The translations under genes were made by a program, and so were the position numbers. The notes below the pieces were generated by a model, which made no database searches, had not been told where the DNA came from, and was given only the letters and a program-made list of their open reading frames with translations. From NCBI GenBank assembly GCA_964551875.1, contig CAZKEV010000006.1, positions 1 through 63,383 on the forward strand: a stretch of 63,383 bases of DNA, read 5' to 3'. The DNA is from an uncultured Methanomicrobiales archaeon (lineage in GTDB: Archaea > Halobacteriota > Methanomicrobia > Methanomicrobiales > JACTUA01). Shown piece by piece: positions 1 to 63,383 of this stretch (positions within the stretch are counted from its first letter, which is position 1; the number at the start of each line of letters is the position of its first letter).

Positions 1-1725
1 AAGCAGTCCCTCTCCTGGAAGATCGCCTCACTCTACCACAAGGCCCTGGAGGAATACAGGGGGGCCGACCCTGAACAGTCCCTCACGACCTTCGACCAGG
101 TCCTCGCCCTCGACCCGTCAGACAGGGAGGCCCTGGCAGGGAAGATCGCAGCCTTCAGGGTCCTGGGGCGCCTGGACGAGGCGCAGCGCCTTCTCGAGGC
201 GGGGCTCTCCCTGGTGCCGCCCGGCCCCTCGATCCTGTACCAAGAGGGATGGCTCCGCATGGACCAGGATCGACCGGATCTCGCGAAGGAAGCCTTTGGG
301 CGGGCCGCTCTCGCGGATCCGGCCTGGCCTGACCCTGTCCTCTCGAAGGCTTTTGCCCTGGAGAGGCTCGGGAGAGGGGGGGAAGGGGAGATGCTCCTCC
401 AGGAGCTTGCGGCATCCAGGCGGGGGGTTCCAGGGCTCAGGGCCGAGCTGGGATGGTTCTCCCTGATGCTGCACCACCTGGGGAAGGCAAAGGGCATCTT
501 CCTCCAGCTCGCGAGGGCTGATGGTGATCCCGGGGGTTTCCATGGACTTGCGGCCCTCCTCCTTGCCATAGGACGTACCCGGGAGGCGGCGGTCATCATG
601 AAGAGGCTCTCCGGGGCGATGCCCCGCGATCCCCTCCTCCAGGTCAACCACGGGATGGTCCTTGCGAGGGCGGGCGGGCCCCGGGATCTCGCCGATGCCG
701 CGGTCTCTGCAAAGAGAGCCCTCTCCCTCGATCCAAGGTTCGCCCCGGCCCATACCTGCCTCGGGGTCATTGCCTTCAAACAGGGGAGGCTGGATGCGGC
801 AGAGGCCCATTTCATCGATGCGACCCGGCTCTCGGATCCGGCAGGGCACCGGAACCTGGGCCTCCTCGCCTGCTCCCGGGGCCGCTGGAAGGAGGCGGAA
901 CCCCACCTCATGCGCGCCGTCCGCCTTGACCCCCTCGATGCCCGGGCATGGGCCGGCCTCGGGGCGATTGCTCTCTGGAGCGGGAAGACAGAAGAGGCTG
1001 TCCTCCATCTCAGGCAGGCCGGCACTCTCGATCCCTGGGACACCGGCGCAGCCCGGGGGCTTGTTATCGCCCTTGCCGGGTGTGGTGACACGGGGGAAGC
1101 CGAGGAGGTGATCCGGAGATCTCTCGGGCTCACGCCGGGGACGGGGAGGTGGGTGCTCCTCCTCGACCTGGCCGCGCTCCTCATCTCCATGGGGGGGGCT
1201 GCGGGCAACCCGGTCCTCGATGAGGAGGCGCAGCAGGTGCTCGGGAAGGCCGAAGCCCTCCGCCCTGACGAACCGGCGGTCCTCTTTTACGAGGGGGTGG
1301 TCGAAAGCCGGCTCGGGAACCAGAAGAAGGCCATGGAGCGGTTCGCCTCCTCCATGGTGCGCGAAGAATACCGTACCCCTGCCAATGAGAACATCCGGCG
1401 CCTCAAGAAGCGCATCAGGTCGCGGAAGGGCATCCTGGCAGGGATCTCCTCGGCGAGATACGCCCTTGCCGCATTCTCCCTGCTCCAGCTCGCCGCCCTC
1501 TGGCTGTTCTTCGTGGTGAGGCTGGTCTCCGAGACCACCTTCGTCCTGCTCATCTCGATCTTCTCGCTGCTCTTCGCCCTCGCCACCTTAATTCCTGCCC
1601 GGAATGGAGAGCCCGGGAAGGAGATCCCCCTTGCCCTCACCATCCCCGAGAGGACCTTCGTGCCGTTACCGGAGGGGGATATGGTCTCACCCGCAGTCCG
1701 GCTCAGGACTGCCCTCCGGCCCTGA
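1..1725 (+). CDS. TPR-repeat protein with two C-terminal TM helices (5'-truncated by window)
   Basis: Frame +1 is open from base 1 (KQSLSWKIASLYHKALEEY...FDQVLALDPSDREALAGK) into ORF 214..1725. Many TPR-like motifs (ALSLDPRFAPAHTCLG, AVRLDPLDARAWAGLG); hydrophobic C-terminal segment. Confidence 0.85.
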   Translation, partial: KQSLSWKIASLYHKALEEYRGADPEQSLTTFDQVLALDPSDREALAGKIAAFRVLGRLDEAQRLLEAGLSLVPPGPSILYQEGWLRMDQDRPDLAKEAFGRAALADPAWPDPVLSKAFALERLGRGGEGEMLLQELAASRRGVPGLRAELGWFSLMLHHLGKAKGIFLQLARADGDPGGFHGLAALLLAIGRTREAAVIMKRLSGAMPRDPLLQVNHGMVLARAGGPRDLADAAVSAKRALSLDPRFAPAHTCLGVIAFKQGRLDAAEAHFIDATRLSDPAGHRNLGLLACSRGRWKEAEPHLMRAVRLDPLDARAWAGLGAIALWSGKTEEAVLHLRQAGTLDPWDTGAARGLVIALAGCGDTGEAEEVIRRSLGLTPGTGRWVLLLDLAALLISMGGAAGNPVLDEEAQQVLGKAEALRPDEPAVLFYEGVVESRLGNQKKAMERFASSMVREEYRTPANENIRRLKKRIRSRKGILAGISSARYALAAFSLLQLAALWLFFVVRLVSETTFVLLISIFSLLFALATLIPARNGEPGKEIPLALTIPERTFVPLPEGDMVSPAVRLRTALRP

Positions 1726-1783
1726 TCCGGTACCGCCTCCTCGGCTCTGATCCGGTACCGCCTCCGTCGGCCCTGATCCGTAC
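1717..1783 (+). repeat. 25/26-bp tandem repeat, ~2.6 copies, overlapping the TPR stop codon
   Basis: CGGCCCTGATCCGGTACCGCCTCCT / CGGCTCTGATCCGGTACCGCCTCCGT / CGGCCCTGATCCGTAC. Confidence 0.85.
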
Positions 1784-1788
1784 AAACC

Positions 1789-2496
1789 TCAGGGGCTGAT
1801 GGAAAATGAGATATGGCTCAGCCGGACCTCCCGGGAGATCCGATGTGCTTCACGGACAGGCGCGGGAATCCTCGAGGTGCTGGTCGTGGCAAGGACTGCC
1901 TCGACCGCTGTCTCCAGGTCCATGGCATGGCCGGCCGAGGCATAGACGGGCCGCGACCCCGCCTTCGTCCTCACCGCCATGCCGACTATCTCGCCCCGGT
2001 CCCAGATGGGCGACGTGGTGCCGCGGGCCGGCCCGAACTCCACCGCGTCCCCGGCAAGGATCCGTTTCGCGACCCCGACCGTCGGGATCTTCAGGAGAAA
2101 GCCCACGTGGCTTGCGATCCCTGCCCTTCTTGGGTGGGCCCGCCCATGCCCGTCCACGAGGAGGAGATCCGGCTGCCGGGAGAGGGCTCCGACGGCCGAG
2201 ATGATGGCCGGCCCCTCCCGGAAGGCAAAGAACCCCGGCACATAGGGAAAGGGAACCTCCCTGGACACCCAGCACCGTTCCACCACGTTGAGGTCCGGGA
2301 GGCCGAGGACCGCAACGGCCGCATGGACGGTCCTCCCGTCAGGGGAATACGAGGCATCGGCTCCCGCGATGCACCTCATCCCGTCCATGGATACCGGTGG
2401 TGTGGCCTCCACCTCCCGGGCGACAGCATCCTGGATGGCCCTCGCCTCGTCGAGGCTTGAAGGGATCTTCAGCAGGGTGCGGGAGGAATCGGCCAT
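1789..2496 (-). CDS. nfi: Endonuclease V
   Basis: Motifs IAGADASY, PYVPGFFAFRE, LLVDGHGRAHPRRAGIASH, PTVGVAK, PVYASAGH. Start moved to ATG 2496, just after the hisD stop. Confidence 0.93.
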   Translation of the reverse strand: MADSSRTLLKIPSSLDEARAIQDAVAREVEATPPVSMDGMRCIAGADASYSPDGRTVHAAVAVLGLPDLNVVERCWVSREVPFPYVPGFFAFREGPAIISAVGALSRQPDLLLVDGHGRAHPRRAGIASHVGFLLKIPTVGVAKRILAGDAVEFGPARGTTSPIWDRGEIVGMAVRTKAGSRPVYASAGHAMDLETAVEAVLATTSTSRIPAPVREAHRISREVRLSHISFSISP

Positions 2497-2497
2497 C

Positions 2498-3745
2498 TCA
2501 CCGGCTCTTCTCCCGCCGGACCCGGACCGAGGCCGCGTGGGCCGAGAGGCCCTCGGCCCGGGCGATGGTCTCGACCACGTCGCCGATGGCTTCCAGCCCA
2601 TTTCTGTCGATAATCTCCACTGACGAGGTCTTGCAGAAGTGCCGGACGTCCAGCCCCGAGTACAGCTTCGCGTACCCTGCCGTCGGGAGGACGTGGTTCG
2701 TCCCCACCGCGTAATCCCCGCAGGCTACCGCCGAGTACTTCCCGACAAAGATTGCGCCGGCGTGCCGCACGCGGGAGAGGACAGGGAGGGGATCGGCCAC
2801 CTGGATGGAGAGGTGCTCGGGGGCGATCTCATCGGAGGCGGCTACGGCCTCGTCCATGTCCTTCACGAGGACATACCCGCAGTTCTCGAGCGCCTCCTTG
2901 AGGATCTCGCGGCGCGGCTCCTTCTCCGCAAGCTTCGCTACCTGCTTCCCCACCTTCTCCGCGAGGGCTGCATCAGGGGTGATGAGTACACAGGCGGCGC
3001 GGGGGTCGTGCTCGGCCTGGGCGAGGATGTCATAGGCAAGGATCCGGGGATCGGCGGTCCCGTCCGCGATAATCGCGATCTCGCTCGGGCCCGCGGGAAA
3101 GTCGATCTCCACCTCCTCGCGGAGGAGCACCTTGGCCATGGTGACAAAGACGTTTCCCGGCCCGACGATCTTCTGCACCCGCGGGATCGTCTCCGTCCCG
3201 AGGGCCATGGCCGCGATGGCCTGGGCGCCGCCCGAGCGGTAGATCTCCGTAACCCCCGCGATATCGAGGGCCACGAGGGTCAGGGGGCTGATGGGCGGCG
3301 GGGAGCAGGCGCAGATCTCCCGCACCCCGGCCACGAGGGCCGGGACAGCGCACATCAGGGCCGAGGACGGATACGCTGCGCGTCCGCCGGGCACGTATAT
3401 CCCTACCCGGTCGAGGGCCGTGGTCTTCATCCCCAGGATGATCCCCTCCTCCACCTCCTGGAGCCAGAGATCCCTCGGGCGCTGGAGCTCGTGGAACCGG
3501 GTGATCCGCGCCTCTGCCTCGATGAGGCTCTCCACCACCTCTACGTCGACCTCCCCGTAGGCGGCCTCCCGCTCCTCGTCAGATACCGCGATTTCTTCCA
3601 GCTTGTAGTGCCGGGAGAGGGCACGCAGTGCCGCATCGCCCTCTGCGCGGACCCTCCCGATGATCTCCTGGACCTGCGCCCGCACATCCTCCATGCTCTG
3701 CTGCCGGGATGCGACCCACTCCCCAATATCCAGCGCCTTCCACAT
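2498..3745 (-). CDS. hisD: Histidinol dehydrogenase
   Basis: Motifs [61 protein letters not shown]. Start moved to MWKAL (3745). Confidence 0.97.
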
Positions 3746-3879
3746 ATGCCTAAAATCGGCTGCGAAACGGTTTAAGATTTCCCGGGCCGGAAAAAAAGAG
3801 AGACCGGGAGACGAGATGCAGGGAGGTTCCAAAGGTGCGATAGGAACCCATTTGCACCCGGGCAAAGAATTGCTACGTG

Positions 3880-4056
3880 CTATATACCCGTCTGGACCGG
3901 GACACCTGTCTCGGCTGCCACCATCTCTCTCAGTATGGGGTGGAGCTCCGGTGACCTGAGCAGGGCTACAAGAGCACCCATGGCATCCCTGTTCCCTTCC
4001 TGCGCAAGTGATCCTAACAGCTCGATCGCCACCTTCTGGTCATTGCTGATCAGCAT
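3880..4056 (-). CDS. Small hypothetical helical protein (58 aa)
   Basis: MLISNDQKVAIELLGSLAQEGNRDAMGALVALL...; own AT-rich upstream region and a T-tract downstream on the minus strand. Confidence 0.55.
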   Translation of the reverse strand: MLISNDQKVAIELLGSLAQEGNRDAMGALVALLRSPELHPILREMVAAETGVPVQTGI

Positions 4057-4206
4057 CTTGCCCGAATTTCGGGCAAGGATATACAGGGTAAGAACCTGCT
4101 TGTCCTGGAAGATGACCAACCTATCACCCCGAGGAAGTTATGTATTATTATTTTATAAAACAAAAAGTTTATTAAATCAATTGAACTGATCAGGGACACC
4201 ACTCTT

Positions 4207-5028
4207 TCATCCGGCGCGGATGATGGTCCCGATCTTCTCGCCGCGGATGGCTCTCCCGATGTTCCCGGGAACATGGCAGTTCACGATACGGATCTCCCGG
4301 ATATTTACTGCATTTTTAAGTAGTTCCACGGTCATCCGCTCGATCACCATGTCCTCCATCTCCATCGCCATCAGCTCTTCCGCGGTGATCTCGGGGATGA
4401 ACTCGGCTCCCGTGTTCTTCCTTGGATCCTCGGTGTAGAGGCCGTCCACGTTCTTGCCGATGATGCAGGACCTGGCCCCCAGGACCTCTGCCATCAGAAA
4501 GGCCCCTGTGTCTGTGCGGTGCGGGGGGATCGACCCCACCCTTGGCGGGTGCTCGTAGAGGCCATAGGGTGGCGTCCCGTGCACCACGGGCAGGATCCCC
4601 AGTTTCAGCATGGATGGGAGATTCAGTAGATCGCCGGTATGGATCCGGACACCGTTGTACTTCGAGAGGAGGATGGAGACCATGATCGCGTTCTGCTCGC
4701 TGATCTTTGACGAGAGCTCGGCGAGGACCCCGGTGGGCATCCCCAGGTCGATGCCGATCTCCATCAGGTGCCGCACCCGGCCGCCTCCCCCGGTTACGAC
4801 CAGGATCTGATGATCCCGCGAGAGTTCCCCGATCTCCTCGAGGAGCGGGATCATCACGCTCTTCCCGTAGTCCACCGCCGCGTGGCCCCCGATCTTCACC
4901 ACATTCAGGTCCGGCAGGAGGCGGAGGGTCTCGGTCCTTGCCGTCTTCTTCATGAGTCCCTTGCGCACGAGCGTCTCTCCTTCGAGCCCGCTCCTGATCC
5001 CGAAACGCTCGCTGTCTTTCCTCGCCAT
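4207..5028 (-). CDS. Molybdenum storage protein beta-like (MosB-like; amino-acid-kinase/UMP kinase fold)
   Basis: LPDLNVVKIGG, LVVTGGGGRVRH, GMPTGVLAEL, PPYG...IPPHRTDTGAFLMAE, DGLYTEDPRK, VPGNIGRAIRGEKIGTII match the Azotobacter MosB sequence as I recall it. Confidence 0.8.
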   Translation of the reverse strand: MARKDSERFGIRSGLEGETLVRKGLMKKTARTETLRLLPDLNVVKIGGHAAVDYGKSVMIPLLEEIGELSRDHQILVVTGGGGRVRHLMEIGIDLGMPTGVLAELSSKISEQNAIMVSILLSKYNGVRIHTGDLLNLPSMLKLGILPVVHGTPPYGLYEHPPRVGSIPPHRTDTGAFLMAEVLGARSCIIGKNVDGLYTEDPRKNTGAEFIPEITAEELMAMEMEDMVIERMTVELLKNAVNIREIRIVNCHVPGNIGRAIRGEKIGTIIRAG

Positions 5029-5104
5029 GGTGGATCAATAAGATGGAATAACTATTAAAAAGAGGCAACTACAAGGGATATACCATATCCCCTGGTGAGG
5101 TACC

Positions 5105-5311
5105 ATGAAGATCTACGTGCGCGAGCGACAGAAGGTAGGCGAGGGGGTCCGGCAGCCGATGTTCCGGATCCTCGCGGTCACGGGTGGCCAGATACAGATC
5201 GAGGGCACCCATTTCCGGAAGTTCGAGATCGAACGGATTGCAAAAGACATCGATGCCGAGGTTGTCTACCTCGAACCGGAGAAAGAAGGGGAGAAGAAGA
5301 AGAGGCGCTGA
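5105..5311 (+). CDS. Small hypothetical protein (68 aa), divergent from the MosB-like gene
   Basis: Clean ORF with upstream GGTGAGG RBS and downstream T-tract terminator; protein-like composition. Confidence 0.7.
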   Translation: MKIYVRERQKVGEGVRQPMFRILAVTGGQIQIEGTHFRKFEIERIAKDIDAEVVYLEPEKEGEKKKRR

Positions 5312-5392
5312 TCAGCCTCGCCGATTCACAATCTTCCTTCTTTTTTAAAACCCCGTGGTTCTTGTTTTTTATTGTTCCTTGAAAAGAGGAAA

Positions 5393-6388
5393 TTAGATCG
5401 GGGAGACACTCCCCGAACAGGTACAGTTGAAGGGGGCCACCGTGCATACATCGGGAGTGAGGGGCGTGAAGAGGCTCTTCCCGTACTTTTCTACCCCGTA
5501 ATCACCGACGAACTGCTTGCCCTCGTCGGAGATGAGCCAGTTGATGAACCGGTCGGCCTGGACGATGTTCACGTTCGAGTTCACTGAACTATTCACGGCG
5601 ATGGCGCTGTACCGGTTCAGGAGGGATACCTTCTGGGTGATGAGGGGGACCAGGTTGAGCTGGCTCTTGAAGGCAAGGAATGTCCCTTCATCGGTCATGG
5701 TATATGCCCCCTTCTGGCCGGCGACGGTCAGGGTCTCCCCCATGCCCTTTCCGAGCGAGAGGTACCAGGCCCCCGAGGTTGCGACATCCTTCGTATAGTT
5801 GAAGCCGGCGCCCTTCCAGATGTTCTGCTCAGCGGTGTGGGTGCCTGACTGGTCACCCCGTGAGGCAAAGAAGACGCCGGGGGTGTTGTTCAGCCCGAGC
5901 ATCCGGATCTTCTTGAAGGCCTCTTCGGGGGTGGTGTTTGTGATGCCTGCCGGATTGCTCGGAGGACCGACTATCATATAATAGTTGTATGCAAAGCAGC
6001 GCCGGTTGAGGCCCAAGCCCTTGTCGATGAATGCCTTCTCCTGCGAGGGTGAGTGGACGAGGAGGAGGTCGCAGTCTCCCCGTGTCGCGACCTGGATGGC
6101 GATACCGGTCCCCTGCGAGGTGATCTTGAGGTTTATATCCGTCTGGTTCTCGTATAAGTCCTGGACCGCATTGAGGAGACCGGTGTCATAGAGGCTCGTC
6201 GTGGTGGCGATGAGGAGGGTATTCGGCGAATGGACCACGGGAGTCGGTGTTGCTGCGACCGTGGTCGTGACTGCGGTTGGAGTGACCGGAGTGGTCCCGG
6301 GCTGGGAGGTGCACCCGGCAATGAGGATCCCCATCAGGATCACGAGGGCGAGCATGCATCCCATGCATGCCTTTCTGGAGGTGTGCAT
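5393..6388 (-). CDS. tupA: Tungstate ABC transporter substrate-binding lipoprotein
   Basis: TupA signature ATTTSLYDTGLL, GTGIAIQ, LLLVHSP, FASRGDQSGTH; lipobox-like LIAGC followed by a Thr/Pro linker. Confidence 0.9.
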   Translation of the reverse strand: MHTSRKACMGCMLALVILMGILIAGCTSQPGTTPVTPTAVTTTVAATPTPVVHSPNTLLIATTTSLYDTGLLNAVQDLYENQTDINLKITSQGTGIAIQVATRGDCDLLLVHSPSQEKAFIDKGLGLNRRCFAYNYYMIVGPPSNPAGITNTTPEEAFKKIRMLGLNNTPGVFFASRGDQSGTHTAEQNIWKGAGFNYTKDVATSGAWYLSLGKGMGETLTVAGQKGAYTMTDEGTFLAFKSQLNLVPLITQKVSLLNRYSAIAVNSSVNSNVNIVQADRFINWLISDEGKQFVGDYGVEKYGKSLFTPLTPDVCTVAPFNCTCSGSVSPI

Positions 6389-6486
6389 GTGGCAGATTAA
6401 GGATAATAGAGTTATTTAATTTTTGTCATTTGTTAGTCGTTACGCCATCATTCGAAACCGAGATATAGGGTGGAGGGGCTTGATCG

Positions 6487-7218
6487 ATGGGTGATGAGAA
6501 AATGGCAAATGAGATTATCGACGGGTTCATCCAGGCGATCCAGCTCATCGTCACCATGGACCCTGAAGTGGTGAAGATCACCATCCTCTCCCTGGAGATC
6601 TCCCTCACCGCCACCCTGTTCTCCGCGTGTATCGCAATTCCCATTGGTGCATTCCTGTACTACCGTGATTTCTTTGGAAAACGGGCAGTGATCAACATCA
6701 TCCAGACGCTCTATGCGCTGCCGACTGTGATCGCCGGTCTGGTCCTCTTTCTCGTCATCTCCCACCAGGGTCCGCTGGGTTTTTTAAGCCTCCTCTATAC
6801 AGCCCCCGGCATGGTTATTGCCCAGATGATCCTTGTCCTTCCCCTTATCACGGGGCTCACCTTCTCGGCCCTGAGCGGGATCGATCCGGAGATGCGGCAG
6901 ACCGTTACATCCTTGGGAGCAACCACTATGCAGTCGGTGAGAACCCTGATCCTCGAGGCGAGGTTCGGGATCCTAGCCGCTGTAATCCTGGGTTTCGGGC
7001 GGGCGATCTCGGAGGTGGGTGCCGCCATGATCATCGGGGGGAATATCCGCGGGTACACCCGGGTCCTGACAACCGCGATCTCCCTCCAGACATCCGTCGG
7101 GGATTTTGCATTCGCCATCGCCCTCGGGGTCATCCTCCTCGGAGTCGCCATCGTGGTCAACATCGGCCTGAACCTCATCCAGTCGGATTCGGCGTGGAAG
7201 AGCGCATTTACATCCTGA
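6487..7218 (+). CDS. tupB: Tungstate ABC transporter permease
   Basis: LYALPTVIAGL, GPLGFLSLLYT, FGRAISEVGAAMIIGGNIRGYTRVLTTAI. Confidence 0.92.
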   Translation: MGDEKMANEIIDGFIQAIQLIVTMDPEVVKITILSLEISLTATLFSACIAIPIGAFLYYRDFFGKRAVINIIQTLYALPTVIAGLVLFLVISHQGPLGFLSLLYTAPGMVIAQMILVLPLITGLTFSALSGIDPEMRQTVTSLGATTMQSVRTLILEARFGILAAVILGFGRAISEVGAAMIIGGNIRGYTRVLTTAISLQTSVGDFAFAIALGVILLGVAIVVNIGLNLIQSDSAWKSAFTS

Positions 7219-7237
7219 GTTCCGGTGAGGTACGAGC

Positions 7238-8311
7238 GTGATCGAGGCAGGGAGTCTCGCGAAATGGTATGGGGAGAAGGAGATCCTCAGGGACATTACC
7301 TTCTCCATTCCCGACGGGGAGATCTTCGGTCTCATCGGCCCGAGCGGCTCCGGGAAGAGTACCCTCCTCCGGCTGCTTGATCTCATCGAGATGCCGACAG
7401 AAGGGACCCTCTCGGTCTTTGGCGAGGACGCCCTCTCCCCGGATGCCCGTTTCCATCTCCGCCGCAGGATGGCGATGCTCTCCCAGAAACCCATCATCTT
7501 CAACCGGACCGTGTACGAGAATATCGCCATCGGCATGAAGTACCGCGGGGAGAGGGAGGCGACCATCGGGAGAAGGGTAAAGGAAGCCCTTCGCGAGATC
7601 GGTCTATCGGATTACTCCAGGCGGTCCGCACGGACGCTTTCGGGGGGAGAAGCCCAGCGGGTCGCGCTTGCCCGTGCCATCGTCACCGATCCCGAGGTCC
7701 TCTTTCTCGATGAACCCACAGCAAACCTGGATCCCCCTTCGGCTGAGAAGATTGAAGAGATCATCATGCACCTGAACCGTGAAACAGGAATGACCATCTT
7801 CGTCAGCACCCATGATATGCTCCAGGGGCAGCGTCTTGCGGGGAGGATGGGAGTCATGATGGAGGGAAGGCTTCCGCAGATCGGAACCACCATGGAGATC
7901 TTCCACAGGCCGGCCACGAAGAACATCGCGCGGTTCGTGCAGGTGGATAATATTTTTCCTGGCACGGTCACGGCGAGCCAGAACGGAGAAGCTTCCATCG
8001 AGGTCTCAGGAATGATCTTCAGGGCGATCTCCCCCGTTCAGCCAGGGAAGGGCGCAAGTATCCTCTTCCGGGCAGAGGATGTAACCATTGGTATTGTCGA
8101 GGGTCCGAAGACCAGCGCGCGGAATGTCTTTCCAGGCAGGATTAAACGCATGATACCCTCGGGACCGTTTGTTCATGTGATCATCGACTGCGGTATCGAC
8201 ATAACGGCACTCGTAACCATCAGATCTGCAGAAGATCTGGCCCTTGTCATCGGGAAAGAGGTCTGGATATCGGTGAAGGCAACCGCGATCCACGTGCTCC
8301 CCGAAAGATAA
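7238..8311 (+). CDS. tupC: Tungstate ABC transporter ATPase with C-terminal TOBE domain
   Basis: Walker A GPSGSGKST, LSGGEAQR, Walker B FLDEPTANLD; TOBE-type SARNVFPGRI. Confidence 0.9.
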   Translation: MIEAGSLAKWYGEKEILRDITFSIPDGEIFGLIGPSGSGKSTLLRLLDLIEMPTEGTLSVFGEDALSPDARFHLRRRMAMLSQKPIIFNRTVYENIAIGMKYRGEREATIGRRVKEALREIGLSDYSRRSARTLSGGEAQRVALARAIVTDPEVLFLDEPTANLDPPSAEKIEEIIMHLNRETGMTIFVSTHDMLQGQRLAGRMGVMMEGRLPQIGTTMEIFHRPATKNIARFVQVDNIFPGTVTASQNGEASIEVSGMIFRAISPVQPGKGASILFRAEDVTIGIVEGPKTSARNVFPGRIKRMIPSGPFVHVIIDCGIDITALVTIRSAEDLALVIGKEVWISVKATAIHVLPER

Positions 8312-8548
8312 ATGAAGGTCAGGATCGGGAAAGGACCCGAACCAGGTATATGAATCCGGCTTATCCTTCCCAAGGAGAAGGAATCGGCATGATCCCGGCC
8401 GTGATCTCATAGGGCAATCGATGCCCTTCGATGGAATACACTTCTTTATCTTCACCGGTATCCAACCTTTTCCATCGGACTGACCGCCGGTGGTACGGTT
8501 AGTGAAATGGACGGTATCCTGGATTACCCCTTAATTGGGGGAGCCTGA

Positions 8549-9322
8549 ATGGAGATCACGGTTCTTGCAAGCGGGTCAAAGGGCAACTGCACCTTCGTCA
8601 TGGGAGAGGATGGCGCCCTCCTCATCGACTGCGGCCTCTCGGCCCGTGAGGCTCTTTCTCGTCTCCGCAATGGCGGGTGCCGTGAGGATACCATCCGGGG
8701 GATCCTGGTCACCCACGAACATGTGGACCATATCCGGGGTGTCCAGGCCCTGGCATGGAAGCTCAAGGTCCCGGTCTATGGCACCGGGGGTACCCTTCTG
8801 GACCTTGCCAGCGCTGAGACCGGCAGACAGCCGATGCGGCTGATGCGCATTGCCCCCGGGTCAGTGGCTGCCGTCGATGGGTTCGCCATAGAGGCCTTTG
8901 CCACCTCCCACGACGCCCGGGAGCCCTGCGGATTCACTGTCAGAAACGGTGACCTCCGGTTCACCTGCTGCACCGATACCGGCCTCATCAGCGACCCTGT
9001 CTTCGGGCGTCTCCGGGCATCTGATGCTATCCTGCTGGAGTTCAACCATTGCCCGGAGATGCTCCGGACCGGCCCCTATCCGGAGGTGCTGAAGCGCCGG
9101 ATAAGATCCCGGCATGGCCACCTTTCCAACGTTTCTGCCGCTGCCTGCCTCCGGGCCCTGGGCTGCGACGTAGGGACCGTGATCCTGGGCCACCTCTCCG
9201 AGATCAACAACACGCCGGAGAAGGCCCTCGCCTCCGCGAAGGAGGGGCTCGGGCTCTATTGCGGCGGGGTGCGGGTGGTAGTGGGGAAGCAGCATACAGT
9301 TTCGGAGACAGTTCGGATCTGA
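8549..9322 (+). CDS. MBL-fold metallohydrolase (YycJ/WalJ-like)
   Basis: LASGSKGN, THEHVDH, TSHDA, TDTG, LEFNH, GHLSN, HLSEINN. Confidence 0.9.
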   Translation: MEITVLASGSKGNCTFVMGEDGALLIDCGLSAREALSRLRNGGCREDTIRGILVTHEHVDHIRGVQALAWKLKVPVYGTGGTLLDLASAETGRQPMRLMRIAPGSVAAVDGFAIEAFATSHDAREPCGFTVRNGDLRFTCCTDTGLISDPVFGRLRASDAILLEFNHCPEMLRTGPYPEVLKRRIRSRHGHLSNVSAAACLRALGCDVGTVILGHLSEINNTPEKALASAKEGLGLYCGGVRVVVGKQHTVSETVRI

Positions 9323-9426
9323 AACGACTGCCAGATCGGTTCTCTTTCAACGCATCCTGCCCGAATCCATGGGGAGGAGCGGAACCGCCGGTTTATCCGG
9401 TTTCTTCCCTTGCCGGAACACACGGT

Positions 9427-9927
9427 TCAGGGCCCCTCACGATGAAACCTCCCGTCAGACCGGGCACTGGAAACAGATTCTTTCGCCTTTTCGAGCCAGC
9501 CGGCCGCCTCGTCCGGGTAAGCGTCAAAGGCTGGCACGTAGGGCTTCACGTCCAGAAGAGGGGTGCCGTCAATGATATCCAGGTCTTCAACCGTAAGTAT
9601 GCCCCCGTGGACCGAGATGAGCCGAACGATGGAGATCCCGATGGGATTCGGGCGCGTGGGCGCCCGGGTGGCAAAGACCCCGCGATCGGTGCTGTCCAGG
9701 TACGGCCTCACGATGAGGGGACCCGGTCGGCTCCGGTGGAAATGGTAGATCAGGGTCACCCTGGAGAACCCCTCCAGATCCCGGAGGCCGTCCCGGTACG
9801 GCGGGAAGATCTCCACCGTCCCCCGGATGCCCCGGGCACCCGGAGGCTGGATGGGCATCCCTGATGGATCATGGAAGGGGGAATGGATGATCCCGATGGG
9901 GGTATAGGTGATTGGGGACGGATCCAT
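9427..9927 (-). CDS. trmO: TsaA/TrmO family tRNA (m6t6A37) methyltransferase
   Basis: PIGIIHSPF, GLRDLEGFSRV, RGVFATRAPTRPNPIGIS, DGTPLLDVKPYVP. Start moved to 9927. Confidence 0.88.
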   Translation of the reverse strand: MDPSPITYTPIGIIHSPFHDPSGMPIQPPGARGIRGTVEIFPPYRDGLRDLEGFSRVTLIYHFHRSRPGPLIVRPYLDSTDRGVFATRAPTRPNPIGISIVRLISVHGGILTVEDLDIIDGTPLLDVKPYVPAFDAYPDEAAGWLEKAKESVSSARSDGRFHREGP

Positions 9928-10082
9928 TACCCGCCCCTCCCCCGGGCCGGTGTTCTCATACTCATCAGGTACCTCCCCCTTGCGTAAGAATTGCGCGGTG
10001 CAGTCTGCCAGGGAAGGGGATGACACCTGATCCATACCAAGGTTCATATCCAAGGAGTGAACATCATCCTGCGGTGAAAACG

Positions 10083-10292
10083 ATGAAGATCAGTGCTCGT
10101 AACATCCTGAAAGGAAAAGTGAAGAAGATTACGCCGGGAAGCGTCAACTCGGAAGTCATCCTGGAACTGCCTGGGGGGCAGGAGATAACCTCGATCATCA
10201 CGAGAAAATCGGTGGAATCCCTCGGGCTTGCAGTCGGGAAACCGGCCTATGCCGTGATCAAGTCGAGCGAAGTGATGATTGCTGTAGACTGA
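10083..10292 (+). CDS. mop: Molybdenum-pterin-binding Mop/TOBE protein (molbindin, 69 aa)
   Basis: MKISARNILKGKV...ITSIITRKSVESLGLAVGKPAYAVIKSSEVMI is the classic Mop repeat. Confidence 0.93.
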   Translation: MKISARNILKGKVKKITPGSVNSEVILELPGGQEITSIITRKSVESLGLAVGKPAYAVIKSSEVMIAVD

Positions 10293-10441
10293 ATGTACCT
10301 TCCCTGTTTTTTCTCGGTTTGTATTCCGCCATCCCAGAACCGGCATCAGCACATAACGGGATTGTTCAGGGGACAGCCGGTGAACCGAACCCCCCGGGGG
10401 CACTTAGGACAGAAAAAAAGGAGGATGGGTCTCTCCTCGCG

Positions 10442-13400
10442 TTATTTCTTGAGCTTTTCGATGGCAATGCCGCCAAGGGTCAGGGGCGTAGTCGGATCGG
10501 CCGTGTCAGCGGCACCCGGCTGTGTATCGTATACCACAGCGCCCGTTGCCTTGTCCCAGATCCTGATCCGGAACAGGTCCTGTTGTGGTTTCGACCCGCC
10601 GTCGATCACCGAGACGAGGAAGCCGTAGGTCTTCTCCCCCTTGATCTTGCCGCTCCCCTGGTAGAAGGCCTTCTTTGCCTCCTTCTGGATCACGAGCCAG
10701 TCGTACGACATGGAGGTAAAGGCGATCTTCCCCTTCGGGAACTGGAACGCGGTCACCCCTTTGAAGGGCTCCTTCTTCAGGACCGGGTACCTCGCCAGGA
10801 ACTCCAGGGTGGCAGGACCGGTGGCAATCGGATCGGCTGCCAGAGCCCCCGCGGGGGACTTGATGCTCCCAGCTCCCGCCACGAACCCGCTCTGCGGGTC
10901 ATAGACGATGAACTGGGTGCTGCTGGTGGCCGTTGCTTCAACCCCCATACTGTCCTTGAGGGTCACCTTCACGATGTAGAACCCTGGCATGGTGTAGGCG
11001 TGGCTTCCGGTGATGGAGTGGGCCGTCTCGTCCACAACGCCCGCTGACGTGGTCCCATCGCCCCAGTCAAAGACCGCGGTGTGGGTGTCGTACGGGTCGG
11101 TGAAATAAGCCACGGCGGTTGCGTCAGTACCGACCTTCACCGGGTCCGTGGAAATGGTGAGGGAGTCGATGACCGGCCGGAGGTTCAGGATGATGGTGTT
11201 GATCCCGCCGACTTGGAGCCCGCCTGTGGGAACGCCCACGCCCTTCAGCTTCAGCGGCCAGTTCTTGTCGGTCTCCGGGAAGGTGGCACCGTTCAGGGTG
11301 CTGGTCACGATGTAGTCGTTGCTCCGGACCGTGGGCACGCTGTCAAAGACCTTCGTGTAGCCATCCCTGGCCTTGACCACGATATCGTAGCCTGCCAGTG
11401 CCAGCTCCTCGTTGTATGCCGTGTTGGAGTGCATGTCCGCGTCGTCCACGAAGCCTGCCAGGAACCAGAGGGGCATGCCGTTCCAGGTCCCCTTGGAGTC
11501 GGTGTAGCTCACCCCGTGGTTCGCCCCGAACTGGCAGGCCAGGGCCTGCTCGAAGTAAGTCTTGGCCACGGTGTAGGCGATCCCGCCCACCCGGGTGCCG
11601 TCCAGCTGGAGGTCCCACTGGGTCTCAGGTTTCGTGTAGACCCGGATCTCTGTCACGTACTTGGCAGATAGACCGGCGGCTGATGGGTATAGGATACCCG
11701 GGGCATACTGCCCGTAGTCCGGGTCCGAGGGGTCATAGGACTGGTAGTAGTAGTGCCAGTAACCGGGCGGCATCGTCTCGTGCATGTCCCACTGGGCGTA
11801 GATGTGGTCATCGGGCATGAAGAAGAGCCGCATGCCGTCCGCATAGCTCGGTACGTACTTCCCGTCGGCGTACCAGGCCAGGATCGCGTCACCCTGGAGT
11901 GCCTGGATGGCCGGTGTGGTGTACACGCTGGTGTAGGGCAGGATGGTCTTGTACCCATCGGAGGCGACGAGGACCAAGTCTGTGCCGGCTCCCATGCCGC
12001 CGACGAGGCTCACCAGGTCATAGAGCCGGGTACCCTTCACGGCATTGGAGATCTTGAACCCGCCCTTGGTCTGGTCGTACTGTCCCCAGATATCGGTCGG
12101 GTCCATGGTGACCCCCTGGAACTTGTACTGGTTGGTCCCGTCGCCGATTGTGTCGAACTGGGCAATCATCGCGGTGTAGTCGATCAGTACCTCATCTACC
12201 ACCGTCGTCCGGTCATCCCCGTACTTCACGATGTGGAGCTTCGGAATCTGCACGGGTACCCCGAACTCGGTGAGCTCGATCTCGGCAATCTTCCCCACGC
12301 TGCCCCCACCCAGGGCCCCGTTGGGTTTGGTCACGGCATCGCCGACGAGCCTCAGCGGGCCACTGGTGGTGAGCGGAGCACCGTCCATCATGGTGGCGAT
12401 GATGTACCGGTTACTCCACGCCACGTCGGTGCTCGCAAAGGTCTTCGCAAAGCCATCGCTTGCCTTCACGGTAACCTTGTAACCGGCCATGGCCTGGACC
12501 GCGTTGAACTCGTGAGGCTGGCGGTCGTCAACCCAGCCGGCCAGGAACCAGAGGGGGATACCGGACCAGACATGGGTCTCCTTGATACTGCCATCATCAT
12601 TCTTGATGACCTGCGTCCACTCCACGTAGTGGCCGGATGCCGGGCACCCGAGCCCTTCCTCGATCTCTACCTGGGAGAGGACGTCGGTGATCTTCCCCTT
12701 CACAGCCAGGTTGTAGCTGCCCGGTTCCGCCGGGGGCGTCTGGAGCTCCAGGATCTCGATCCGAACGATCGTCCCCACCCGGTCTTTCCCGGAAGTGATG
12801 GCGGGGCCATTCAGCTTCAGCGGATAGCCGTCCGCTGCCGTCAGCTCCACGCCGTTCTTCTTGTTGGCCACGATATAGCCATCATTGCGCTTCACCTGGG
12901 CACTGGTGAATGTCCTGCTGTAACCGTCGGCCGCAACCATCTTGACGGTGTAGCCGGCGTCTGCCACCGTGTCGCTGAACGTCCAGTGATCCGCCAGCTC
13001 GATGTCATCCACGGATCCCAGGAGCACCCAGAGGGGCACACCGGACCACTTGGTACCGGATCCATCGGTCCACTCAATGTAGTGGTCGGACATGGGGCAG
13101 GCGAGGCCTGCCTCGTACTCGGACTTGGGGATGGTGTCACCGACCTCCCCCAGCATTTGCAGGGTCCATGCTTCGGGAGGTTCCGGGAGACCTGAGAGCT
13201 CGATCCGCGCGATTCCTCCGATCTGCTGGCCTGTCAGAACCCCCGATCCCTTCAGGTGGAGGGGCCAGGAGGGCTTGCCTGCAGGGGTGGTGGGGGGGAG
13301 GGGGGCATCGTTCAGGGTATTGGCCACGATGTAGTTGTCGTTCCGGGCGATGGCTGCACTATCCAGAGTGATGGACGTGCCGTCCGACCCGATGACGTTC

Positions 13401-15037
13401 ACCTCGTAGTGCTCCGCGGCGATGTCGTCATTGAAGTTGAAGTGGAGCGGCCCCACGTCGGGATCGTCGTCCACCATGCCCACCAGGAACCAGAGCGGGA
13501 CCCCGCCCCATTCGTTCCCGTCGCCATCGGTCCAGAAGACCTGGTGGCCGGAGCTCGGGCAGGTGAGGCCCTCTTCGAAGTAGGCCTTGTCGACGGTTGT
13601 ATCCACCGCCCCCGAAAGCTCAAGGCTCCAGTCGGTGGGCATCGTGATGGCATCGATGTAGTCCGTCTTCACCTCGTCGTCAGAGCCCAGGGTGTTCGTC
13701 ACGGTGAGCTTCACCGTGTACTTCGCCACCATGTCGTAGGTGAAGGACGGGTTCTGCTCGGTGGAATCCACCGTGCCGTCGTTCTGGAAGTCCCACTCGT
13801 AGGAGAGGTGGGCAAGACCAGTGGACTCATCCTGGAAGTTCACGGTGAGGGGCGCCAGGCCGGTCAGGGGCGATGCCGAGAACTTCGCAACAGGATAATC
13901 GGGGGCCACGACGTCGGCCACGGTCTTAACCGCCGCCGTTGCCTCAACGATGGCCTGGGTGTAAGTCGGGTGAGCACCCCCGGAATATCCTGACACGTAG
14001 TAGAACTTAACCTCGTCATTGTCGTTGAGCTGGATGACGTTCAGGCCGTCAGGTGTGTTTCCATATCCGTCCTTGTAGACCTCGTTCACGTACGCGAACC
14101 ACTTGCCCGGGCTGTTGTACATGTAAGTGCCCACGTCGTCCAGCAGGAGCACGCTATCGTAGGTCCACCGCTTGTCGGTCACGCCGTAGGTGAGGCCGGT
14201 CGCGTGGAGAGCCCCCAGCGGGGTATCCTCCTGGATCGTGTAGCTGGTCATTTCCTTGGACAGCTGAGTGAAGGGGGCGTCCTGGACGAGCGTCACCGTG
14301 CCGTCGAAGAGCACATCCATCGTGGGCGGTGCGGGGTCGTCGCTGTAGATGAGAATCCTGTTAACATATTTCACCGAGAGCCCGCTGCTGGACGGCCAGA
14401 AGGTGCCGTCATAGTAGTAATGCCAGCGGTCCGCGGCCAGGTTCTCGTGCATATCCCAGTTGCCGAATACGTGATAGCCCCACGGGTTCGTGCTCGTATT
14501 GGCAAAGAAGAAGAGACGCATACCGCTGTAGAAATCGGGCGGGTAGCCAGTCCCCTGAGCTTCTCCTGTGCCATCCTCCCCGACATACCAGGCAAGCACC
14601 ATCCGGAAATAGTCCGGATTCGAATAGACATCATCGTAATCAAAACTCTTAGCAAAATTGTCCGTCGCTTTGATGGTGACATATTCGCCGGCATTCATGC
14701 CACCCACGAGGTTGCAGAGGTCCCTGACATCGGTTCCCTTCACTGCACCATAGTCCCGGGACATAACATTGACCTCTTCCGCCGGATCCCACATGTTGGC
14801 AGGATCGAACGTGGGGCCCTGGAAGTAGTAGTGGGTGGTCCCATCCCCGTAGACCGGGAGCCCCAGGTTGGTCTCCATGTCCGGGATGGATAGTGTTCGC
14901 TGATCCAGTACCGTCGTCCCGTCATTCGCATACTTGATGACGGTAACTTCTGTGGAGGCCGCCGCAGCCGGGAGCACGAGCACCAGGCCAGCCAGCAGCA
15001 GCACCATCAAAACCTTCTGCACTCTCGTATCAGTCAT
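10442..15037 (-). CDS. 1531-aa secreted multidomain protein: long SUOX-like domain, DUF4430/transcobalamin-like, PKD, 3 short Oxidored_molyb-like, second long domain, 4th short domain, PKD-like, conserved C-terminal domain
   Basis: Signal peptide (LLLAGLVLVLPAAAA); repeated W-x-G-[VIM]-P-L-W...[GA]-x-D-G...N/DG..L..PL.L.G...[VI]..I.L units; PKD motifs (APLTVNFQD, YEWDFQNDG). Confidence 0.85.
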   Translation of the reverse strand: MTDTRVQKVLMVLLLAGLVLVLPAAAASTEVTVIKYANDGTTVLDQRTLSIPDMETNLGLPVYGDGTTHYYFQGPTFDPANMWDPAEEVNVMSRDYGAVKGTDVRDLCNLVGGMNAGEYVTIKATDNFAKSFDYDDVYSNPDYFRMVLAWYVGEDGTGEAQGTGYPPDFYSGMRLFFFANTSTNPWGYHVFGNWDMHENLAADRWHYYYDGTFWPSSSGLSVKYVNRILIYSDDPAPPTMDVLFDGTVTLVQDAPFTQLSKEMTSYTIQEDTPLGALHATGLTYGVTDKRWTYDSVLLLDDVGTYMYNSPGKWFAYVNEVYKDGYGNTPDGLNVIQLNDNDEVKFYYVSGYSGGAHPTYTQAIVEATAAVKTVADVVAPDYPVAKFSASPLTGLAPLTVNFQDESTGLAHLSYEWDFQNDGTVDSTEQNPSFTYDMVAKYTVKLTVTNTLGSDDEVKTDYIDAITMPTDWSLELSGAVDTTVDKAYFEEGLTCPSSGHQVFWTDGDGNEWGGVPLWFLVGMVDDDPDVGPLHFNFNDDIAAEHYEVNVIGSDGTSITLDSAAIARNDNYIVANTLNDAPLPPTTPAGKPSWPLHLKGSGVLTGQQIGGIARIELSGLPEPPEAWTLQMLGEVGDTIPKSEYEAGLACPMSDHYIEWTDGSGTKWSGVPLWVLLGSVDDIELADHWTFSDTVADAGYTVKMVAADGYSRTFTSAQVKRNDGYIVANKKNGVELTAADGYPLKLNGPAITSGKDRVGTIVRIEILELQTPPAEPGSYNLAVKGKITDVLSQVEIEEGLGCPASGHYVEWTQVIKNDDGSIKETHVWSGIPLWFLAGWVDDRQPHEFNAVQAMAGYKVTVKASDGFAKTFASTDVAWSNRYIIATMMDGAPLTTSGPLRLVGDAVTKPNGALGGGSVGKIAEIELTEFGVPVQIPKLHIVKYGDDRTTVVDEVLIDYTAMIAQFDTIGDGTNQYKFQGVTMDPTDIWGQYDQTKGGFKISNAVKGTRLYDLVSLVGGMGAGTDLVLVASDGYKTILPYTSVYTTPAIQALQGDAILAWYADGKYVPSYADGMRLFFMPDDHIYAQWDMHETMPPGYWHYYYQSYDPSDPDYGQYAPGILYPSAAGLSAKYVTEIRVYTKPETQWDLQLDGTRVGGIAYTVAKTYFEQALACQFGANHGVSYTDSKGTWNGMPLWFLAGFVDDADMHSNTAYNEELALAGYDIVVKARDGYTKVFDSVPTVRSNDYIVTSTLNGATFPETDKNWPLKLKGVGVPTGGLQVGGINTIILNLRPVIDSLTISTDPVKVGTDATAVAYFTDPYDTHTAVFDWGDGTTSAGVVDETAHSITGSHAYTMPGFYIVKVTLKDSMGVEATATSSTQFIVYDPQSGFVAGAGSIKSPAGALAADPIATGPATLEFLARYPVLKKEPFKGVTAFQFPKGKIAFTSMSYDWLVIQKEAKKAFYQGSGKIKGEKTYGFLVSVIDGGSKPQQDLFRIRIWDKATGAVVYDTQPGAADTADPTTPLTLGGIAIEKLKK
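10497..10813. repeat. 317-bp direct repeat copy 1 (3' coding region of the 1531-aa gene)
   Basis: Base-by-base identical to 15822..16138 by visual comparison. Confidence 0.9.
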
Positions 15038-15379
15038 AGAACATCCTCACGGGTGGTTCTCATCATAGAGTTGATAACGGAGAGAAGTCAACATGTCCAA
15101 ATAAGAATGTTGTCATTTCCGATTTTGTCAATGCAATTTAATGAACAATATGAATAATTCGCGTTTCTCCCGGCGGATCCCACTCTTTCTCCATAAAGAT
15201 ACCGGTTGAGAGAATCTCCTCCGGCCATACCGATCCTGCAATGACGGCACCGTTTCCTGCCAATTCATCAGAATCTGATGGAAAACCATGTTCAGTGAAA
15301 ACAAATGAACCGGGCTTCGCGATGGCGATCCGGATAATCGTAAAGGGCTGGCACTCCGAAAAAAGGTACTGTGGGGTAG

Positions 15380-15770
15380 TTATTTCCCGCGCGCCCACCG
15401 GAGACGGATGACAGGCACTCCCAGCGCGCCCAGGGTCGCCGGCGCGCCAAAGCCGGGAATGCCCGGGGATCGCCCCTCCCCGCCGGCGCGCCGGCTGCCC
15501 CACCTTCGGCCACCACCACCGCCCGGGGTTTGAACCGGCTTCGTCGCGGCGGTGAGGGTCCCGGCGTTCCACATCCACCGCGGTGGGGAGAACTATCCAG
15601 CGGCCGTTAGACCGGTTGTACCGGGCCAGGGCCAACTTCTGCGCATTGTTCCCAGCTGCCTTCAGGTCCGCGCCGGTATACCACACGATGACGGTGGCGT
15701 CCTTTGAAGGAGCCTCATCACCCCGTCTCCCGGAAAAGGAATAAAGAGGGTAGCTTTCTCCTGAGGTCAC
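15380..15770 (-). pseudogene. Frameshifted remnant of the C-terminal third of the PGF-CTERM protein 21551..22930
   Basis: KDATV.V.Y..ADLKAAGN.A.KLALARY.RS, GTLTAAT, AVVV and GIPGFGA..LGALG pieces lie in three different frames, all matching 21551..21910. Confidence 0.85.
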
Positions 15771-18700
15771 TTCAGGAGTTTCTCGATGGCGATTCCGCCA
15801 AGGGTCAGGGGGGTCGTCGGGTCGGCCGTGTCAGCGGCACCCGGCTGTGTATCGTATACCACAGCGCCCGTTGCCTTGTCCCAGATCCTGATCCGGAACA
15901 GGTCCTGTTGTGGTTTCGACCCGCCGTCGATCACCGAGACGAGGAAGCCGTAGGTCTTCTCCCCCTTGATCTTGCCGCTCCCCTGGTAGAAGGCCTTCTT
16001 TGCCTCCTTCTGGATCACGAGCCAGTCGTACGACATGGAGGTAAAGGCGATCTTCCCCTTCGGGAACTGGAACGCGGTCACCCCTTTGAAGGGCTCCTTC
16101 TTCAGGACCGGGTACCTCGCCAGGAACTCCAGGGTGGCTGGACCGGTTGCGGCCGGATCGGCTGCCAGGGCTCCCGCAGGGGACCTGATGGCCCCCGCTC
16201 CTGCCACGAACCCGCTCTCCGGATCATAGACGATAACGGGCTGGGTGCTGGTGGCAGTTGCCGTGGCATCCCTGCTATCCGTCAGGGTCAGGCTCACCGT
16301 ATAAAAGCCCGGCCTGGTGTAGGCATGAGTCCCGGTCACCGAGCCCGAAATCTCCGATCCGGTCTGTTCGTCGACCACGCCGGCTGACGTGATCCCGTCG
16401 CCCCAGTCAAAGACGGCCGTGTGGGTGTCGGAGGGATCGCGGAAGGCCGCGGTCGCTGTGATCCCGGTGTTCACCAGGGTAGGTTCGGTGGGTGCGGTTA
16501 TGGAATCGATAACCGGGGGCGAATTCAGCGACATCACGACCGTCTCAAAGACCGTGCCCGGCGGGTACACCGTGGTGATGCTCTTGAGGTCAGCGGAGAC
16601 ATCCGCGACCCGGATCACCTCTGCTGTGGCAGTCTTTGCCACGGGATCCACGGTCACCTTGATATAGGCGAGGGCGTACTCGAGGCTGTTCTGGGAACCT
16701 TCGGCCCGCGGGGTCGCAAGGTTGTAGGCAGGCCCGCCACCGGTCCCCGAGACGAAGTAATGGATGTGATTCACCAGGAACCGTTCGTAGGCATGAACAT
16801 GCCCGTTGAAGACCGCGAGCACGTTGTTTGCATAGAACTCGTCCTCCCACTCTGCCCTGATATTCTCATATCCGCCGAAGTGCTTGGAATCGGAACTGTA
16901 GGGCGGGTAGTGGAACGAGACGAACCGGAAGGGTTTCTCCGTTGCCTGGAGGTCTCCCTCCAGCCATGCACTCTGTGTCGGGAAATCCGGCCATGCCCAG
17001 TCATTGCTGTCCAGGATGGTGAAATGCCCGTCCCCGCAGTCGAAGGAGTAGTAGTCAGGGACGCCGTAGGCGGCGACGTAGTTCGGACCGTTGTCATCAT
17101 GGTTCCCCCGCGCCGGGAAGACCGGGAGGCCGGCCATCATGTTCTTTCCGGCTGCAAAGTACCGGTCCCAGTCGTCCATGCTGGCAGCATCGTTCACGAG
17201 ATCCCCGGAGTTGAGCACGAAGAGCACGTCCGGCTCCTCCGCGATCCGGTCCGCGACCAGCTTGTGCCGCTCCAGCTGGCTGTAGGTGGGGAGCTGGTCC
17301 TGCGTGTCGCTGTACATGACGAAGGTGAACGCACCGCTCTCCGGGAAGGTCCGGAAGTGGAGGTCGCCGGTTTCCCGGGCGCCGTACAAGACCCGGTAGT
17401 GGTAGAGGGTATCGGGGGCCAGCCCGGCAAGCGAAACTTGGTGGAGCTGCGTGCTCACCCCGTCGCTGGCGGTCTGGTCGTACGCGGTGTGTGCCGAATA
17501 GTACTCGTCTGTGGCGTACTCCACGGTCATCTCCGTCGGCCTCGCGGTTTTCGCGTTCACCGTCAGGCCGGTCGCCGAAGCACCGGTGAGGTATGGGCCC
17601 CAGGTGAGCACCGGGCGCACCTCGATGAGGTCAGTCTTCGTCTCGGTGTCGCTCCCGGCGATGTTTGTCACCGTGAGGGAGACCGTGTACGTGCCGGGAT
17701 CAGTGTAGATCCAGGAGGGGAACTGCTCGGTGCTGTCCACCATCCCGTCGTTTGTGAAGTCCCAGGCATATGCGAGGGGAGTCGTCCCGGTCGACTTGTC
17801 AATGAACTGCACCTCCAGCGGGGCGATCCCGGTCATCGGATCCGCGATGAAGTCCGCGGCCGGGGGTGTCGGGGGTTCCGTCACGGTGATGAGCCCGATC
17901 TTCGTCTCGGTGCTGCTCCCGCCTTCATTCGTTGCCGTCAGGGAGACCGTGCAGGTCCCGGCGGTGCTGAAGGTGTGGGAGGGGCTCTGTGCCGTGTCGG
18001 TTGACCCGTCGCCAAAGTCCCAGGCCCACGATGTCGGGGAACCCGTCGATGCGTCTGTGAACTGGACCGTCAGGGGAGCATACCCGGACGTGGTATCTGC
18101 GGTGAAGGATGCAACCGGTGCCGGGGGTCCACCTCCTCCGGTATATGTCACCTCAAGATAGGGACGTTTCGTAGCGTCGGCGTATTCACTTGAATAAAAC
18201 TTGACATAGTTAGTACCCTGGGATTCGGTCTGATCCTTTACCAGCCATCCATAATTGGGAGTGCCATCAGTAAATGCCTGCACGTCTGATGTAATATCCC
18301 ACACGACCCAGGAATTCGCAGTTGTCCCGGTTGCAGCACTGGAAATTGGCATGAGAACATTCTTACCGAAAATATTCCTCCATGTTACCAAGGTCTCGAC
18401 CCAGCTCTCGGTTACCCTGTGGACGTCATAGGTCCTGCCAGTGCCGACAACAAGGCTCCAGATGTCAAGATGTAGTGTCGCGGAGTCGATGGAAGCACCG
18501 GCAGGTATCGAGGTAAGATCAAAGTGAACGACTGTCCGCCGGTTCATGCCAGCCCTTGACATCACGTAGAGATAGTCGTGAATATCATCCCCATTTCCAT
18601 CCGGTGAATTCTCCATCAGGAGACTGTCAGCATCGGCAGGAATTGTGACTGTGGTAACCCCTCCCCCGGAACTCTGGACCGTGATATAACCAGTCTTCAC

Positions 18701-19951
18701 CTCGTCGTCACTACCTGCGGAATTCGTAACGGTGAGCTTCACCGTGTAGGTGCCGGCAGCAGGGTACACGTGGGACGGGTTCTGGACCGTTGCATCCAAC
18801 GTGCCGTCGTTCTCGAAGTCCCACGCGTACGTCAGGGGCGATGTCCCCATCGATTCATCGGTGAAGTGGACGATGAGCGGGGCGGTGCCGGTCAGGACAT
18901 CGGACGTAAAAGCTGCGGACGGGGGAACCGGTGCCGGGGTGACAGTGATGTAACCGTCCTTCACCTCGTCATCGGTTCCGCCGGCATTGGTCACCGTGAG
19001 CTTCACCGTGTAGGTGCCGGCCGTATCGTAGACATGAGACGGGTTCTGGGCTGTATCATCAGTCACGCCATCATTGTTAAAGTCCCAAGCCCACGACGTC
19101 GGGGAACCGGTCGATGCGTCAGTGAAATGCACGGTAAGCGGGGCGGTGCCGGAAGTCACATCCGAGGTAAAAGCCGCGACGGGTGCGACCGGGCCCGCGG
19201 AGCTGATGATCCGGATCTCGGAAACGTACTTCACCGAGAGGCCTGTTGTGGTCGGGTAATTCTCGCCGCCCTGGATGTAGTAATACCAGTACTCCGGTGC
19301 GGCAGCCTCGTGCCAGTCGTAGTTCCCGAACGCGTGGATTCCCCACGGGTTCACGCCGTCATCCGCGAACCAGACGAGGCGCATGCCGTCCGTGTAGCCG
19401 GTGTCGGGGTATTTGCCCGGGGTGGCCGGATCAAAGTCAAAATCGGTATACCATGTCAGGACCATCGGCCCCTCGCGGGAGGAGTACCCGTACACGTTCG
19501 CGTACGCGAAATCCTTGGTCATCCCGTCTGATGCGCGGACACGGAGCGTGTCGCCCGGGGACATTCCCCCGACGAGGTTGCAGAGGTCTTTAAAGTCTGT
19601 GCCCTTCGCAGCGCCCATGTCCTTTTCCTGGACATTGGTATCTTCGTCGGGGTTCCAGCGGAGCGCCTGTTCGGTTGCATCATCAGGGTCGTCCACAAAG
19701 ACCGGGCCCTGATGATAGTAATGGATCGTTCCGTCGCCGAGTACGGGCAGCGTATCCCGCATCTGCTGGTACGTCAGGGTCTGTTCGGCGAGGACGGTCG
19801 TCCCGTCGCTCGCGTATTTTACAACATGCACCTGGGTCGTTGCCGCCATCGCGGGTGCGATGAAGAGCGCAAGGCATATGATCAGGAGGAGGTATCCTCT
19901 GATTCCTATCGGGAACAGGGGGTGATTTATTGTTGTGTGTGCCATCGCCAT
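15767..19951 (-). CDS. ~1394-aa secreted protein: long SUOX-like domain, 2 PKD, DNRLRE-like domain, 2 PKD, FN3 + purple-acid-phosphatase metallophosphoesterase, PKD-like, C-terminal domain shared with the 1531-aa protein
   Basis: Start at 19951 after a GAGGAG RBS; signal peptide; phosphoesterase motifs DTQD, GDLVND, GNHD, FHYPPY, GHVH; VHFDLTSIPAGASIDSATLHL. Confidence 0.87.
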   Translation of the reverse strand: MAMAHTTINHPLFPIGIRGYLLLIICLALFIAPAMAATTQVHVVKYASDGTTVLAEQTLTYQQMRDTLPVLGDGTIHYYHQGPVFVDDPDDATEQALRWNPDEDTNVQEKDMGAAKGTDFKDLCNLVGGMSPGDTLRVRASDGMTKDFAYANVYGYSSREGPMVLTWYTDFDFDPATPGKYPDTGYTDGMRLVWFADDGVNPWGIHAFGNYDWHEAAAPEYWYYYIQGGENYPTTTGLSVKYVSEIRIISSAGPVAPVAAFTSDVTSGTAPLTVHFTDASTGSPTSWAWDFNNDGVTDDTAQNPSHVYDTAGTYTVKLTVTNAGGTDDEVKDGYITVTPAPVPPSAAFTSDVLTGTAPLIVHFTDESMGTSPLTYAWDFENDGTLDATVQNPSHVYPAAGTYTVKLTVTNSAGSDDEVKTGYITVQSSGGGVTTVTIPADADSLLMENSPDGNGDDIHDYLYVMSRAGMNRRTVVHFDLTSIPAGASIDSATLHLDIWSLVVGTGRTYDVHRVTESWVETLVTWRNIFGKNVLMPISSAATGTTANSWVVWDITSDVQAFTDGTPNYGWLVKDQTESQGTNYVKFYSSEYADATKRPYLEVTYTGGGGPPAPVASFTADTTSGYAPLTVQFTDASTGSPTSWAWDFGDGSTDTAQSPSHTFSTAGTCTVSLTATNEGGSSTETKIGLITVTEPPTPPAADFIADPMTGIAPLEVQFIDKSTGTTPLAYAWDFTNDGMVDSTEQFPSWIYTDPGTYTVSLTVTNIAGSDTETKTDLIEVRPVLTWGPYLTGASATGLTVNAKTARPTEMTVEYATDEYYSAHTAYDQTASDGVSTQLHQVSLAGLAPDTLYHYRVLYGARETGDLHFRTFPESGAFTFVMYSDTQDQLPTYSQLERHKLVADRIAEEPDVLFVLNSGDLVNDAASMDDWDRYFAAGKNMMAGLPVFPARGNHDDNGPNYVAAYGVPDYYSFDCGDGHFTILDSNDWAWPDFPTQSAWLEGDLQATEKPFRFVSFHYPPYSSDSKHFGGYENIRAEWEDEFYANNVLAVFNGHVHAYERFLVNHIHYFVSGTGGGPAYNLATPRAEGSQNSLEYALAYIKVTVDPVAKTATAEVIRVADVSADLKSITTVYPPGTVFETVVMSLNSPPVIDSITAPTEPTLVNTGITATAAFRDPSDTHTAVFDWGDGITSAGVVDEQTGSEISGSVTGTHAYTRPGFYTVSLTLTDSRDATATATSTQPVIVYDPESGFVAGAGAIRSPAGALAADPAATGPATLEFLARYPVLKKEPFKGVTAFQFPKGKIAFTSMSYDWLVIQKEAKKAFYQGSGKIKGEKTYGFLVSVIDGGSKPQQDLFRIRIWDKATGAVVYDTQPGAADTADPTTPLTLGGIAIEKLLK
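15822..16138. repeat. 317-bp direct repeat copy 2
   Basis: Identical to 10497..10813. Confidence 0.9.
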
Positions 19952-19958
19952 CTCCTCC

Positions 19959-21155
19959 TCACATATTGCTGTGGTGGTGAGTGACCACCAGTCTGACGTA
20001 GTCGGTCTCGATACGCGAGAAGAATACTTCATCCCCGGGAGTATTTTCAACCGCAAGAACTGTCACATTGCCTGAATTGACGTAGTTGGTGATGCCCGAG
20101 GAAATCTCTCCGGTCAGGGTAACTTCTTCGCCGCTTGGGGTGCTGTCGAGTTCCTGGAATCCCGAGCCATCCCAGATATAGAGGCTTGTTCCATTGGCAC
20201 TGCCGCCGGAATCATGCCAGCCTCTCCCGTTCCATGTGATGACCAATTTCTCAAGCTTATTGACAGGGCCATCCTTGTCTGTCGCCGTATCAATTGAGAA
20301 GTTGAACCTGTGCGCTGCATAGGAACCGGCACTAAAGTCGATCTGGAATGTTCCCTCGTCATCAGCGATGTTACTGGTTGAACCTAATGGATTACCCGGT
20401 ACGTCAATCGAACTAGGTGGATCCGAGCTCACCTCTCCCTTATACGCCCATCCCGTTGTATCACCGGTCGTGTTGAAGTCGTGCCGGTGCGGCGGGTAGA
20501 TCTTGAGCTGGTTCACGTACTTGACGGACAGTCCCTTTGCCGAGGGCCAGATGCTGCTGTAGTTGTACCGGTACCACGGTGCAAGGGAATCCCGCATTTC
20601 AACGAGCGTGAAGTTCAGGGAGTCCGCAACGCCGTAGGGGTCTGGCCGCGGGTTATAGAAGAACGAGCGGATACCTTCCGAATACCCGGGAACTGGTCCT
20701 GACACGCTGTCCCACCAGGCGAGGACGAGGTTCCCCTGGCCGCTCGCAGGTTCATAGATATTCGTGTAGTTGAAGTACCGGGTCATGCCGTCGCTTGCCT
20801 TCACGAAGATCTCATCCCCGGCAGACATACCGCCCACGAGGTCTGTCAGGTTGCGGACATACGTTCCGTTGTGCCCGTAGTAGAGGATCATGTTCTGCCC
20901 CGCCGTCCCGTAGGGATCAGCAGAGTTAAACGTTGGTCCCTGCATGTAGAGGGGGCCGTTGCTGTCGACGTTTAGGAATGACGACTGCATCTGGCTCCAC
21001 TCCCGTAATTCTGACCTTTCGGCAAACGAGTAGTTGTTTGCCGCGTACTTGATCACCGTGACATTCTCGCTCGCCGCAGATACCGGCGCGGCCAGTATCC
21101 CGCAGAGGACGAGAAGCAGGGTGAAAACAAGAAATCGTTGGCTCAGCCTGTTCAT
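19959..21155 (-). CDS. Secreted protein with a divergent long SUOX-like domain and a C-terminal beta-rich domain
   Basis: Signal peptide; NVTVIKYA, YMQGPTFN, NLTDLVGGM, VKASDG, LVLAWW, WPSAKGLSVKYVNQLKIY. Confidence 0.82.
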   Translation of the reverse strand: MNRLSQRFLVFTLLLVLCGILAAPVSAASENVTVIKYAANNYSFAERSELREWSQMQSSFLNVDSNGPLYMQGPTFNSADPYGTAGQNMILYYGHNGTYVRNLTDLVGGMSAGDEIFVKASDGMTRYFNYTNIYEPASGQGNLVLAWWDSVSGPVPGYSEGIRSFFYNPRPDPYGVADSLNFTLVEMRDSLAPWYRYNYSSIWPSAKGLSVKYVNQLKIYPPHRHDFNTTGDTTGWAYKGEVSSDPPSSIDVPGNPLGSTSNIADDEGTFQIDFSAGSYAAHRFNFSIDTATDKDGPVNKLEKLVITWNGRGWHDSGGSANGTSLYIWDGSGFQELDSTPSGEEVTLTGEISSGITNYVNSGNVTVLAVENTPGDEVFFSRIETDYVRLVVTHHHSNM

Positions 21156-21550
21156 ATGAAAACACCGAAGTACCGAACCAAATCGATGGATCGGTATTGG
21201 GTTCTGGTTTCACGATACGATAAACATTTTTATTTGAATTCTTTCATTAGTAAATTAGACTAAGTAAACTTTTTTGGAGACAGAATAAGATTTCAGGACA
21301 TCCTCAGGTTCGGGAAAAAGGACGAGCGATGTATGATTTTCCATAAACGCGGAAAGACGCAGCAACCCGGAACTCGATCCATTTATCATGTGCCGTTAAA
21401 AATGCAAGAAACGGGATATTCGGGTTCGTATTGAGAAAATTTCATCTCTTTCTTGCCGGATACCGAAATACGGGCAGGATATACAGGAAAAAAGAGGCAT
21501 CACCTTCCAGAGGGATTGATGCCCGGGGAAAAAAGGAGCGAGGGCCGTCC

Positions 21551-22930
21551 CTACCACCTCCGCGTTACCCGCAGGCAGAGGGTGGCTGCCCCGAGGGCAC
21601 CCAGGGCCGCCATCGCACCGAAGCCGGGGATGCCCGAGGGCTTCGTCTCTCCTGCCGCGGGTATGGCTCCGGTACTGCCGCCCGTCACCACCACCGCCCA
21701 CGTGCTGAACCGGTTCGTGGTAGCGGTGAGGGTCCGGGCGTTCGCGTCCACGGTGGTGGAGAGCACCGTCCACTTGCTGTCAGAGCGGTCGTACCGGGCC
21801 AGCGCCAGCTTCCGGGCATCATTCCCGGCCGCCTTCAGGTCGGCGTCGGAGTACCGGACGGTGACGGTGGCGTCCTTCGCGAGGAGCCCCATCACACCGT
21901 CCACGGAGAAGACCGTGGACGCGGCCTTCACGCCTTCGGGGAGCGGCGGCAGGTCGCCCCGGAAGGGCACCACCGAGACGGTGCCGCCGGAGAGGAACGC
22001 CCCTTGCGGGAACCGTACCGTGATCTCGCCGCCGGGGGTGGCCAGCGTTGCCGGGCTGTCAGGGGAGACCGCCACGCTGGCTTCAGCAAACGGCGGGATG
22101 TACTCCTCCTGCACGGTGAAGGAGTTACTATCCTCATCCAGCACAGTCCCGTCCTGGAGAGTCATGGTGGACTTCACTGTGTAGGTGCCGATGGGGAGCC
22201 CGGTAGTGATCCCGGTCTCGAACCGGACCGATTGGCTCGGGATCATCGCCCGGGAGAAGGGCTGGCTCGCTGCCGTTGCCACCGTGCGCCCCGCCGCATC
22301 TGTGACGGTCAGCCGGTTCACCGCCCCATAGTAGTGGTGGTTCCCGGTATTCTTCAGCACCGTAGAGACTGTGATGGGCTTCTGTGCCACCACCTCCCCC
22401 ACAGAGACCGAGGTGATCTCGCCGGTCTCGACCAGCTTGGTGCCTTCGACGGTGAGCATCACGGGCACCAGCACGGCAGTGGCAATGGCCGCCTGGCCGG
22501 TGCCAGAAGCCGCCGGGTGGATCAGGATCACGGCGTACTGCCCACCATCGCCCACGTCACGGGGTACCCTGATGGTGGCGGTGAACTCCCTCCGGTCACC
22601 AGGCTGGAGGCGGACCGTAGGCGACGGCACTGAGACGATGGATCGGGCGGAGTAGGGGCTGGTGTCCATGTCAGGCGTAAGCCCTGCGTAAGAACCTGCA
22701 TCCAGGGACTGGCCGAAGCCCAGGATCTCGATGGCGTATTCCGACGCCGCATCCTCCGGCTTGATGGAGATCGCCATCGGGAAGATATAATTCGTTCCGG
22801 GCTTCACGTCCATCATGATCTTGGCACCTTCCACCTTCAGGGCGGCAGCGGGAATAATCAGCGCGGCAATAAGTACCAATAAAATTGTGGTGATACCCAG
22901 ATGTGAAGAAGATACTTTGTTGCCAGTCAT
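21551..22930 (-). CDS. PGF-CTERM-anchored surface protein with Ig-like domains resembling DUF916/DUF3324 or pilus chaperones
   Basis: Signal peptide; VRLQPGDRREFTATIRVP, VLKNTGNHH; C-terminal GIPGFGAMAALGALGAATLCLRVTRRW (PGF, TM, basic tail). Confidence 0.8.
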   Translation of the reverse strand: MTGNKVSSSHLGITTILLVLIAALIIPAAALKVEGAKIMMDVKPGTNYIFPMAISIKPEDAASEYAIEILGFGQSLDAGSYAGLTPDMDTSPYSARSIVSVPSPTVRLQPGDRREFTATIRVPRDVGDGGQYAVILIHPAASGTGQAAIATAVLVPVMLTVEGTKLVETGEITSVSVGEVVAQKPITVSTVLKNTGNHHYYGAVNRLTVTDAAGRTVATAASQPFSRAMIPSQSVRFETGITTGLPIGTYTVKSTMTLQDGTVLDEDSNSFTVQEEYIPPFAEASVAVSPDSPATLATPGGEITVRFPQGAFLSGGTVSVVPFRGDLPPLPEGVKAASTVFSVDGVMGLLAKDATVTVRYSDADLKAAGNDARKLALARYDRSDSKWTVLSTTVDANARTLTATTNRFSTWAVVVTGGSTGAIPAAGETKPSGIPGFGAMAALGALGAATLCLRVTRRW

Positions 22931-22950
22931 CGAGCGTAATCCTCCATAGT

Positions 22951-22975
22951 GATTCTTTTTGGAAAAATAAAGAAT
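22951..22975 (-). terminator. Hairpin/T-tract between the 168-aa and 459-aa genes
   Basis: ATTCTTT-N10-AAAGAAT inverted repeat containing a TTTATTTTT run on the minus strand. Confidence 0.5.
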
Positions 22976-23020
22976 TATGATGGGAATCAGACGGATCCCT
23001 CCCGGTGAGCAATCCGCTGA

Positions 23021-23527
23021 TCAGTTTGCATTTGCCGTGAACGTGATAACTATTTGATAAACCCCGGCTGCATCACCAACTGAGATTACCTGCCTCACAT
23101 ATGCCGTTTTTGTAGTACCTGATGGAGCTGGAGCTGTCCCGGACATGAATGAAGGGTCAGGCAAATAAGTAGTTGGATTTGCTGCTTGTCCGAAATTGAA
23201 CTTCGCGGCGAGTTTTAGCCCAGTTCCATCTGCCACCGTGGTCATGTATCCGTTATTGGTTGCTTTTGCGTCGGTGGCAGTTACAGACCAGCTCGCAGAA
23301 TTCGTAGTAACATTAACAACAGACGATCCCGTTGCAGGAGTTCCGTTGAGCATAGTAGCGAAAGGTATCGCCGCAGGAGCAACCGATAAAGCCACAGTAG
23401 GTCCAATCGTCCCTGACACAGTGACGTTATCCATATCCGACGCCGCCGATACCGCTCCCGGGAGCACCAGGAGCACCAGCAGGGCTGCAAGGCCCGCTAA
23501 GAGCATCTTTCTCATCTTGCACCTCAC
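23021..23527 (-). CDS. 168-aa secreted pilin/WxL-like beta-sandwich protein (candidate fibre shaft subunit)
   Basis: Signal peptide; all-beta, Thr/Ala/Ser-rich; ends YQIVITFT; homologous to the C-terminus of 25296..27869; visibly lower GC. Confidence 0.8.
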   Translation of the reverse strand: MRCKMRKMLLAGLAALLVLLVLPGAVSAASDMDNVTVSGTIGPTVALSVAPAAIPFATMLNGTPATGSSVVNVTTNSASWSVTATDAKATNNGYMTTVADGTGLKLAAKFNFGQAANPTTYLPDPSFMSGTAPAPSGTTKTAYVRQVISVGDAAGVYQIVITFTANAN

Positions 23528-23528
23528 A

Positions 23529-23582
23529 CACCCTGCGCAACAGGGTGAACGGGAAAGACTTGAGGGGATGGTCTATAAAGGT
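23529..23582 (-). promoter_or_regulatory. Dedicated promoter (TTTATA at ~23574-23579) and 7-bp 5'UTR hairpin for the 168-aa gene
   Basis: Minus-strand CTTTATAG ~45 bp upstream of ATG; CACCCTG-CGCAA-CAGGGTG (23529-23547) next to a GAGGTG RBS. Confidence 0.55.
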
Positions 23583-23758
23583 TGCGAAACTTTTCTCAAA
23601 AGTTAATTAAACATAATTTACCTGCCGGAGAATGTGCGGCCTCCCCACATGCGCTTTGCCGGTGGTTTTTCCCCCTGCGTAAGGGTTCCTCGCAGATACG
23701 TGAACCGGGAGCTTTTATATCCTTGATGCCAGATCAGAGGGGTAGGCGCGGGCCTGCG

Positions 23759-24427
23759 CTACCGCGGGATCAGTTCACGGATGATCCCTGCTTCCGCCCG
23801 CATGAACCCGGCCTGCTCCCCGGATATGAGCCGGAACCGCTCGAAGAGGGTCACCCGGCTGGAGAAGACCTGGAGCTCGGCGCTGGCGGCCCGGTAATTC
23901 TTTCTCAGGATCAGCTTCTCTGTGATCTCCAGGTGGAGGGAGAGGAACCACTTCACCCACCCATCCACCGGGAGGGTCGCGATGTACCCCTGCAGTGCCT
24001 GGACCCGGGTCAGGGCACCGGGTTCCGACACGGTGATGTACTCGGGTTTCGTCTCCACGTCAGAGGTGGCGGCGTTTGAAACGGTGAGGATGACGGTATA
24101 GCTCCCGGGTCGGTGATATACGAAGGGCGGGTTCTGCGCGTCGCTATCCACAATCCCGTCCCCGTCCAGATCCCAGGCCCACGTCGTGGGGTTCCCGGGA
24201 GAGCGATCGGTGAACTGTACTGTCAGGGGGGCGTCGCCACTTCGGGGCGCGCCGGTGAAGTCCGCAGAAATGCCGGTGTCCGCAAGGATCGTACCCGAGA
24301 TGGTCAGGGACGCGCTCCCGTCCGCCGCTGGGGCGGATGGCGCAAGGGGGATAAGGAGAAGCAGGAGGATGGCGAGGAACTCCACTTTCCTGCCCGGTGT
24401 CCCGTACATAATTCTCTCCGTCATCAT
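23759..24427 (-). CDS. Secreted PKD protein with an N-terminal SLTISGT strand and a C-terminal helical (FIMAH-like) domain
   Basis: Signal peptide; [26 protein letters not shown]; amphipathic helical C-terminus. Confidence 0.78.
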
Positions 24428-25284
24428 TGCACCGATGGCCGCACTTCCACGGCAGCGAGGATCGGGTTGTTACGTCCCGCTGGCTTATTTACGCCTGCCA
24501 GGGGCCGGAGCTGCAGGTCCAGGATCCCGTCGGCCACCGTCACGATGTGGACCTCGTCATCGGCCTTATAGCGGCCGCCGCTCGCGGTGAACGGCCGGTA
24601 GGCGGAGGTCATGACAGTATTTTCCAGTACGATGTCAAAGACCCGCCGGTTGTCGTTGTAGTTCGGCTCCACGTACTTCGTGGTGACCTGGAAGTTGCCG
24701 TTTCTCACGGTGAACCGGTACAGGAGCTGGCTGTTCGAGACGGTGCGCCACTCCTGGAAGAGGGGGTCGTCGAGGGTGTTCCCGATGGGCTGCTTGGTCC
24801 GGTCGGTGGAGGAGGATGTGATCCAGCCGTAACTCCCGCTGGAGTAGCGTTTATCCTGGAGCCAGAGAAGCCCCCCGGTGTCAGTATACGTCGTCTTCGG
24901 GGCGCCGCAGTTGAGCCGGTAGGAGACGCGGATGTACGCGGGCTTCACCTCCACGCTGGCCCCCTCATCGTTCTCCACCCTCAACGAGACGGTGTAGACC
25001 CCGGCCAGCTGGTAGGTGTGCCTCGGGTTTTGCTCGGTGGAAGTGGACCCGTCGCCGAAGTCCCAGGCCCATGATGCAGGACCTCCGGTCGAGAGATCGG
25101 TGAACTGCCCGGTGAGGGTTGCGAGACCGGAGGTGGGCGTGCCGCTGAACTCGGCGACGGGGCCCCCGGTCGCTACCACGGTCCCCGAGATGGTGAGGGT
25201 TGCGGAATCTCCGGCTGCCACACCCGCCACCAGCAGGAGGGCCCCCAGCAGGAGGGCGGCCGCAAAGAGGAAGGGAGTCCTCAT
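24424..25284 (-). CDS. Secreted PKD + malectin-like protein with an N-terminal TLTISGT strand
   Basis: PKD ([16 protein letters not shown]); malectin motifs [40 protein letters not shown]. Confidence 0.85.
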
Positions 25285-25295
25285 CGCCGCAGCCC

Positions 25296-27869
25296 CTAAT
25301 CCGCGTATCCCGTGAAGGTGATCACGATCCGGTACACATGCGACGCGGTGAGGGCAGGGTCACCCGCCGCGATCACCTGCTTGAGGCCAATATCGTAGTC
25401 TCCAGAGCTGGTGCCGCTCTGCACCTCCTGGTCGGTCCCGGAGAGGGTGACGTAACTCCTGGTCCCGCTCTTCACCTGGATAGCATTGGTGAGGAACTCA
25501 CCTCCCGTCACGTAGGCGGGGTCGGCGTACTCGGCCATCTTACCCTCGGTGCCCGCGGGTTTCCCGCCATCCTTGGCGTCCTTCACCGAGACGTGCCAGG
25601 TGCTGGCAGTGGTGGTGACGGAGAGGTTCACGGAGGAGGTATTCTCGTTGTCACCAGGCACGAGATCCCAGCCAGAGATGCCACCTGTAGTGTCGATGGA
25701 GATGGTGGGCGTGGTATAGGTGACCACGTAGGCTGCCTTGGTCTCGGAATCGGACCCGGCAGCATTGGTGGCCGTCAGGCCCACGGTGTAGCTGCTGGTG
25801 CCCGTGTAGGTGTGAACGGGATTGCGATCGGCGGAGGTCCCCCCGTCCCCGAACGTCCAAGACCAGGAGGTGGGGGTGTTGGTGGAGGTGTCGGTGAAGT
25901 ACACCGTCAGCGGGGCCGTGCCGGTGATGCTCCCCACCGGCTGGGACATGGTGACGATGTCGTCCAGATAGGCGGTGATATCCCTCGGATTTGAACCTCC
26001 CCGGTTCACTTCAAACCGGATGGTGTGGGGTCCGGAATAGGAGGAGGTATCTACGGTGTCTTGGGTCCAGATGCTCGTGGAACCGGTGTAGCTCTTTTTC
26101 TCGGCGCCATCAATCTTCACCTTGAGGTTCCCGGTGGTGGAGGCGGGGATGTGGTAGGAATAGGAGAGCTGGCTCACCGAACTCAGGTTCACGCTCTGTT
26201 CAAGGAAGCTCTGATCATTCGTATTGTCCGCGGCCAGGCTCGCTGCATAGGTGCCGGTATGTTTCTGGGTGGTTTGAACGGAAGCCGAACCAGTGGAAGT
26301 CCATCCCGAAAGGGTCCCGGTCTCGAATCCCCCGTTCGCAGTCGTGTTCACCCGGCCGTAGAAATTCGCCACCGGCACCGAGCCAACCGTGATATAGTTC
26401 GTTTTCGTCTCGACGTCGCTTCCCGCGGCATTCGTAGCCGTGAGCTTCACGGTGTAGGTACCGGGTGATGAGTAGGTGTAAGAGGGATTCCTCACAGTAC
26501 TGTCCGTGGTCCCGTTGTTATCGAAGTCCCAGGCCCAGGACCGGCCCGAGGGGTTTTCCATCTTGGTTGAGAGATCGGCGAACTGGATGGTCAGGGGCGC
26601 AGGGCCGGAGGTGCCGGACGTCAGGGCATCGATATTGTCCAGGTATGCCGTCGTTATTGAACCGGCCTGGTCAAAGGTACAGACGGCCTGGAAGGTGAGG
26701 GTGTGGGTCCCGGTATATCCCGAGACATCGATGACGTCGACCGTAGCTGTTCCCCCTGCATCATTCACATAAGCAACCCCCTCGCCGTCAATCAGGACCT
26801 CGAAATACCGCTCCTGGCCGGAAAAGACCTTTCTCCAGAACCTGAGGGTGGAGACACCGGTCAGGTCCACCTGCTGGGAAATATTCGCAGGCTGGTTCAG
26901 CCTGCCGACCAGTTTGGCCCCGTATGTACCCGATTCCTTGGTTGTCGTCGAGGTTACATCGCCCATGGCTGTCCACCCGGAGGGGAAGGGTAAGGTTTCA
27001 AAGCCTCCGTTCACGATCCTGTCGGTTTTGATCTGGGCCGAGAAATCCGCGACAGGAGCTGGCTGAGCTTCGGTGGTGAACATGTCAATCCACCGGACGT
27101 TCTTGATAGTATAACCCCCGCCGGAGGGATAGAAGATCCCGCCCGACACGTAGTAATAGTAATTGCTGGGAGGCAGGCCCTCGTACATGTCCCCGAGACC
27201 TGACACATGCTTGCCCCAGGGGTTCCGGGAGGTATCGCCAAAGAACGTCGCCCGCATCCCGGTCGGGTAATCCGGGCCGGTGTAGCCGCTGGTGAGACCG
27301 CTCTCGCCGGCATCCACCGACCACCAGGTGATCACGTACGGCCCCAGACCCGCTGTGGGCGTGTAAATGGCCGAGTAGGGAAGCTCTTTGTAGAAGTTGT
27401 CCACGGCTGTTACGCGGACCTTCCGGCCCGAAGGAAGCCCTCCCAGCAGGTTGCAGAGGTCCCTGACATCCGTCCCCTTGAGCTTGCCCAGGTTCTTCCC
27501 GAGTACGTTGCACTCCTCCATCTGGACATACGCGCCGAGCGTCGTGTTCCAGACCCGGTCCCACTTCTCCTGACTTTTATTCCACTCCCCTCCCTGATAC
27601 ACATACCGGCCAGCATAGGTATCGTTCCACTCGTTCGGGAAGATCGGCCCCTGGAAGTAGTAGTAGGTGCTCCCATCTCCCTGGACTGGCAGGGTAGCCT
27701 CCATCTGCTGGTAGGTGAGGGTTGTCTCGTTGATGGGGGTGAGGCCGTCCGTTGACAGACGCCGGACGGTCACCTCCGTCGTGTAGACTGCCGTTCCGGG
27801 GACCACCAGGAACGAGAGGATGCACAGGGAGAGGAGGAGAAGGGCGAAGTGATGTCTTGTTTTTTTCAT
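25296..27869 (-). CDS. ~857-aa secreted protein: long SUOX-like domain, two PKD domains each with a nested CBM-like jelly roll, C-terminal pilin-like domain
   Basis: Start [13 protein letters not shown] (27869); [31 protein letters not shown]; NGGFET motifs; ends [12 protein letters not shown]. Confidence 0.85.
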
Positions 27870-28138
27870 GGCGCCGGGTACACCTCCCGTCAGGCCCCAC
27901 GGGCCGTGTAATCGCCGCTGCATCGGGGAGCGGCGGCGACGGCAATGCCTGTTACCATTGATCGTAACCACGGGAGATATAGGTTTTGATTTAATCCATT
28001 CATGTTGTTCAGTAAATACATTTACCTCCGGTTTCCTCCCTGTGAATGGGGGAGCACGTATCGCGATATGACAAAAAATGGGAAGGTGGGTGTATCGGAA
28101 GGGCCGTCACCCCTCCCCCCGTTTCATGCCTCTGCCCC

Positions 28139-30052
28139 TCACGTGACGGTGATGTACCTGCTCCGGGTCAGGCTGTCACTGCCGTTGGCGTTCGTCACGG
28201 TGAGGGATACCGTGTAGGTGCCCTTCTTCGTGTAGGTATGAGCAGGGTTCTGGAGTGTAGAGCTGGTCCGGTCGCCGAAGTTCCAGGACCAGGAGGTGGG
28301 GTTCCCGGTGGACTGGTCCGTGAACTGGACGGTGAGGGATGCCTTCCCGGAGGTGGGGGCACCGATGAACTGGGCGTCCGGCGGGTTCTGGGAGGGGGCC
28401 GTCACTGTAATGTAGCCGGTCTTCGCCTCGCCATCGCTCCCCCAGGGATTGGATGCCGTCAGGGTTACCGAGTAGGTGCCCGCGTTCTGGTACACGTGCA
28501 TCGGGTTCCGGGCGGTGGAGGTGCCGCCGTCGCCGAAACTCCAGGACCATGATGTGGGCGTATTGGTGGACTGGTCCGTGAAGGAGACGGTGAGGGGCAT
28601 GGTCCCGCTGGTGGGGGTGCCGGTGAAGGCAGCCACCGGCGGGTAGCCGTTCACCGTGACAAATCCTGTCTTCGTCTCGGTGTCAGAGCCGTAGGCGTTG
28701 GTGGCCGTCAGGGTCACCGTGTAGACCCCTGCGGTGGCATAGGTGTGGGCAGGGTTCTGGGCCGCAGAAGTGCCACCGTCCCCGAAGTTCCAGGACCAGG
28801 AGGTGGGGCTGTTGGTGGAGGTGTCGGTGAAGTACACGGAAATGGGCGGATAGCCCGTGACGCCAGTGGGCCGGGAGGCCAGCGCGGTGATGTCATCCAC
28901 GTAGCCGGTGATCTTGTTCTGCTTGCTGGTCCCGCTGCGGGCGTTGAACTTCACTGTATGAACACCTGAGTAGCTGGAGGTAGGGATGATTCCCTGGGTC
29001 CAGCCGGTGACCGTGCTGTAGGACGCAACCTTTGTGGTGTCGATGAACACCTCTAGCCAGCCGGAACTCACCGTGTCAACCCGGTACCAGTAGGTGAGCT
29101 GGGGGACGCCGGTCAGGTCCACGCTCTGGGAGACGTACGAGGTGGAACCCTTTGCCGAGGAGAGCCTGGCGGCGTAGGTCCCGGTGTGGACCGGCGTCGT
29201 AACCACCGAGGCCCCGGACTGGGTCCAGCCGGAGAGGGTGCCGGTCTCGAAGCCGGGGTTCGTCACCACGTTTACGTCAGCGGTGAACCCTGCGAACGGT
29301 GGCGGGTTCGGGACGGGGTCATCGGAGAAGATGGCGATCTCGCTCACGTACTTCACCGAAAGGCCCGTCGTAGTGGGATAGTACTCGGACCCCGAGACAT
29401 AGTAGTACCAGTACTGTGAGGCAGCGGCCTCGTGCCAGTCATTGTTCCCAAAGGCGTGGACGCCCCATGGATTCGTCGAGGTATCGGAGAACCAGACCAG
29501 CCGCATGCCGTCTGTGTAGCCAGTGTCGGGATAATGTCCGAGGTACATGGAGAGCCCATCCACGTACCAGGTGATCGCCATCGGGCCTTCCCGGGAGGAG
29601 TACCCGTACACGTTCTCGTAGGCGAAGTACTTGGCAAAGCCGTCGGACGCCCTGACCCGGATCGTCTCACCGGCGTTCATGCCGCCAACGAGGTCACAGA
29701 GGTCCTTCACGTTGGTACCCTTCACGGCCCCCATGTCCTTCTCCTGCACGTTCGTGTCCTCCTCAGGGTTCCAGCGGAGCTGCGCCTCCACCACGGGGTC
29801 CGGGTCATCGATGAAGACCGGCCCCTGGTGGTAGTAGTGGATCACACCATCCCCGAGCACCGGGAGGTTGGCCATCATCCACTGGTAGGTGACGGTCTCT
29901 TCGTCCAGGACCGTGGTTCCGTCGTTCGCATACCGGACAAGGTGAAGCTCCGTCGTGGCCGCCGCAACGGGGGCTGCCAGGAGGAACAGCATGCAGGTGC
30001 ATACCAGCACCTGCAGCAGCCGGGAGTCGATTCTTCCACGCATGGGAATCAT
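28139..30052 (-). CDS. 637-aa secreted protein: long SUOX-like domain, CBM-nested PKD, further PKD repeats
   Basis: HYYHQGPVF, KGTNVKDLCDLVGGM, TNPWGVHAFG, PTTTGLSVKYV; NPGFETG; repeated SWSWNFGDG. Confidence 0.88.
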   Translation of the reverse strand: MIPMRGRIDSRLLQVLVCTCMLFLLAAPVAAATTELHLVRYANDGTTVLDEETVTYQWMMANLPVLGDGVIHYYHQGPVFIDDPDPVVEAQLRWNPEEDTNVQEKDMGAVKGTNVKDLCDLVGGMNAGETIRVRASDGFAKYFAYENVYGYSSREGPMAITWYVDGLSMYLGHYPDTGYTDGMRLVWFSDTSTNPWGVHAFGNNDWHEAAASQYWYYYVSGSEYYPTTTGLSVKYVSEIAIFSDDPVPNPPPFAGFTADVNVVTNPGFETGTLSGWTQSGASVVTTPVHTGTYAARLSSAKGSTSYVSQSVDLTGVPQLTYWYRVDTVSSGWLEVFIDTTKVASYSTVTGWTQGIIPTSSYSGVHTVKFNARSGTSKQNKITGYVDDITALASRPTGVTGYPPISVYFTDTSTNSPTSWSWNFGDGGTSAAQNPAHTYATAGVYTVTLTATNAYGSDTETKTGFVTVNGYPPVAAFTGTPTSGTMPLTVSFTDQSTNTPTSWSWSFGDGGTSTARNPMHVYQNAGTYSVTLTASNPWGSDGEAKTGYITVTAPSQNPPDAQFIGAPTSGKASLTVQFTDQSTGNPTSWSWNFGDRTSSTLQNPAHTYTKKGTYTVSLTVTNANGSDSLTRSRYITVT

Positions 30053-30314
30053 CCTCTGATATTGCCACCTCTCCTATTATCGCCGGGTGTCATAAAGATG
30101 TATGACTTATCCAGAAATGTTCAACTTTTATCATTAACCTACCTGATAGACTGCCATTGAAGGCAACCCGTTTGTTCCTGTCAGGTGGCCGACAGGCGGG
30201 ATGCTGATAAATGAGTTGACTTCCGTGAAAAGTTAGGAAGGTATAAATAATCCTCCCGGAAACCGGAAAGCCGTGATGGGAGACAGGGCTCTGGGGAGAT
30301 GGTACAGAGGGGGA

Positions 30315-33300
30315 ATGTCGATCCGGTTCTTTGCTGCAGCAGTCCTGCTCATGCTCCTTCTCGCCGCACCGACCCTCGCTGCCACCACCCAGGTCCATGT
30401 GGTGAAGTATGCGAACGATGGTACTACCATCCTGGACGAGCGAACACTCACCATCGCGGACATGGAGACCAATCTGGGGCTCCCGGTCTACGGGGATGGG
30501 ACCACTCACTACTATTTCCAGGGCCCTACGTTCGATTTTAACAACCTGTGGGATCCAGCGGAGGAGGTCAATGTATTATCCCGGGACTATGGCGCAGTGA
30601 AGGGAACCGATGTCAGGGACCTCTGCAACTTGGTGGGAGGCATGAAAGATGGCGAATATGTGACCATCAAAGCGTCGGATAGTTTCGCCAAGAGTTTTGA
30701 CTACGATGACGTCTACACTCCGGATCCGGACGCGATGCGGATGGTGCTTGCCTGGTATGTCGGGGAGGATGGCACCGGGGAAAGTCAGGGAGTTGGCTAC
30801 CCGCCCGGTTTCTACAGCGGCATGCGTCTCTTCTTCTTTGCCGATACGAGCACAAACCCGTGGGGCTATCATGTCTTCGGCCTCTGGGACATGCACGAGA
30901 ATCTGGCCGAGGACCGCTGGCATTACTACTACGATGGCAACTTCTGGCCGTCCAGCAGCGGTCTTTCGGTAAAATATGTTGACAGGGTTCTCATCTACAG
31001 CGATGACCCGGTCCCGGACGTCGGCGATATTCAAATCACTTCCAGCCCGGAAGGAGCCACCATTTCTATCGACGATGTCGATGTCAAGCAGGCGACAAAC
31101 GCAACGCTCACTGGCCTTGACCTAGGCACGCATCTCGTCCGGGTGGCCCTTGACTGGTACCGGATGGAAGAACAGGAAGTAGAAGTACGGTGGGACGAAC
31201 CTGCCGTGATCCACTTCAACCTGGACCGGATGGAGGGGTCGGTGAAGGTTACCTCCACGCCTCCGAGGGCAAAAGTCTTCCTCGACGGGACCGACACCAT
31301 GAATGTGACCCCCTGCACGCTCACGGGTATAAGACCAGTGGTTCACACAGTGACGGCGAAGCTCTCCGGCTACACCGATGTCTCAGATACCATCACCGTG
31401 GAGGATGGTGAGACCGCCGAGCTGGACCTAGAGCTCGCCACCGCAGATTCAGGATCCGGCTCCGGTTCCGGCGAAACGGCTTCCTCGTCGGATACCGGCG
31501 GCTCACTGGTTACAGTGGCCCAAGGGCAGGTGAGGGGAGGGGTACTCTTTGCCACAACCCCGGGCGGCCCGTGGACACTCGAGCGCGGGGCATCTCGGAC
31601 CCAGGTCCTCCAGCTGGATCTCCCGCCCAATGCTACGATAATGCTCTCCCGGCTCTTCGTCTTCATGGGCGAGGAGCCTTCCGCGGCGGGGACCACGACG
31701 GCCCAAGCAGATCCCATCGTCACGGTCGGGGACAGGGTGGTGACTCCAGCGGCAGCCTACCGCGATTGCCGGCCTGGCGAAAGCAGATGCCCGGTCATAC
31801 GGACCCTGGCTTTTGACCTGCTTGGACGGGCGTTCCTGGAGGGTGAGATTCCGATAAATGTGGAGCACCCGGGCGGGCAGGCGGGCCCCCTGATCTGGTA
31901 CGGGGCCGGCCTCGTCGTCGCCTACGAGCGGGAGGGCGACCCGGAGACGAGATACTGGATCTCCGAGGGTGCCGACGGAATTCTCAGCGACCGGGATTCC
32001 CCCCTTCCGGAGTCCGAATCCCGTACCCTGGCGGACTTTCCGGGCGAGGTGAACCGGAGCCTCGTGCGGGAGGCGGTCCTTCTCCCGGTCTCCACGGTTC
32101 CGGAGGGAGGCAAGGGGGACGGGCACCTCGTGACCTTCAATGGCAACAGGTGGGTCTCCCCCCTGTCAGGAGACGGGGTATGGTCGGCCAGGATGAACGT
32201 GCGACCGTACCTCCGGTCAGCGGGGAACCAGGAGACGGTGGAATCCGAAGGGGTCTCGGGAAGGGGGGACCTCATGGAAAACCGGGCGGCGATCCTAGTC
32301 GTGACCTACGGGAACGGGACTACCGGGGAGGAACCGGCCGGCATTGAGCCACTTGTACCCCCTGAGATCGATGCCATGCAGCCCGGGGGGTCTTCCCCAT
32401 CGGCCGGAATCCTTCCGGGGGAGAACGCAACATCCCCAGAGGAGCTCCCTGCCTGCTTGAACCTGACCGTCACCTCGTCGCCGGACCGGGCCCTTGTGTC
32501 CCTGGACGGGACCTATCTCTCGAAGGTGACCCCCCTGACCCTGGCCTGCGTCGCCCGGGGGGTTCACGAGGTGAAGCTCGGTCGGGACAACTTCAAGGAC
32601 CGGGCGGTCACCGTCGACCTCCAGGCCGATACCACCATCCACGAGGACCTGTCGTCGGCCTTCCCCCTCTATGCGAGCCTCCTCAGGGACTACAGCGAGA
32701 AGATTAACGTCACGGCGGATCGCTGTGGGGGGGTGTACGTGACCTCCTACACCGAGAAGGCAAGCATTCTCCTGGACGGGAAGGACACCGGTCAACTCAC
32801 GAACGCCGTCCTCACCGGGCTGAAGCCCGGGCTCCATACCATCCGGATCCGTTCAGATAAGACCGAGCTCTCAGACAATACCCGCCAGGTCTGGGTCTAC
32901 CCCTCCGTCATTTCCTCAGTCGGCTTTGAGTCCTGGCCTCCCGTGAAGCGGGAGGTGACCGTGCAGTCCGCCTACCTCAGGAAGGCCGAGTTCACCGTGA
33001 ACGGGAGGTACCCCTCCTTCAAGATCCCGAGGAAGGTGACACTGCCTTCCTGGGAGAGCTTCATCACTGTCAGGGTGAACGGCACGTACCTCTCGTACCC
33101 GGCCTGGGCCATCGACCACAACGGGACCCTGCAGGTCAGGCGGCAGGACCCATCGGCCCTCACCACTCTTCAGGTCGTGTCGGACCCCCGGGGTGCAGAC
33201 ATCCTGGTGGACGGGTTCCCGACGGGCCTCACCACCCCCGCCGTCATCCGGAACCTTTCGCCGGGCAGCCACCGGGTCCTCGTCTCCGCCCCGGGGTACC

Positions 33301-33602
33301 TTCCCCGGGAGGAGCTCATCATTCAGCAGGACATGCCGGGCGAGGGGCCGGACAATGTCCATGAGTTCTTCCTTGATTCCAACGCATACGGATCCCTGGA
33401 GCTGACGAGCACGCCCCCCGGTGCCCGCATCTTCATCTTCCAGCGGGACACGGGTGAGAAGACCCCCCATGTCTTCCCGTACCTCGACATCGGCACCTAT
33501 GACGTGAAGCTGGAGGGTGAGGCGGATTCCCGGACCTTCTACGGGATAACAGTCACGCCGTACGGGCATACTTCCCGGCACGTGAACCTGTCCGTCGTAT
33601 AA
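30315..33602 (+). CDS. ~1095-aa secreted protein: long SUOX-like domain, PEGA repeats, DUF3344-like domain, further PEGA repeats
   Basis: Signal peptide MSIRFFAAAVLLMLLLAAPTLA; PEGA motifs (ITSSPEGATISIDD, VTSTPPRAKVFLDG); YGAGLVVAYE...YWISEGAD. Alternative start at 30273. Confidence 0.85.
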   Translation: MSIRFFAAAVLLMLLLAAPTLAATTQVHVVKYANDGTTILDERTLTIADMETNLGLPVYGDGTTHYYFQGPTFDFNNLWDPAEEVNVLSRDYGAVKGTDVRDLCNLVGGMKDGEYVTIKASDSFAKSFDYDDVYTPDPDAMRMVLAWYVGEDGTGESQGVGYPPGFYSGMRLFFFADTSTNPWGYHVFGLWDMHENLAEDRWHYYYDGNFWPSSSGLSVKYVDRVLIYSDDPVPDVGDIQITSSPEGATISIDDVDVKQATNATLTGLDLGTHLVRVALDWYRMEEQEVEVRWDEPAVIHFNLDRMEGSVKVTSTPPRAKVFLDGTDTMNVTPCTLTGIRPVVHTVTAKLSGYTDVSDTITVEDGETAELDLELATADSGSGSGSGETASSSDTGGSLVTVAQGQVRGGVLFATTPGGPWTLERGASRTQVLQLDLPPNATIMLSRLFVFMGEEPSAAGTTTAQADPIVTVGDRVVTPAAAYRDCRPGESRCPVIRTLAFDLLGRAFLEGEIPINVEHPGGQAGPLIWYGAGLVVAYEREGDPETRYWISEGADGILSDRDSPLPESESRTLADFPGEVNRSLVREAVLLPVSTVPEGGKGDGHLVTFNGNRWVSPLSGDGVWSARMNVRPYLRSAGNQETVESEGVSGRGDLMENRAAILVVTYGNGTTGEEPAGIEPLVPPEIDAMQPGGSSPSAGILPGENATSPEELPACLNLTVTSSPDRALVSLDGTYLSKVTPLTLACVARGVHEVKLGRDNFKDRAVTVDLQADTTIHEDLSSAFPLYASLLRDYSEKINVTADRCGGVYVTSYTEKASILLDGKDTGQLTNAVLTGLKPGLHTIRIRSDKTELSDNTRQVWVYPSVISSVGFESWPPVKREVTVQSAYLRKAEFTVNGRYPSFKIPRKVTLPSWESFITVRVNGTYLSYPAWAIDHNGTLQVRRQDPSALTTLQVVSDPRGADILVDGFPTGLTTPAVIRNLSPGSHRVLVSAPGYLPREELIIQQDMPGEGPDNVHEFFLDSNAYGSLELTSTPPGARIFIFQRDTGEKTPHVFPYLDIGTYDVKLEGEADSRTFYGITVTPYGHTSRHVNLSVV

Positions 33603-33682
33603 TACGGACTCTTGGAACCGGAAGCACCGAGAGGGGATCAAGACTGGCTAGGTAATGCATCAACCCCAGGGTCCCGGCCCCT

Positions 33683-34765
33683 TCATTCCTCCGCCTCTCC
33701 CTCGGACCCGGCGATGAGGTGGACCGCCTCCGGGGGAATGATAGCGGTGACAATCGTCCCGATAGCGGGCACTCCTCCATCTTCAGTCCCGGTCACCCTG
33801 GCCACCAGGGGGAAGCCGCAGTCGAGCTCCACGAGAATGGTGTGTTCGCCGGGAACGATGCCGGTCACGGTGCCCGTGACGGCGGAGGTTCCCTCCCGTG
33901 CGCAGGTCGCCCCGCGAACCAGACGGATCTCCGCGGCGGGGATGCAGGCTGTCACCCTCGCACCGGCCCGTGAGGGGGTGGCGGCCAGGATCCTTGCATT
34001 GCCCGGGAGGAGGATCTCGGAGCCAAAGCCCGTCGATTCGATGACCATGCCCTCCACCAGGTTCTCGATCCCCGCGATACGGGCGGCCTCCCTGTTCACC
34101 GGCCGCCTGAAGACCTCCTCGACGGTCCCGGCCTGCAGGATCCGCCCGCCGGAGATCACCGCCACCCGGTCCGCGAGGGCGAAGGCCTCGTCCCTCGAAT
34201 GGCTCACCTGCACCACGGTGAGGCCCTTCTCCCGCTGGAGCGACTTCATCTCCTGCATGAACCGGGCACGGAGGAGCGGGTCCACCGCGGCGAAGGGCTC
34301 GTCGAGGAGGAGGACCTCCGGTTCCGTGGCAAGGGCCCTTGCCAGGGCGACCCTCTGCCGTTCCCCGCCGGAGAGGGTGTCGGGGTACCGGTCCGCCAGC
34401 ATGGTGAGTCCGAACCGGTCCAGGAGGGATTGCACGAGCATGTTGATCCGTTCTTCCGGATGGCCCCGTAATATCGGGCCGAAGGCCACGTTCTCCCGGA
34501 CCGTCAGGTGTGGAAAGAGGGCATAGTCCTGGTACACGAGGGCCACGTTCCGGCCCTCGGGCGGGACGCCGGTCATATCCCGCCCGCCAATGAGGACCCG
34601 GCCGGTAAGGTCCGGGTGGAGCCCCGCCATAACCTCGAGGAGGAGGGTCTTCCCCGCCCCCGAGGGTCCCACCAGGAAGAGGTACTCCCCCCTGCTGACG
34701 GAAAGGTCCACTTTCCGGAGGGTGAAGTTCCCCCTCGTGAGGGAGACGCCCTCAAGGGCGATCAT
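33683..34765 (-). CDS. wtpC: Tungstate/molybdate ABC transporter ATPase (TOBE)
   Basis: GPSGAGKT, VYQDYALFPHL, LSGGERQR, LLDEPF; start MIALEG (34765). Confidence 0.88.
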   Translation of the reverse strand: MIALEGVSLTRGNFTLRKVDLSVSRGEYLFLVGPSGAGKTLLLEVMAGLHPDLTGRVLIGGRDMTGVPPEGRNVALVYQDYALFPHLTVRENVAFGPILRGHPEERINMLVQSLLDRFGLTMLADRYPDTLSGGERQRVALARALATEPEVLLLDEPFAAVDPLLRARFMQEMKSLQREKGLTVVQVSHSRDEAFALADRVAVISGGRILQAGTVEEVFRRPVNREAARIAGIENLVEGMVIESTGFGSEILLPGNARILAATPSRAGARVTACIPAAEIRLVRGATCAREGTSAVTGTVTGIVPGEHTILVELDCGFPLVARVTGTEDGGVPAIGTIVTAIIPPEAVHLIAGSEGEAEE

Positions 34766-35561
34766 GCTCCCTCCCGGAGGCCCCTGCCACCCTCCGCACG
34801 ACAAGGAAGAGGAGGAAGGAGACCACCACCATGATGAAGGCCACGCTCCGGCTCTCGGCGAGGCCGCCCGTCGAAAACCGCTGGTAGATGAGGGTCGAGA
34901 TGACCATGGGGAAGTAGGCGATCATCACCACCGCGGCGAACTCCCCCACGGCCCGGCCCCAGGCCATGGTGGCCCCGCTCACCAGGTGGCCCCGGGCGAG
35001 GGGGAGGGCTACGGCGAGGAAGGCCCGGAACCGGGTCGCCCCGAGGGTCCGGGCCACGTGCTCGAGGTGGAGGGGGACCCGGTGGAACCCCTCCCGCACC
35101 GCCCCGACGTAGTAGGGCGTGGAGACGAAGACCATGGCGGCCACGATGCCGAGGAAGGCGTCCTCGAAGAAGATGCCGATCCCGGCGAGGGGGGCACCGA
35201 GGGGGCCCCGGGCCATGAAGAGGAGGTAGACCATGAGCCCCGCGACCGTGTGGGGGAGGACGAGGGGGAGGTCGACGAGGCTCTCCACGGTCCTCTTCAG
35301 GGGGAACTCCTCCCGGGCGAGGAGATAGGCGAGGGGCGTCCCCAGGAGAAAGAGGATCCCCACCGTGAGGAAGCCGGCGGCAAAGGTGAGGAGGAGGGAC
35401 TGGATGACCTCGGTCTCCATGGCAACCGCAACGAGGTGGTGGAGGGACCCGAGCTCGGGGATGGCGATGACGAGGAGGGCGAGGGTGGTGTAGGCGAGGA
35501 GAACCCCTCCGGTGAGGGCGAAGGCAAGGGTCATGGGGTCCGGGAGGCGGACGGCTTTCAT
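34752..35561 (-). CDS. wtpB: Tungstate/molybdate ABC transporter permease
   Basis: LVDLPLVLPHTVAGL, ARTLGA, WGRAVGEFAAV. Confidence 0.88.
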   Translation of the reverse strand: MKAVRLPDPMTLAFALTGGVLLAYTTLALLVIAIPELGSLHHLVAVAMETEVIQSLLLTFAAGFLTVGILFLLGTPLAYLLAREEFPLKRTVESLVDLPLVLPHTVAGLMVYLLFMARGPLGAPLAGIGIFFEDAFLGIVAAMVFVSTPYYVGAVREGFHRVPLHLEHVARTLGATRFRAFLAVALPLARGHLVSGATMAWGRAVGEFAAVVMIAYFPMVISTLIYQRFSTGGLAESRSVAFIMVVVSFLLFLVVRRVAGASGREHDRP

Positions 35562-35586
35562 GCCGATCCCCCCGGCACGGGCCGGC

Positions 35587-36600
35587 TCACGGGGCGGACA
35601 GCGGTGCAGGCCATCCCCGGCCTCCCTTCAGGGATTCGTTCACCACGAAGGCCACGAACTCCTCCCCGGCGGCCGGATCCGGGGCATTCGTCGGCACGGT
35701 GAGGGCGTACACGATGGGCCTCCCGGTCCGTTCCCTCCCTATGTCGGAGAACCGGGGAAAGCCCAGGATCACCCTGACAGTCCCGTACCGGCCGGCCTGT
35801 GCCGGGTCCGCGAGGTTGATCCCTACCGGCAGGGGGATCCAGGAGAAGTTCTGGGCCTCCGCAACACTGCGGTACTCGAAGGCATAGTCAATCCCGCCCG
35901 CCGCAAGGAGGGACATGAGGAAGAGGGAGCCGTCCCGGATGGCCACGTGGCTGCCCGAGGGTTTCATGACCTGGGGGAGGGAGACCACCCGGACACCCCC
36001 TTCCTCACTGATTGCCAGCGGGGGATCGAAGTGGTCCCCCACGACCCGGCCGAAGATCCCGGGGTCCCCGTACTCGTCCCCGGCGAGCATGAGGACCATG
36101 AGCGCCCGGTAACCCGCTGCGTCGAGCATGGGATTAGAGAATCCTACCCGGACATCGGGCCGGGAGAGGATCTCCGGCCAGTTCCCCTGGTTGATCTCAT
36201 CGGCGTACCGGCTCACCGGGGTATAGGCAATGACCATTTCGTTCCGGGCAAAGGGGAGATACCATTCGGTGTAGTTCCGACCCCCCTCCCCGGACGGCCT
36301 GTACATGAGGTCCGGGATGAGGGATTCATCGGCCACGGCGACAACATCGAAAGGGCGCCCGAGGTCCGTCACCTGCCGGATGGCCTGGATGGAGCCGTGC
36401 CCCTCCACCCGTACGTCTGTACCGGGGTGGAGAGCCTCGTACCGCTCCTCCGCCTCCGCGAAGGGGTACAGAAGGCTTCCCGCAGCCACCACATGGATGA
36501 CCTGCTCCCGACGCTCCCCGGTGCCCGTGCAGCCCGATCCAGCAACGATGAGGATGAGGAGGAGCATGGCCAGCGAGGTCAGCCCGGGGATGACTTTCAT
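35587..36600 (-). CDS. wtpA: Tungstate/molybdate-binding lipoprotein
   Basis: WtpA motifs AAGSL, GHGSIQAIRQVTDLG, VADESLI, GFSNPMLDAAGYR, DYAFEYRSVA; ATG overlaps the upstream TGA. Confidence 0.92.
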   Translation of the reverse strand: MKVIPGLTSLAMLLLILIVAGSGCTGTGERREQVIHVVAAGSLLYPFAEAEERYEALHPGTDVRVEGHGSIQAIRQVTDLGRPFDVVAVADESLIPDLMYRPSGEGGRNYTEWYLPFARNEMVIAYTPVSRYADEINQGNWPEILSRPDVRVGFSNPMLDAAGYRALMVLMLAGDEYGDPGIFGRVVGDHFDPPLAISEEGGVRVVSLPQVMKPSGSHVAIRDGSLFLMSLLAAGGIDYAFEYRSVAEAQNFSWIPLPVGINLADPAQAGRYGTVRVILGFPRFSDIGRERTGRPIVYALTVPTNAPDPAAGEEFVAFVVNESLKGGRGWPAPLSAP

Positions 36601-37196
36601 TTTGTATGGACCTCGATCCTGTCCACCCACTTGACCCAGGCAGAACCCTCGGTCACCACGCCGGGGGTCTCCGAAATGATCCCGATACGGCAGGGTCCGC
36701 CATCATCGTAGGTGAGGGGTTTTCCGTCCTCCTCGTACACGAGGAGCACCCTGAGGGGGGGGGAGGGGATCTCCCGGAGGTCTGAATCGAAGGTCACGAA
36801 CCCCTTCCCCTCCAGCTGGTCATCATCAAAGACCCAGAGGTACCCGTCGGGCGCCGAGATCCAGAGCTGGTCGCCGGCTTCTACACCGCCCACGAGGGCT
36901 GCGAGATCACGCAGATCGACACCGCGTACTACCCAGGGCCCGTAACGGATCCCGACCGTGGAAACGGCGTACCCGTGGCCGGTGACCGACGGGAGGGCCC
37001 GGATATCATCGAGAGTGAGGACCCTCTCAGTGGTCCCGTTCAGGGTGAGCTTCCAGCCGGGGAATTCTTCCTTCGGCTGGCTTCCCGTTCCCTGGACCTG
37101 CGACGGGCCGAATGCAGAGCACCCGGCAAGGACTCCGAGGAGGAGGCAGGAGAGGAGAGCCACTGCCGTGATACCGGGGGAACGCACCGCCATCAT
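36597..37196 (-). CDS. Lipoprotein with an Oxidored_molyb-like (sulfite-oxidase-fold) domain lacking the Mo-ligating Cys
   Basis: LAGC lipobox; WKLTLNG...LTLDDIRALP...GVDLRDLAALVGG...APDGY...YEEDGKPL..DGGP.RI...WVKWVDRIEV. Confidence 0.82.
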   Translation of the reverse strand: MMAVRSPGITAVALLSCLLLGVLAGCSAFGPSQVQGTGSQPKEEFPGWKLTLNGTTERVLTLDDIRALPSVTGHGYAVSTVGIRYGPWVVRGVDLRDLAALVGGVEAGDQLWISAPDGYLWVFDDDQLEGKGFVTFDSDLREIPSPPLRVLLVYEEDGKPLTYDDGGPCRIGIISETPGVVTEGSAWVKWVDRIEVHTK

Positions 37197-38053
37197 GAAC
37201 GCCTCCGGGAAAGGAACGCGGCCCCTGCGCCTGCCAGGGGTGCGAGGATAGAGGGGAGCGGTATTCCCTGTGGTGTCATTCCAGTCTCCCCGGCAGTAGT
37301 ACTCTCATTCCCTTCGGACATGGACTTCACGACGGACTGCCTTACACCCGTGTACCCTCCCTTGTAGACCCTGATTTCGTCGATCCACTTCACGCTGAGG
37401 CCGTTCGTGGAGGGGTAGAGGTTGTCGAAGAGGTGGATGTCCTCGGGGGGCATCACCGCCCGCATGTCGCTGTTCCCGAAAACATGCTTCCCCTCCGGAT
37501 TGGTTGAGGTGTCGGCAAGGAAGGTCAGGCGCATGCCCACGTGGAAGTCAGGCGGGTATCCCACCCCTTGTCGCTCCCCCACGGGCGCCTCCGCGCCGTT
37601 GTACCAGCAGATCCCGACAGGGCCCTGGCGCGGGTCCGGGGTCACGACGTTCGGGTATCCGAACACGACGTTGTATCCGTCCCCGGCGTGGACCATTACC
37701 TCGTCAGACTGCCCCATCCCGCCCACGAGATCGGCGAGGTCCGCGAGGTCGCTACACTTCACGGCACCGTGGTCCTTGAAGTTGGCCGTCTCGTTCGCAT
37801 CCCACCGGGCCTCCTTGTCGTCGGTAAAAACGGGGCCCTGGTGATAGTAATGGGTGACGCCGTCGCCCAGGACCGGGAGGTTCGCTTCCATCCCATGGTA
37901 ATCCACCGTCCGCTCGGCCAGGACCGAGCCGTTCGTGTCAAATGCAACGACCTTTATCTGCGTCGTAGGAGCTCCCAGGGCGGGTGCAACCAGGACGAGA
38001 ACGAGGAGCAGGGCACAGGCTGGTGCCCGAGAGAATTGCCAGATGTGCTTCAT
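37193..38053 (-). CDS. Stand-alone long SUOX-like domain protein with a C-terminal membrane anchor
   Basis: HYYHQGPVF, DLVGGM, GMRLTFLADTSTNP, YPSTNGLSVKW; TM helix plus RRRS tail. Confidence 0.85.
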   Translation of the reverse strand: MKHIWQFSRAPACALLLVLVLVAPALGAPTTQIKVVAFDTNGSVLAERTVDYHGMEANLPVLGDGVTHYYHQGPVFTDDKEARWDANETANFKDHGAVKCSDLADLADLVGGMGQSDEVMVHAGDGYNVVFGYPNVVTPDPRQGPVGICWYNGAEAPVGERQGVGYPPDFHVGMRLTFLADTSTNPEGKHVFGNSDMRAVMPPEDIHLFDNLYPSTNGLSVKWIDEIRVYKGGYTGVRQSVVKSMSEGNESTTAGETGMTPQGIPLPSILAPLAGAGAAFLSRRRS

Positions 38054-38886
38054 AGGGTCATTCTCCTGCTAGAAAGGAAACAGCCGGCGGTAGCGAAGAG
38101 CGCGATGACTCCTCCCACGGGATCGAGGGGGGCCTTCGCCGTGGGGGAAGCTGCCGGGGCAGCAGCAGCGCCGGGATCGGGGATGATCTTCAGGTCAGAG
38201 ACGTACATCACCGAGAGGCCGGTCGTGGTGGGGTACTTCTCCTCCCCCTGGCGGTAGTAGTACCAGAATCTCTCCGCGGCCGACTTGTGCCAGTCCCCGA
38301 CCCCGAAGGCATGGATGCCCCAGGGGTTCGTGGAGGTATCGGCAAAGAAGATGATCCGCATCCCTTCCCGGTACTCGGGCACGTACCCATCGCCTGCCTT
38401 CCACCAGGTGAGCACGATGGGGCCCTGCCGCGAAGGGGGGGAGTAGACGTTCTCATACCCGAAATCCTTCGTAAACCTATCCTCGGCGAGGACCCGCACC
38501 ATCTCCCCCGGTCCCATGCCCCCGACCAGGTCGCAGAGGTCCCTGAGATCGGTCCCCTTCACCGCCCCCATCTCCTTCTCCTGCACGTTTGTATCCTCGG
38601 CGGGATTCCACCGGAGCTCCTGCTCCTTCGCGGGATCTGGATCGTCAACAAAGACCGGACCCTGATGGTAGTAGCGGGTCACTCCGTCGCCGTATACAGG
38701 AAGGTTCGCCTCCATCCAGGCAAGAGTGACGGTGGTCTCATTCGCCACGGTTCTTCCGTCAGGGCCGGTCTTCACGATATGCAGGGATGTGGTGGCAGCG
38801 GATGCGGGAGAAAACAGGCAGGCGAGAGCCAGCCCAATCACGAGGATAAGGACATACAGCCGAATGACCTGGATTCGGGACGACAT
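38050..38886 (-). CDS. Stand-alone long SUOX-like domain protein with a C-terminal sorting-like anchor
   Basis: YYHQGPVF, KGTDLRDLCDLVGGM, TNPWGIHAFG, PTTTGLSV; ends KAPL, TM, RR. Confidence 0.86.
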   Translation of the reverse strand: MSSRIQVIRLYVLILVIGLALACLFSPASAATTSLHIVKTGPDGRTVANETTVTLAWMEANLPVYGDGVTRYYHQGPVFVDDPDPAKEQELRWNPAEDTNVQEKEMGAVKGTDLRDLCDLVGGMGPGEMVRVLAEDRFTKDFGYENVYSPPSRQGPIVLTWWKAGDGYVPEYREGMRIIFFADTSTNPWGIHAFGVGDWHKSAAERFWYYYRQGEEKYPTTTGLSVMYVSDLKIIPDPGAAAAPAASPTAKAPLDPVGGVIALFATAGCFLSSRRMTL

Positions 38887-39080
38887 TGCTCCTCCCGGAT
38901 TCTGGGATGATAGTAAATAAAGTTGATGGAATGATGCGGATTAAATACATTAGGTTAACCAGCACTCCTTTCCCCTTGTTCGAAGAGGTCGATGCCACTC
39001 TTTTTATCCTCTCCTCCACAACCAGAGAGTAGCGAGGGAACGTTCCTGGTGAATCGCACGCTGGGGCCAGGGGAATAGCC

Positions 39081-40715
39081 TTGAAGTTCATCGAGTTCTC
39101 GGAGATCTGTGAACGGCTGGAGGCGATCCCGGGGAGGCTCGAGATGATCGACGTCCTCGCCAGGGATCTGCCAGGGCTCGATGACCGGGAGCTCCCCATC
39201 TTCGTCCGGTTCATCATGGGAAGGATCTTCCCCGACTGGTCCCCTTTCAAGCTCGGGATCGGGCCGAACCTCCTCTACGAGGCGATCGCCTACGTTGCCG
39301 GCAGGAAGAAGGAAGCCATCGTCTCCGCCGTCTCGGCCGAGGGTGATGCAGGGAAGGCGTTGGAGAAGCTCCTTGAAGAGAAGGAGCAGACCTCGTTCTT
39401 CGCCGAGGAGCTGACCATTGGCGATGTGTACCGGGAGTGCGAGGCCATCGCCACCTCCGAGGGGAAGAAATCGCAGCGCGAGAAGCTTCTGGCGGTGCGG
39501 AAGCTCTTTGCGAACGCAAAACCGCTGGAGGGCAGGTACCTGGCACGGCTCATCCTGGGGGAGCTCAGGATCGGTATCGGCGAAGGGAACGTAAGGGAAG
39601 CCGTCGCGAAGGCCTTCTCCCTGGACCCGGCCCTCGTCGACCATGCCTACCAGGCTATGAATGATCTGGGGGAGGTGGCACGCCTCGCACGCCAGGGGGA
39701 GAAGGCCCTCTCCGCGGTCCATATCGAGGTCTTCAGGCCGATCAAGATGATGCTCGCACAGCAGGGGTCGATCGCTGACATGGTCGGAGAGCACGGGAAT
39801 GTGGCCGCAGAGTACAAGTATGACGGGACACGGATCCAGTTCCACAAGAGAGGGGGCGAGGTCCGGATCTACTCCCGGAAGCTGGAGGAGGTGACGAACG
39901 CCCTTCCCGATATTATCATGAAGCTCACCGCCGCTACCTCCCGCGATGTGATCCTTGACGGGGAGGCTGTCGCCACGAAGGACGGGAGGCCGATGCCCTT
40001 CCAGTTCGTGCTGAGGAGGTTCCGGCGGAAGTACGACATCGAGGCCCATGCCGAGAAGATCGAGCTCGTTCCCTACATCTTTGACATCCTCTCGCTGGAC
40101 GGGGAGACCCTGATCGACCTCCCGTTCTCTCTCCGCAGGAAGAGGCTCGAGGAGGCCCTCACCAGCCACGTGGCACCGCAGAAGGTGAGCGATGACCCGG
40201 GCGCCCTCGGGGAGTTCTACAACGCTGCCCTCGATGCGGGCCACGAGGGGATCATGGTGAAGGACCTCGGCTCCCTCTACCAGCCCGGGGTCAGGGGCAA
40301 GCACTGGATAAAAGTGAAGCCCGAGGTGGATACCCTGGACCTCGCCGTCATCGGGGGCGAATGGGGCGAGGGGAGGCGGGCGCACTTCTTCGGCTCCTTC
40401 CTCCTTGCCTGCCAGGACCGGGGCCAGCTCCTCGCTGTCGGGAAGGTGGCGACCGGCATCTCCGACGAGATGCTCGCCACGATCTACGAGACTATGAAGG
40501 ATCTTGTCATCTCCCGTTCGGGAAAAGAGGTGACCTTCGAGCCCCAGGTGGTCTTCGAGGTCGGCTACTCGGAGATCCAGACCTCCCCGAATTATGCGAG
40601 CGGGTTTGCCCTCCGGTTCCCCCGCTTCATCCGGATCAGGGACGACAAGGGCGTGGACGAGATCGAGACCCTCGAATCTATCAGGTCACGCTTTCAGCGC
40701 CAATCGCAGTCCTGA
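39081..40715 (+). CDS. lig: ATP-dependent DNA ligase
   Basis: EYKYDG, ILDGEAV, FDIL, EGIMVK, WIKVK, LRFPRF; TTG start. Confidence 0.97.
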
Positions 40716-41520
40716 TGACCCAGTACCTCTTCCTCTCCTCGTCCCCCTCGACGTAGGCATAATACTGGGAGAAGAGGCCGTCGATCTTCTGGAAGACCAC
40801 CTCGCCGCTGAAGTCGGTGTACCGGGTGTACACCTTTGCTCCCTCTTTGTGCTTCAGGACGACCTTGACATCGGGAGATGCCTGGTTTGTAAGCCGGTTG
40901 ATCACCTTGAAGGTGACGGTGGGCGCGAGAGGCTCCTGGCCCCTCTTCATCACCTCCCTGAAGGTGGTGGTCCCGCTGGGCTTGATGATCTCGTAGAAGG
41001 AGCTCTTGGGGAGCTTCACGACGAGCAGGATGCCGAGGATGATGAAGATCCCGCCCCCCACGAGGAGCACCCCGAGGAGGATATTCTGCAGATGGCCTGT
41101 GTAGTCAACCGATCCAAATATCGTGTCCAGGACAGGCTGGATATAATACTGGATCTCATTCGCTACAGGAACCGCCCATTCCGGAGCCCAGCCATAATTC
41201 CTGTCGTTGATCGCAGTCCCCCAGGCAAGGACGCTGACTGCAGCGAGGAGTACGATTCCTATCGCTATGAGAACCAGGGCAAGGATGACCCCGAAAACCG
41301 TGGCCCCGAACTCGATGAATCCAAACCTCCGTTTCAGGATCCGGTTGAGGATGGAGAAGAGGAGGAAGAGGAGGAGGATGCCCCCGATGATGGGGAGGTA
41401 ATATGCATAGATCAATCCCATGAATTGAGCGCTTTCTGTCTGCAGGCCTGGTGTTCCCTGGGCAGACGCAACCGCTGCCATGATCGGCAGGAAGAGGGCG
41501 AGAAAGCGGTATCGCTCCAT
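40681..41520 (-). CDS. Hypothetical membrane protein (multiple TM helices plus a C-terminal Ig-like domain)
   Basis: Several hydrophobic segments; C-terminal [13 protein letters not shown]; start moved to MERYRF. Confidence 0.75.
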
Positions 41521-41652
41521 AATATGACTTTCCCTGCCAAGGTAGATAAGGTTCATCATCATCCCCCGTTAAAAACCAGCCGGGCCTTCCAGAACAGGAT
41601 TCCTAGCGGGAACGGGCTGTGAAGAGGCTAAGCCTTGCACTCTCCCCACCAG

Positions 41653-42717
41653 TCACCGGGCCCCTGGAGACGGGTGGATGACCCTGCAGCGGGCCCCCAG
41701 GAAGGCAAGGGCACGGGCGACCCAGTCGCTCCAGGCGACCGGCCCTTCGCAGGCAATCGCTGCCAGTTCCCGCCCGACCTCATCGTCCCTTCCCTCGAGG
41801 ACCTCGACGACCACGGACCCCGGGGAGAAGCCGGCCGCTAGAAGGCCGTCCATGTCCCCGTCCACGACCCCGAAGACCGGAATACCACGGTGGGCACAGA
41901 TGTGGCCGCATATTGCTGTGGTATCATCGCCGATGGCAAGGATACCGCACGTATCAGGGGTAATGTACCGGTAGAGATCGTGGCCGCAGTGGTCGATGAC
42001 GATGATCCTCCCTTCACCAGGGGCCGTTCCACCCTTTCGCGGGGGCGCAATTCTCACGGAACCGCTCTTGCACCAGGCCCTGGAAAGGTCGATCCCCCCC
42101 ATTCTCGCGAGCTTCTCCAGGCCATGGGCCTTGGGCCTGAGGCCGGATATGGCTTCGATACCGCCATCCCTTGACCGGATTACGACTTTCTCTGCGAGAG
42201 CCGTGCCGATGACAATCCCCTGGACCTGGACTGCTTCACCGGGGAGGCAGCCCCGGATCTCCCGGTGCATACCCCCCTGTCCCGGGCCCGATGCTGCCTC
42301 TGTAAGGGAGTATCCAGTCTCCCTCGCAAGGAGGCGGGCGAAATCCCGGTCCCCTCCGTTCCAGAGGTACACGGTCCGGGAGGAGCATTCCAGCTGGACG
42401 AGTGGTTGGCCAGGGGGCAGGTGCGAGGCGACAATCTCCCCGAAGATCCTCCCCGACTCGGGGGTCTTCCCATGGTTCACCAGGAACCCCTCCCCCCCTG
42501 TCCTCCTGAGAACAGAGCTCGGCGGGTCGCCATCGAAGGTGACCGGGAGGTCCGACTCCTCGGCAGCGGTCCTTGCCATGACCCCGGCAACAACGGTCTT
42601 TCCCGGAGAGAGGAGGCCCTGGAGCCAGGCAACGTCCCCGCGGTCAAAAGCCTCCGGGCCATGTACTACCATGACTGTATCTGCGAACCGCCCGTGATGC
42701 CGGTCTTTCCGTTTCAT
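41653..42717 (-). CDS. DUF2117 family protein
   Basis: VVHGPE, AGVMARTAAEE, LVNHGKT, GDDTTAICGHI, GVVDGD. Confidence 0.8.
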   Translation of the reverse strand: MKRKDRHHGRFADTVMVVHGPEAFDRGDVAWLQGLLSPGKTVVAGVMARTAAEESDLPVTFDGDPPSSVLRRTGGEGFLVNHGKTPESGRIFGEIVASHLPPGQPLVQLECSSRTVYLWNGGDRDFARLLARETGYSLTEAASGPGQGGMHREIRGCLPGEAVQVQGIVIGTALAEKVVIRSRDGGIEAISGLRPKAHGLEKLARMGGIDLSRAWCKSGSVRIAPPRKGGTAPGEGRIIVIDHCGHDLYRYITPDTCGILAIGDDTTAICGHICAHRGIPVFGVVDGDMDGLLAAGFSPGSVVVEVLEGRDDEVGRELAAIACEGPVAWSDWVARALAFLGARCRVIHPSPGAR

Positions 42718-42750
42718 GGACCCTTGCTTTCGGGGCATTCCGGTCCCACC

Positions 42751-42996
42751 CTATCCCTTGTTCCCGGTCATATCCAGCATCTCTTCAGCAACGGACACGA
42801 GCCGGAGCCACATGTTGAGGGCTGCCCTGAGAGCCGGTATGTCATCAGCAGAGACCGATATGACCAGGAGATCATCCCCCTCGAGGGTGACCCCGACCTC
42901 GGTCCTTGGGTTGATCTCCCCGATCTCGGGGGTGAGAGAGCGGTAGATCTCCGGGGCCCGGGCGGACCGGCATGAGAAGACCGCCGTGTGCTTCAC
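42751..42996 (-). CDS. pcc1: KEOPS complex subunit Pcc1
   Basis: IYRSLTPE...ADDIPALRAALNMWLRLV; expected position in the superoperon. Confidence 0.88.
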   Translation of the reverse strand: MKHTAVFSCRSARAPEIYRSLTPEIGEINPRTEVGVTLEGDDLLVISVSADDIPALRAALNMWLRLVSVAEEMLDMTGNKG

Positions 42997-43391
42997 GATC
43001 CGACCTCGAGAGAGACACGCCTGCCCTGGGTCCCATCCAGGACGAGGGTGTTCGGGAGACCTTCCTCCCGGCTGACGGGAAGATGGGGTGAGAGGCAGGA
43101 GAGGAGATCGGCATTGCCTGTGAAGAGGCCCCTCCTCAACGGGCCTGTCCGGGCCTCCTCCTTCACCGAGGCGAACCGCAGGCAGGCCGCCTCCCTCATC
43201 CCATCGAGGAGCTGCATCTGCACCCCATTCCTGTCCCTGCAGAGGATGAGCACCTTCGCGTCAGAGAAAGGGGGCCGCGAGAGCCCTCCCTTCCCGCGGG
43301 TGAGATACCTGCCGCCGGTGGCAAAAGCGATATCCCTCCCGATGCGGCGCACGAGGGGGTCGGCTCTCCTGGAGGTCGTGACCAGGATCAT
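42993..43391 (-). CDS. Brix-domain ribosome biogenesis protein
   Basis: MILVTTSRR...YLTRGK; lies between rpoP and pcc1. Confidence 0.8.
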
Positions 43392-43522
43392 CGGGCCTTG
43401 AGATCCTTGATCCCGGCCCCGCGTTCCTTGAAGAGGATGCGGTGCCCGCAGTAGGGGCACCTGACGTTCACGTCAATCTCGACCTTGTGCTTGCACCGGG
43501 CGCACTTGTAGACTCCGGGCAC
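43388..43522 (-). CDS. rpoP: RNA polymerase subunit P (Rpo12)
   Basis: YKCARC...[14 protein letters not shown]; GTG start at 43522. Confidence 0.93.
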
Positions 43523-43527
43523 GGGGC

Positions 43528-43821
43528 CTACTCCTTCGGGGCCTGCGGCCGCTCGATCGAGCGCTGGGCGATCTTGAATGCCGGGGTCTGGGGGACGTAC
43601 GCCCCGCCGGCGAACTTGTAGCCGCACTTCCGGCACTCCCAGATGCCCGTCCCCTTCCTCTTCACCGCGACCTGGTCGCAGCTCGGGCAGGTATGGGTCG
43701 CCTTCGAGATGTCCTCGACCTCCACGACCCGCTTCCTGATGAACCTTCCGTACCGGCAGCCGAACCTGCCGGCGCTCCTTGATATCCGTCCCTTAGCCTT
43801 CTTCTGCCTGGTTGTGCTCAT
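43528..43821 (-). CDS. rpl37ae: 50S ribosomal protein L37ae (eL43)
   Basis: [31 protein letters not shown]. Confidence 0.96.
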
Positions 43822-43889
43822 CTGATCCTCCCCTGATATGTCCTTTTTACTTCGACCTCTCCCTTCATATACTTAATCGGGGATGGAGG

Positions 43890-44582
43890 TCAGAGCACCC
43901 GGAGCTGCCCGGCGCCCTTGGAGACCTTCCGTACAAGGCTCTCGAGCTCCTGCTGCATCCCGCCGGGTATCTTGACGACGCAGATCCAGGATCCGTCCTT
44001 CTGCCACTCTTCCTGCTCGATCCGGGCGAAGGCATCGATGTCCCCGTACGCCTTTGCCGCGTGCTCGGGAGGGATCCTCACCGCCACCCGGATCTCCTCG
44101 AACCGGATGGGGATGAGGGGGCGCAGGGCCTTCATGGTCTCGGCGACGAGGTCGTCCAGGGGCTTGAAGGGATCGATGGATACCTTCGCCTCCTCCATGG
44201 CCATCTCGATCCGCGCCGGGGGATGGGGGAGCCCCGTCTGGGGGTTGATGGCATGCCGGGCGATGAAGGTGATGACCTGCCCCCTCTTCTCTTCCATCAG
44301 GTGCTTACGCTGCTCGGAGGTGAGGTGGATCTCGCCCTTCTCGATGATACGCCTCGCTATGGTCTCGAAATCGGTGGTCTGGAAGACCTTCTGGAGGGAC
44401 TCGTCCGAGGACTTCTCAGCCCGGGAGGCGTTCTCGAAGACGAAGATGGCGGCTACTGCGTCCTCGATATCGATATCCTCGCCGTGCCGCACCTTCACGG
44501 CAAGGTCGGGGTCCACGAGGATCTCGAAGCGCTCCCCGTGGGTCTCCAGGCGGGCGACGACCGCCCGGTCCAGGGGGATCAT
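43890..44582 (-). CDS. Ribosome maturation factor SBDS/Sdo1
   Basis: GERFEILVD, GEIHLTSEQR, INPQTGLPHPP, IPGGMQ. Confidence 0.95.
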   Translation of the reverse strand: MIPLDRAVVARLETHGERFEILVDPDLAVKVRHGEDIDIEDAVAAIFVFENASRAEKSSDESLQKVFQTTDFETIARRIIEKGEIHLTSEQRKHLMEEKRGQVITFIARHAINPQTGLPHPPARIEMAMEEAKVSIDPFKPLDDLVAETMKALRPLIPIRFEEIRVAVRIPPEHAAKAYGDIDAFARIEQEEWQKDGSWICVVKIPGGMQQELESLVRKVSKGAGQLRVL

Positions 44583-45313
44583 GCGGCGCCGAAGTGCTCG
44601 AACTGCTCGACGAAGCCCGCGACCTCTTCCTTGGCCATCTTCCGGAAGGTGCGGGTCTTCTGCTCCACGATGCTGATCTCCACCGCGTTCACGTCGAACT
44701 TACCTTCGGTAGCGGCATGGAGCGCCTTGAGCCCGAGCAGGATGGCATCCTTGCAGCCGGCATCCGGATTGTACTCATCCTCGAAGACTTTCATCACCGC
44801 GGGCCTCCCGGTCCCGATGCCCGTGGCCTTGTACTCGAGGAGCGTCCCGCTCGGGTCGGTCTCGAAGAGGCGGGCGGTACCGTCCGAGATACCGGCGATG
44901 AGGAGGGCGGTCCCGTAGGGCCGTGCTCCCCCGAACATGGTATAGGTCTGCATGTGGTCGCAGAGCTTCTTCGCGAGCGTCTCCACGTCGATCGCCTCGT
45001 TGTAGGAGACCCGGTTGATCTGGCACTCGATCCGTGCCCGGTCCACGAGGGCCCGGGCGTCCCCGACGAGGCCGCTCGAGGCAACCCCTATGTGCTCGTC
45101 GATCTTGAAGATCTTCTCGATGGAGGAGGGCTCCAGGAGCCGGGTCGCCACCCTCTTGTCCACGATGAGGACCACCCCGTCGGTGCACTTGATCCCCACC
45201 GCGGTGGTCCCCCGCTTCACTGCCTCGCGGGCGTACTCGACCTGGTAGAGCCGCCCGTCAGGGGAGAAGACCGTGATGGCACGGTCATATCCCATCTGGT
45301 ACTGGGGTTGCAT
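44579..45313 (-). CDS. psmA: Proteasome alpha subunit
   Basis: GYDRAITVFSPDGRLYQVEYAREAV. Confidence 0.98.
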   Translation of the reverse strand: MQPQYQMGYDRAITVFSPDGRLYQVEYAREAVKRGTTAVGIKCTDGVVLIVDKRVATRLLEPSSIEKIFKIDEHIGVASSGLVGDARALVDRARIECQINRVSYNEAIDVETLAKKLCDHMQTYTMFGGARPYGTALLIAGISDGTARLFETDPSGTLLEYKATGIGTGRPAVMKVFEDEYNPDAGCKDAILLGLKALHAATEGKFDVNAVEISIVEQKTRTFRKMAKEEVAGFVEQFEHFGAA

Positions 45314-45789
45314 TACCTCACCTCTCCGTCTTCATCTGCGAAAAATAACATTTCCTGACCTTTAATTCCCTTTTCGATCAAATCAACCTTTTGACCCGAA
45401 TACGCCCTCGCAAGGAAGACCCGTCCCCCGATCCCGACCTTCCTCTCCCAGAGGAGCTCGGCCCGGGGGTACATGCGGCTCCTGATGGCGTGCAGGGTAC
45501 CGCTCGTCGTGATGGTCCTGAGGGCGATCCGCTCCCCCCCGACCCGGGTGATGGTGGAGACGGCGGTGATGAGCCGGTCCTCGGTCCCCCGGCGGCAGCG
45601 GATGATGGCGTGCCCCTCCCAGGCCATGACCGAGGGCGAGATCTCGGACGACACAATATCACCCCAGAGGGAGGTGCAGGCCTCAACAACAGCCGCGTAC
45701 ACCTCCCTCGGATCGGGCGCTATCCCCTCGGGCACGAACCTGACGAGGACATACCGCCGCCGCTCACGCTGGGAAGGGAGCTGGCTCAT
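45313..45789 (-). CDS. rnp2: RNase P protein Rpp14/Pop5
   Basis: LPSQRERRRYV, TSGTL; conserved superoperon position. Confidence 0.88.
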   Translation of the reverse strand: MSQLPSQRERRRYVLVRFVPEGIAPDPREVYAAVVEACTSLWGDIVSSEISPSVMAWEGHAIIRCRRGTEDRLITAVSTITRVGGERIALRTITTSGTLHAIRSRMYPRAELLWERKVGIGGRVFLARAYSGQKVDLIEKGIKGQEMLFFADEDGEVR

Positions 45790-46421
45790 CCCCGCACCAC
45801 CTGGACCGGGGATCTCCCGACGAGGATGGAATCGAGGGAGGAGAGGGCGCCCATCACCTCGCCCTCCTCCATGCCAAAGATGCGTGCGAGGAGGACGATG
45901 TCCCGCACCGACCGCTGGGCAAGGATGGAACGGGCATTGGAGGCAAGGGTGAAGGCGAAGTGGTACCGGCGGTGAAGCTGGAGCAGATCCCGGTACCGGG
46001 AGATGACCCGCTGGCGCTGGATACCCCTTTCCCCGACGAGGGGGGAGAGGTCGAGCTCCACGGCGACCCCCTTTGCCTCCGCCTCCCTTGCTGCGACATG
46101 GTTGAAGGCCCCCTTCGGAGACCGGTGGAGCCCCCTGAGGACCCGGACCCCCCGAAGGCCAATCACGGCCCGGTTGAACGCGAGATCCCCTGAGGTCACC
46201 ATCACCACACCCTCGCCCCGGGGAATACCCTGGAGCGCGGAGATCACCTCTTTTATCGAGGGAGCGGTGATGATGGTCCCCCTCAGCACGCCGGGAACAT
46301 CCCCGCTCCCGCCCGCTGCGACCACCTGATCAAACCCGAGCTCGCGGGCCTCAAGTGCCATCCGCCTGAGAGAGGAGTCCCCCTCGGGATAGGGGTGGAT
46401 GCACCCGTCGATGAGAGGCAT
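45786..46421 (-). CDS. rnp3: RNase P protein Rpp30
   Basis: FNHVAAREA...VAVELDL, LASNARS, RSVRD. Confidence 0.88.
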   Translation of the reverse strand: MPLIDGCIHPYPEGDSSLRRMALEARELGFDQVVAAGGSGDVPGVLRGTIITAPSIKEVISALQGIPRGEGVVMVTSGDLAFNRAVIGLRGVRVLRGLHRSPKGAFNHVAAREAEAKGVAVELDLSPLVGERGIQRQRVISRYRDLLQLHRRYHFAFTLASNARSILAQRSVRDIVLLARIFGMEEGEVMGALSSLDSILVGRSPVQVVRG

Positions 46422-46443
46422 GCCTGATCGAAAAAGAGGGGGA

Positions 46444-47034
46444 TTACTTCCCGCGGTTCGCGTGGGAGCGGATGCTCGGCCGGTTCTTCTCGGTGCCGAT
46501 GCCCCTCCGCCTCATGCCGCGCCCCTTCCGCCCTGCGCTCGTCAGGCCCCGCTCAGCCCGCCCCCGGTGTCCCCGCTCCGCGACCCAGGAGAGATGCGGG
46601 TCGGTCCGGATAGCGGGGTGATGCCCATCCACCAGGATCACTTCGTACCAGCGGTGCCGGCCATCCTCCCCTACCCAGTAGGAGTTGAGGACCTCCATGT
46701 TGGGGAACTTCCTCGACGCCCGCTCCTCCGCGATCCGCTGGAGGCTCTTCGCCGGGGTCTTCTTCCTGACCCCCATGTGCGCCGTCCGCCGGCCGCGGAC
46801 ATACCGGCTCGCCCGCCGGCCGCCGCGGTGGACCTTCACCCTCGCAACAGCAATGCCCTGCTTGGCCTTGTAGCCGAGGGCATGCGCGCGGTCTATCCTG
46901 GTGGGGCGGTCCACCCGGACGACGGTCCCCTCAACTCTCCATACCTGCATCCGCTCCCAGAGGAGGTCCGCGACGCCGGATTCCTCGGCGTGCTTCCATG
47001 CCTCCCGCACGTATGCGTACATCGATCGTACCAT
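46444..47034 (-). CDS. rpl15e: 50S ribosomal protein L15e
   Basis: [36 protein letters not shown]. Confidence 0.97.
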
Positions 47035-47140
47035 GGAACATTCACCTCAAGGTTCAGCCTGTTTCAGGCCACATTCCTTTCCAACGGGACGCATCCCGTG
47101 GTTCTATATAGGTCGGTCGTGGATGATATAAAAGGCTCTG

Positions 47141-47608
47141 TCACTCCCCCTTCCTCTTCTCGAGGACCCGGATCCCGTCGATCCCTGTCTCCGGGTACTG
47201 CCCGGCTGTGTCCTTTTCTGCCGACTTTACCATGTCCCAGATGGTGAGGAGGGCGACTGAAACGCCGGTCAGGGCCTCCATCTCCACTCCGGTCGGTCCC
47301 CGGGAACGGACCCGGACCGTTGCCCGGATGAATCCTTCGCCGTCGCTGAAGTCGACTTCAATCCCCGAGAGGGGGATGGGGTGGCAGAGAGGGATGATGC
47401 GCGGGGTCTCCTTCACCGCGAGGATCGCAGCCACCCGCGCGGTCGCGAGAACATTTCCCTTCACCAGGGTCCCCACCCTTATCGCACTGAGGGTTGCTTC
47501 GCGGAGGCGGATCCTCCCTTCGGCAACGGCCTCCCGTGCAACATCGTCCTTCTCCGAGATATCCACCATCTGCACCCTGTCTCCCTTGATATGGGTGAAC
47601 TCAGCCAT
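47141..47608 (-). CDS. moaC: Cyclic pyranopterin monophosphate synthase
   Basis: MVDISEK, KGNVLATARVAAI, IPLCHP, TGVEMEALTGV, IWDMVKS. Confidence 0.96.
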   Translation of the reverse strand: MAEFTHIKGDRVQMVDISEKDDVAREAVAEGRIRLREATLSAIRVGTLVKGNVLATARVAAILAVKETPRIIPLCHPIPLSGIEVDFSDGEGFIRATVRVRSRGPTGVEMEALTGVSVALLTIWDMVKSAEKDTAGQYPETGIDGIRVLEKRKGE

Positions 47609-49064
47609 TCCCGGCACCTCCTGCAAAGAGAACGGAGGGTATCTCCTCCACCAGGTCACTGGCGGTCATCCCGTCCCCTCTCCTCCGGGCCGCGATCATC
47701 CCCGCCGACCCGTTCACGTATGCGGCGATGCTGGCGGCCTCGAAAGCCGGCAGCCTGCAGAGGAGGGCTCCCGTGACGCCTGCAAGGACATCCCCGGTCC
47801 CTGCCACCGCCATCGCGGGGGAGCCCGTGGGGTTGAACCGCACCCTGCTCCCGTCGGATATGACATCCACCGGCCCCTTGAGGAGGACGACCGGGCGCTC
47901 GTTAGAGTGGCCGGTCGTGGAGAGAACCGGCAATGCCGGTTTTCGACCGACGACCCCGCCCCCCGCCGCGTCTCGGACCGCACGCCCGCGTTCGGCAAGC
48001 CCTTCAGGTGGGGGATTCCCGGTCATCCGCTGGAACTCCCCTGCATGGGGGGTGTAGATGGTCTCCTTCGAGACCGGCAGGGGGAGACGGAGGGCGTCTG
48101 CATCAAAGACCGCCTTCCTGGCCGCACCTGCAACGGCGAGTACCACATTGTGGCTCCAGATACCGAGGCCGTTTCCAACCACCACCGCGTCCGCCCGTTC
48201 CACGAGGCCGAGGATCCTCTCGAGATGGCCGGCGTCGATGCGGTCTCCTTCCAGCCGCTCGTAGATGAGGTCCGGGACAGGTTCAAAGACCGGGGATGCG
48301 ATCCGCACGATATCGGCCCCCGCACGAAGAGCCCCCAGGCCCGCAAGATAGGGTGCACCCTGGTAAGGCCCTCCACCGATGACCAGGACCTCGCCGTTCT
48401 CACCCTTCCGTGCATTCGCCGCCCGCCGTGGGACCAGGGTGAGGTCGCCAGGGCCCATGAAGACCTCGGCCGCGAGAGGGATCCCGATATCGACGACCTC
48501 GGCATCGTCGGTCTTTGGGCGGTGGAAGGCGCAGATCCGGGTGGCCCGCATCCCCGGGGTCGGGAGATCGGCTGCGATGATCGGGGCCTTCGTCTTGCTG
48601 GCGAGGTCAACGCAGCGCGAGACGGGCTCCCTCGTCCTGCCCGAGGCACCGGTCCCGATGAGGGCATCGATGATGACATCCGCGGCGGTGAAGAGGGGCG
48701 AGTGGACCTCGACATCGGAGGCACACTTCACGGAGTGGAGGATAACGGCTGAACCAGCCAGGATGCGGAGCTGCATCTCGGTCTCGGGGGCAATGGGACC
48801 GTCAGAGGCGTAGATGACCTCGGTAGTGAGATCCTGGAGGTAGCGAGCCGCAACCATCCCGTCCCCACCGTTCCTCCCTCTCCCGCAGAGGACGAGGACC
48901 CGGGAGGGCGAGAGCTCGAGAGCCATCTCTGCGAGCGCTCTCCCCGCGCTCTCCATCATCTGGAGGGACCCCACACCGAGGGTGATCGCGTTCCCCTCCA
49001 CCGCCCGCATCCGTGCCGCGCTCACGAGCCCCTTCTCCAGGAACTCCCGCATCTCCGGTTCCAT
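47601..49064 (-). CDS. nnr: Bifunctional NAD(P)H-hydrate epimerase/dehydratase
   Basis: LQMMESAG, GRNGGDG, DALIGTG, GGGPYQGAP, TPHAGEF, LLKG, AGTGDVLAG; carries a 21-aa insert. Confidence 0.93.
   Translation of the reverse strand: MEPEMREFLEKGLVSAARMRAVEGNAITLGVGSLQMMESAGRALAEMALELSPSRVLVLCGRGRNGGDGMVAARYLQDLTTEVIYASDGPIAPETEMQLRILAGSAVILHSVKCASDVEVHSPLFTAADVIIDALIGTGASGRTREPVSRCVDLASKTKAPIIAADLPTPGMRATRICAFHRPKTDDAEVVDIGIPLAAEVFMGPGDLTLVPRRAANARKGENGEVLVIGGGPYQGAPYLAGLGALRAGADIVRIASPVFEPVPDLIYERLEGDRIDAGHLERILGLVERADAVVVGNGLGIWSHNVVLAVAGAARKAVFDADALRLPLPVSKETIYTPHAGEFQRMTGNPPPEGLAERGRAVRDAAGGGVVGRKPALPVLSTTGHSNERPVVLLKGPVDVISDGSRVRFNPTGSPAMAVAGTGDVLAGVTGALLCRLPAFEAASIAAYVNGSAGMIAARRRGDGMTASDLVEEIPSVLFAGGAGNG
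47886..47955. repeat. 63-bp palindromic in-frame insertion in nnr flanked by a 7-bp direct repeat (GACGACC)
   Basis: GACGACC at 47886-47892 and 47949-47955; internal hairpin AACCGGCA-A-TGCCGGTT (47925-47941) and GACCGG...CCGGTC (47889-47916). Confidence 0.65.
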
Positions 49065-49105
49065 TACAGCTACCCTTCATCTGGAGGGAGATATATTCTA
49101 TGATA

Positions 49106-50503
49106 ATGGATCTCCTCACGGATGCGGAGGCTGCCGCCGGGCTCGTGGCAGAGGCAGGCGAGGTGACCCTCGTCTCCCACATTGATGCCGACGGCATCTG
49201 CTCCGAGGCGATCCTCTCACTCGCCCTCGAACGGCGGGGGATCCCCGTCCGCCCGATCTTCGTCCGGCAGCTGGAGCCCATGACGATGGGCACCATCCCG
49301 AAGGACCGGTCCTTCAAGGTCTTCACCGACCTCGGCTCAGGGCAGCAGAACCTCCTCGCAGAGCATGGTCTCTCCGAGGAGGAGGTCCTCATCCTGGACC
49401 ACCATGTCAGCCAGCCCGCGGGGAAGTCCTACCGCGAGGTGAACGCCCTCAATTACGGGCACGGGAAGCTCGCCGCATCAGGTGTGGCATATCTCGTCGC
49501 TCGTGCCCTGGACCCGAAGAACGCGGATCTCGCCAAGCTCGCGGTGATCGGGAACGTCGGGGACATGATGGCACGGACGGACCTGGGGCTGATTGGCCCA
49601 TCCCGGGAGATTGTAGATGATGGGGTCCGCCACGGCTCTGTCGAGGTGGTGAAGAAGGATCTCAACTGCTTCGGCATCTCCACCCGGCCGGTCCACCTCT
49701 GCCTCGCATACAATGACGACCCCTTTGTCCCCGGCATCACGAGCAACCCGAACGGGGCGCTCCAGCTCCTCCAGCGCCTCGGGGTCACCCTGAAACACCC
49801 CTCCGGGCGCTGGCTCGTCTGGGAGGAGATCCCCGTCGATGAGAAGAGGAGGGTGATCTCGGCCCTTGCCCAGCAGCTCCTCTCCCATGGGAGGAGCCCT
49901 GACCGGCTCCTTGCCGAAGCGTACCTCTTCCCCGGTGAGAACCAGAGGACACCCCTCCGCAATGCCTCCGAGTTCGCGACGGTGCTCAATGCCTGCGGGA
50001 GGTGGGCAAAGCCGACCGTCGGAAGCAAGATCTGCAGGGGGGACCGGGGGATGGCCTATCGGGAGGCCGAGCGAATGCTCACCCACCACCGGGGGATGAT
50101 CCGGGACCTCCTCCAGTTCATCCTTGAGAAGGGCGTGACCGAGATCTCCCACCTCCAGCATATCCACGTGGGGGACCGTTTCCCGGACACCATCATCGGG
50201 ATCGGTGCAGGGATGGCCCTGTCGAGGCTCAACCGGAGGAAACCCATCCTGATCATGGCCGAGATGAGTGACGATCCCCTCATCACCAAGGTCTCCATGA
50301 GGACGAACGAGGAGCTGGTGCAGGGGGGCACCGATCTCCAGCAGGCAATCGTCGATGCAACAGCCGAGGTCGGGGGGTCCGGCGGCGGACACCGCATCGC
50401 TGCAGGTGCGTACATCCCCCGGGAACTCGAAGAGAGGTTCATCCACAGTGTCAACCGAAGGCTCGAGAGCCAGAATGCTCGCCCGGGTAAGGACCATCGC
50501 TGA
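49106..50503 (+). CDS. DHH/DHHA1 phosphoesterase (RecJ/Cdc45-like)
   Basis: SHIDADG, FTDLGS, ILDHH, GNVGDM, GGGHRIAAGA. Confidence 0.9.
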   Translation: MDLLTDAEAAAGLVAEAGEVTLVSHIDADGICSEAILSLALERRGIPVRPIFVRQLEPMTMGTIPKDRSFKVFTDLGSGQQNLLAEHGLSEEEVLILDHHVSQPAGKSYREVNALNYGHGKLAASGVAYLVARALDPKNADLAKLAVIGNVGDMMARTDLGLIGPSREIVDDGVRHGSVEVVKKDLNCFGISTRPVHLCLAYNDDPFVPGITSNPNGALQLLQRLGVTLKHPSGRWLVWEEIPVDEKRRVISALAQQLLSHGRSPDRLLAEAYLFPGENQRTPLRNASEFATVLNACGRWAKPTVGSKICRGDRGMAYREAERMLTHHRGMIRDLLQFILEKGVTEISHLQHIHVGDRFPDTIIGIGAGMALSRLNRRKPILIMAEMSDDPLITKVSMRTNEELVQGGTDLQQAIVDATAEVGGSGGGHRIAAGAYIPRELEERFIHSVNRRLESQNARPGKDHR

Positions 50504-50945
50504 CTACCAGTTCGGGAACGGAGCAGGGAACGCGCTCTTCCCCGAAGGGTGCGAGTTCCAGCTCTCCCAGACAGGCCGGGTGAGGCAGATCCTCCTTATC
50601 GGGGAACGCCTCGCGACCGTTCGTGCGAGTGACGGACGTCTTACCCTGTCCTATACCGGCGCAACCCGGCTCATCAAGGCTATCCCCCCGCCGGGATACC
50701 GGGTCTCCATCGACCCGTCGGTCTCAGAGTTCATCGCGAAGGGGAAGACTGCTTTTGCCAAGCACGTGATCGACGCTGACCCAAGGATCCGGGCAGGGGA
50801 CGAGGTGCTCGTGGTCACGGGGGATGACGAGCTCCTTGCCACAGGGACGGCGATCCTGGGGGGGGCGGAGATGCTGGCATTTAATTACGGTCCAGCGGTA
50901 AAGGTAAGGCAGGGAAGGGAGAGCCCGTGTTTCCAGGACGAATGA
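50475..50945 (+). CDS. PUA-domain protein (archaeosine TGT C-terminal-like)
   Basis: RTIADYQFG, GKTAFAKHVIDADPRIRAGDEVLVV, AVKVRQG. Confidence 0.88.
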   Translation: MLARVRTIADYQFGNGAGNALFPEGCEFQLSQTGRVRQILLIGERLATVRASDGRLTLSYTGATRLIKAIPPPGYRVSIDPSVSEFIAKGKTAFAKHVIDADPRIRAGDEVLVVTGDDELLATGTAILGGAEMLAFNYGPAVKVRQGRESPCFQDE

Positions 50946-51271
50946 ACCCCCGGAAGATGAAGCAGATGATGAACAAACTCGGCATGGAGATGGAGCCGCT
51001 GGAAGGGGTGGAGCGGATCGTCATCTCCACGGCGAAGGGGGACTACATCTTCGACGGGGCAGAAGTGGTGGCCATGACCATGCAGGGGGTGAAGACCTTC
51101 CAGATCACCGGCGAGCCGCGGTTCGAGCCGAAGGCGCCCCCCATCTCGGAGGAGGACGTCAGGCTCGTAATCGAGCAGACGAAGGCCCCCGAAGAGAAGG
51201 TCCGCCGGACCCTGGCCGAGACCCGGGGCGATATAGCCGAAGCAATCCTGCGGCTCCAGGGCCATGGTTGA
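50927..51271 (+). CDS. nac: Nascent polypeptide-associated complex protein
   Basis: MNPRKMKQMM...EEDVRLVIEQT...GDIAEAILRL. Confidence 0.93.
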   Translation: MFPGRMNPRKMKQMMNKLGMEMEPLEGVERIVISTAKGDYIFDGAEVVAMTMQGVKTFQITGEPRFEPKAPPISEEDVRLVIEQTKAPEEKVRRTLAETRGDIAEAILRLQGHG

Positions 51272-51989
51272 GGACGGTGACCGTGTCCTCCTTGTCCGGG
51301 AGGACCGGGAGTTCTACGTCCAGGCAGGGAACAAGCAGCTCGCGACCGACCTTGGGACCATCGACCTCTCCGTCCTCGTTGGAGCAGAGCCCGGGGACGT
51401 GGTAAGAACCCACCTGGGGCACGAGTTCGTGGTGCGGATCCCCCGGGCACCGGACTTCTTCACCCATGCGGCACGCAGCGGCGCTCCTATGCTCCCCAAG
51501 GATATCGGCCTCGTCATCGCCCACACCGGTATGAACCGGCACGACGAGATCCTCGATGCCGGCACAGGGTCCGGGATCGCGGTCATCTATTACGCCGGTA
51601 TCGCGAAGTCAGTGAAGACCTACGAGATCCGGTCCAACTTCTCGAAGATGGCGGCAAAGAACCTGAAGGCCGCGCATATCGATAACGTCGAGATCGTGGA
51701 GGGTGATATCCTCACCGCCGACGGGAAATATGATATCGTCCACCTGGACCTCCAGGTCAGCCCCGAACATATCTCCCATGCCTACTCGCTCCTCAGGCCA
51801 GGGGGGTTCCTCGCCTGCTACTCCCCGTTCCTCGAGCAGCTCTTCCTCGTGGTTGAGGAGGCGAAGAAGCTCTTCCCCGAGGTGCACATCCGGGAGTGCA
51901 TCGAGCGGGAGATCGTCAGGAGCCCACGGGGGACGCGGCCCTCCACCCGGGTCTCCCACTCGGGCTACCTGACGTTTGCGAGGAAGTAA
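51264..51989 (+). CDS. trmI: tRNA (adenine-N1)-methyltransferase TrmI-like
   Basis: APMLPKDIG, DAGTGSG, YSPFLEQ, GTRPSTRVSHSGYLTFAR. Confidence 0.88.
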   Translation: MVEDGDRVLLVREDREFYVQAGNKQLATDLGTIDLSVLVGAEPGDVVRTHLGHEFVVRIPRAPDFFTHAARSGAPMLPKDIGLVIAHTGMNRHDEILDAGTGSGIAVIYYAGIAKSVKTYEIRSNFSKMAAKNLKAAHIDNVEIVEGDILTADGKYDIVHLDLQVSPEHISHAYSLLRPGGFLACYSPFLEQLFLVVEEAKKLFPEVHIRECIEREIVRSPRGTRPSTRVSHSGYLTFARK

Positions 51990-51994
51990 GGGGC

Positions 51995-52294
51995 CTACAA
52001 CTTCTCCAACGCCTCCCTCCCTGTCATCCCCGGCTTCACCCCTCGGGCCTGCGCCGGTCCGTTGGCATCCTTCACGATTCCTGCCAGGAGGTCAGGGATG
52101 GACGCCACAGAGGGCCCGGTGGATGGTCTCACCCTTGCAGCAGGGTAGCCGAACTTCTCCAGGGCTGCTACATCGAATGCCCCGCATCCCACCATCCCCC
52201 TGTCTGTCACCACCGCGACAAGGTTCACCGGCCCGAGGGGGTAGACGAACCCTCTCGCGGATTTTCCTCCCAGTTCCACCTTCACGTCACACAT
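51995..52294 (-). CDS. YunC/DUF1805 family protein
   Basis: RGMVGCGAFDV, AQARGVKPGMTGREALEKL. Confidence 0.85.
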   Translation of the reverse strand: MCDVKVELGGKSARGFVYPLGPVNLVAVVTDRGMVGCGAFDVAALEKFGYPAARVRPSTGPSVASIPDLLAGIVKDANGPAQARGVKPGMTGREALEKL

Positions 52295-52517
52295 CAGTAT
52301 CACTGGAACTATCTGGCAGGGCCGGGTCAAGAACCCTTTGCCACCGCACATTCCCTCTGTCGGGGATCCACATCCAGCCCCGCTCCCCTGCCCGGGTGGA
52401 TACTTCTATCAGGAGAGATGCTCAATAATTTCTGGAAAGCCCACACCGATACCGGAAGGGGGATCTGGAAAATGATGCTGTTCCTGGAAGGATCCGGGCA
52501 CCGGGCGGGGTGATCCG

Positions 52518-53411
52518 GTGCGGCATATCATCTCTATCAGGGATTTTTCGCGACTGGATCTCGACCACCTCCTCGACCGTGCTGAGGACTTTGCAGGAGG
52601 GTATGACAGGAACCTCCTCGCAGGGAAGATCGTCGCCCTCCTCTTCTTCGAACCATCCACCCGGACCCGCATGTCCTTTGCATCGGCCATGGCGCGGCTG
52701 GGCGGAGCCAGCATCTCGGTCGATTCCGTCGAGGCCTCCTCCATTGCGAAGGGAGAGACCCTTGCCGACACGATACGGGTCGTGAGCGGATATACCGATG
52801 CCATCGTGCTCCGGCACCCCAAGGAAGGTGCGGCACGGCTCGCATCCGAATTTGCGCAGGTGCCGGTCATCAATGCCGGCGACGGGGCAGGGCAGCACCC
52901 CTCCCAGACGCTCCTCGACCTCTACACCATCCGGAAGTCCATGGATATTGACGGTCTCGAGGTGGGGATCCTGGGAGACCTGCGCTACGGCCGGACCGCC
53001 CACTCCCTTGCCTACGCCCTCTCCCTCTACCAGGTCACCCTCCATGCCATCGCCCCCCGGGGGCTCGAGTTCCCCGAGGGTCTCCTTCACGAGCTCCACG
53101 ATCGGGGAACAGAGGTGAAGGCCCACAGCGACGTGAAGGAGATCATCCGAGACCTGGACGTCCTCTACATCACCCGGATCCAGAAGGAGCGGTTCCCCGA
53201 CCTCGGCTCCTACTATGACGTGGCCTCCAGCTACCGCATCGCTCCCGAGACCCTCCAGGGGGTGAAGGACCGGCTCATCCTCCTCCACCCACTTCCCCGG
53301 GTGGACGAGATCGATCCCCGGGTGGACAGCACCCCCCATGCCAGGTACTTCGAGCAGTCCAGGAACGGGGTCCCGGTCAGGATGGCCCTCCTCTCCGAGG
53401 TGATGAAATGA
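52518..53411 (+). CDS. pyrB: Aspartate carbamoyltransferase catalytic subunit
   Basis: FFEPSTRT, HPSQTLLD, GDLRYGRT, HPLP. Confidence 0.98.
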   Translation: MRHIISIRDFSRLDLDHLLDRAEDFAGGYDRNLLAGKIVALLFFEPSTRTRMSFASAMARLGGASISVDSVEASSIAKGETLADTIRVVSGYTDAIVLRHPKEGAARLASEFAQVPVINAGDGAGQHPSQTLLDLYTIRKSMDIDGLEVGILGDLRYGRTAHSLAYALSLYQVTLHAIAPRGLEFPEGLLHELHDRGTEVKAHSDVKEIIRDLDVLYITRIQKERFPDLGSYYDVASSYRIAPETLQGVKDRLILLHPLPRVDEIDPRVDSTPHARYFEQSRNGVPVRMALLSEVMK

Positions 53412-53875
53412 ACCCGGGACCCGTGAACAGGACCCTCCTTGTGAGCCAGATCAAGAACGGAACGGTCATCGACCATATCACGGCGGGAGAGGCCTTAAAC
53501 GTCCTCACGATCCTCGGGATCAACGGGACCACCACCGAGTCCCTCTCCATTGCCACGAACGTGGCGAGCGGCAAGGAGGGGAAGAAGGACATCGTGAAGA
53601 TCGAGCGGCGCGAGCTCAGAAAGGAGGAGGTGGACCGGATCGCGCTGATCGCCCCCCATGCCACCATCAATATCATCCGGGATTACGAGGTGGTCGAGAA
53701 GAAAGGGGTGACCATCCCCCGTGTCATCCGCGCCGTGGTGAAGTGCCCGAACCCGGGGTGCATCTCCAATGCGAGCGAGCCCATCGAGTCCGCGTTTGAG
53801 GTCCTCCCGAAGGGGCTCCACTGCCTCTACTGCGACTGGATGATCACGAAGGATATCGCGAGCCACATCATCTGA
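53408..53875 (+). CDS. pyrI: Aspartate carbamoyltransferase regulatory subunit
   Basis: IKNGTVIDHI, KKDIVKIE, CPNPGCIS, CLYC. Confidence 0.97.
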   Translation: MNPGPVNRTLLVSQIKNGTVIDHITAGEALNVLTILGINGTTTESLSIATNVASGKEGKKDIVKIERRELRKEEVDRIALIAPHATINIIRDYEVVEKKGVTIPRVIRAVVKCPNPGCISNASEPIESAFEVLPKGLHCLYCDWMITKDIASHII

Positions 53876-54326
53876 CGAGCCGCCCCTCCCGGTCGATCTC
53901 CCCGCGGTGGATCCGGGTGCTCGAGATCCACCTCCCGTCGTCCGCAAGCACGCACGAGATCAGGTGGATATCCACCTTCTTCCTCCCCCGGTCCTGCCGG
54001 AGCCGGTTGATCTCCATCCCCACCGGGAGGGTCTCTTCGGAGACAACGAGGGCATCGAAGTCCTCGTCCGGGGCGGGTCCGTACCGGTCCCCCAGGGGCT
54101 CGATGCGATACGCGGCCCTGAACTTTTTTCTCTGGATGAACCGCTCGAGCTCCCGTTTCCGTTCATCGAACCGCCGGACAGGGTGGGTCTTTCTCCCGGC
54201 GAACTCGTCGGTGGTGAGGCCGATGACCACGCACCCGCCCGCACCGGCGAGTTCAAAGGAGCGGCTGAGGAGCTTACGGTGCCCTGCATGGAGCGGGTCG
54301 AATGTCCCGCCCACCATAACCTTCAT
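53868..54326 (-). CDS. coaD: Archaeal phosphopantetheine adenylyltransferase
   Basis: MKVMVGGTFDPLHAGH, LVVSEET, ISSTRI. Confidence 0.92.
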   Translation of the reverse strand: MKVMVGGTFDPLHAGHRKLLSRSFELAGAGGCVVIGLTTDEFAGRKTHPVRRFDERKRELERFIQRKKFRAAYRIEPLGDRYGPAPDEDFDALVVSEETLPVGMEINRLRQDRGRKKVDIHLISCVLADDGRWISSTRIHRGEIDREGRLVR

Positions 54327-54356
54327 TCGTGAGAGAAATGAACCTTTTATGGTATT

Positions 54357-54845
54357 ATGGCTGGTGGTAAGGCCGGATCCGGTGGATTCATCGCTCCGAC
54401 GGCAACGGTCATCGGTGATGTCTCCCTGGGGGCGGATACCGGCATCTGGTTCGGCGCGGTCATCCGGGGCGACAAGGACCGGATCGAGATCGGGACAGGT
54501 TCGAATATCCAGGACAATGCCGTCATCCATACGAGCAAAGGCTACCCCGCCCGGATCGGGGAAGAGGTCTCGATAGGTCACGGGGCGATACTCCACGGGT
54601 GCACCATCAGCGACCGGGTCCTCGTTGGTATGGGTGCAATTGTCATGAACGGGGCAGTGATCGGTGAGGATTCCATCATTGCCGCGGGGGCTGTGGTCAC
54701 CGAGGGTGCCGTGATCCCCCCGGGATCGGTGGTGATGGGTGTCCCGGCAAAGGTCGTGAAGCAGGCGACCCCTGACCAGAAGGCAGGGATCAGGAGGAAC
54801 GCCGAGAGCTACATCGCTCTCGCGCGGAGCTACCGGCATGGATGA
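54357..54845 (+). CDS. Gamma-class carbonic anhydrase family protein (YrdA/CamH-like)
   Basis: Hexapeptide repeats; RGDK, NIQDNAVIH, IGHGAILHG. Confidence 0.9.
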   Translation: MAGGKAGSGGFIAPTATVIGDVSLGADTGIWFGAVIRGDKDRIEIGTGSNIQDNAVIHTSKGYPARIGEEVSIGHGAILHGCTISDRVLVGMGAIVMNGAVIGEDSIIAAGAVVTEGAVIPPGSVVMGVPAKVVKQATPDQKAGIRRNAESYIALARSYRHG

Positions 54846-56109
54846 GGTCGCAGTCATCGGAGGGGGGATCGCGGGAATCCAGGCGGCCCTCGAGATCGCG
54901 GACCACGGGATCCGGGTCCACCTGATCGAGCGGGAGCCCTCCATCGGGGGCCACATGGCCCAGCTCGACAAGACCTTCCCGACGAACGACTGCTCCATGT
55001 GCATCCTCTCGCCGAAGATGAACGAGGTAGCCCGGCACCCCGGGATCATACTCCACACGTGCACCGAGGTCACCTCGGTAGAAGGGGAGCCGGGAAGCTA
55101 CCGGCTCACCCTCGTGGCAAAGCCCCGGTTCATCGACAGCGAGCTCTGCAACGGGTGCGGCGAGTGCGTCATCATCTGCCCGGTGGAGGTCTACAACCGG
55201 TTTGATGCCGGAATCGGCGTCCGGAAGGCTATCTACAAGCCCCACTCCCAGGCGGTGCCCGACCTCGTTGTCAAGGACGCAGAACACTGCATCGAGTGCG
55301 GCCTCTGCTACGATGTCTGCGACCTGGATGCCATACGGAAGGAGGAGGAGGAGAGGACCTTTGAGATCGAGGTGGCAAGCATCGTCCTTGCCACGGGATA
55401 CTCGGTCTTCGATGCCCGTAAGAAGGGGTCGCTCGGCTACCTGGTCGTCCCTGACGTCGTCACGAGCCTCGAGCTCGAGCGGCTGATCAATGCGAACGGA
55501 CCCACAGGTGGGAAGGTTGTACGCCTCTCCACGGGGAAGATTCCGAAGAGCGTGGTCTTTGTCCAGTGCGTCGGCTCACGGGACACCTCGATCGACCGGC
55601 CCTGGTGCTCCTGCGTCTGCTGCATGGCAGCCATCAAGAACGCCATCCTCCTCAAAGAGAAGTACCCGGAGATGGAGGTGACCATCTGCCACAACGATAT
55701 CCGCGCATACGGGAAGGGCTACGAGGAGTACTTCAACCGTGCCGAGCGGATGGGGGTCCGGTTCCTGAAAGGTCTCCCGGGCGAGGTCTGGTCAGACGGC
55801 AGGGGCCCTGCCCTCCAGGTGGAGAATACCGAGACCCAGGTGATCGAGATTCTCCACCCTGACCTGGTCATCCTCTCGGTCGGCATCGGGCCCGGTGAAG
55901 GGACGTGTGAGGTTGCCGGAATCCTCGGGATACCGCTGGAGAAGTCAGGGTTCGTGCAGCCCCTCGACGACAAGCTCGGTCCCTTCCTCACGAGGCGGCC
56001 CGGGATCTACCTTGCTGGCACGGCAACAGCCCCGAGGGACATCCCGGACTCGGTTGCCATGGGTGGGGCGGCGGCCATGCGGGCCTTCACCGATACCCTG
56101 CGGGAGTGA
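54838..56109 (+). CDS. Short HdrA-like flavoprotein with a 2x[4Fe-4S] insert
   Basis: GGGIAG, IGGHMAQLDKTFPTNDC, CNGCGEC, CIECGLC, QCVGSRD, CSCVCCM, PRDIPDSV. Confidence 0.9.
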   Translation: MDEVAVIGGGIAGIQAALEIADHGIRVHLIEREPSIGGHMAQLDKTFPTNDCSMCILSPKMNEVARHPGIILHTCTEVTSVEGEPGSYRLTLVAKPRFIDSELCNGCGECVIICPVEVYNRFDAGIGVRKAIYKPHSQAVPDLVVKDAEHCIECGLCYDVCDLDAIRKEEEERTFEIEVASIVLATGYSVFDARKKGSLGYLVVPDVVTSLELERLINANGPTGGKVVRLSTGKIPKSVVFVQCVGSRDTSIDRPWCSCVCCMAAIKNAILLKEKYPEMEVTICHNDIRAYGKGYEEYFNRAERMGVRFLKGLPGEVWSDGRGPALQVENTETQVIEILHPDLVILSVGIGPGEGTCEVAGILGIPLEKSGFVQPLDDKLGPFLTRRPGIYLAGTATAPRDIPDSVAMGGAAAMRAFTDTLRE

Positions 56110-57152
56110 AGGCTGTGCCAGAAAGGCCGGAGCCAACCATATCCTGGGACGGGGGAACGGGATCCATCCGCTTCATCGACCAGACCCTGCTCCCCGAACG
56201 CTGCGAGGTCGTCACCTGCGGGACCGTGGAACGGCTTATCGTCGCCATCTCGCGCCTCGAGATACGGGGGGCCCCGGCCCTCGGTGTCGCAGGAGGGATG
56301 GGGGTAGCCCTTGCCGCGGAAAGGTGCAGGGAAGCCACGCGGGATGCCTTTCTCCGGGAGGTGGAGGAGGCGGCCGCCCGCATTGCCGCCACGCGCCCCA
56401 CCGCGGTGAACCTTTCCTGGGGAGTCAACCGTGTCCTCGCCCGCGTGAGAGAAGCGGTGGATCCCGCTGAAGCGAGGAAGGTTGCGATCCGGGAGGCGAT
56501 GGTGATGGCAGAAGAGGACCGGGCGACCTGCATGAGGATTGGTGACCACGGGACCTCGCTCATCCCTGACGGGGCAACGATACTCACCCATTGCAACGCC
56601 GGGGCCCTTGCATGCACCGAGTGGGGCACAGCCCTCGGCGTTGTCCGTTCCGCTGCCCGGGCAGGCAAACGGGTGAAGGTCATCGCCTGCGAGACGAGGC
56701 CCCTCTTCCAGGGCTCGAGGCTCACCGCCTGGGAGCTCTCCCGCGACGGGATCGATGTGACCGTCATCCCTGACGGGAGCGCAGCGTACCTCATGCGAAA
56801 GGGCGAGATAGACCTCGTCCTGGTGGGTGCTGACCGGATCACCCGGGATGCGGTCTTCAACAAGATTGGCACTTACATGCACGCCATCTGTGCCCGCCAC
56901 CATGGCATTCCCTTCTATGTCGCCGCACCACGTTCGACCTTCGACCTCCGCTCGGGCGAGGAGGGGGTGACCATCGAGGAACGGGACAGGAGTGAGGTGA
57001 GCCGGTGCGGGGGACGGACCTTGGTCCCGGACGGGGCGCGGGTGAAGAACCTTGCCTTTGATGCAACCCCCCTCTCCCTCGTATCAGCCATCATCACCGA
57101 GGAGGGGGTGCTCCGGCCCCCCTACCATATCGGCGGCCAGGGATCGCCCTGA
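56106..57152 (+). CDS. mtnA: Methylthioribose-1-phosphate isomerase (eIF2B-like)
   Basis: RGAPALG, TRPTAVNL, LTHCNAGALA, ETRP..QG.RLTAWEL, NKIGTY. Confidence 0.88.
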   Translation: MKAVPERPEPTISWDGGTGSIRFIDQTLLPERCEVVTCGTVERLIVAISRLEIRGAPALGVAGGMGVALAAERCREATRDAFLREVEEAAARIAATRPTAVNLSWGVNRVLARVREAVDPAEARKVAIREAMVMAEEDRATCMRIGDHGTSLIPDGATILTHCNAGALACTEWGTALGVVRSAARAGKRVKVIACETRPLFQGSRLTAWELSRDGIDVTVIPDGSAAYLMRKGEIDLVLVGADRITRDAVFNKIGTYMHAICARHHGIPFYVAAPRSTFDLRSGEEGVTIEERDRSEVSRCGGRTLVPDGARVKNLAFDATPLSLVSAIITEEGVLRPPYHIGGQGSP

Positions 57153-57203
57153 TCGCCCCGGGACGAAGTATATCTCCTGAAACAACCAATAATCCCGTAA
57201 AAC

Positions 57204-57905
57204 ATGCTTTTCGACAATCCCCTCTGGAACAACACGATGATCCTCCTTGGCGAGGCCACGGTCCTCATCGGGGTATTCCTCTTCGTCTCGGCCCTCCTCC
57301 TCCTCATCATCGCCCTCGTCTCGGTGAGGAACGGGCATCTCTACCTCCCGAGGATCATGAAAACCTGGTTCTTCCTCCTGGAGGGGCTGGTGAAGGCCGT
57401 CTGCCGGTTCTTCGGCCTTGATGACCGGGACCTCATCTCGTTCTCCATCAAGCTCCAGAACTCCATGAACAAAAAGTCCTTCCAGGGTGTGCCGGTGAAG
57501 AAGAGGGCCGTCTTCCTCCCCCAGTGCCTCCGCTCGGCCCGCTGCCCGGCCAACCTCACGCCGGAGGGGATCTGGTGCCAGGGGTGCGGGCTCTGCACCA
57601 CCGGCGATGCTATCCGGGAACTCCTGAGGATGGGCTACCGGGTCTTCATCGTCCCCGGGTCGAGCTTCATCAAGCGGATGGTGAAGAAGTACCGGCCTGA
57701 TGGGATCATCGGGGTGGGCTGCACCCTGGAGGTGAAGGAGGGGCTCGACCTGTGCGACCAGCTCGGCATCCCCGGGATGGGAGTCGTGACCCTGAAGGAC
57801 GGGTGCGTGGAGACCTGCGTGAACTGGAACGAGGTCTTCGAGGTAGCGTCCCTCGGGATCGCACCGGCCTCAGGCCCCGACAACCTTCACGAGCCTTCCC
57901 GATAG
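57204..57905 (+). CDS. DUF116 family protein (N-terminal TM, Cys motifs)
   Basis: FLPQCLRSARCPA, CQGCGLC, GVGCTLE, DGCVET. Confidence 0.85.
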   Translation: MLFDNPLWNNTMILLGEATVLIGVFLFVSALLLLIIALVSVRNGHLYLPRIMKTWFFLLEGLVKAVCRFFGLDDRDLISFSIKLQNSMNKKSFQGVPVKKRAVFLPQCLRSARCPANLTPEGIWCQGCGLCTTGDAIRELLRMGYRVFIVPGSSFIKRMVKKYRPDGIIGVGCTLEVKEGLDLCDQLGIPGMGVVTLKDGCVETCVNWNEVFEVASLGIAPASGPDNLHEPSR

Positions 57906-58280
57906 TTTCCCGGTCTCGGCCTTTCCCTCGACGGTGATGCTCCTCCCGCTCACCACGTCCCCCACCCTGACCCCGGGCCTGAGCCTGACGTCCCGTGCTG
58001 CCCGGATCATGCCGATGGCGGCGCCATCGCAGACCAAGACATCGCCGACCGCGACAAGGGGTCCCCGGATCCGCGCATGGTCACCGATGATGGCGTTGCC
58101 GCACCAGACACCCGCCCCGATCGTCGAGAAGGGGCCGAGGGCGAGATCCCCCTCCACGACGAGCCGCCCCCAGAAATGGGTGTTCCTGGGCACGAGGAAG
58201 TCCCCGTCGATATGGACGTGGCCTTCGAAGTACGCCCCCCTCGGCACGATGAAGGTATCATTCCACCGGTATATCTTCAC
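57870..58280 (-). CDS. Beta-solenoid protein (polymer-forming cytoskeletal/bactofilin-like)
   Basis: Repeating I/V-x-G-D/N pattern (VHIDGDF, LVVEGDL, LVAVGDV); GTG start. Confidence 0.7.
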   Translation of the reverse strand: MKIYRWNDTFIVPRGAYFEGHVHIDGDFLVPRNTHFWGRLVVEGDLALGPFSTIGAGVWCGNAIIGDHARIRGPLVAVGDVLVCDGAAIGMIRAARDVRLRPGVRVGDVVSGRSITVEGKAETGKLSGRLVKVVGA

Positions 58281-58296
58281 AGTCCCCACCACCTTT

Positions 58297-59163
58297 TCAG
58301 GATACCGGGATATGAAGGTTCCCGGAGAGGATGGCAGCTCCCGTGATCACGACGAGGGCCAGGAACATCCCCACCTTCAGGATGGTGGTAGACCGGGAAA
58401 TCCGGACGCACTCCGGGGTCCTGCACCGGAGAGCCCGGGCGGCCCCGAAGAGGATCACCACGTCCGCCGCCCCAACCCCGACAAGGTAGGCTGGCCCCCA
58501 CCACGGGACAACAGGGAGGAGGGAGACAGCGATTGCACCGAGAGCGCAAGCATAGGCTAATATTCCGGTCTTCTTCACACCGAAAACGATCGGGACGGTC
58601 CGGGCACCCGCGGCGCTGTCGCCAGCCACATCCTCTGCATCCTTCAGGAGTTCCCGGGAGAGCATGGCAAGGAAGGTGATCCCTGCAAGGGGCAGGGTCC
58701 TCTCCATGGCAGGGAGGCCGGCCAGGGCGCCGCCGAAGGGATAGATGCTTGCCGAGAGGTAGGAGACCGCCACGTTCCCCCAGAGGGCTGTCCGCTTCAG
58801 GGTGCGCCCATAGAAGAGAAGGAGGAGGGAGCTCATCACCGCGATGATGACACAGGGGAGACCCGCGGGGATGGTGAGGACGAGGCCAGCTGCAAAGAGG
58901 GATGCCGCGAGGATCCCCGCCGCCTCCGGGGTCACCCTCCCCGACGGGAGCGGGCGATCCGGGCGGTTGATCCGGTCGATCTCCAGATCGCAGAGGTCGT
59001 TGAAGACGTTCCCCCCCGCGGTGATGGAGAAGACGATGGGGACGAGGAGGAGCGAGACCGGCGCCAGGGTTCCCGTGGCAACGATATACCCGAGGAGAGC
59101 CGCGAGGCCGGCGACGACGGAGTTCACCGGCCGCGTGATGGTGAGGAGGCCCACCAGGGTCAT
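58297..59163 (-). CDS. Digeranylgeranylglyceryl phosphate synthase (UbiA family)
   Basis: TRPVNS, GNVFNDLCDLEIDRINRPDRPLPSG, RELLKDAEDVAGD. Confidence 0.9.
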   Translation of the reverse strand: MTLVGLLTITRPVNSVVAGLAALLGYIVATGTLAPVSLLLVPIVFSITAGGNVFNDLCDLEIDRINRPDRPLPSGRVTPEAAGILAASLFAAGLVLTIPAGLPCVIIAVMSSLLLLFYGRTLKRTALWGNVAVSYLSASIYPFGGALAGLPAMERTLPLAGITFLAMLSRELLKDAEDVAGDSAAGARTVPIVFGVKKTGILAYACALGAIAVSLLPVVPWWGPAYLVGVGAADVVILFGAARALRCRTPECVRISRSTTILKVGMFLALVVITGAAILSGNLHIPVS

Positions 59164-59396
59164 GGAATGATGGAACCATTAGACCGATGGGGTATTCAAT
59201 GCATGGGTTCGCATTGAGAGGATATCGGGGTCACCGAAGGTGGGCTGATTACCCGGGAATCACGCTCTTTGGTGTGCCCGTTCGGTCCGGCTCCAGCCAC
59301 GGTGAGCCCATTCGGGAGGATACATGTCTTGATCCGTTGGAATGGTCCTTCATCAGTATCTGGTACCTGGAACCGGCCCGCACGAATCCCGTGGTC

Positions 59397-59442
59397 GACG
59401 GGGGATGCCCGCTGCGGGGGCGGAAGTCGCCCAAGAGCCCAA
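59397..59442 (+). repeat. 46-bp dispersed GC-rich element, copy 1
   Basis: GACGGGGGATGCCCGCTGCGGGGGCGGAAGTCGCCCAAGAGCCCAA; 43/46 identical to 63070..63115. Confidence 0.85.
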
Positions 59443-59541
59443 GAGAAAAATGATCAGTAAAATTCCAACTTTTATGAGGGAATGAGGCCTGGCAGAACAA
59501 CCTGGGATCCATCCACTGAATCTGCTATGAAGTATTGATCC

Positions 59542-61527
59542 TTATTCTTCAGCCTGGACGGGGAGGATTACCGTCGTGATCCCGCTGAACTGGAGGTTGC
59601 GCTGGATGGCGAAGGCGGTCTCGTTGTGGAGGAGCTTGTGGAAGGGGCTCTCGTGCCGGAAGACGATCTGGCCGGTGTAGAAGGTCGAGTTCGGGAACTC
59701 CTTTGCGATCGACTGGCAGAGGGTGACAGCCGTCTCCACCACGTCAGTCCCGGTTGCGGTACGGCACCCTGCAGCAAATCCCAGGGTGCGGGCAAGGTCC
59801 ACGTACTTCTGGAGGCCTGCCTGCACGGACTCCTCGAGGGCCTTCACCTCCCCCGCCCCCTTGAAGGAACCGGAGTCCACGACGGCGACCGAGACGAAGA
59901 TGAAGTTCTCGTACAGGTTGGGGAAGCTGCGGATGACGGAGTAGAAGGTATGGAGCCCGAAGCCATTGAAGCCGGTGACGAGCTGGACGGCAGTCATCTT
60001 CCTCGGGTCCACAGGGTCCGTGTTCACCGTGCCCGCTGCGGGTACGTTGTTTAAGTGGTAATCGAGCTTGTGAAACCCTGTGGTCACCTCAGTGTAGTGC
60101 CTTTTTATGAAGAAGCAGATCCCGATGACCGACGAGGTAATCAGGAGGGTGAGCCAGCCCCCCTCGGTGAACTTCTCGAAGATGGTGATGGAGAGGATGG
60201 TAGTACAGAGCACCAGCCCGGTGAGGTGGACCACGATATGCCTTGACCAGAGAGGATCCTCGCGCCTGCGGGTATAGAAGAACCGGGACATCCCGAACTC
60301 GGAGAGGGAGAAGGTGATGAAGACGTTGATGGCGTACATGACCACGAGGACAGAGACCGATCCCCGGGCATAGACGAGGAGAATGAGGGCCGCGCTGCCC
60401 ATGAGGAGGATCCCGTCCTGCATGGTGAGCCGCTCGGAGAGAGATGCGAACCTGCGGGGGAACCAGGAATCGATCGCCATGTTCGCCATCACCCGGGGTC
60501 CGTCGATAAAACCCGTCTGGGCTGCGACCATGAGGAGCGCCCCCTCCGAGAAGATGGTCACAAAGGCGAGGAGCCCCCCGAAAGCCCATCCCGAAAAGAC
60601 GAGATCCGCGAGGACCGCATTCAGGGTCTTCCCCGGTACGGGGGAGATCCCCCAGAGGAGGTAGCAGAGGAAGAGGCCCCCGGCCACGAGGGCAAGCGAG
60701 CTTGCCATGTACGCCATGGTCCGCTTCCCTGTCTGGACCTTGGGCTCGCGCATGATCTGGAGGCCGTTTGCCACCGCCTCGATACCGGTGTAGGTTCCTG
60801 CACCGAGGGAGTAGGCCCGGAAGAAGAGGGCCAGGATCCCGATGATGCCAATGGCTGAGAGATCGGCAGCGAGATTTGCCTGGATTGCGGAGGAGACCGT
60901 GCCAATATTCGAGGTATGGGAGATGATGCCGTATCCAAGAAGGAGGGCGTGGGTGATGATGAAGATGAGGAAGATGGGGGCAAGGACCTCCACCGACTCC
61001 TTCACGCCCCTCAGGTTGAGGAGGATGAGGAGGAGCACGAGGAAGACGGCGAAGACGAGCTTGAACCGCTGGAACTCAGGGGGTACAAAGCTGAAGATGG
61101 CCTCGGCACATGCCGCGATGGAGACCGTGATGGTGAGCATGTAGTCAACGAGGAGGGCGGAACCTGATACCACACCGGCCTGCTCGCCGATGGTATGGGT
61201 GGCGACGATGTAGCCGCCGCCCCCGCTCGGGAAGTGCTCGATGATCCGCGAGTAGGCGTAGGAGATGATAAAGACGGTCACCGCTGTGGCAAAGGCGAGG
61301 AAGATGGCGAGGTAAATATGGCTCCCCAGGGCAGCGAAGGCCTCGGGAGGACCGTAGGACGACGAGGAGAGCCCGTCGGCCCCGAGGCCGATCCAGGCAA
61401 GGAGGGGGATGAGGGCGATCTTGTGGAAGATGGACGGGTCGGCGATATTCCGCCGGGCTCCGATGAGCGCGTGGCGGATCCTCTGGGGAAAGCTCTCCCG
61501 GTCCTCTTCGTCGTTCTCTGGCTTCAA
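59542..61527 (-). CDS. APC-superfamily permease, KimA/YdaO-like (putative K+ transporter)
   Basis: GADGLSSSSYG, SYSRIIEHFPSGGGGY, LNLRGVKES, TGIEAVANG; ~12 TM helices plus a cytoplasmic C-terminal domain. Confidence 0.8.
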   Translation of the reverse strand: MKPENDEEDRESFPQRIRHALIGARRNIADPSIFHKIALIPLLAWIGLGADGLSSSSYGPPEAFAALGSHIYLAIFLAFATAVTVFIISYAYSRIIEHFPSGGGGYIVATHTIGEQAGVVSGSALLVDYMLTITVSIAACAEAIFSFVPPEFQRFKLVFAVFLVLLLILLNLRGVKESVEVLAPIFLIFIITHALLLGYGIISHTSNIGTVSSAIQANLAADLSAIGIIGILALFFRAYSLGAGTYTGIEAVANGLQIMREPKVQTGKRTMAYMASSLALVAGGLFLCYLLWGISPVPGKTLNAVLADLVFSGWAFGGLLAFVTIFSEGALLMVAAQTGFIDGPRVMANMAIDSWFPRRFASLSERLTMQDGILLMGSAALILLVYARGSVSVLVVMYAINVFITFSLSEFGMSRFFYTRRREDPLWSRHIVVHLTGLVLCTTILSITIFEKFTEGGWLTLLITSSVIGICFFIKRHYTEVTTGFHKLDYHLNNVPAAGTVNTDPVDPRKMTAVQLVTGFNGFGLHTFYSVIRSFPNLYENFIFVSVAVVDSGSFKGAGEVKALEESVQAGLQKYVDLARTLGFAAGCRTATGTDVVETAVTLCQSIAKEFPNSTFYTGQIVFRHESPFHKLLHNETAFAIQRNLQFSGITTVILPVQAEE

Positions 61528-61659
61528 GAATGGATCACTGGTGGAAGGTATGGAGGATCAGGGGCAGAGCGGGGTTCCCCGCCCATCCGTCCATGCAATC
61601 AAGGTGGATATCCCCCCATAATATCCTTTTAGTTCCTGATCCCTGGTGGGGATGAGCCA

Positions 61660-61734
61660 CGGGCTTGGGGGGATTCGAACCCCCGACATTCACCTTAGGA
61701 GAGTGACGCCCTATCCTGGCTAGGCCACAAGCCC
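61660..61734 (-). tRNA. tRNA-Arg(CCT)
   Basis: GGGCTTG acceptor stem; D-loop TAGCCAGGATA; anticodon arm TCACT-CTCCTAA-GGTGA; T-loop GGTTCGAATCC; no intron, no encoded CCA. Confidence 0.95.
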
Positions 61735-61797
61735 CCTTTTTATTACGTTTCTCTGGGTATATCTATAATGGTAGCGTCGATTCCCGGGGGCTCTTGC

Positions 61798-62910
61798 ATG
61801 GATCTCGTACCTGTCACCGAGGGAGGAACCGAGATCCTCGTCCCAGTCCAGGACCCTGCCCGCGCCTTTCCCCCGGGATCCTCACCGGTCTTCTTCAACC
61901 CGAGGATGGCCCTCTCCCGGGATGCCACCGTCCTCCTCCTCCAGGGGATCCCGCTCGAGAGCTACCTGGACGCCATGGGGGCAACCGGTGCCCGGGGGAT
62001 ACGCATCGCCAGGGAATGCGGGATACCGGTGACCATCAACGACCGCGACCCCCTCGCGATCGAGGTGATCCAGAGGAACGCTGCCCATACCGGGGTTCCC
62101 GTTGAGATCACCCAGTGCGACGTGAATCTCCTCCTCACGTCCCGGCGGTTCGATGCCGTGGACCTCGATCCCTTCGGCACCCCGGCCCCCTTCGTCGACG
62201 CAGCCGCACGTTCTGCCCGGAAGTACCTCTTTGTCACCGCCACGGATACGGCACCCCTCTGCGGGGCCCATGGGCGGGCCGGGGCCCGCCGGTACTTCGC
62301 GCACCCGGTGAACAACGAGTATCACGGCGAGACCGGCCTGCGCACCCTCCTCGGCTTCATCGTCCGGGAGGTGGTGAAGTACGACCGGGGGGTGGAACCG
62401 CTCCTCTCCTTCACTCGTGAGCATGCCATACGTCTCCACCTGAAGATCCAGCCCGGTGTCCGGGCTGCCGATGAGACCCTGGATCGGATGGGCTTCATTC
62501 TCCAGTGCAACCGGTGCTTCTACCGGGAGGAGGAACCCGGCATCGTCCCATCAGGCGGTCAATGCGCGTGCGGCGGGAGATTCATCCCCATCGGCCCCCT
62601 CTACCTGGGGGCAATCAACCATCCAGCCGTCATCGCCTCCATGCTCGACCGGCTTCACTCGGTGCCACTTGCCGCGGGGAAGGAACTCTACCGGCTCCTT
62701 TCCATCCTGCAGGAGGAGCTTCCCGCATCGAGCCATTACGATTATCACCGGATGGCAAGATCCCTCCACACCTCCCCTCCGCCGATAGAGACAGTCCTGC
62801 GGAGGGTTGAGGATTCGGGCTACCGGGTGAGCCGGGCGCACTACTCGGGGACCGCGATCAAGACAGATGCACCCGTCGGGGTCCTGGAACGAGCGATCAG
62901 CGGCGGGTGA
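61798..62910 (+). CDS. trm1: tRNA (guanine-26-N2,N2)-dimethyltransferase
   Basis: VFFNPRM..SRD, DLDPFGTP, VTATDTAPLCG, ETGLRTL, GPLYLG. Confidence 0.95.
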   Translation: MDLVPVTEGGTEILVPVQDPARAFPPGSSPVFFNPRMALSRDATVLLLQGIPLESYLDAMGATGARGIRIARECGIPVTINDRDPLAIEVIQRNAAHTGVPVEITQCDVNLLLTSRRFDAVDLDPFGTPAPFVDAAARSARKYLFVTATDTAPLCGAHGRAGARRYFAHPVNNEYHGETGLRTLLGFIVREVVKYDRGVEPLLSFTREHAIRLHLKIQPGVRAADETLDRMGFILQCNRCFYREEEPGIVPSGGQCACGGRFIPIGPLYLGAINHPAVIASMLDRLHSVPLAAGKELYRLLSILQEELPASSHYDYHRMARSLHTSPPPIETVLRRVEDSGYRVSRAHYSGTAIKTDAPVGVLERAISGG

Positions 62911-63069
62911 TCTTACCGTTCAGAAACGAGGGGCTCATTCATATTCATGGGTGGGGTTCGCCCTCGGGCTTGACCGGCTGCTCCGGCTTTGTGAGAGGGG
63001 TTGATGCTTCAGGATCGGGAAACAGATCTCGATATTCCAGGAAACGTCGCTTCGCCGGTCCCAAAACAC

Positions 63070-63115
63070 GACGGGGGATGCCCGCGGCGGGGGCGGTAGT
63101 CCCCCAAGAGCCCAA
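63070..63115 (+). repeat. 46-bp dispersed GC-rich element, copy 2
   Basis: GACGGGGGATGCCCGCGGCGGGGGCGGTAGTCCCCCAAGAGCCCAA. Confidence 0.85.
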
Positions 63116-63255
63116 CACGAAGAAGAATTTGGGGACTCGTTCCGGAATTCGAAACTCCTCAGAAAACGATCACCGGCGGACGCTCCTGGGGGCTTCGCTT
63201 GACGGCCCGATCCCGCCGCTGCGGCGTCCCAATTGCGATAGGACTGAATTGAATA

Positions 63256-63383
63256 TTACCGCCGGGTGATAATCGAGACTAGATCCCGGTCGTGCACCTT
63301 GTAGTGGAGCCCGACCCGTTGCCCGGGATGCTTCACCGCATCCCCCCAGATCCGGGCGTACCGGAACTTCTCCACGAACTCCC
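63256..63383 (-). CDS. C-terminal TGS domain of a DRG/Rbg-type GTPase (partial; not in the ORF track)
   Basis: Manual translation of the minus strand gives EFVEKFRYARIWGDAVKHPGQRVGLHYKVHDRDLVSIITRR*. Confidence 0.85.
   Translation of the reverse strand, partial: EFVEKFRYARIWGDAVKHPGQRVGLHYKVHDRDLVSIITRR

Follow-up and report, generated by a model that had tools for sequence, protein, structure and literature searches.

The window analysed here, 63,383 nucleotides of DNA from an uncultured Methanomicrobiales archaeon, encodes on its minus strand a secreted 1531-aa protein containing short (S) and long (L) domains related to the sulfite-oxidase (SUOX) fold. From N- to C-terminus the protein comprises a signal peptide, L1, X, PKD, S1, S2, S3, L2, S4, a PKD-like domain and a C-terminal domain. 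Each S domain carries a Cys-His-His triad and an aromatic residue at the position modelled as equivalent to the Mo-ligating Cys (Mo-Cys) of SUOX enzymes.

10442–15037, minus strand: secreted multidomain protein, 1531 aa (ORF list, Pfam, self-BLAST, HMM census of S and L domains)
14957–15037, minus strand: Sec-type signal peptide, MTDTRVQKVLMVLLLAGLVLVLPAAAAS (sequence)
14336–14953, minus strand: L1, long-type SUOX-derived domain, aa 29–234 (34% identity to L2; homology of the L and S profiles)
13883–14332, minus strand: X domain, aa 236–385 (AF2 pLDDT 92.1)
13655–13882, minus strand: PKD domain, aa 386–461 (Pfam PKD_4 and PKD)
13172–13639, minus strand: S1, short truncated SUOX-fold domain (self-BLAST, alignment, Pfam); triad C493 (13559–13561), H498 (13544–13546), H532 (13442–13444); modelled Mo-Cys equivalent W502 (13532–13534)
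12713–13177, minus strand: S2, short truncated SUOX-fold domain, the one modelled (PF00174, AF2, Foldseek, PruR alignment); triad C647 (13097–13099), H652 (13082–13084), H684 (12986–12988); modelled Mo-Cys equivalent W656 (13070–13072); D704 and Y706, counterparts of the PruR pterin contacts N102 and Y104 by alignment to PruR
12248–12724, minus strand: S3, short truncated SUOX-fold domain (self-BLAST, alignment, Pfam); triad C798 (12644–12646), H803 (12629–12631), H842 (12512–12514); modelled Mo-Cys equivalent W807 (12617–12619)
11621–12250, minus strand: L2, long-type SUOX-derived domain, aa 930–1139 (self-BLAST, profile comparison, HMM census)
11156–11620, minus strand: S4, short truncated SUOX-fold domain (self-BLAST, alignment); triad C1168 (11534–11536), H1174 (11516–11518), H1203 (11429–11431); modelled Mo-Cys equivalent Y1178 (11504–11506)
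10445–11155, minus strand: PKD-like domain and C-terminal domain of ~160 aa (Pfam PKD_4, 30.3 bits)

S1 to S4 are true paralogues of ~150 aa each, with pairwise identities of 35–42% and BLASTP E values of 1e-20 to 1e-36. Comparison of the L and S profiles shows them to be homologous (hhalign 94.7%, E 5.6e-8), and the L-type domains, L2 included, have neither the Cys/His loop nor the DD...H loop. The C-terminal domain is common to the neighbouring 1429-aa gene, the two forming a 657-bp direct repeat that is 87.7% identical (10451–11090 versus 15776–16430). X lies directly N-terminal of S1 in every relative. A PDB fold search with this domain gave a best E not under 0.07, and thus no solved relative, and a Pfam scan gave no match; assignment as a DUF4430/transcobalamin-like SLBB domain was ruled out by the absence of such matches despite the confident model.

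The first-pass annotation of this DNA had related the short domains to the sulfite-oxidase Moco-binding fold, and that homology is upheld. S2 scores 32.8 bits against PF00174 (cut-off 24) and its model matches SUOX enzymes with Foldseek probability 1.0; against PF00174, S1 and S3 do not reach the cut-off (14.2 and 15.3 bits) and S4 is not matched at all. The AF2 model of S2 (pLDDT 87.7, pTM 0.84) matched SorT, SorA, chicken SO and YedY at that probability with TM on query of 0.57–0.67. PruR was also matched at probability 1.0 (7kom, TM 0.73 on target, rmsd 3.0 Å; further matches 7kp2, 7kos and 7rkb), and one PruR structure was solved with neopterin. PDB sequence searches with four-domain and 17-sequence profiles returned no significant match, giving weak partial alignments to SorT and plant SO. 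Judged on the model, the PruR pterin-binding proteins are the best size-matched structural relatives of the S domains.

With the SUOX enzymes (MsrP/YedY 1XDQ, SorT 4PW3, SorA 2BLF, chicken SO 1SOX, plant SO 1OGP) the S domains share a beta-grasp-derived fold and several motifs: the W-x-L-x-V-x-G strand, W-x-G-x-P-L plus helix, NG-x-P-L and P-L-R-L. They differ in having a hairpin tip without Cys, no N-terminal Moco-binding segment, no Tat signal, no dimerisation or haem domain, and 150 residues versus 260 or more; by spacing, the hairpin is 7–8 residues shorter than in YedY. The likeness to PruR (A. tumefaciens Atu3496; PDB 7kos/7kou, 7kom, 7kp2, 7rkb) extends to a truncated SUOX fold of ~140–170 residues with a shallow pocket, a shortened hairpin, Sec export, and the lack of both an N-terminal Moco segment and catalytic partner domains. 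By a weak alignment it probably also takes in an aromatic where enzymes hold the Mo-Cys and a pocket motif of the form N/D-x-Y. PruR, however, is a single-domain periplasmic protein, whereas the S domains occur as four tandem copies together with two long-type copies in one surface protein. They also lack the proline of the PruR 'PW' motif and any obvious counterpart of W160, and carry an extra Cys-His-His triad and a DD...H loop that are missing from the aligned PruR fragment. The PruR operon includes a DcpA-type diguanylate cyclase/phosphodiesterase partner and its hosts are Proteobacteria; S domains instead neighbour W/Mo importers, and their hosts are anaerobic Firmicutes/Chloroflexi and Methanomicrobiales.

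The motifs and codon coordinates first read for the four S-domain Cys residues (C493, C647, C798 and C1168) proved exact. A His follows each at 5–6 residues and W-x-G-x-P-L-W at 17–26 residues, as had been described. The Cys-to-W-x-G distance given for the enzymes was also checked in MsrP, where C146 and W156 lie 10 residues apart. Sequences and profile comparison likewise bear out that the 199-aa lipoprotein encoded elsewhere in the window and the long-type domains have no Cys at this place. Only five Cys are present in the 1531 residues, four sharing one column of S1–S4 and the fifth, C108, lying in L1 within the helix after the WxG equivalent. Because 33 columns are invariant among S1–S4, invariance of the Cys among the four paralogues is weak evidence alone, and conservation was assessed across relatives. 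In 69 orthologous four-domain cassettes (X-S1-S2-S3-L-S4), the Cys was kept in 266 of 276 S copies (S1 66, S2 65, S3 66, S4 69), the His was found in 67 (S1), 65 (S2), 66 (S3) and 69 (S4) copies, and the triad was retained in 96% of copies. Across the wider family (376 copies, 185 representative proteins), Cys and His stood at 68% and 69%, lower than the fold-core residues D57 (100%), G46 (99%) and Y76 (98%). The Cys/His pair is under strong selection.

The first-pass annotation had placed this Cys at the position of the Mo ligand. The Mo-Cys, described as conserved in all SUOX proteins, closes the first of the two strands of the beta-hairpin that precedes W-x-G in the enzymes; PruR has a truncated hairpin with Trp replacing the Mo-Cys, is Sec-exported and, according to its authors, is unable to hold Moco (PMC11194511). 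The AF2 model of S2 has strands at 5–9 and 14–17, a helix at 18–26, C27, H32, the hairpin and a helix at 49–57 (S2 numbering, used here for C27, H32, W36, D57-D58 and D84-G85-Y86). By AF2 and covariation the hairpin spans residues 33–46 with its tip at 37–41 (predicted strands 34–37 and 43–48), its register backed by the covarying pairs Y33-S45, W36-T42 and D38-T42. C27 is thus upstream of the hairpin, immediately after helix 18–26. When the S profile was aligned to PruR of V. vulnificus, HMMER and hhalign alike put W36 on the 'PW' Trp, C27 on a Thr nine residues before it and D84-G85-Y86 on N-D-Y; the alignment has little statistical strength (hhalign 56%, E 1.6e-5) and spans only PruR residues 14–105. 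In this weak alignment W36, D84 and Y86 pair with PruR W70, N102 and Y104. At position 36, by that weak alignment the place of the PruR Trp, 349 of 376 copies (93%) have an aromatic residue (Y 168, W 151, F 30), which is not preceded by Pro; in the 1531-aa protein this position is W in S1–S3 and Y in S4. Position 86 is aromatic in 81% of the 376 copies and Thr in S1. No aromatic counterpart of PruR W160 was seen in the aligned S-domain C-terminal strand, the W160 region being outside the recovered alignment. The proposed placement of the Cys is therefore not supported: the predicted topology, covariation and the weak PruR alignment put the aromatic W/Y36, and not C27, at the Mo-Cys position.

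There is a simple source for the original equation of the two Cys residues. The PF00174 alignment of S2 opens at I16 (profile position 34), and its ungapped extension brings C27 to column 45, the same as MsrP C146. This coincidence explains why a reading of the sequence equates them, although it cannot settle the question. An hhalign comparison with MsrP also paired C27 with the Mo-Cys, at 1.4% probability and using a shallow MsrP alignment, since a search with E. coli MsrP gave only near-identical enterobacterial sequences. This pairing was rejected as a Cys-Cys scoring artefact because it forces the predicted helix 18–26 onto an enzyme beta-strand. Position 62 covaries weakly with the hairpin-tip residue G39 (1.04), so the triad might after all be close to the old Mo position.

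What the Cys belongs to instead is suggested by its partners. C27 and H32 sit in the loop between the helix and the truncated hairpin, and the third triad member is a second His in a loop exclusive to S-type domains, after the invariant D57-D58. Among 941 unique domain copies, 791 have all three residues and 70 have none (odds ratio 150, p 4e-83, by a Fisher test that ignores phylogeny). A missing Cys is often swapped for His, as in WASHHS or GLAHAHQ. C27 covaries with H32 (2.21), position 62 (1.55), position 64 (1.27) and V51, and shows no covariation with the pocket elements 84–86 and 131–135, which covary mutually; in residues that hardly vary, such signals owe as much to common descent and co-occurrence as to contact. 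The all-or-none co-occurrence and the replacement of Cys by His give the triad the look of a metal site. We infer that it forms a putative site for a metal or a metal-containing ligand, one per domain and four per polypeptide. The Cys-to-His spacing of 0 to 9 residues across the family is unusual for a rigid metal site, and 20% of family copies are retained although all three triad residues are missing. The range of spacing also led us to abandon a haem-c-like interpretation of the 'CH' variants.

It had been suggested that one polypeptide could bind up to four Mo/W-pterin centres or metal ions. Every S domain opens at the W-x-L-x-L-x-G strand, straight after the last strand of the previous domain and a PEPP-type linker; MsrP has ~65 mature residues before its equivalent strand. 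The S domain thus has no counterpart of the N-terminal segment that contacts Moco. Extracytoplasmic molybdoenzymes that are exported with their cofactor, such as MsrP, have a Tat signal; extracytoplasmic SUOX members take the Tat route because the cofactor is inserted in the cytoplasm. MsrP has the twin-arginine motif KRRQVLK. Inspection of the signal peptide of the 1531-aa protein revealed no twin-arginine motif, and among 104 homologues an RR-like motif was found in only 3 and a plain hydrophobic signal in 87. The missing segment and Sec export make four Moco centres unlikely, as does the aromatic predicted at the Mo-Cys position. Of the two ligand classes originally put forward, metal ions stay plausible.

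The surroundings of the gene point to molybdenum and tungsten.

5393–6388, minus strand: TupA-like binding protein (NCBIfam best match TupA, below equivalog cut-off; Pfam)
6487–7218, plus strand: TupB-like permease (NCBIfam best match TupB, below equivalog cut-off; Pfam)
7238–8311, plus strand: importer ATPase with TOBE domain (NCBIfam best match WtpC, below equivalog cut-off; Pfam)
10083–10289, plus strand: Mop/TOBE molbindin gene, 69 aa (TOBE 73.3 bits; TIGR00638 Mop 89.3 bits, cut-off 55)
15767–20056, minus strand: neighbouring surface protein, 1429 aa (Pfam, L-domain match)
33683–38886, minus strand: operon-like row (sequences, NCBIfam), made up of the six genes below
38050–38886 and 37193–38053, minus strand: two anchored L-type-domain proteins
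36597–37196, minus strand: small SUOX lipoprotein, 199 aa
35587–36630, minus strand: WtpA (TIGR03730 310 bits, cut-off 242.75)
34752–35561, minus strand: WtpB
33683–34804, minus strand: WtpC

The genes at 5393–8311 probably encode a Tup-like, tungstate/molybdate-type ABC importer, and the Mop/TOBE gene lies past the stop codon of the 1531-aa gene, at a distance of ~150 bp. The 1429-aa protein combines an L-type domain, five PKD domains, a CBM96/disaggregatase-like domain, a purple-acid-phosphatase-like Metallophos domain and the shared C-terminal domain. An upstream gene beginning with an L-type domain occurs in 35 of 80 related loci, which were found with a four-sequence S1–S4 alignment and read with 3-kb flanks ending inside the cassette gene; exactly four S domains are present in 68 of their 93 S-domain-bearing ORFs. 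Metallophos genes recur beside the cassette in other loci. Neighbourhoods were read for seven archaeal and three bacterial loci. The gene order of the 33683–38886 row is repeated in five of the archaeal ones (L083, L086, L087, L089 and L090), which also carry Metallophos, PEGA and cassette genes, with MFS_MOT1 and TOBE genes near; L086 has a TOBE-only gene as well. This recurrence of tungstate/molybdate transport genes supports a link between the cassette and Mo/W biology in archaea. The tie of WtpABC, TupABC, MOT1 and Mop to the S domains is genomic only, seen at the 1531-aa locus and the five others, with no relation in sequence or fold. In the bacterial neighbourhoods read, the cassette is accompanied by ECF transporters and FMN_bind/Fer4_5 genes and not by Wtp genes, and a part in W/Mo biology may thus not hold throughout the family. 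Cultured carriers include Syntrophomonas wolfei, Pelotomaculum schinkii and Sporotomaculum syntrophicum, and Methanoregula or Methanolinea strains. No GGDEF/EAL gene was found in the ten neighbourhoods.

Our preferred explanation, which we consider about evenly balanced between right and wrong, is that the S domains are non-catalytic, PruR-like SUOX remnants with a separate Cys-His-His site, serving extracellular capture of a W/Mo-linked ligand or metal. The four short domains would be displayed outside the cell on the Sec-exported surface protein, the PruR pterin-contact pattern N-x-Y persisting as D84-G85-Y86, while the triad of each would bind a metal. The cassette, the L-type proteins, the small SUOX lipoprotein, the purple-acid-phosphatase-like protein and the PEGA protein may act together at the cell surface to capture or process W/Mo species or a pterin-type ligand ahead of uptake by the WtpABC, Tup and MOT1 importers encoded nearby. 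A bolder form of the proposal, which we hold to be doubtful, is that the cassette and its sister genes constitute a horizontally shared apparatus for extracellular W/Mo acquisition, with Moco-fold remnants capturing W/Mo through Cys-His-His. What is captured and passed on to WtpABC, Tup or MOT1 could then be free metallopterin or the thiometalates of sulfidic habitats, and horizontal transfer would account for the presence of the apparatus in both the syntrophic bacteria and the methanogens they partner. Characterised oxyanion binders coordinate through hydroxyl, amide or carboxylate groups and are not known to do so through Cys/His.

Likeness to PruR also allows another reading, in which the S domains are purely PruR-type receptors of free excreted pterins of the methanopterin or monapterin type and the triad is only a structural metal site or lid. 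The neopterin-bound PruR structure among the best size-matched relatives, the pairing of W36, D84 and Y86 with PruR residues, the frequency of aromatics at 36 and 86, and Sec export in PruR all fit. We nevertheless think it unlikely: the stacking Trp W160 has no visible counterpart, position 86 is Thr in S1, no DcpA-type partner gene is present, the surrounding genes serve W/Mo transport and not pterin metabolism, and in the cassette the triad is about as conserved as the pocket residues. Binding of a Mo- or W-pterin cofactor by each S domain with C27 as metal ligand, giving an extracellular protein with four possibly redox-active centres, strikes us as very improbable. Both column 45 of PF00174 and hhalign pair C27 with MsrP C146, the Cys is highly conserved in the cassette, the neighbourhood is rich in W/Mo genes, and MobB lies near one bacterial cluster. 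Against this stand the 1.4% probability of a pairing that needs a helix on a strand, the W36 position set by topology and the PruR alignment, the missing Moco segment and Sec rather than Tat export. Size and hairpin length moreover match PruR, which cannot hold Moco (PMC11194511), and only 68% of copies across the wider family have the Cys, which is swapped for His.

The S domains could instead be structural or adhesive envelope modules of syntrophic consortia, the triad being a stabilising Zn-type site with no handling of ligand. PKD, SLH, Big_2, NosD/beta-helix and PEGA domains, typical of envelope proteins, occur in the family architectures, the cassette is common to syntrophic Firmicutes/Chloroflexi and their Methanomicrobiales partners at about 60–67% identity, and a fifth of family copies survive without the triad. 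Yet domain order and number are strictly conserved, the triad is kept in nearly all cassette copies and clustering with importers recurs. Fixed architecture, kept triad and importer clustering together argue for a specific biochemical task, and a purely structural role seems to us similarly unlikely. Surface electron transfer, for example between syntrophic partners, with Cu or Fe held by the triad, is suggested by bacterial clusters in which FMN_bind and NapH-like Fer4_5 genes lie beside the small SUOX gene, with ApbE and Rnf near; flavinylated systems of the NapH-like type are known to transfer electrons outside the cytosol (PMC8238504). These bacterial genes, however, adjoin the small SUOX gene and not the cassette, and they are absent from the archaeal clusters read. 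One site per 150-aa domain is also too long a spacing for efficient electron hopping, and there are no haem or Fe-S motifs, making a redox role highly unlikely.

Hydrogen- and formate-based syntrophy and methanogenesis rely on W/Mo enzymes, namely formate dehydrogenases and formylmethanofuran dehydrogenases. To our knowledge, how such organisms acquire W/Mo in sulfidic, metal-poor habitats is little understood. The system of capture proposed here would be a testable candidate for the extracellular step in trace-metal or cofactor acquisition: a conserved multi-gene surface system built of degenerate Moco-fold domains, crossing the divide between bacteria and archaea at about 60% identity and adjoined in archaea by three kinds of W/Mo importer. 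Our findings also extend the recently defined PruR class of Moco-free SUOX folds to hosts outside Proteobacteria, to domains arranged in tandem and to a putative metal site that is new.

Literature searches on the S-domain family found no paper. Enzymes of the sulfite-oxidase family had been described in the first-pass annotation as not a recognised feature of methanogens; proteins of the kind seen here already bear automatic PF00174 annotation in Methanomicrobiales MAGs, and the mere presence of such matches is therefore not new. Automatic molybdopterin-enzyme labels on S-domain proteins call for caution, and 'YedYZ molybdopterin-dependent catalytic subunit' is very likely wrong as an enzyme call for these proteins.

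The eight motifs and four cysteine codons marked in the first-pass annotation lie exactly as placed, all within a single 1531-aa open reading frame (10442..15037, minus strand). Self-comparison of the protein gave the order Sec-type signal peptide, L1, X, PKD, S1–S3, L2, S4, PKD-like and C-terminal domain, with 35–42% pairwise identity among the short domains S1–S4 and 34% between the long domains L1 and L2. C493, C647, C798 and C1168 are four of its five cysteines. The four-way alignment of S1–S4 has Cys, His, T-D, W-x-G-x-P-L-W and V-D-D among its invariant columns, but these total 33, so the window by itself is no proof of selection. S domains in the window are confined to this gene. The X domain (aa 236–385; 13883-14332, minus strand) always directly precedes S1 and is frequently repeated two to three times in relatives. 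Its model was confident (pLDDT 92), yet it belongs to no Pfam family and the PDB yielded no structural relative (best E 0.07).

Pfam PF00174 (Oxidored_molyb) matched S2 at 32.8 bits against a cut-off of 24; S1 and S3 were sub-threshold and S4 gave no match. An AlphaFold2 model of S2 was built from 17 sequences (pLDDT 87.7, pTM 0.84). Its 43 Foldseek matches in the PDB at E <= 1e-3 were essentially of two kinds: Moco domains of the sulfite-oxidase (SUOX) fold (SorT, SorA, chicken and plant sulfite oxidase, SoxCD and YedY), and full-length matches to the small PruR pterin-binding proteins 7kp2, 7kos/7kou, 7kom and 7rkb. For 7kom the target-normalised TM score was 0.73 (rmsd 3.0 Å). PruR is a degenerate SUOX fold with the Cys-bearing hairpin truncated, a Trp (W70, 'PW' motif) instead of the Mo-Cys, and a pocket in which a small pterin stacks between Y104 and W160 and is hydrogen-bonded by N102; Moco likely cannot fit, and export is via Sec (PMC11194511, PMC13259868).

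The first-pass annotation set the conserved cysteine (C27 in S2 numbering) at the position of the Mo-ligating one. A sequence pairing to this effect exists: MsrP C146 occupies PF00174 column 45, MsrP W156 and S2 W44 share column 71, and ungapped extension from the start of the S2 match (I16, column 34) brings C27 into column 45. Alignment of the S profile to MsrP with hhalign also paired both cysteines, at a probability of 1.4%. However, this pairing sets S2 residues 16–26 on a β-strand of the enzyme, where the model has a helix at 18–26. The S2 elements (strand, strand, helix, hairpin, helix) follow the order in YedY, whose Mo-Cys (C102, mature numbering) lies within YRMRCVEAWSMV at the end of the first hairpin strand. 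The S2 model hairpin spans 34–37/43–48. Mean-field covariation over 941 unique domain copies (Meff 494) recovered known β pairings and gave a hairpin register of Y33–S45, W36–T42 and D38–T42, placing the tip at 37–41, with C27 six residues ahead of the first paired hairpin residue. In a statistically weak alignment (56%, E 1.6e-5) of the S profile to V. vulnificus PruR (residues 14–105, from the PDB alignment), HMMER and hhalign agreed in matching W36 to the 'PW' Trp, C27 to a Thr nine residues upstream, and D84-G85-Y86 to N-D-Y. Counting from the end of the helix, the aromatic comes 10 residues on in S domain and PruR alike; from there to the W/F-x-G motif the distance is 8 residues versus 7. 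Position 36 is aromatic (Y, W or F) in 349/376 copies. Taken with the published PruR/YedY/SO superposition, this alignment equates aromatic 36 with the Mo-Cys. The three lines are concordant but indirect, and argue that the equivalent position is probably the aromatic rather than C27.

Nor was the proposal of four Moco centres supported. The S domains start at the W-x-L-x-L-x-G strand, the N-terminal cofactor-wrapping segment being absent. Exported molybdoenzymes are loaded with cofactor in the cytoplasm and leave via Tat, so a Sec substrate would need loading outside the cell. The signal peptide of the 1531-aa protein has no twin arginine (compare KRRQVLK in MsrP); of the 104 homologues that begin with Met, only 3 show any RR-like motif, and 87 carry a plain hydrophobic signal.

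The conserved Cys and His themselves were confirmed and are now enlarged to a triad by a second His. C27 covaries with H32 (2.21), positions 62 (1.55) and 64 (1.27), and V51; 62 and 64 belong to the loop that follows the invariant D57-D58, and V51 to the neighbouring helix. The partners of H32 are P28, C27, G24 and position 62. Y86, a pocket residue, covaries not with C27 but with V134, G135 and K131 in the C-terminal strand, the region of PruR W160 and the enzymes' KW motif. All four S domains in the window carry the loop-2 His (H532, H684, H842, H1203). The triad is complete in 791/941 copies and wholly missing in 70 (odds ratio 150, Fisher p 4e-83, by a test that ignores phylogeny). His often substitutes in Cys-less copies (WASHHS, GLAHAHQ). 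L-type domains are homologous to S domains (hhalign 94.7%), yet have neither loop. Because of this all-or-none occurrence, the Cys-to-His exchange and the restriction to one subtype, the triad shows the pattern expected of a metal-binding site and is a candidate for one, with the caveat that Cys–His spacing varies from 0 to 9 residues. Position 62 weakly covaries with hairpin-tip G39 (1.04), so the triad may lie close to the old Mo position.

A profile search of 1.84 billion proteins found S domains in 689 representatives (50%-identity clusters, E <= 1e-3), many with 3–10 copies. Public names include 'hypothetical', 'PKD domain-containing', 'cell surface protein', 'NosD domain-containing' and 'PKD repeat protein/DMSO/TMAO reductase YedYZ molybdopterin-dependent catalytic subunit'; full-text literature searches found no paper on the family or its gene cluster. 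Scanning a single genome for each species yielded 80 related loci. Archaeal carriers were Methanoregulaceae, Methanolinea, Methanomicrobiaceae and Methanotrichaceae; bacterial carriers, of comparable identity, were Syntrophomonas (including S. wolfei), Pelotomaculum, Sporotomaculum syntrophicum, Desulfotomaculaceae, Dethiobacter and Dehalococcoidia. Exactly four S domains occur in 68 of the 93 S-domain-bearing ORFs at these loci. The block X-S1-S2-S3-L-S4, hereafter the cassette, has identical order in the S. wolfei and Sporotomaculum proteins, and in cultured syntrophic Firmicutes is fused to SLH, NosD/β-helix, Big_2 or Shr-like HID domains.

Cassettes and adjoining transporter genes in related contigs
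L026:2398-5718, Syntrophomonas wolfei cassette
L013:133-5751, Sporotomaculum syntrophicum cassette
L082, Pelotomaculum schinkii cassette
L089:17482-18612 and L090:15083-16180, MFS_MOT1 molybdate transporter adjoining the cassette

The window's 825-aa cassette is ~67% identical to archaeal and ~60% to bacterial relatives. This indicates passage across the archaea–bacteria divide, probably between syntrophic partners. No methanogenesis marker was present among the window ORFs scanned, so methanogen status here derives from relatives; Trm1 and DUF2117 genes, together with synteny to Methanomicrobiales contigs, support an archaeal origin of the window. Across 69 orthologous cassettes, Cys was kept in 66, 65, 66 and 69 and His in 67, 65, 66 and 69 (S1 to S4, respectively). 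In the wider family Cys (68%) and His (69%) fall below D57 (100%), G46 (99%) and Y76 (98%). Both residues thus appear functionally important in the cassette and dispensable for the fold.

Genes for oxyanion uptake and L-type proteins surround the cassette gene.

Neighbouring features in the window
5393-8311, TupA/TupB-like importer, a second oxyanion importer of Tup/Wtp type, ATPase with TOBE domain, two kilobases beyond the Mop gene
10083-10289, stand-alone Mop/TOBE molbindin gene, 69 aa, ~150 bp past the 1531-aa gene stop (TIGR00638, 89 bits; cut-off 55)
15767..20056, neighbour gene opening with an L-type domain, 1429 aa
33683-38886, minus strand, operon-like row of two membrane-anchored L-type proteins, a 199-aa small SUOX lipoprotein, WtpA, WtpB and WtpC

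The importer best matched TupA, TupB and WtpC, each under the equivalog cut-off; WtpA of the row scored 310 bits (TIGR03730, cut-off 242.75). Five other archaeal contigs (L083, L086, L087, L089, L090) have the Wtp/small-SUOX/L-type row in the same order on one strand. Behind it there usually come a Metallophos/purple-acid-phosphatase-like gene, a gene for a PEGA protein and then the cassette gene, with MFS_MOT1, TOBE and PBP_like_2 genes nearby. A further contig, L088, held just part of this arrangement within its flanks. In three bacterial contigs the cassette neighbours were Metallophos, SLH proteins, small SUOX, FMN_bind, Fer4_5 and ECF-transporter genes, plus MobB in one. There the small SUOX gene adjoins FMN_bind and NapH-like Fer4_5 (L084:23228-24307; L082:1-1899; L085:16482-18650), and a SUOX-like domain is joined to one ECF S-component (PF09819), hinting that these remnants may be extracytoplasmic substrate-capture or redox partners.

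On the best-supported reading, the S domains would bind a metal or metal-containing ligand, in a role tied to W/Mo acquisition. They would work like PruR, as a ligand-binding SUOX remnant, but belong neither to the PruR signalling family nor among the SUOX enzymes.

The commonest immediate neighbour (35/80 loci) is a gene opening with an L-type domain. The window holds nine such domains in eight ORFs (listed at 19959-21155, 25296-27971, 28139-30052, 30273-33602 and 37193-38886). They nearly always come straight after the signal peptide, are joined to PKD, MAM-like, PEGA/DUF3344 or phosphatase modules, and mark out a large set of paralogous surface proteins. A TrmO_N gene lies beside the cassette gene in the window (9427-10053, minus strand) and in one of the bacterial contigs, that of P. 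schinkii (L082:15056-15895). No other neighbourhood that was read showed it, and chance may explain the adjacency. A 657-bp direct repeat (10451-11090 and 15776-16430, 87.7% identical) encodes a ~200-aa C-terminal domain, with no Pfam match, common to the 1531-aa and 1429-aa proteins, and suggests recent duplication or gene conversion between these adjoining genes.

Follow-up and report, generated by a model that had tools for sequence, protein, structure and literature searches.

Donor-strand systems and the archaeal locus

The described systems closest to the locus presented here are the bacterial WxL/csc clusters, the chaperone-usher pili and the archaeal donor-strand filaments. The WxL/csc clusters of Lactobacillales, Listeria and Bacillus combine a small WxL protein, a large WxL protein and WxLIP (DUF916, DUF3324 and a TM helix); according to an AF2 prediction, a WxLIP strand completes the sandwich of the WxL partner there, no fibre being reported, and the WxL domain has been described as confined to bacteria (PMC9772566). 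The chaperone-usher pili comprise the type 1/Fim, P/Pap, CFA/I, Caf1 and archaic Csu systems. The archaeal filaments, i.e. the Sulfolobus threads (Saci_0406), the AbpA bundling pili, the cannulae and the tafi, are built from Sec- or Tat-exported beta-rich subunits by donor-strand complementation. The thread subunits likewise resemble type 1 pilins, and the study of these threads found no dedicated chaperone (PMC9715654); for the cannulae, polymerisation has been described as chaperone-free.

In the window, by which we mean the whole stretch of 63,383 nucleotides that was analysed, the minus strand carries five co-directional genes, encoding proteins of 857, 286, 222, 168 and 459 aa (ORF list). 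One pilin-like beta-sandwich, here called PIL, is common to the 168-aa protein and the C-terminal domain of the 857-aa protein, and the 459-aa product is a chaperone-like protein, here called CHAP. The features of the locus are the following.

25296..27869, minus strand: 857-aa gene (ORF list; Pfam and NCBIfam domains; N-terminal paralogue alignment)
25299..25709, minus strand: PIL domain at the C-terminus of the 857-aa protein, aa 721-857 (BLASTP match with the 168-aa protein; PIL HMM; alignment)
24424..25284, minus strand: 286-aa gene (Pfam, strand HMM, motif scan)
25177-25209, minus strand: strand motif of the 286-aa protein, after the signal peptide (strand HMM, motif scan)
23759..24427, minus strand: 222-aa gene (Pfam PKD, strand HMM)
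24287-24316, minus strand: strand motif of the 222-aa protein, after the signal peptide (strand HMM)
23021..23527, minus strand: 168-aa gene, small PIL subunit (AF2, Foldseek, family profile)
23405-23434, minus strand: N-terminal strand MDNVTVSGTI of the 168-aa protein (sequence)
aa 43-168 of the 168-aa protein, minus strand: pilin-like beta-sandwich (AF2, Foldseek)
21551..22930, minus strand: 459-aa gene, CHAP (AF2, Foldseek, hhalign)
22448-22840, minus strand: CHAP D1, aa 31-161 (AF2 model)
22112-22423, minus strand: CHAP D2, aa 170-273 (AF2 model)
21683-22081, minus strand: CHAP D3, aa 284-416 (AF2 model)
21554-21637, minus strand: CHAP PGF, TM helix and basic tail (sequence)
22448-22513, minus strand: CHAP D1 loop and last strand, aa 140-161, candidate donated strand (AF2 confidence and conservation)

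The 286-aa gene and the start of the 222-aa gene share 4 nt, and the ATG at 23515 is the likelier start of the 168-aa gene (giving 164 aa) because its relatives begin at MRKM. A neighbouring 1531-aa protein carries a genuine PF00174 domain.

The layout parallels that of the bacterial WxL/csc clusters: a small secreted protein that is almost entirely one beta domain, a large multidomain protein of the same cluster bearing that domain at its C-terminus, and a tandem Ig-like protein with a C-terminal membrane anchor, encoded directly after the small gene. Unlike its bacterial counterparts, PIL is not detectably a WxL domain, having a single conserved Trp (W80, as W-x-V) instead of two WxL motifs and T-F-T as its C-terminal motif; CHAP contains an additional, third beta domain and ends in a PGF/PGP-type tail where WxLIP has a plain TM helix; and the archaeal cluster encodes no LPXTG protein. 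The Methanomicrobiales are known to possess neither peptidoglycan nor an outer membrane.

The pilin-like domain and its N-terminal strand

The 168-aa protein consists of a signal peptide, the strand MDNVTVSGTI and the pilin-like beta-sandwich, the strand being placed after the signal-peptide cleavage site and ahead of the first strand of this domain. The first-pass annotation had proposed that this protein is homologous to the C-terminal ~137 aa of the 857-aa protein, and both BLASTP (32% identity over 142 aa with residues 721-857, E 4e-7) and the PIL family HMM (E 2e-20 on the 857-aa C-terminus) confirm it. In the comparison with pilins that it had suggested, the top 50 Foldseek matches of the AF2 monomer of the 168-aa protein (pLDDT 91.7) are almost exclusively chaperone-usher pilins (CfaB, FimF/G/A, Caf1, CsuA/B, CsuE, PapE), with target-normalised TM scores of 0.42-0.65 for the single-domain pilins among them; the E-values are modest (1e-3 to 4e-2) and the beta-sandwich is a common fold. 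FimG is the top PDB sequence match of the PIL family profile (E 0.0046), in an alignment where the archaeal TDTVTVSGTV falls on ADVTITVNGKVV, the FimG donor strand, and the C-terminal G-x-Y-x-I-T-V-T-F-T of PIL resembles the final strand of chaperone-usher pilins. Both the Foldseek matches and the FimG alignment support the view that the 168-aa protein and the C-terminal domain of the 857-aa protein are pilin-like. Unlike the chaperone-usher pilins, they have no Pfam-level sequence membership. The same top 50 contain none of the threads, AbpA, cannulae or tafi, and no WxL chain although 9i25 contains one; seven PIL family members gave no Pfam match to the WxL domain (PF13731) at E<=10, and the hhalign probability was 14% with small WxL, aligned over the last strand only, and 0.2% with large WxL.

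The N-terminal strand follows a pattern of alternating hydrophobic residues around a near-invariant Gly: among 95 relatives, position 37 is hydrophobic in 98%, Gly39 is kept in 94% and position 41 is I, V or L in 95%. In the AF2 monomer, residues 31-44 have a pLDDT of about 88-97, yet DSSP assigns no strand to them, and according to this model the segment could pack intramolecularly.

The 857-aa protein combines a signal peptide, an N-terminal domain of ~220 aa, two jelly-roll (NTTRR-F1/MAM-like) modules, two PKD domains and the C-terminal PIL, and it has no C-terminal membrane anchor. Its PIL domain has no free donor-type strand in front, as had been noticed at first reading: the residues ahead of it (AAYVVTYTT) still belong to a PKD domain, whose end they form, and the conserved Gly is missing from them. 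As a candidate end protein, with cargo domains and a strand-less C-terminal pilin domain, it recalls FimH and PapG. The SUOX-like label that the first-pass annotation gave to the tip domain finds no support. The N-terminal domain belongs to a family with six copies in the window (paralogue alignment) and has no Pfam match at E<=10 and no PDB sequence match; when it was compared by hhalign with the genuine PF00174 domain of the neighbouring 1531-aa protein, the probability was 0.8%, only a short 'V..A.DGy' motif being aligned.

The strand is found without any PIL domain in the two intervening genes, which bears out their initial description as strand carriers devoid of a pilin body. Behind its signal peptide and strand motif, the 286-aa protein carries PKD_4 (Pfam E 4e-21) and Malectin (E 2e-15), and the 222-aa protein a Pfam PKD domain and a C-terminal region of ~88 aa that has no Pfam match. 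An HMM of the signal peptide plus strand detects them at E 6.4e-4 and 1.6e-5, respectively. Besides the 168-aa and 286-aa proteins, a motif scan of the whole window returned just two sites, both near 58-59 kb in unrelated membrane-protein ORFs; the 222-aa protein fell just short of the hydrophobic-run filter. Those two ORFs apart, a comparable post-signal-peptide strand with a near-invariant Gly occurs, within the window, in the adjacent 168-, 222- and 286-aa genes and nowhere else. The chaperone-usher systems have nothing equivalent to a strand carrier devoid of a pilin body.

These data could also be read as the mere co-location of ordinary secreted Ig-like and PKD proteins, located at the surface or associated with the S-layer, with no specific assembly link. 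The motif would then be just the first strand of a beta-sandwich that adjoins a conserved signal-peptidase site, and the likeness to pilins and chaperones would be one of generic fold. The abundance of secreted PKD proteins in the surrounding region (ORF list, Pfam) and the weak Foldseek E-values of PIL would agree with this reading, which we nevertheless judge quite improbable. Proteins in which the motif is followed by PKD show that it is more than the first PIL strand; one and the same domain is both free-standing and found at the C-termini of large proteins; and the Foldseek match lists of PIL and CHAP are specific instead of a mixture of Ig folds.

The chaperone-like protein and its gene neighbourhood

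CHAP comprises three beta domains followed by a linker, a PGF motif, a TM helix and an RRW tail, and its AF2 model has a pLDDT of 90.1. Its best PDB matches in Foldseek are the E. faecium WxLIP structures 9i25_C and 9i1y (E 7e-14 to 1e-12, target TM 0.59-0.66), one of these entries being bound to long WxL; the chaperones CfaA, CsuC, Caf1M, PapD and FimC follow at about 1e-7 to 1e-6 with a target TM of about 0.5. The hhalign match with bacterial WxLIP (probability 82%, E 1e-5) is colinear across 169 columns. Among 62 CHAP relatives, PF06030 (DUF916) is matched in 34 (best 1.7e-4) and PF11797 (DUF3324) in 4, all below the gathering score, and no sequence-level match to the chaperone families was obtained for CHAP. 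To judge from its model, CHAP is structurally related to WxLIP and, at a greater distance, to the PapD-type chaperones. A low-confidence loop (141-150) precedes the conserved hydrophobic TAxxVPVxxT strand, the last of D1. The chaperone-usher systems likewise possess a two-Ig chaperone in whose first domain a flexible loop leads into the last strand; in contrast to theirs, the archaeal protein is anchored in the membrane and contains one domain more.

The C-terminus of CHAP reads ...SGIPGFGAMAALGALGAATLCLRVTRRW, which gives it a probable membrane-anchoring signal. TIGR04126, the model of the tripartite PGF-CTERM signal of archaeosortase A substrates, scores 16.1 bits, under its cut-off of 24.5; PGF is found in only 2 of the 62 relatives, and most of the C-termini examined among the relatives consist of PGP, a TM helix and a basic tail. 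The first-pass annotation of a PGF-CTERM-anchored two-Ig protein resembling DUF916/DUF3324 proteins or chaperones holds for the resemblance (Foldseek), and has to be corrected to three beta domains.

The PIL-CHAP gene pair is conserved across the Methanomicrobiales: a PIL gene lies at most 400 nt upstream on the same strand at 26 of the 32 testable CHAP genes. This adjacency, kept despite a rapid divergence of PIL, is hardly what co-location of unrelated surface proteins would produce, even though CHAP relatives also give sub-threshold matches to generic Ig-like families (fn3_5, CopC, NPCBM_assoc). The PIL family has 1046 representatives, which are free-standing proteins of 150-180 aa or the C-termini of proteins of up to 4342 aa. 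Around 34 PIL-CHAP loci, no usher and no conserved gene family other than PKD proteins was found, and the chaperone-like gene is the most constant feature. The strand-only and strand-less partners announced by the first reading exist beyond this locus, on the evidence of the PIL and strand HMMs: strand-only PKD proteins adjoin the pair at 11 loci or more (at least 11), large proteins with a C-terminal PIL and no free strand before it occur at 7 loci, and strand-less PILs adjoin strand-bearing siblings in L025, L029, L030 and L035. Many loci have a single PIL gene and no obvious strand-less partner close by.

The likeness to WxLIP leads to another explanation, a non-filamentous display of the WxL type. 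The membrane-anchored CHAP would insert a hairpin strand into one PIL at a time, small or large, and thereby tether surface proteins that have no anchor, for example the 857-aa protein; the 168-aa protein would act as a regulator or as a competitor, a role that small WxL may also have, and the N-terminal strand would be intramolecular or rearranging. WxLIP is the best structural match of CHAP, well ahead of the pilus chaperones, and hhalign agrees; the architecture and the gene order fit bacterial WxL loci (PMC9772566, PMC10599100), for which the WxL sandwich is predicted to be completed and no fibre has been reported. We hold this explanation to be rather unlikely, as PIL has no significant similarity to WxL in Pfam, hhalign or its Foldseek list, and as a 1:1 tethering leaves the Gly-centred strand motif, the strand-only proteins and the strand-less siblings unexplained. 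Moreover, peptidoglycan, the proposed binding target of WxL, is missing in these hosts.

A proposed model of chaperone-assisted strand complementation

The model that we favour, at slightly under an even chance, is that the cluster encodes a cell-surface assembly held by beta-strand complementation, on the plan of the bacterial chaperone-pilin and WxL-WxLIP systems. All five proteins would be exported by Sec. Held at the membrane through its PGF/TM tail, CHAP would fill the open groove of PIL with the flexible loop and last strand of D1, as PapD/Caf1M and WxLIP do. The N-terminal strand of the 168-aa protein, similar to the FimG/FimA extension, would then displace or replace the CHAP strand in the next PIL domain, so that the 168-aa protein would be the subunit that chains head to tail. 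The 857-aa protein, which would have a groove and no free strand, could therefore only be placed at the distal end, where its PKD, jelly-roll and N-terminal domains would be displayed. The 222- and 286-aa proteins, with a strand and no groove, could only plug into a free groove and would serve as caps or as PKD/malectin cargo. The grip of CHAP on the last groove would anchor the entire structure to the cell, and the usher, which the cluster does not encode, would be unnecessary because there is no outer membrane.

We infer the strand exchange, its polarity, the polymer length and the polymerisation into a fibre; the chain could be long (a fibre) or just 2-3 units (a stalk). The role of the strand-only proteins is hard to square with an anchored fibre because the proximal groove would be contested between them and CHAP. 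Some large relatives from elsewhere (P0144, P0150, P0158 and P0159) bear the strand at their own N-terminus in addition to a C-terminal PIL domain, and complementation in cis would therefore also be allowed. Exported beta-rich subunits and donor-strand complementation would be common to this assembly and to the known archaeal filaments, for which no dedicated chaperone is known, whereas a conserved chaperone-like gene is present here. We found no report of filaments of such a kind in Methanomicrobiales in the literature searched.

In conclusion, small proteins resembling pilus subunits, paired with a chaperone-like protein anchored in the membrane, have not previously been described in archaea. 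In its widest form, which we regard as distinctly doubtful, our proposal would make this the first adhesive fibre system in archaea to have a dedicated chaperone anchored in the membrane; PIL-CHAP, the Gram-positive WxL-WxLIP and the Gram-negative chaperone-usher pili would represent the three branches of a single ancient system of chaperone-assisted donor-strand assembly, and the strand-tagged PKD and malectin proteins would represent a new 'plug-in' mode of cargo loading.

Organization of the five-gene cluster and of its large-protein neighbours

The five genes of the cluster are co-directional in the ORF list, all five products carry a Sec-type signal peptide at their N-terminus, and the identical gene order is seen in a JGI metagenome contig:

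25296-27869, minus strand: 857-aa gene
24424-25284, minus strand: 286-aa gene, 11 nt after the end of the 857-aa gene
23759-24427, minus strand: 222-aa gene, sharing 4 nt with the 286-aa gene
23021-23527, minus strand: 168-aa gene, separated from the 222-aa gene by a 231-nt gap
21551-22930, minus strand: 459-aa gene, encoding the chaperone/WxLIP-like protein CHAP, 90 nt beyond the 168-aa gene

The ATG at 23515 is the likelier start of the 168-aa gene, because its relatives begin at MRKM. Pfam and NCBIfam recognize two PKD domains and jelly-roll (MAM / NTTRR-F1-like) modules in the 857-aa protein, malectin and PKD in the 286-aa protein and PKD as the only domain of the 222-aa protein; in the case of the 459-aa protein, they return Ig-like matches, all sub-threshold, and a weak PGF-CTERM match. 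The 168-aa protein has no match in Pfam, NCBIfam or PDB sequence searches.

Directly after its signal peptide, the 857-aa protein carries an N-terminal domain of ~220 aa (consensus TTxVHVVKYAxDGTT...GLSVKYV) that is common to six secreted proteins of the window:

10442-15037, minus strand: ~220-aa domain protein
15767-20056, minus strand: ~220-aa domain protein
19959-21155, minus strand: ~220-aa domain protein
25296-27869, minus strand: the 857-aa protein
28139-30052, minus strand: ~220-aa domain protein
30273-33602, plus strand: ~220-aa domain protein

The six form a family of surface proteins that has expanded in this lineage. The first-pass annotation had seen in this domain a SUOX-like tip, which is rejected at the sequence level: the domain has no Pfam and no PDB sequence match, and no significant similarity to the genuine PF00174 domain of the window, with which only a short 'V..A.DGy' motif aligned. 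The label is a lead and not a finding. The genuine Oxidored_molyb domain (PF00174; residues 612-763, E 5e-16, above cut-off) sits between PKD domains of the 1531-aa surface protein encoded at 10442-15037 (minus strand), and is thus an extracellular molybdopterin-type domain borne by a PKD protein. A PBP_like_2 binding protein is encoded a few kb from this gene (5393-6388), as is an ABC ATPase that has a TOBE domain (7238-8311); domains of this type are known from molybdate/tungstate-type transporters.

The pilin-like domain and its N-terminal strand

The proposed homology between the 168-aa protein and the C-terminus of the 857-aa protein is borne out by the alignment with residues 721-857 (32% identity, E 4e-7) and by the match of this C-terminus to the family HMM (E 2e-20). 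We designate this pilin-like beta-sandwich PIL. A word-indexed homologue search with the 168-aa protein returned 7 relatives only, to which a rerun with a 95-sequence profile added little; an exhaustive profile search retrieved 1046 PIL cluster representatives at E<=1e-3, either stand-alone proteins of 150-180 aa or C-terminal domains of proteins of up to 4342 aa. The signal peptide of the 168-aa protein, MRKMLLAGLAALLVLLVLPGAVSA (23440-23527, minus strand), is conserved far above the mature protein, and is near-identical in the relatives P0002-P0005 though their overall identity is only 46-53%.

The AF2 model of PIL built from the 95-sequence alignment is confident (pLDDT 91.7). In the Foldseek comparison with the PDB, chaperone-usher pilins or tip-adhesin pilin domains account for nearly all of the top 50 matches, among them CfaB, FimF/G/A/I, Caf1, CsuA/B, CsuE, PapE and PapG, with E values of 1e-3 to 4e-2, a target-normalised TM of up to 0.65 and, for the best of them, an rmsd of 3.4-5 Å. 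A kinship with TasA/camelysin, threads or cannulae is rejected, none of them being among the PDB match lists. Across the whole PDB, the best sequence match of the PIL profile is the FimG precursor (E 0.0046), and the archaeal consensus TDTVTVSGTV aligns onto the FimG stretch ADVTITVNGKVV, the N-terminal extension of FimG that completes FimH. The match list includes 5jqi, 'FimH bound to FimG N-terminal extension'. At the other end of the domain, the column statistics of the relatives reveal a conserved G-x-Y-x-I-T-V-T-F-T, whose alternation, in our own reading by eye, would be the pattern of the last strand in type 1 pilins.

Between its signal peptide and the first strand of the domain, the 168-aa protein possesses the donor-type segment MDNVTVSGTI (the Gly-strand), as the first-pass annotation had reported. 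In the 95 relatives, position 37 is hydrophobic in 98%, position 39 is Gly in 94% and position 41 is I/V/L in 95%. The 857-aa protein is indeed devoid of a free strand: the residues before its PIL domain are still part of a PKD domain, and the conserved Gly is absent. Conversely, the 222- and 286-aa proteins exhibit the motif directly after the signal peptide, followed by PKD and no PIL domain, and are matched by a signal-plus-strand HMM (E 1.6e-5 and 6.4e-4, respectively). In the motif scan of the 63-kb window, the 168- and 286-aa proteins were picked out by a signal peptide with the strand motif; the 222-aa protein fell just below the hydrophobic-run filter and is confirmed by the HMM. The only two further matches, near 58-59 kb, lie in unrelated ORFs for membrane proteins. 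By the same scan and HMM, the motif is absent from the other secreted PKD proteins nearby. Elsewhere in the family, P0144, P0150, P0158, P0159, P0168, P0172 and P0214 (608-808 aa) combine a signal peptide, a Gly-strand, PKD-type domains and a C-terminal PIL; such proteins could be bulky chain subunits or self-complementing.

CHAP and the conserved PIL-CHAP pair

CHAP has at least 181 close relatives in the homologue search; the few with a source name are listed as Methanolinea, Methanoregula or Methanomicrobiaceae, and three bear the JGI label 'P pilus assembly chaperone PapD'. Its AF2 model (pLDDT 90.1) comprises three beta domains (31-161, 170-273 and 284-416), after which a disordered linker leads to a terminal helix. 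In domain 1, a low-confidence loop (~141-150) separates the last two strands. The suggested resemblance to DUF916/DUF3324 proteins (WxLIP) and to pilus chaperones is found again in the PDB structure matches: the best are 9i25_C, 'WxLIP from Enterococcus faecium locus A bound to long WxL', and 9i1y (E 7e-14 to 1e-12), followed by CfaA, CsuC, CupB2, Caf1M, PapD and FimC (about 1e-7 to 1e-6). The greater proximity of WxLIP than of the pilus chaperones speaks for a 1:1 WxL-like tethering complex with no polymerisation, a rival reading that we hold to be less likely than polymerisation.

Bacterial WxL and WxLIP alignments were assembled from plasmid loci found via the EfmWxLIP3 tryptic peptides of a paper supplement. 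In hhalign, CHAP matches the bacterial WxLIP with 82% probability (E 1e-5). The match covers 169 colinear columns, from the second half of domain 1 through to the end of domain 2, and places the archaeal loop opposite the long WxLIP hairpin. In per-member Pfam scans, PF06030 is matched in 34/62 CHAP relatives and PF11797 in 4/62, all sub-threshold, and generic Ig-like families are matched as well. A WxLIP homology of CHAP has moderate support from hhalign. The strand following the loop, TAxxVPVxxT, is nearly invariant. The tail of CHAP consists of PGF, a TM segment and a final RRW. PGF is present in 2/62 relatives only; most of the C-termini listed for the relatives display PGP, a TM helix and a basic tail, which may be a variant of the sorting signal. 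A segment of a 210-aa ORF of the window (15138-15770, minus strand), itself without Pfam match, is matched by the CHAP-family HMM in its third domain (positions 350-396, E 5e-16).

A genome scan with a 15-sequence alignment yielded 31 loci with CHAP, nearly all labelled Methanoregula, Methanolinea or Methanomicrobiales MAGs. Where upstream sequence was available (32 CHAP genes), a PIL gene lies on the same strand at most 400 nt upstream in 26 cases, and within 3 kb in 2 more. One might suppose that these are Ig-like surface proteins merely co-located, which we judge unlikely because the PIL-CHAP adjacency is conserved and the strand motif is borne by non-PIL proteins. At least 11 loci have, next to the pair, proteins with a signal peptide, strand and PKD but no PIL, and 7 loci of the window's clade contain a large protein whose C-terminal PIL has no free strand before it. 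Four Methanoregula-type loci have 2-3 small PIL genes each; the CHAP-adjacent one begins directly with the domain, and its siblings have the Gly-strand:

L025, 9344-9862: CHAP-adjacent PIL without Gly-strand
L029, 9331-9867: CHAP-adjacent PIL without Gly-strand
L030, 9378-9896: CHAP-adjacent PIL without Gly-strand
L035, 9332-9877: CHAP-adjacent PIL without Gly-strand

This is the pattern that would be expected of an initiator or tip subunit. ORF clustering of 34 loci disclosed no usher, peptidase, ATPase or other conserved gene family around the pair. Close PIL-CHAP copies also occur in MAGs labelled Methanotrichaceae, Dehalococcoidales and Methanosarcinaceae (L013, L016 and L027), probably mis-binned Methanomicrobiales contigs.

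Proposed mechanism and relation to known systems

The proteins would fall into four subunit classes: strand and groove (the 168-aa protein), able to chain; groove only (the 857-aa protein and the small strand-less PILs elsewhere), confined to one end; strand only (the 222- and 286-aa proteins), which could only terminate or decorate; and strand, cargo and groove (some large relatives). FimH and PapG are groove-only proteins at one end of the pilus, and the filling of the groove by a chaperone strand is known for PapD-type chaperones. Since these classes and the chaperone-like partner match the prediction for a donor-strand system, we propose a model in which CHAP, held by its C-terminal signal, would insert the loop and last strand of its domain 1 into the groove of a PIL domain that has just been exported. 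The N-terminal strands of the 168-aa subunits would then exchange into the CHAP-filled groove, giving rise to a growing chain; the 857-aa protein, which has no anchor, would form its distal end, and CHAP would hold its proximal groove. The earlier observations are confirmed and their donor-strand interpretation is partly supported: homology, folds, motifs and synteny stand as described, and we infer strand exchange, polarity, chain length and the strand-only roles.

The cluster resembles chaperone-usher pili in the folds of its subunit and of its chaperone-like protein, in the strand motif and in the architecture of the tip, but differs by the lack of an usher and by the anchoring of the chaperone-like protein. 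Set against the threads, bundling pili and cannulae of archaea, what is new here is the conserved chaperone-like gene: no chaperone has been identified for these filaments or for tafi, the thread study found no chaperone gene, and assembly is an open question (PMC9715654). The bacterial WxL clusters, described as exclusively bacterial and of still unclear mechanism (PMC9772566), have a parallel architecture and gene order, the small WxL being immediately upstream of WxLIP (PMC9772566; PMC10599100), as we find in Listeria, E. mundtii, B. thuringiensis and L. plantarum loci; strand completion by WxLIP is predicted there. PIL itself does not come out as a WxL domain in Pfam or hhalign, the latter giving no support to true homology against the bacterial WxL alignments. 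In the small WxL proteins of the bacterial loci L005, L008, L009, L011 and L012 (alignment A6), a conserved S-x-G-x-V/I-x-F occurs right after the signal peptide, in most cases separated from the domain by a Pro/Asp-rich linker. This segment resembles a tethered strand, and strand exchange by bacterial WxL proteins might therefore occur too.

In conclusion, the archaeal module joining pilin-like subunits to a WxLIP/PapD-like anchored partner is real, conserved and so far unannotated, and its two components, PIL and CHAP, are newly defined protein families currently without Pfam or NCBIfam model. The literature searched holds no link between Methanomicrobiales and donor-strand assembly. The PIL-CHAP pair links archaeal donor-strand filament assembly and WxL clusters, and provides a testable model in which strand complementation would serve to attach and extend surface proteins in cells without outer membrane. 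These would be candidate adhesion or substrate-binding structures in Methanoregula and Methanolinea, abundant methanogens of wetlands and digesters.
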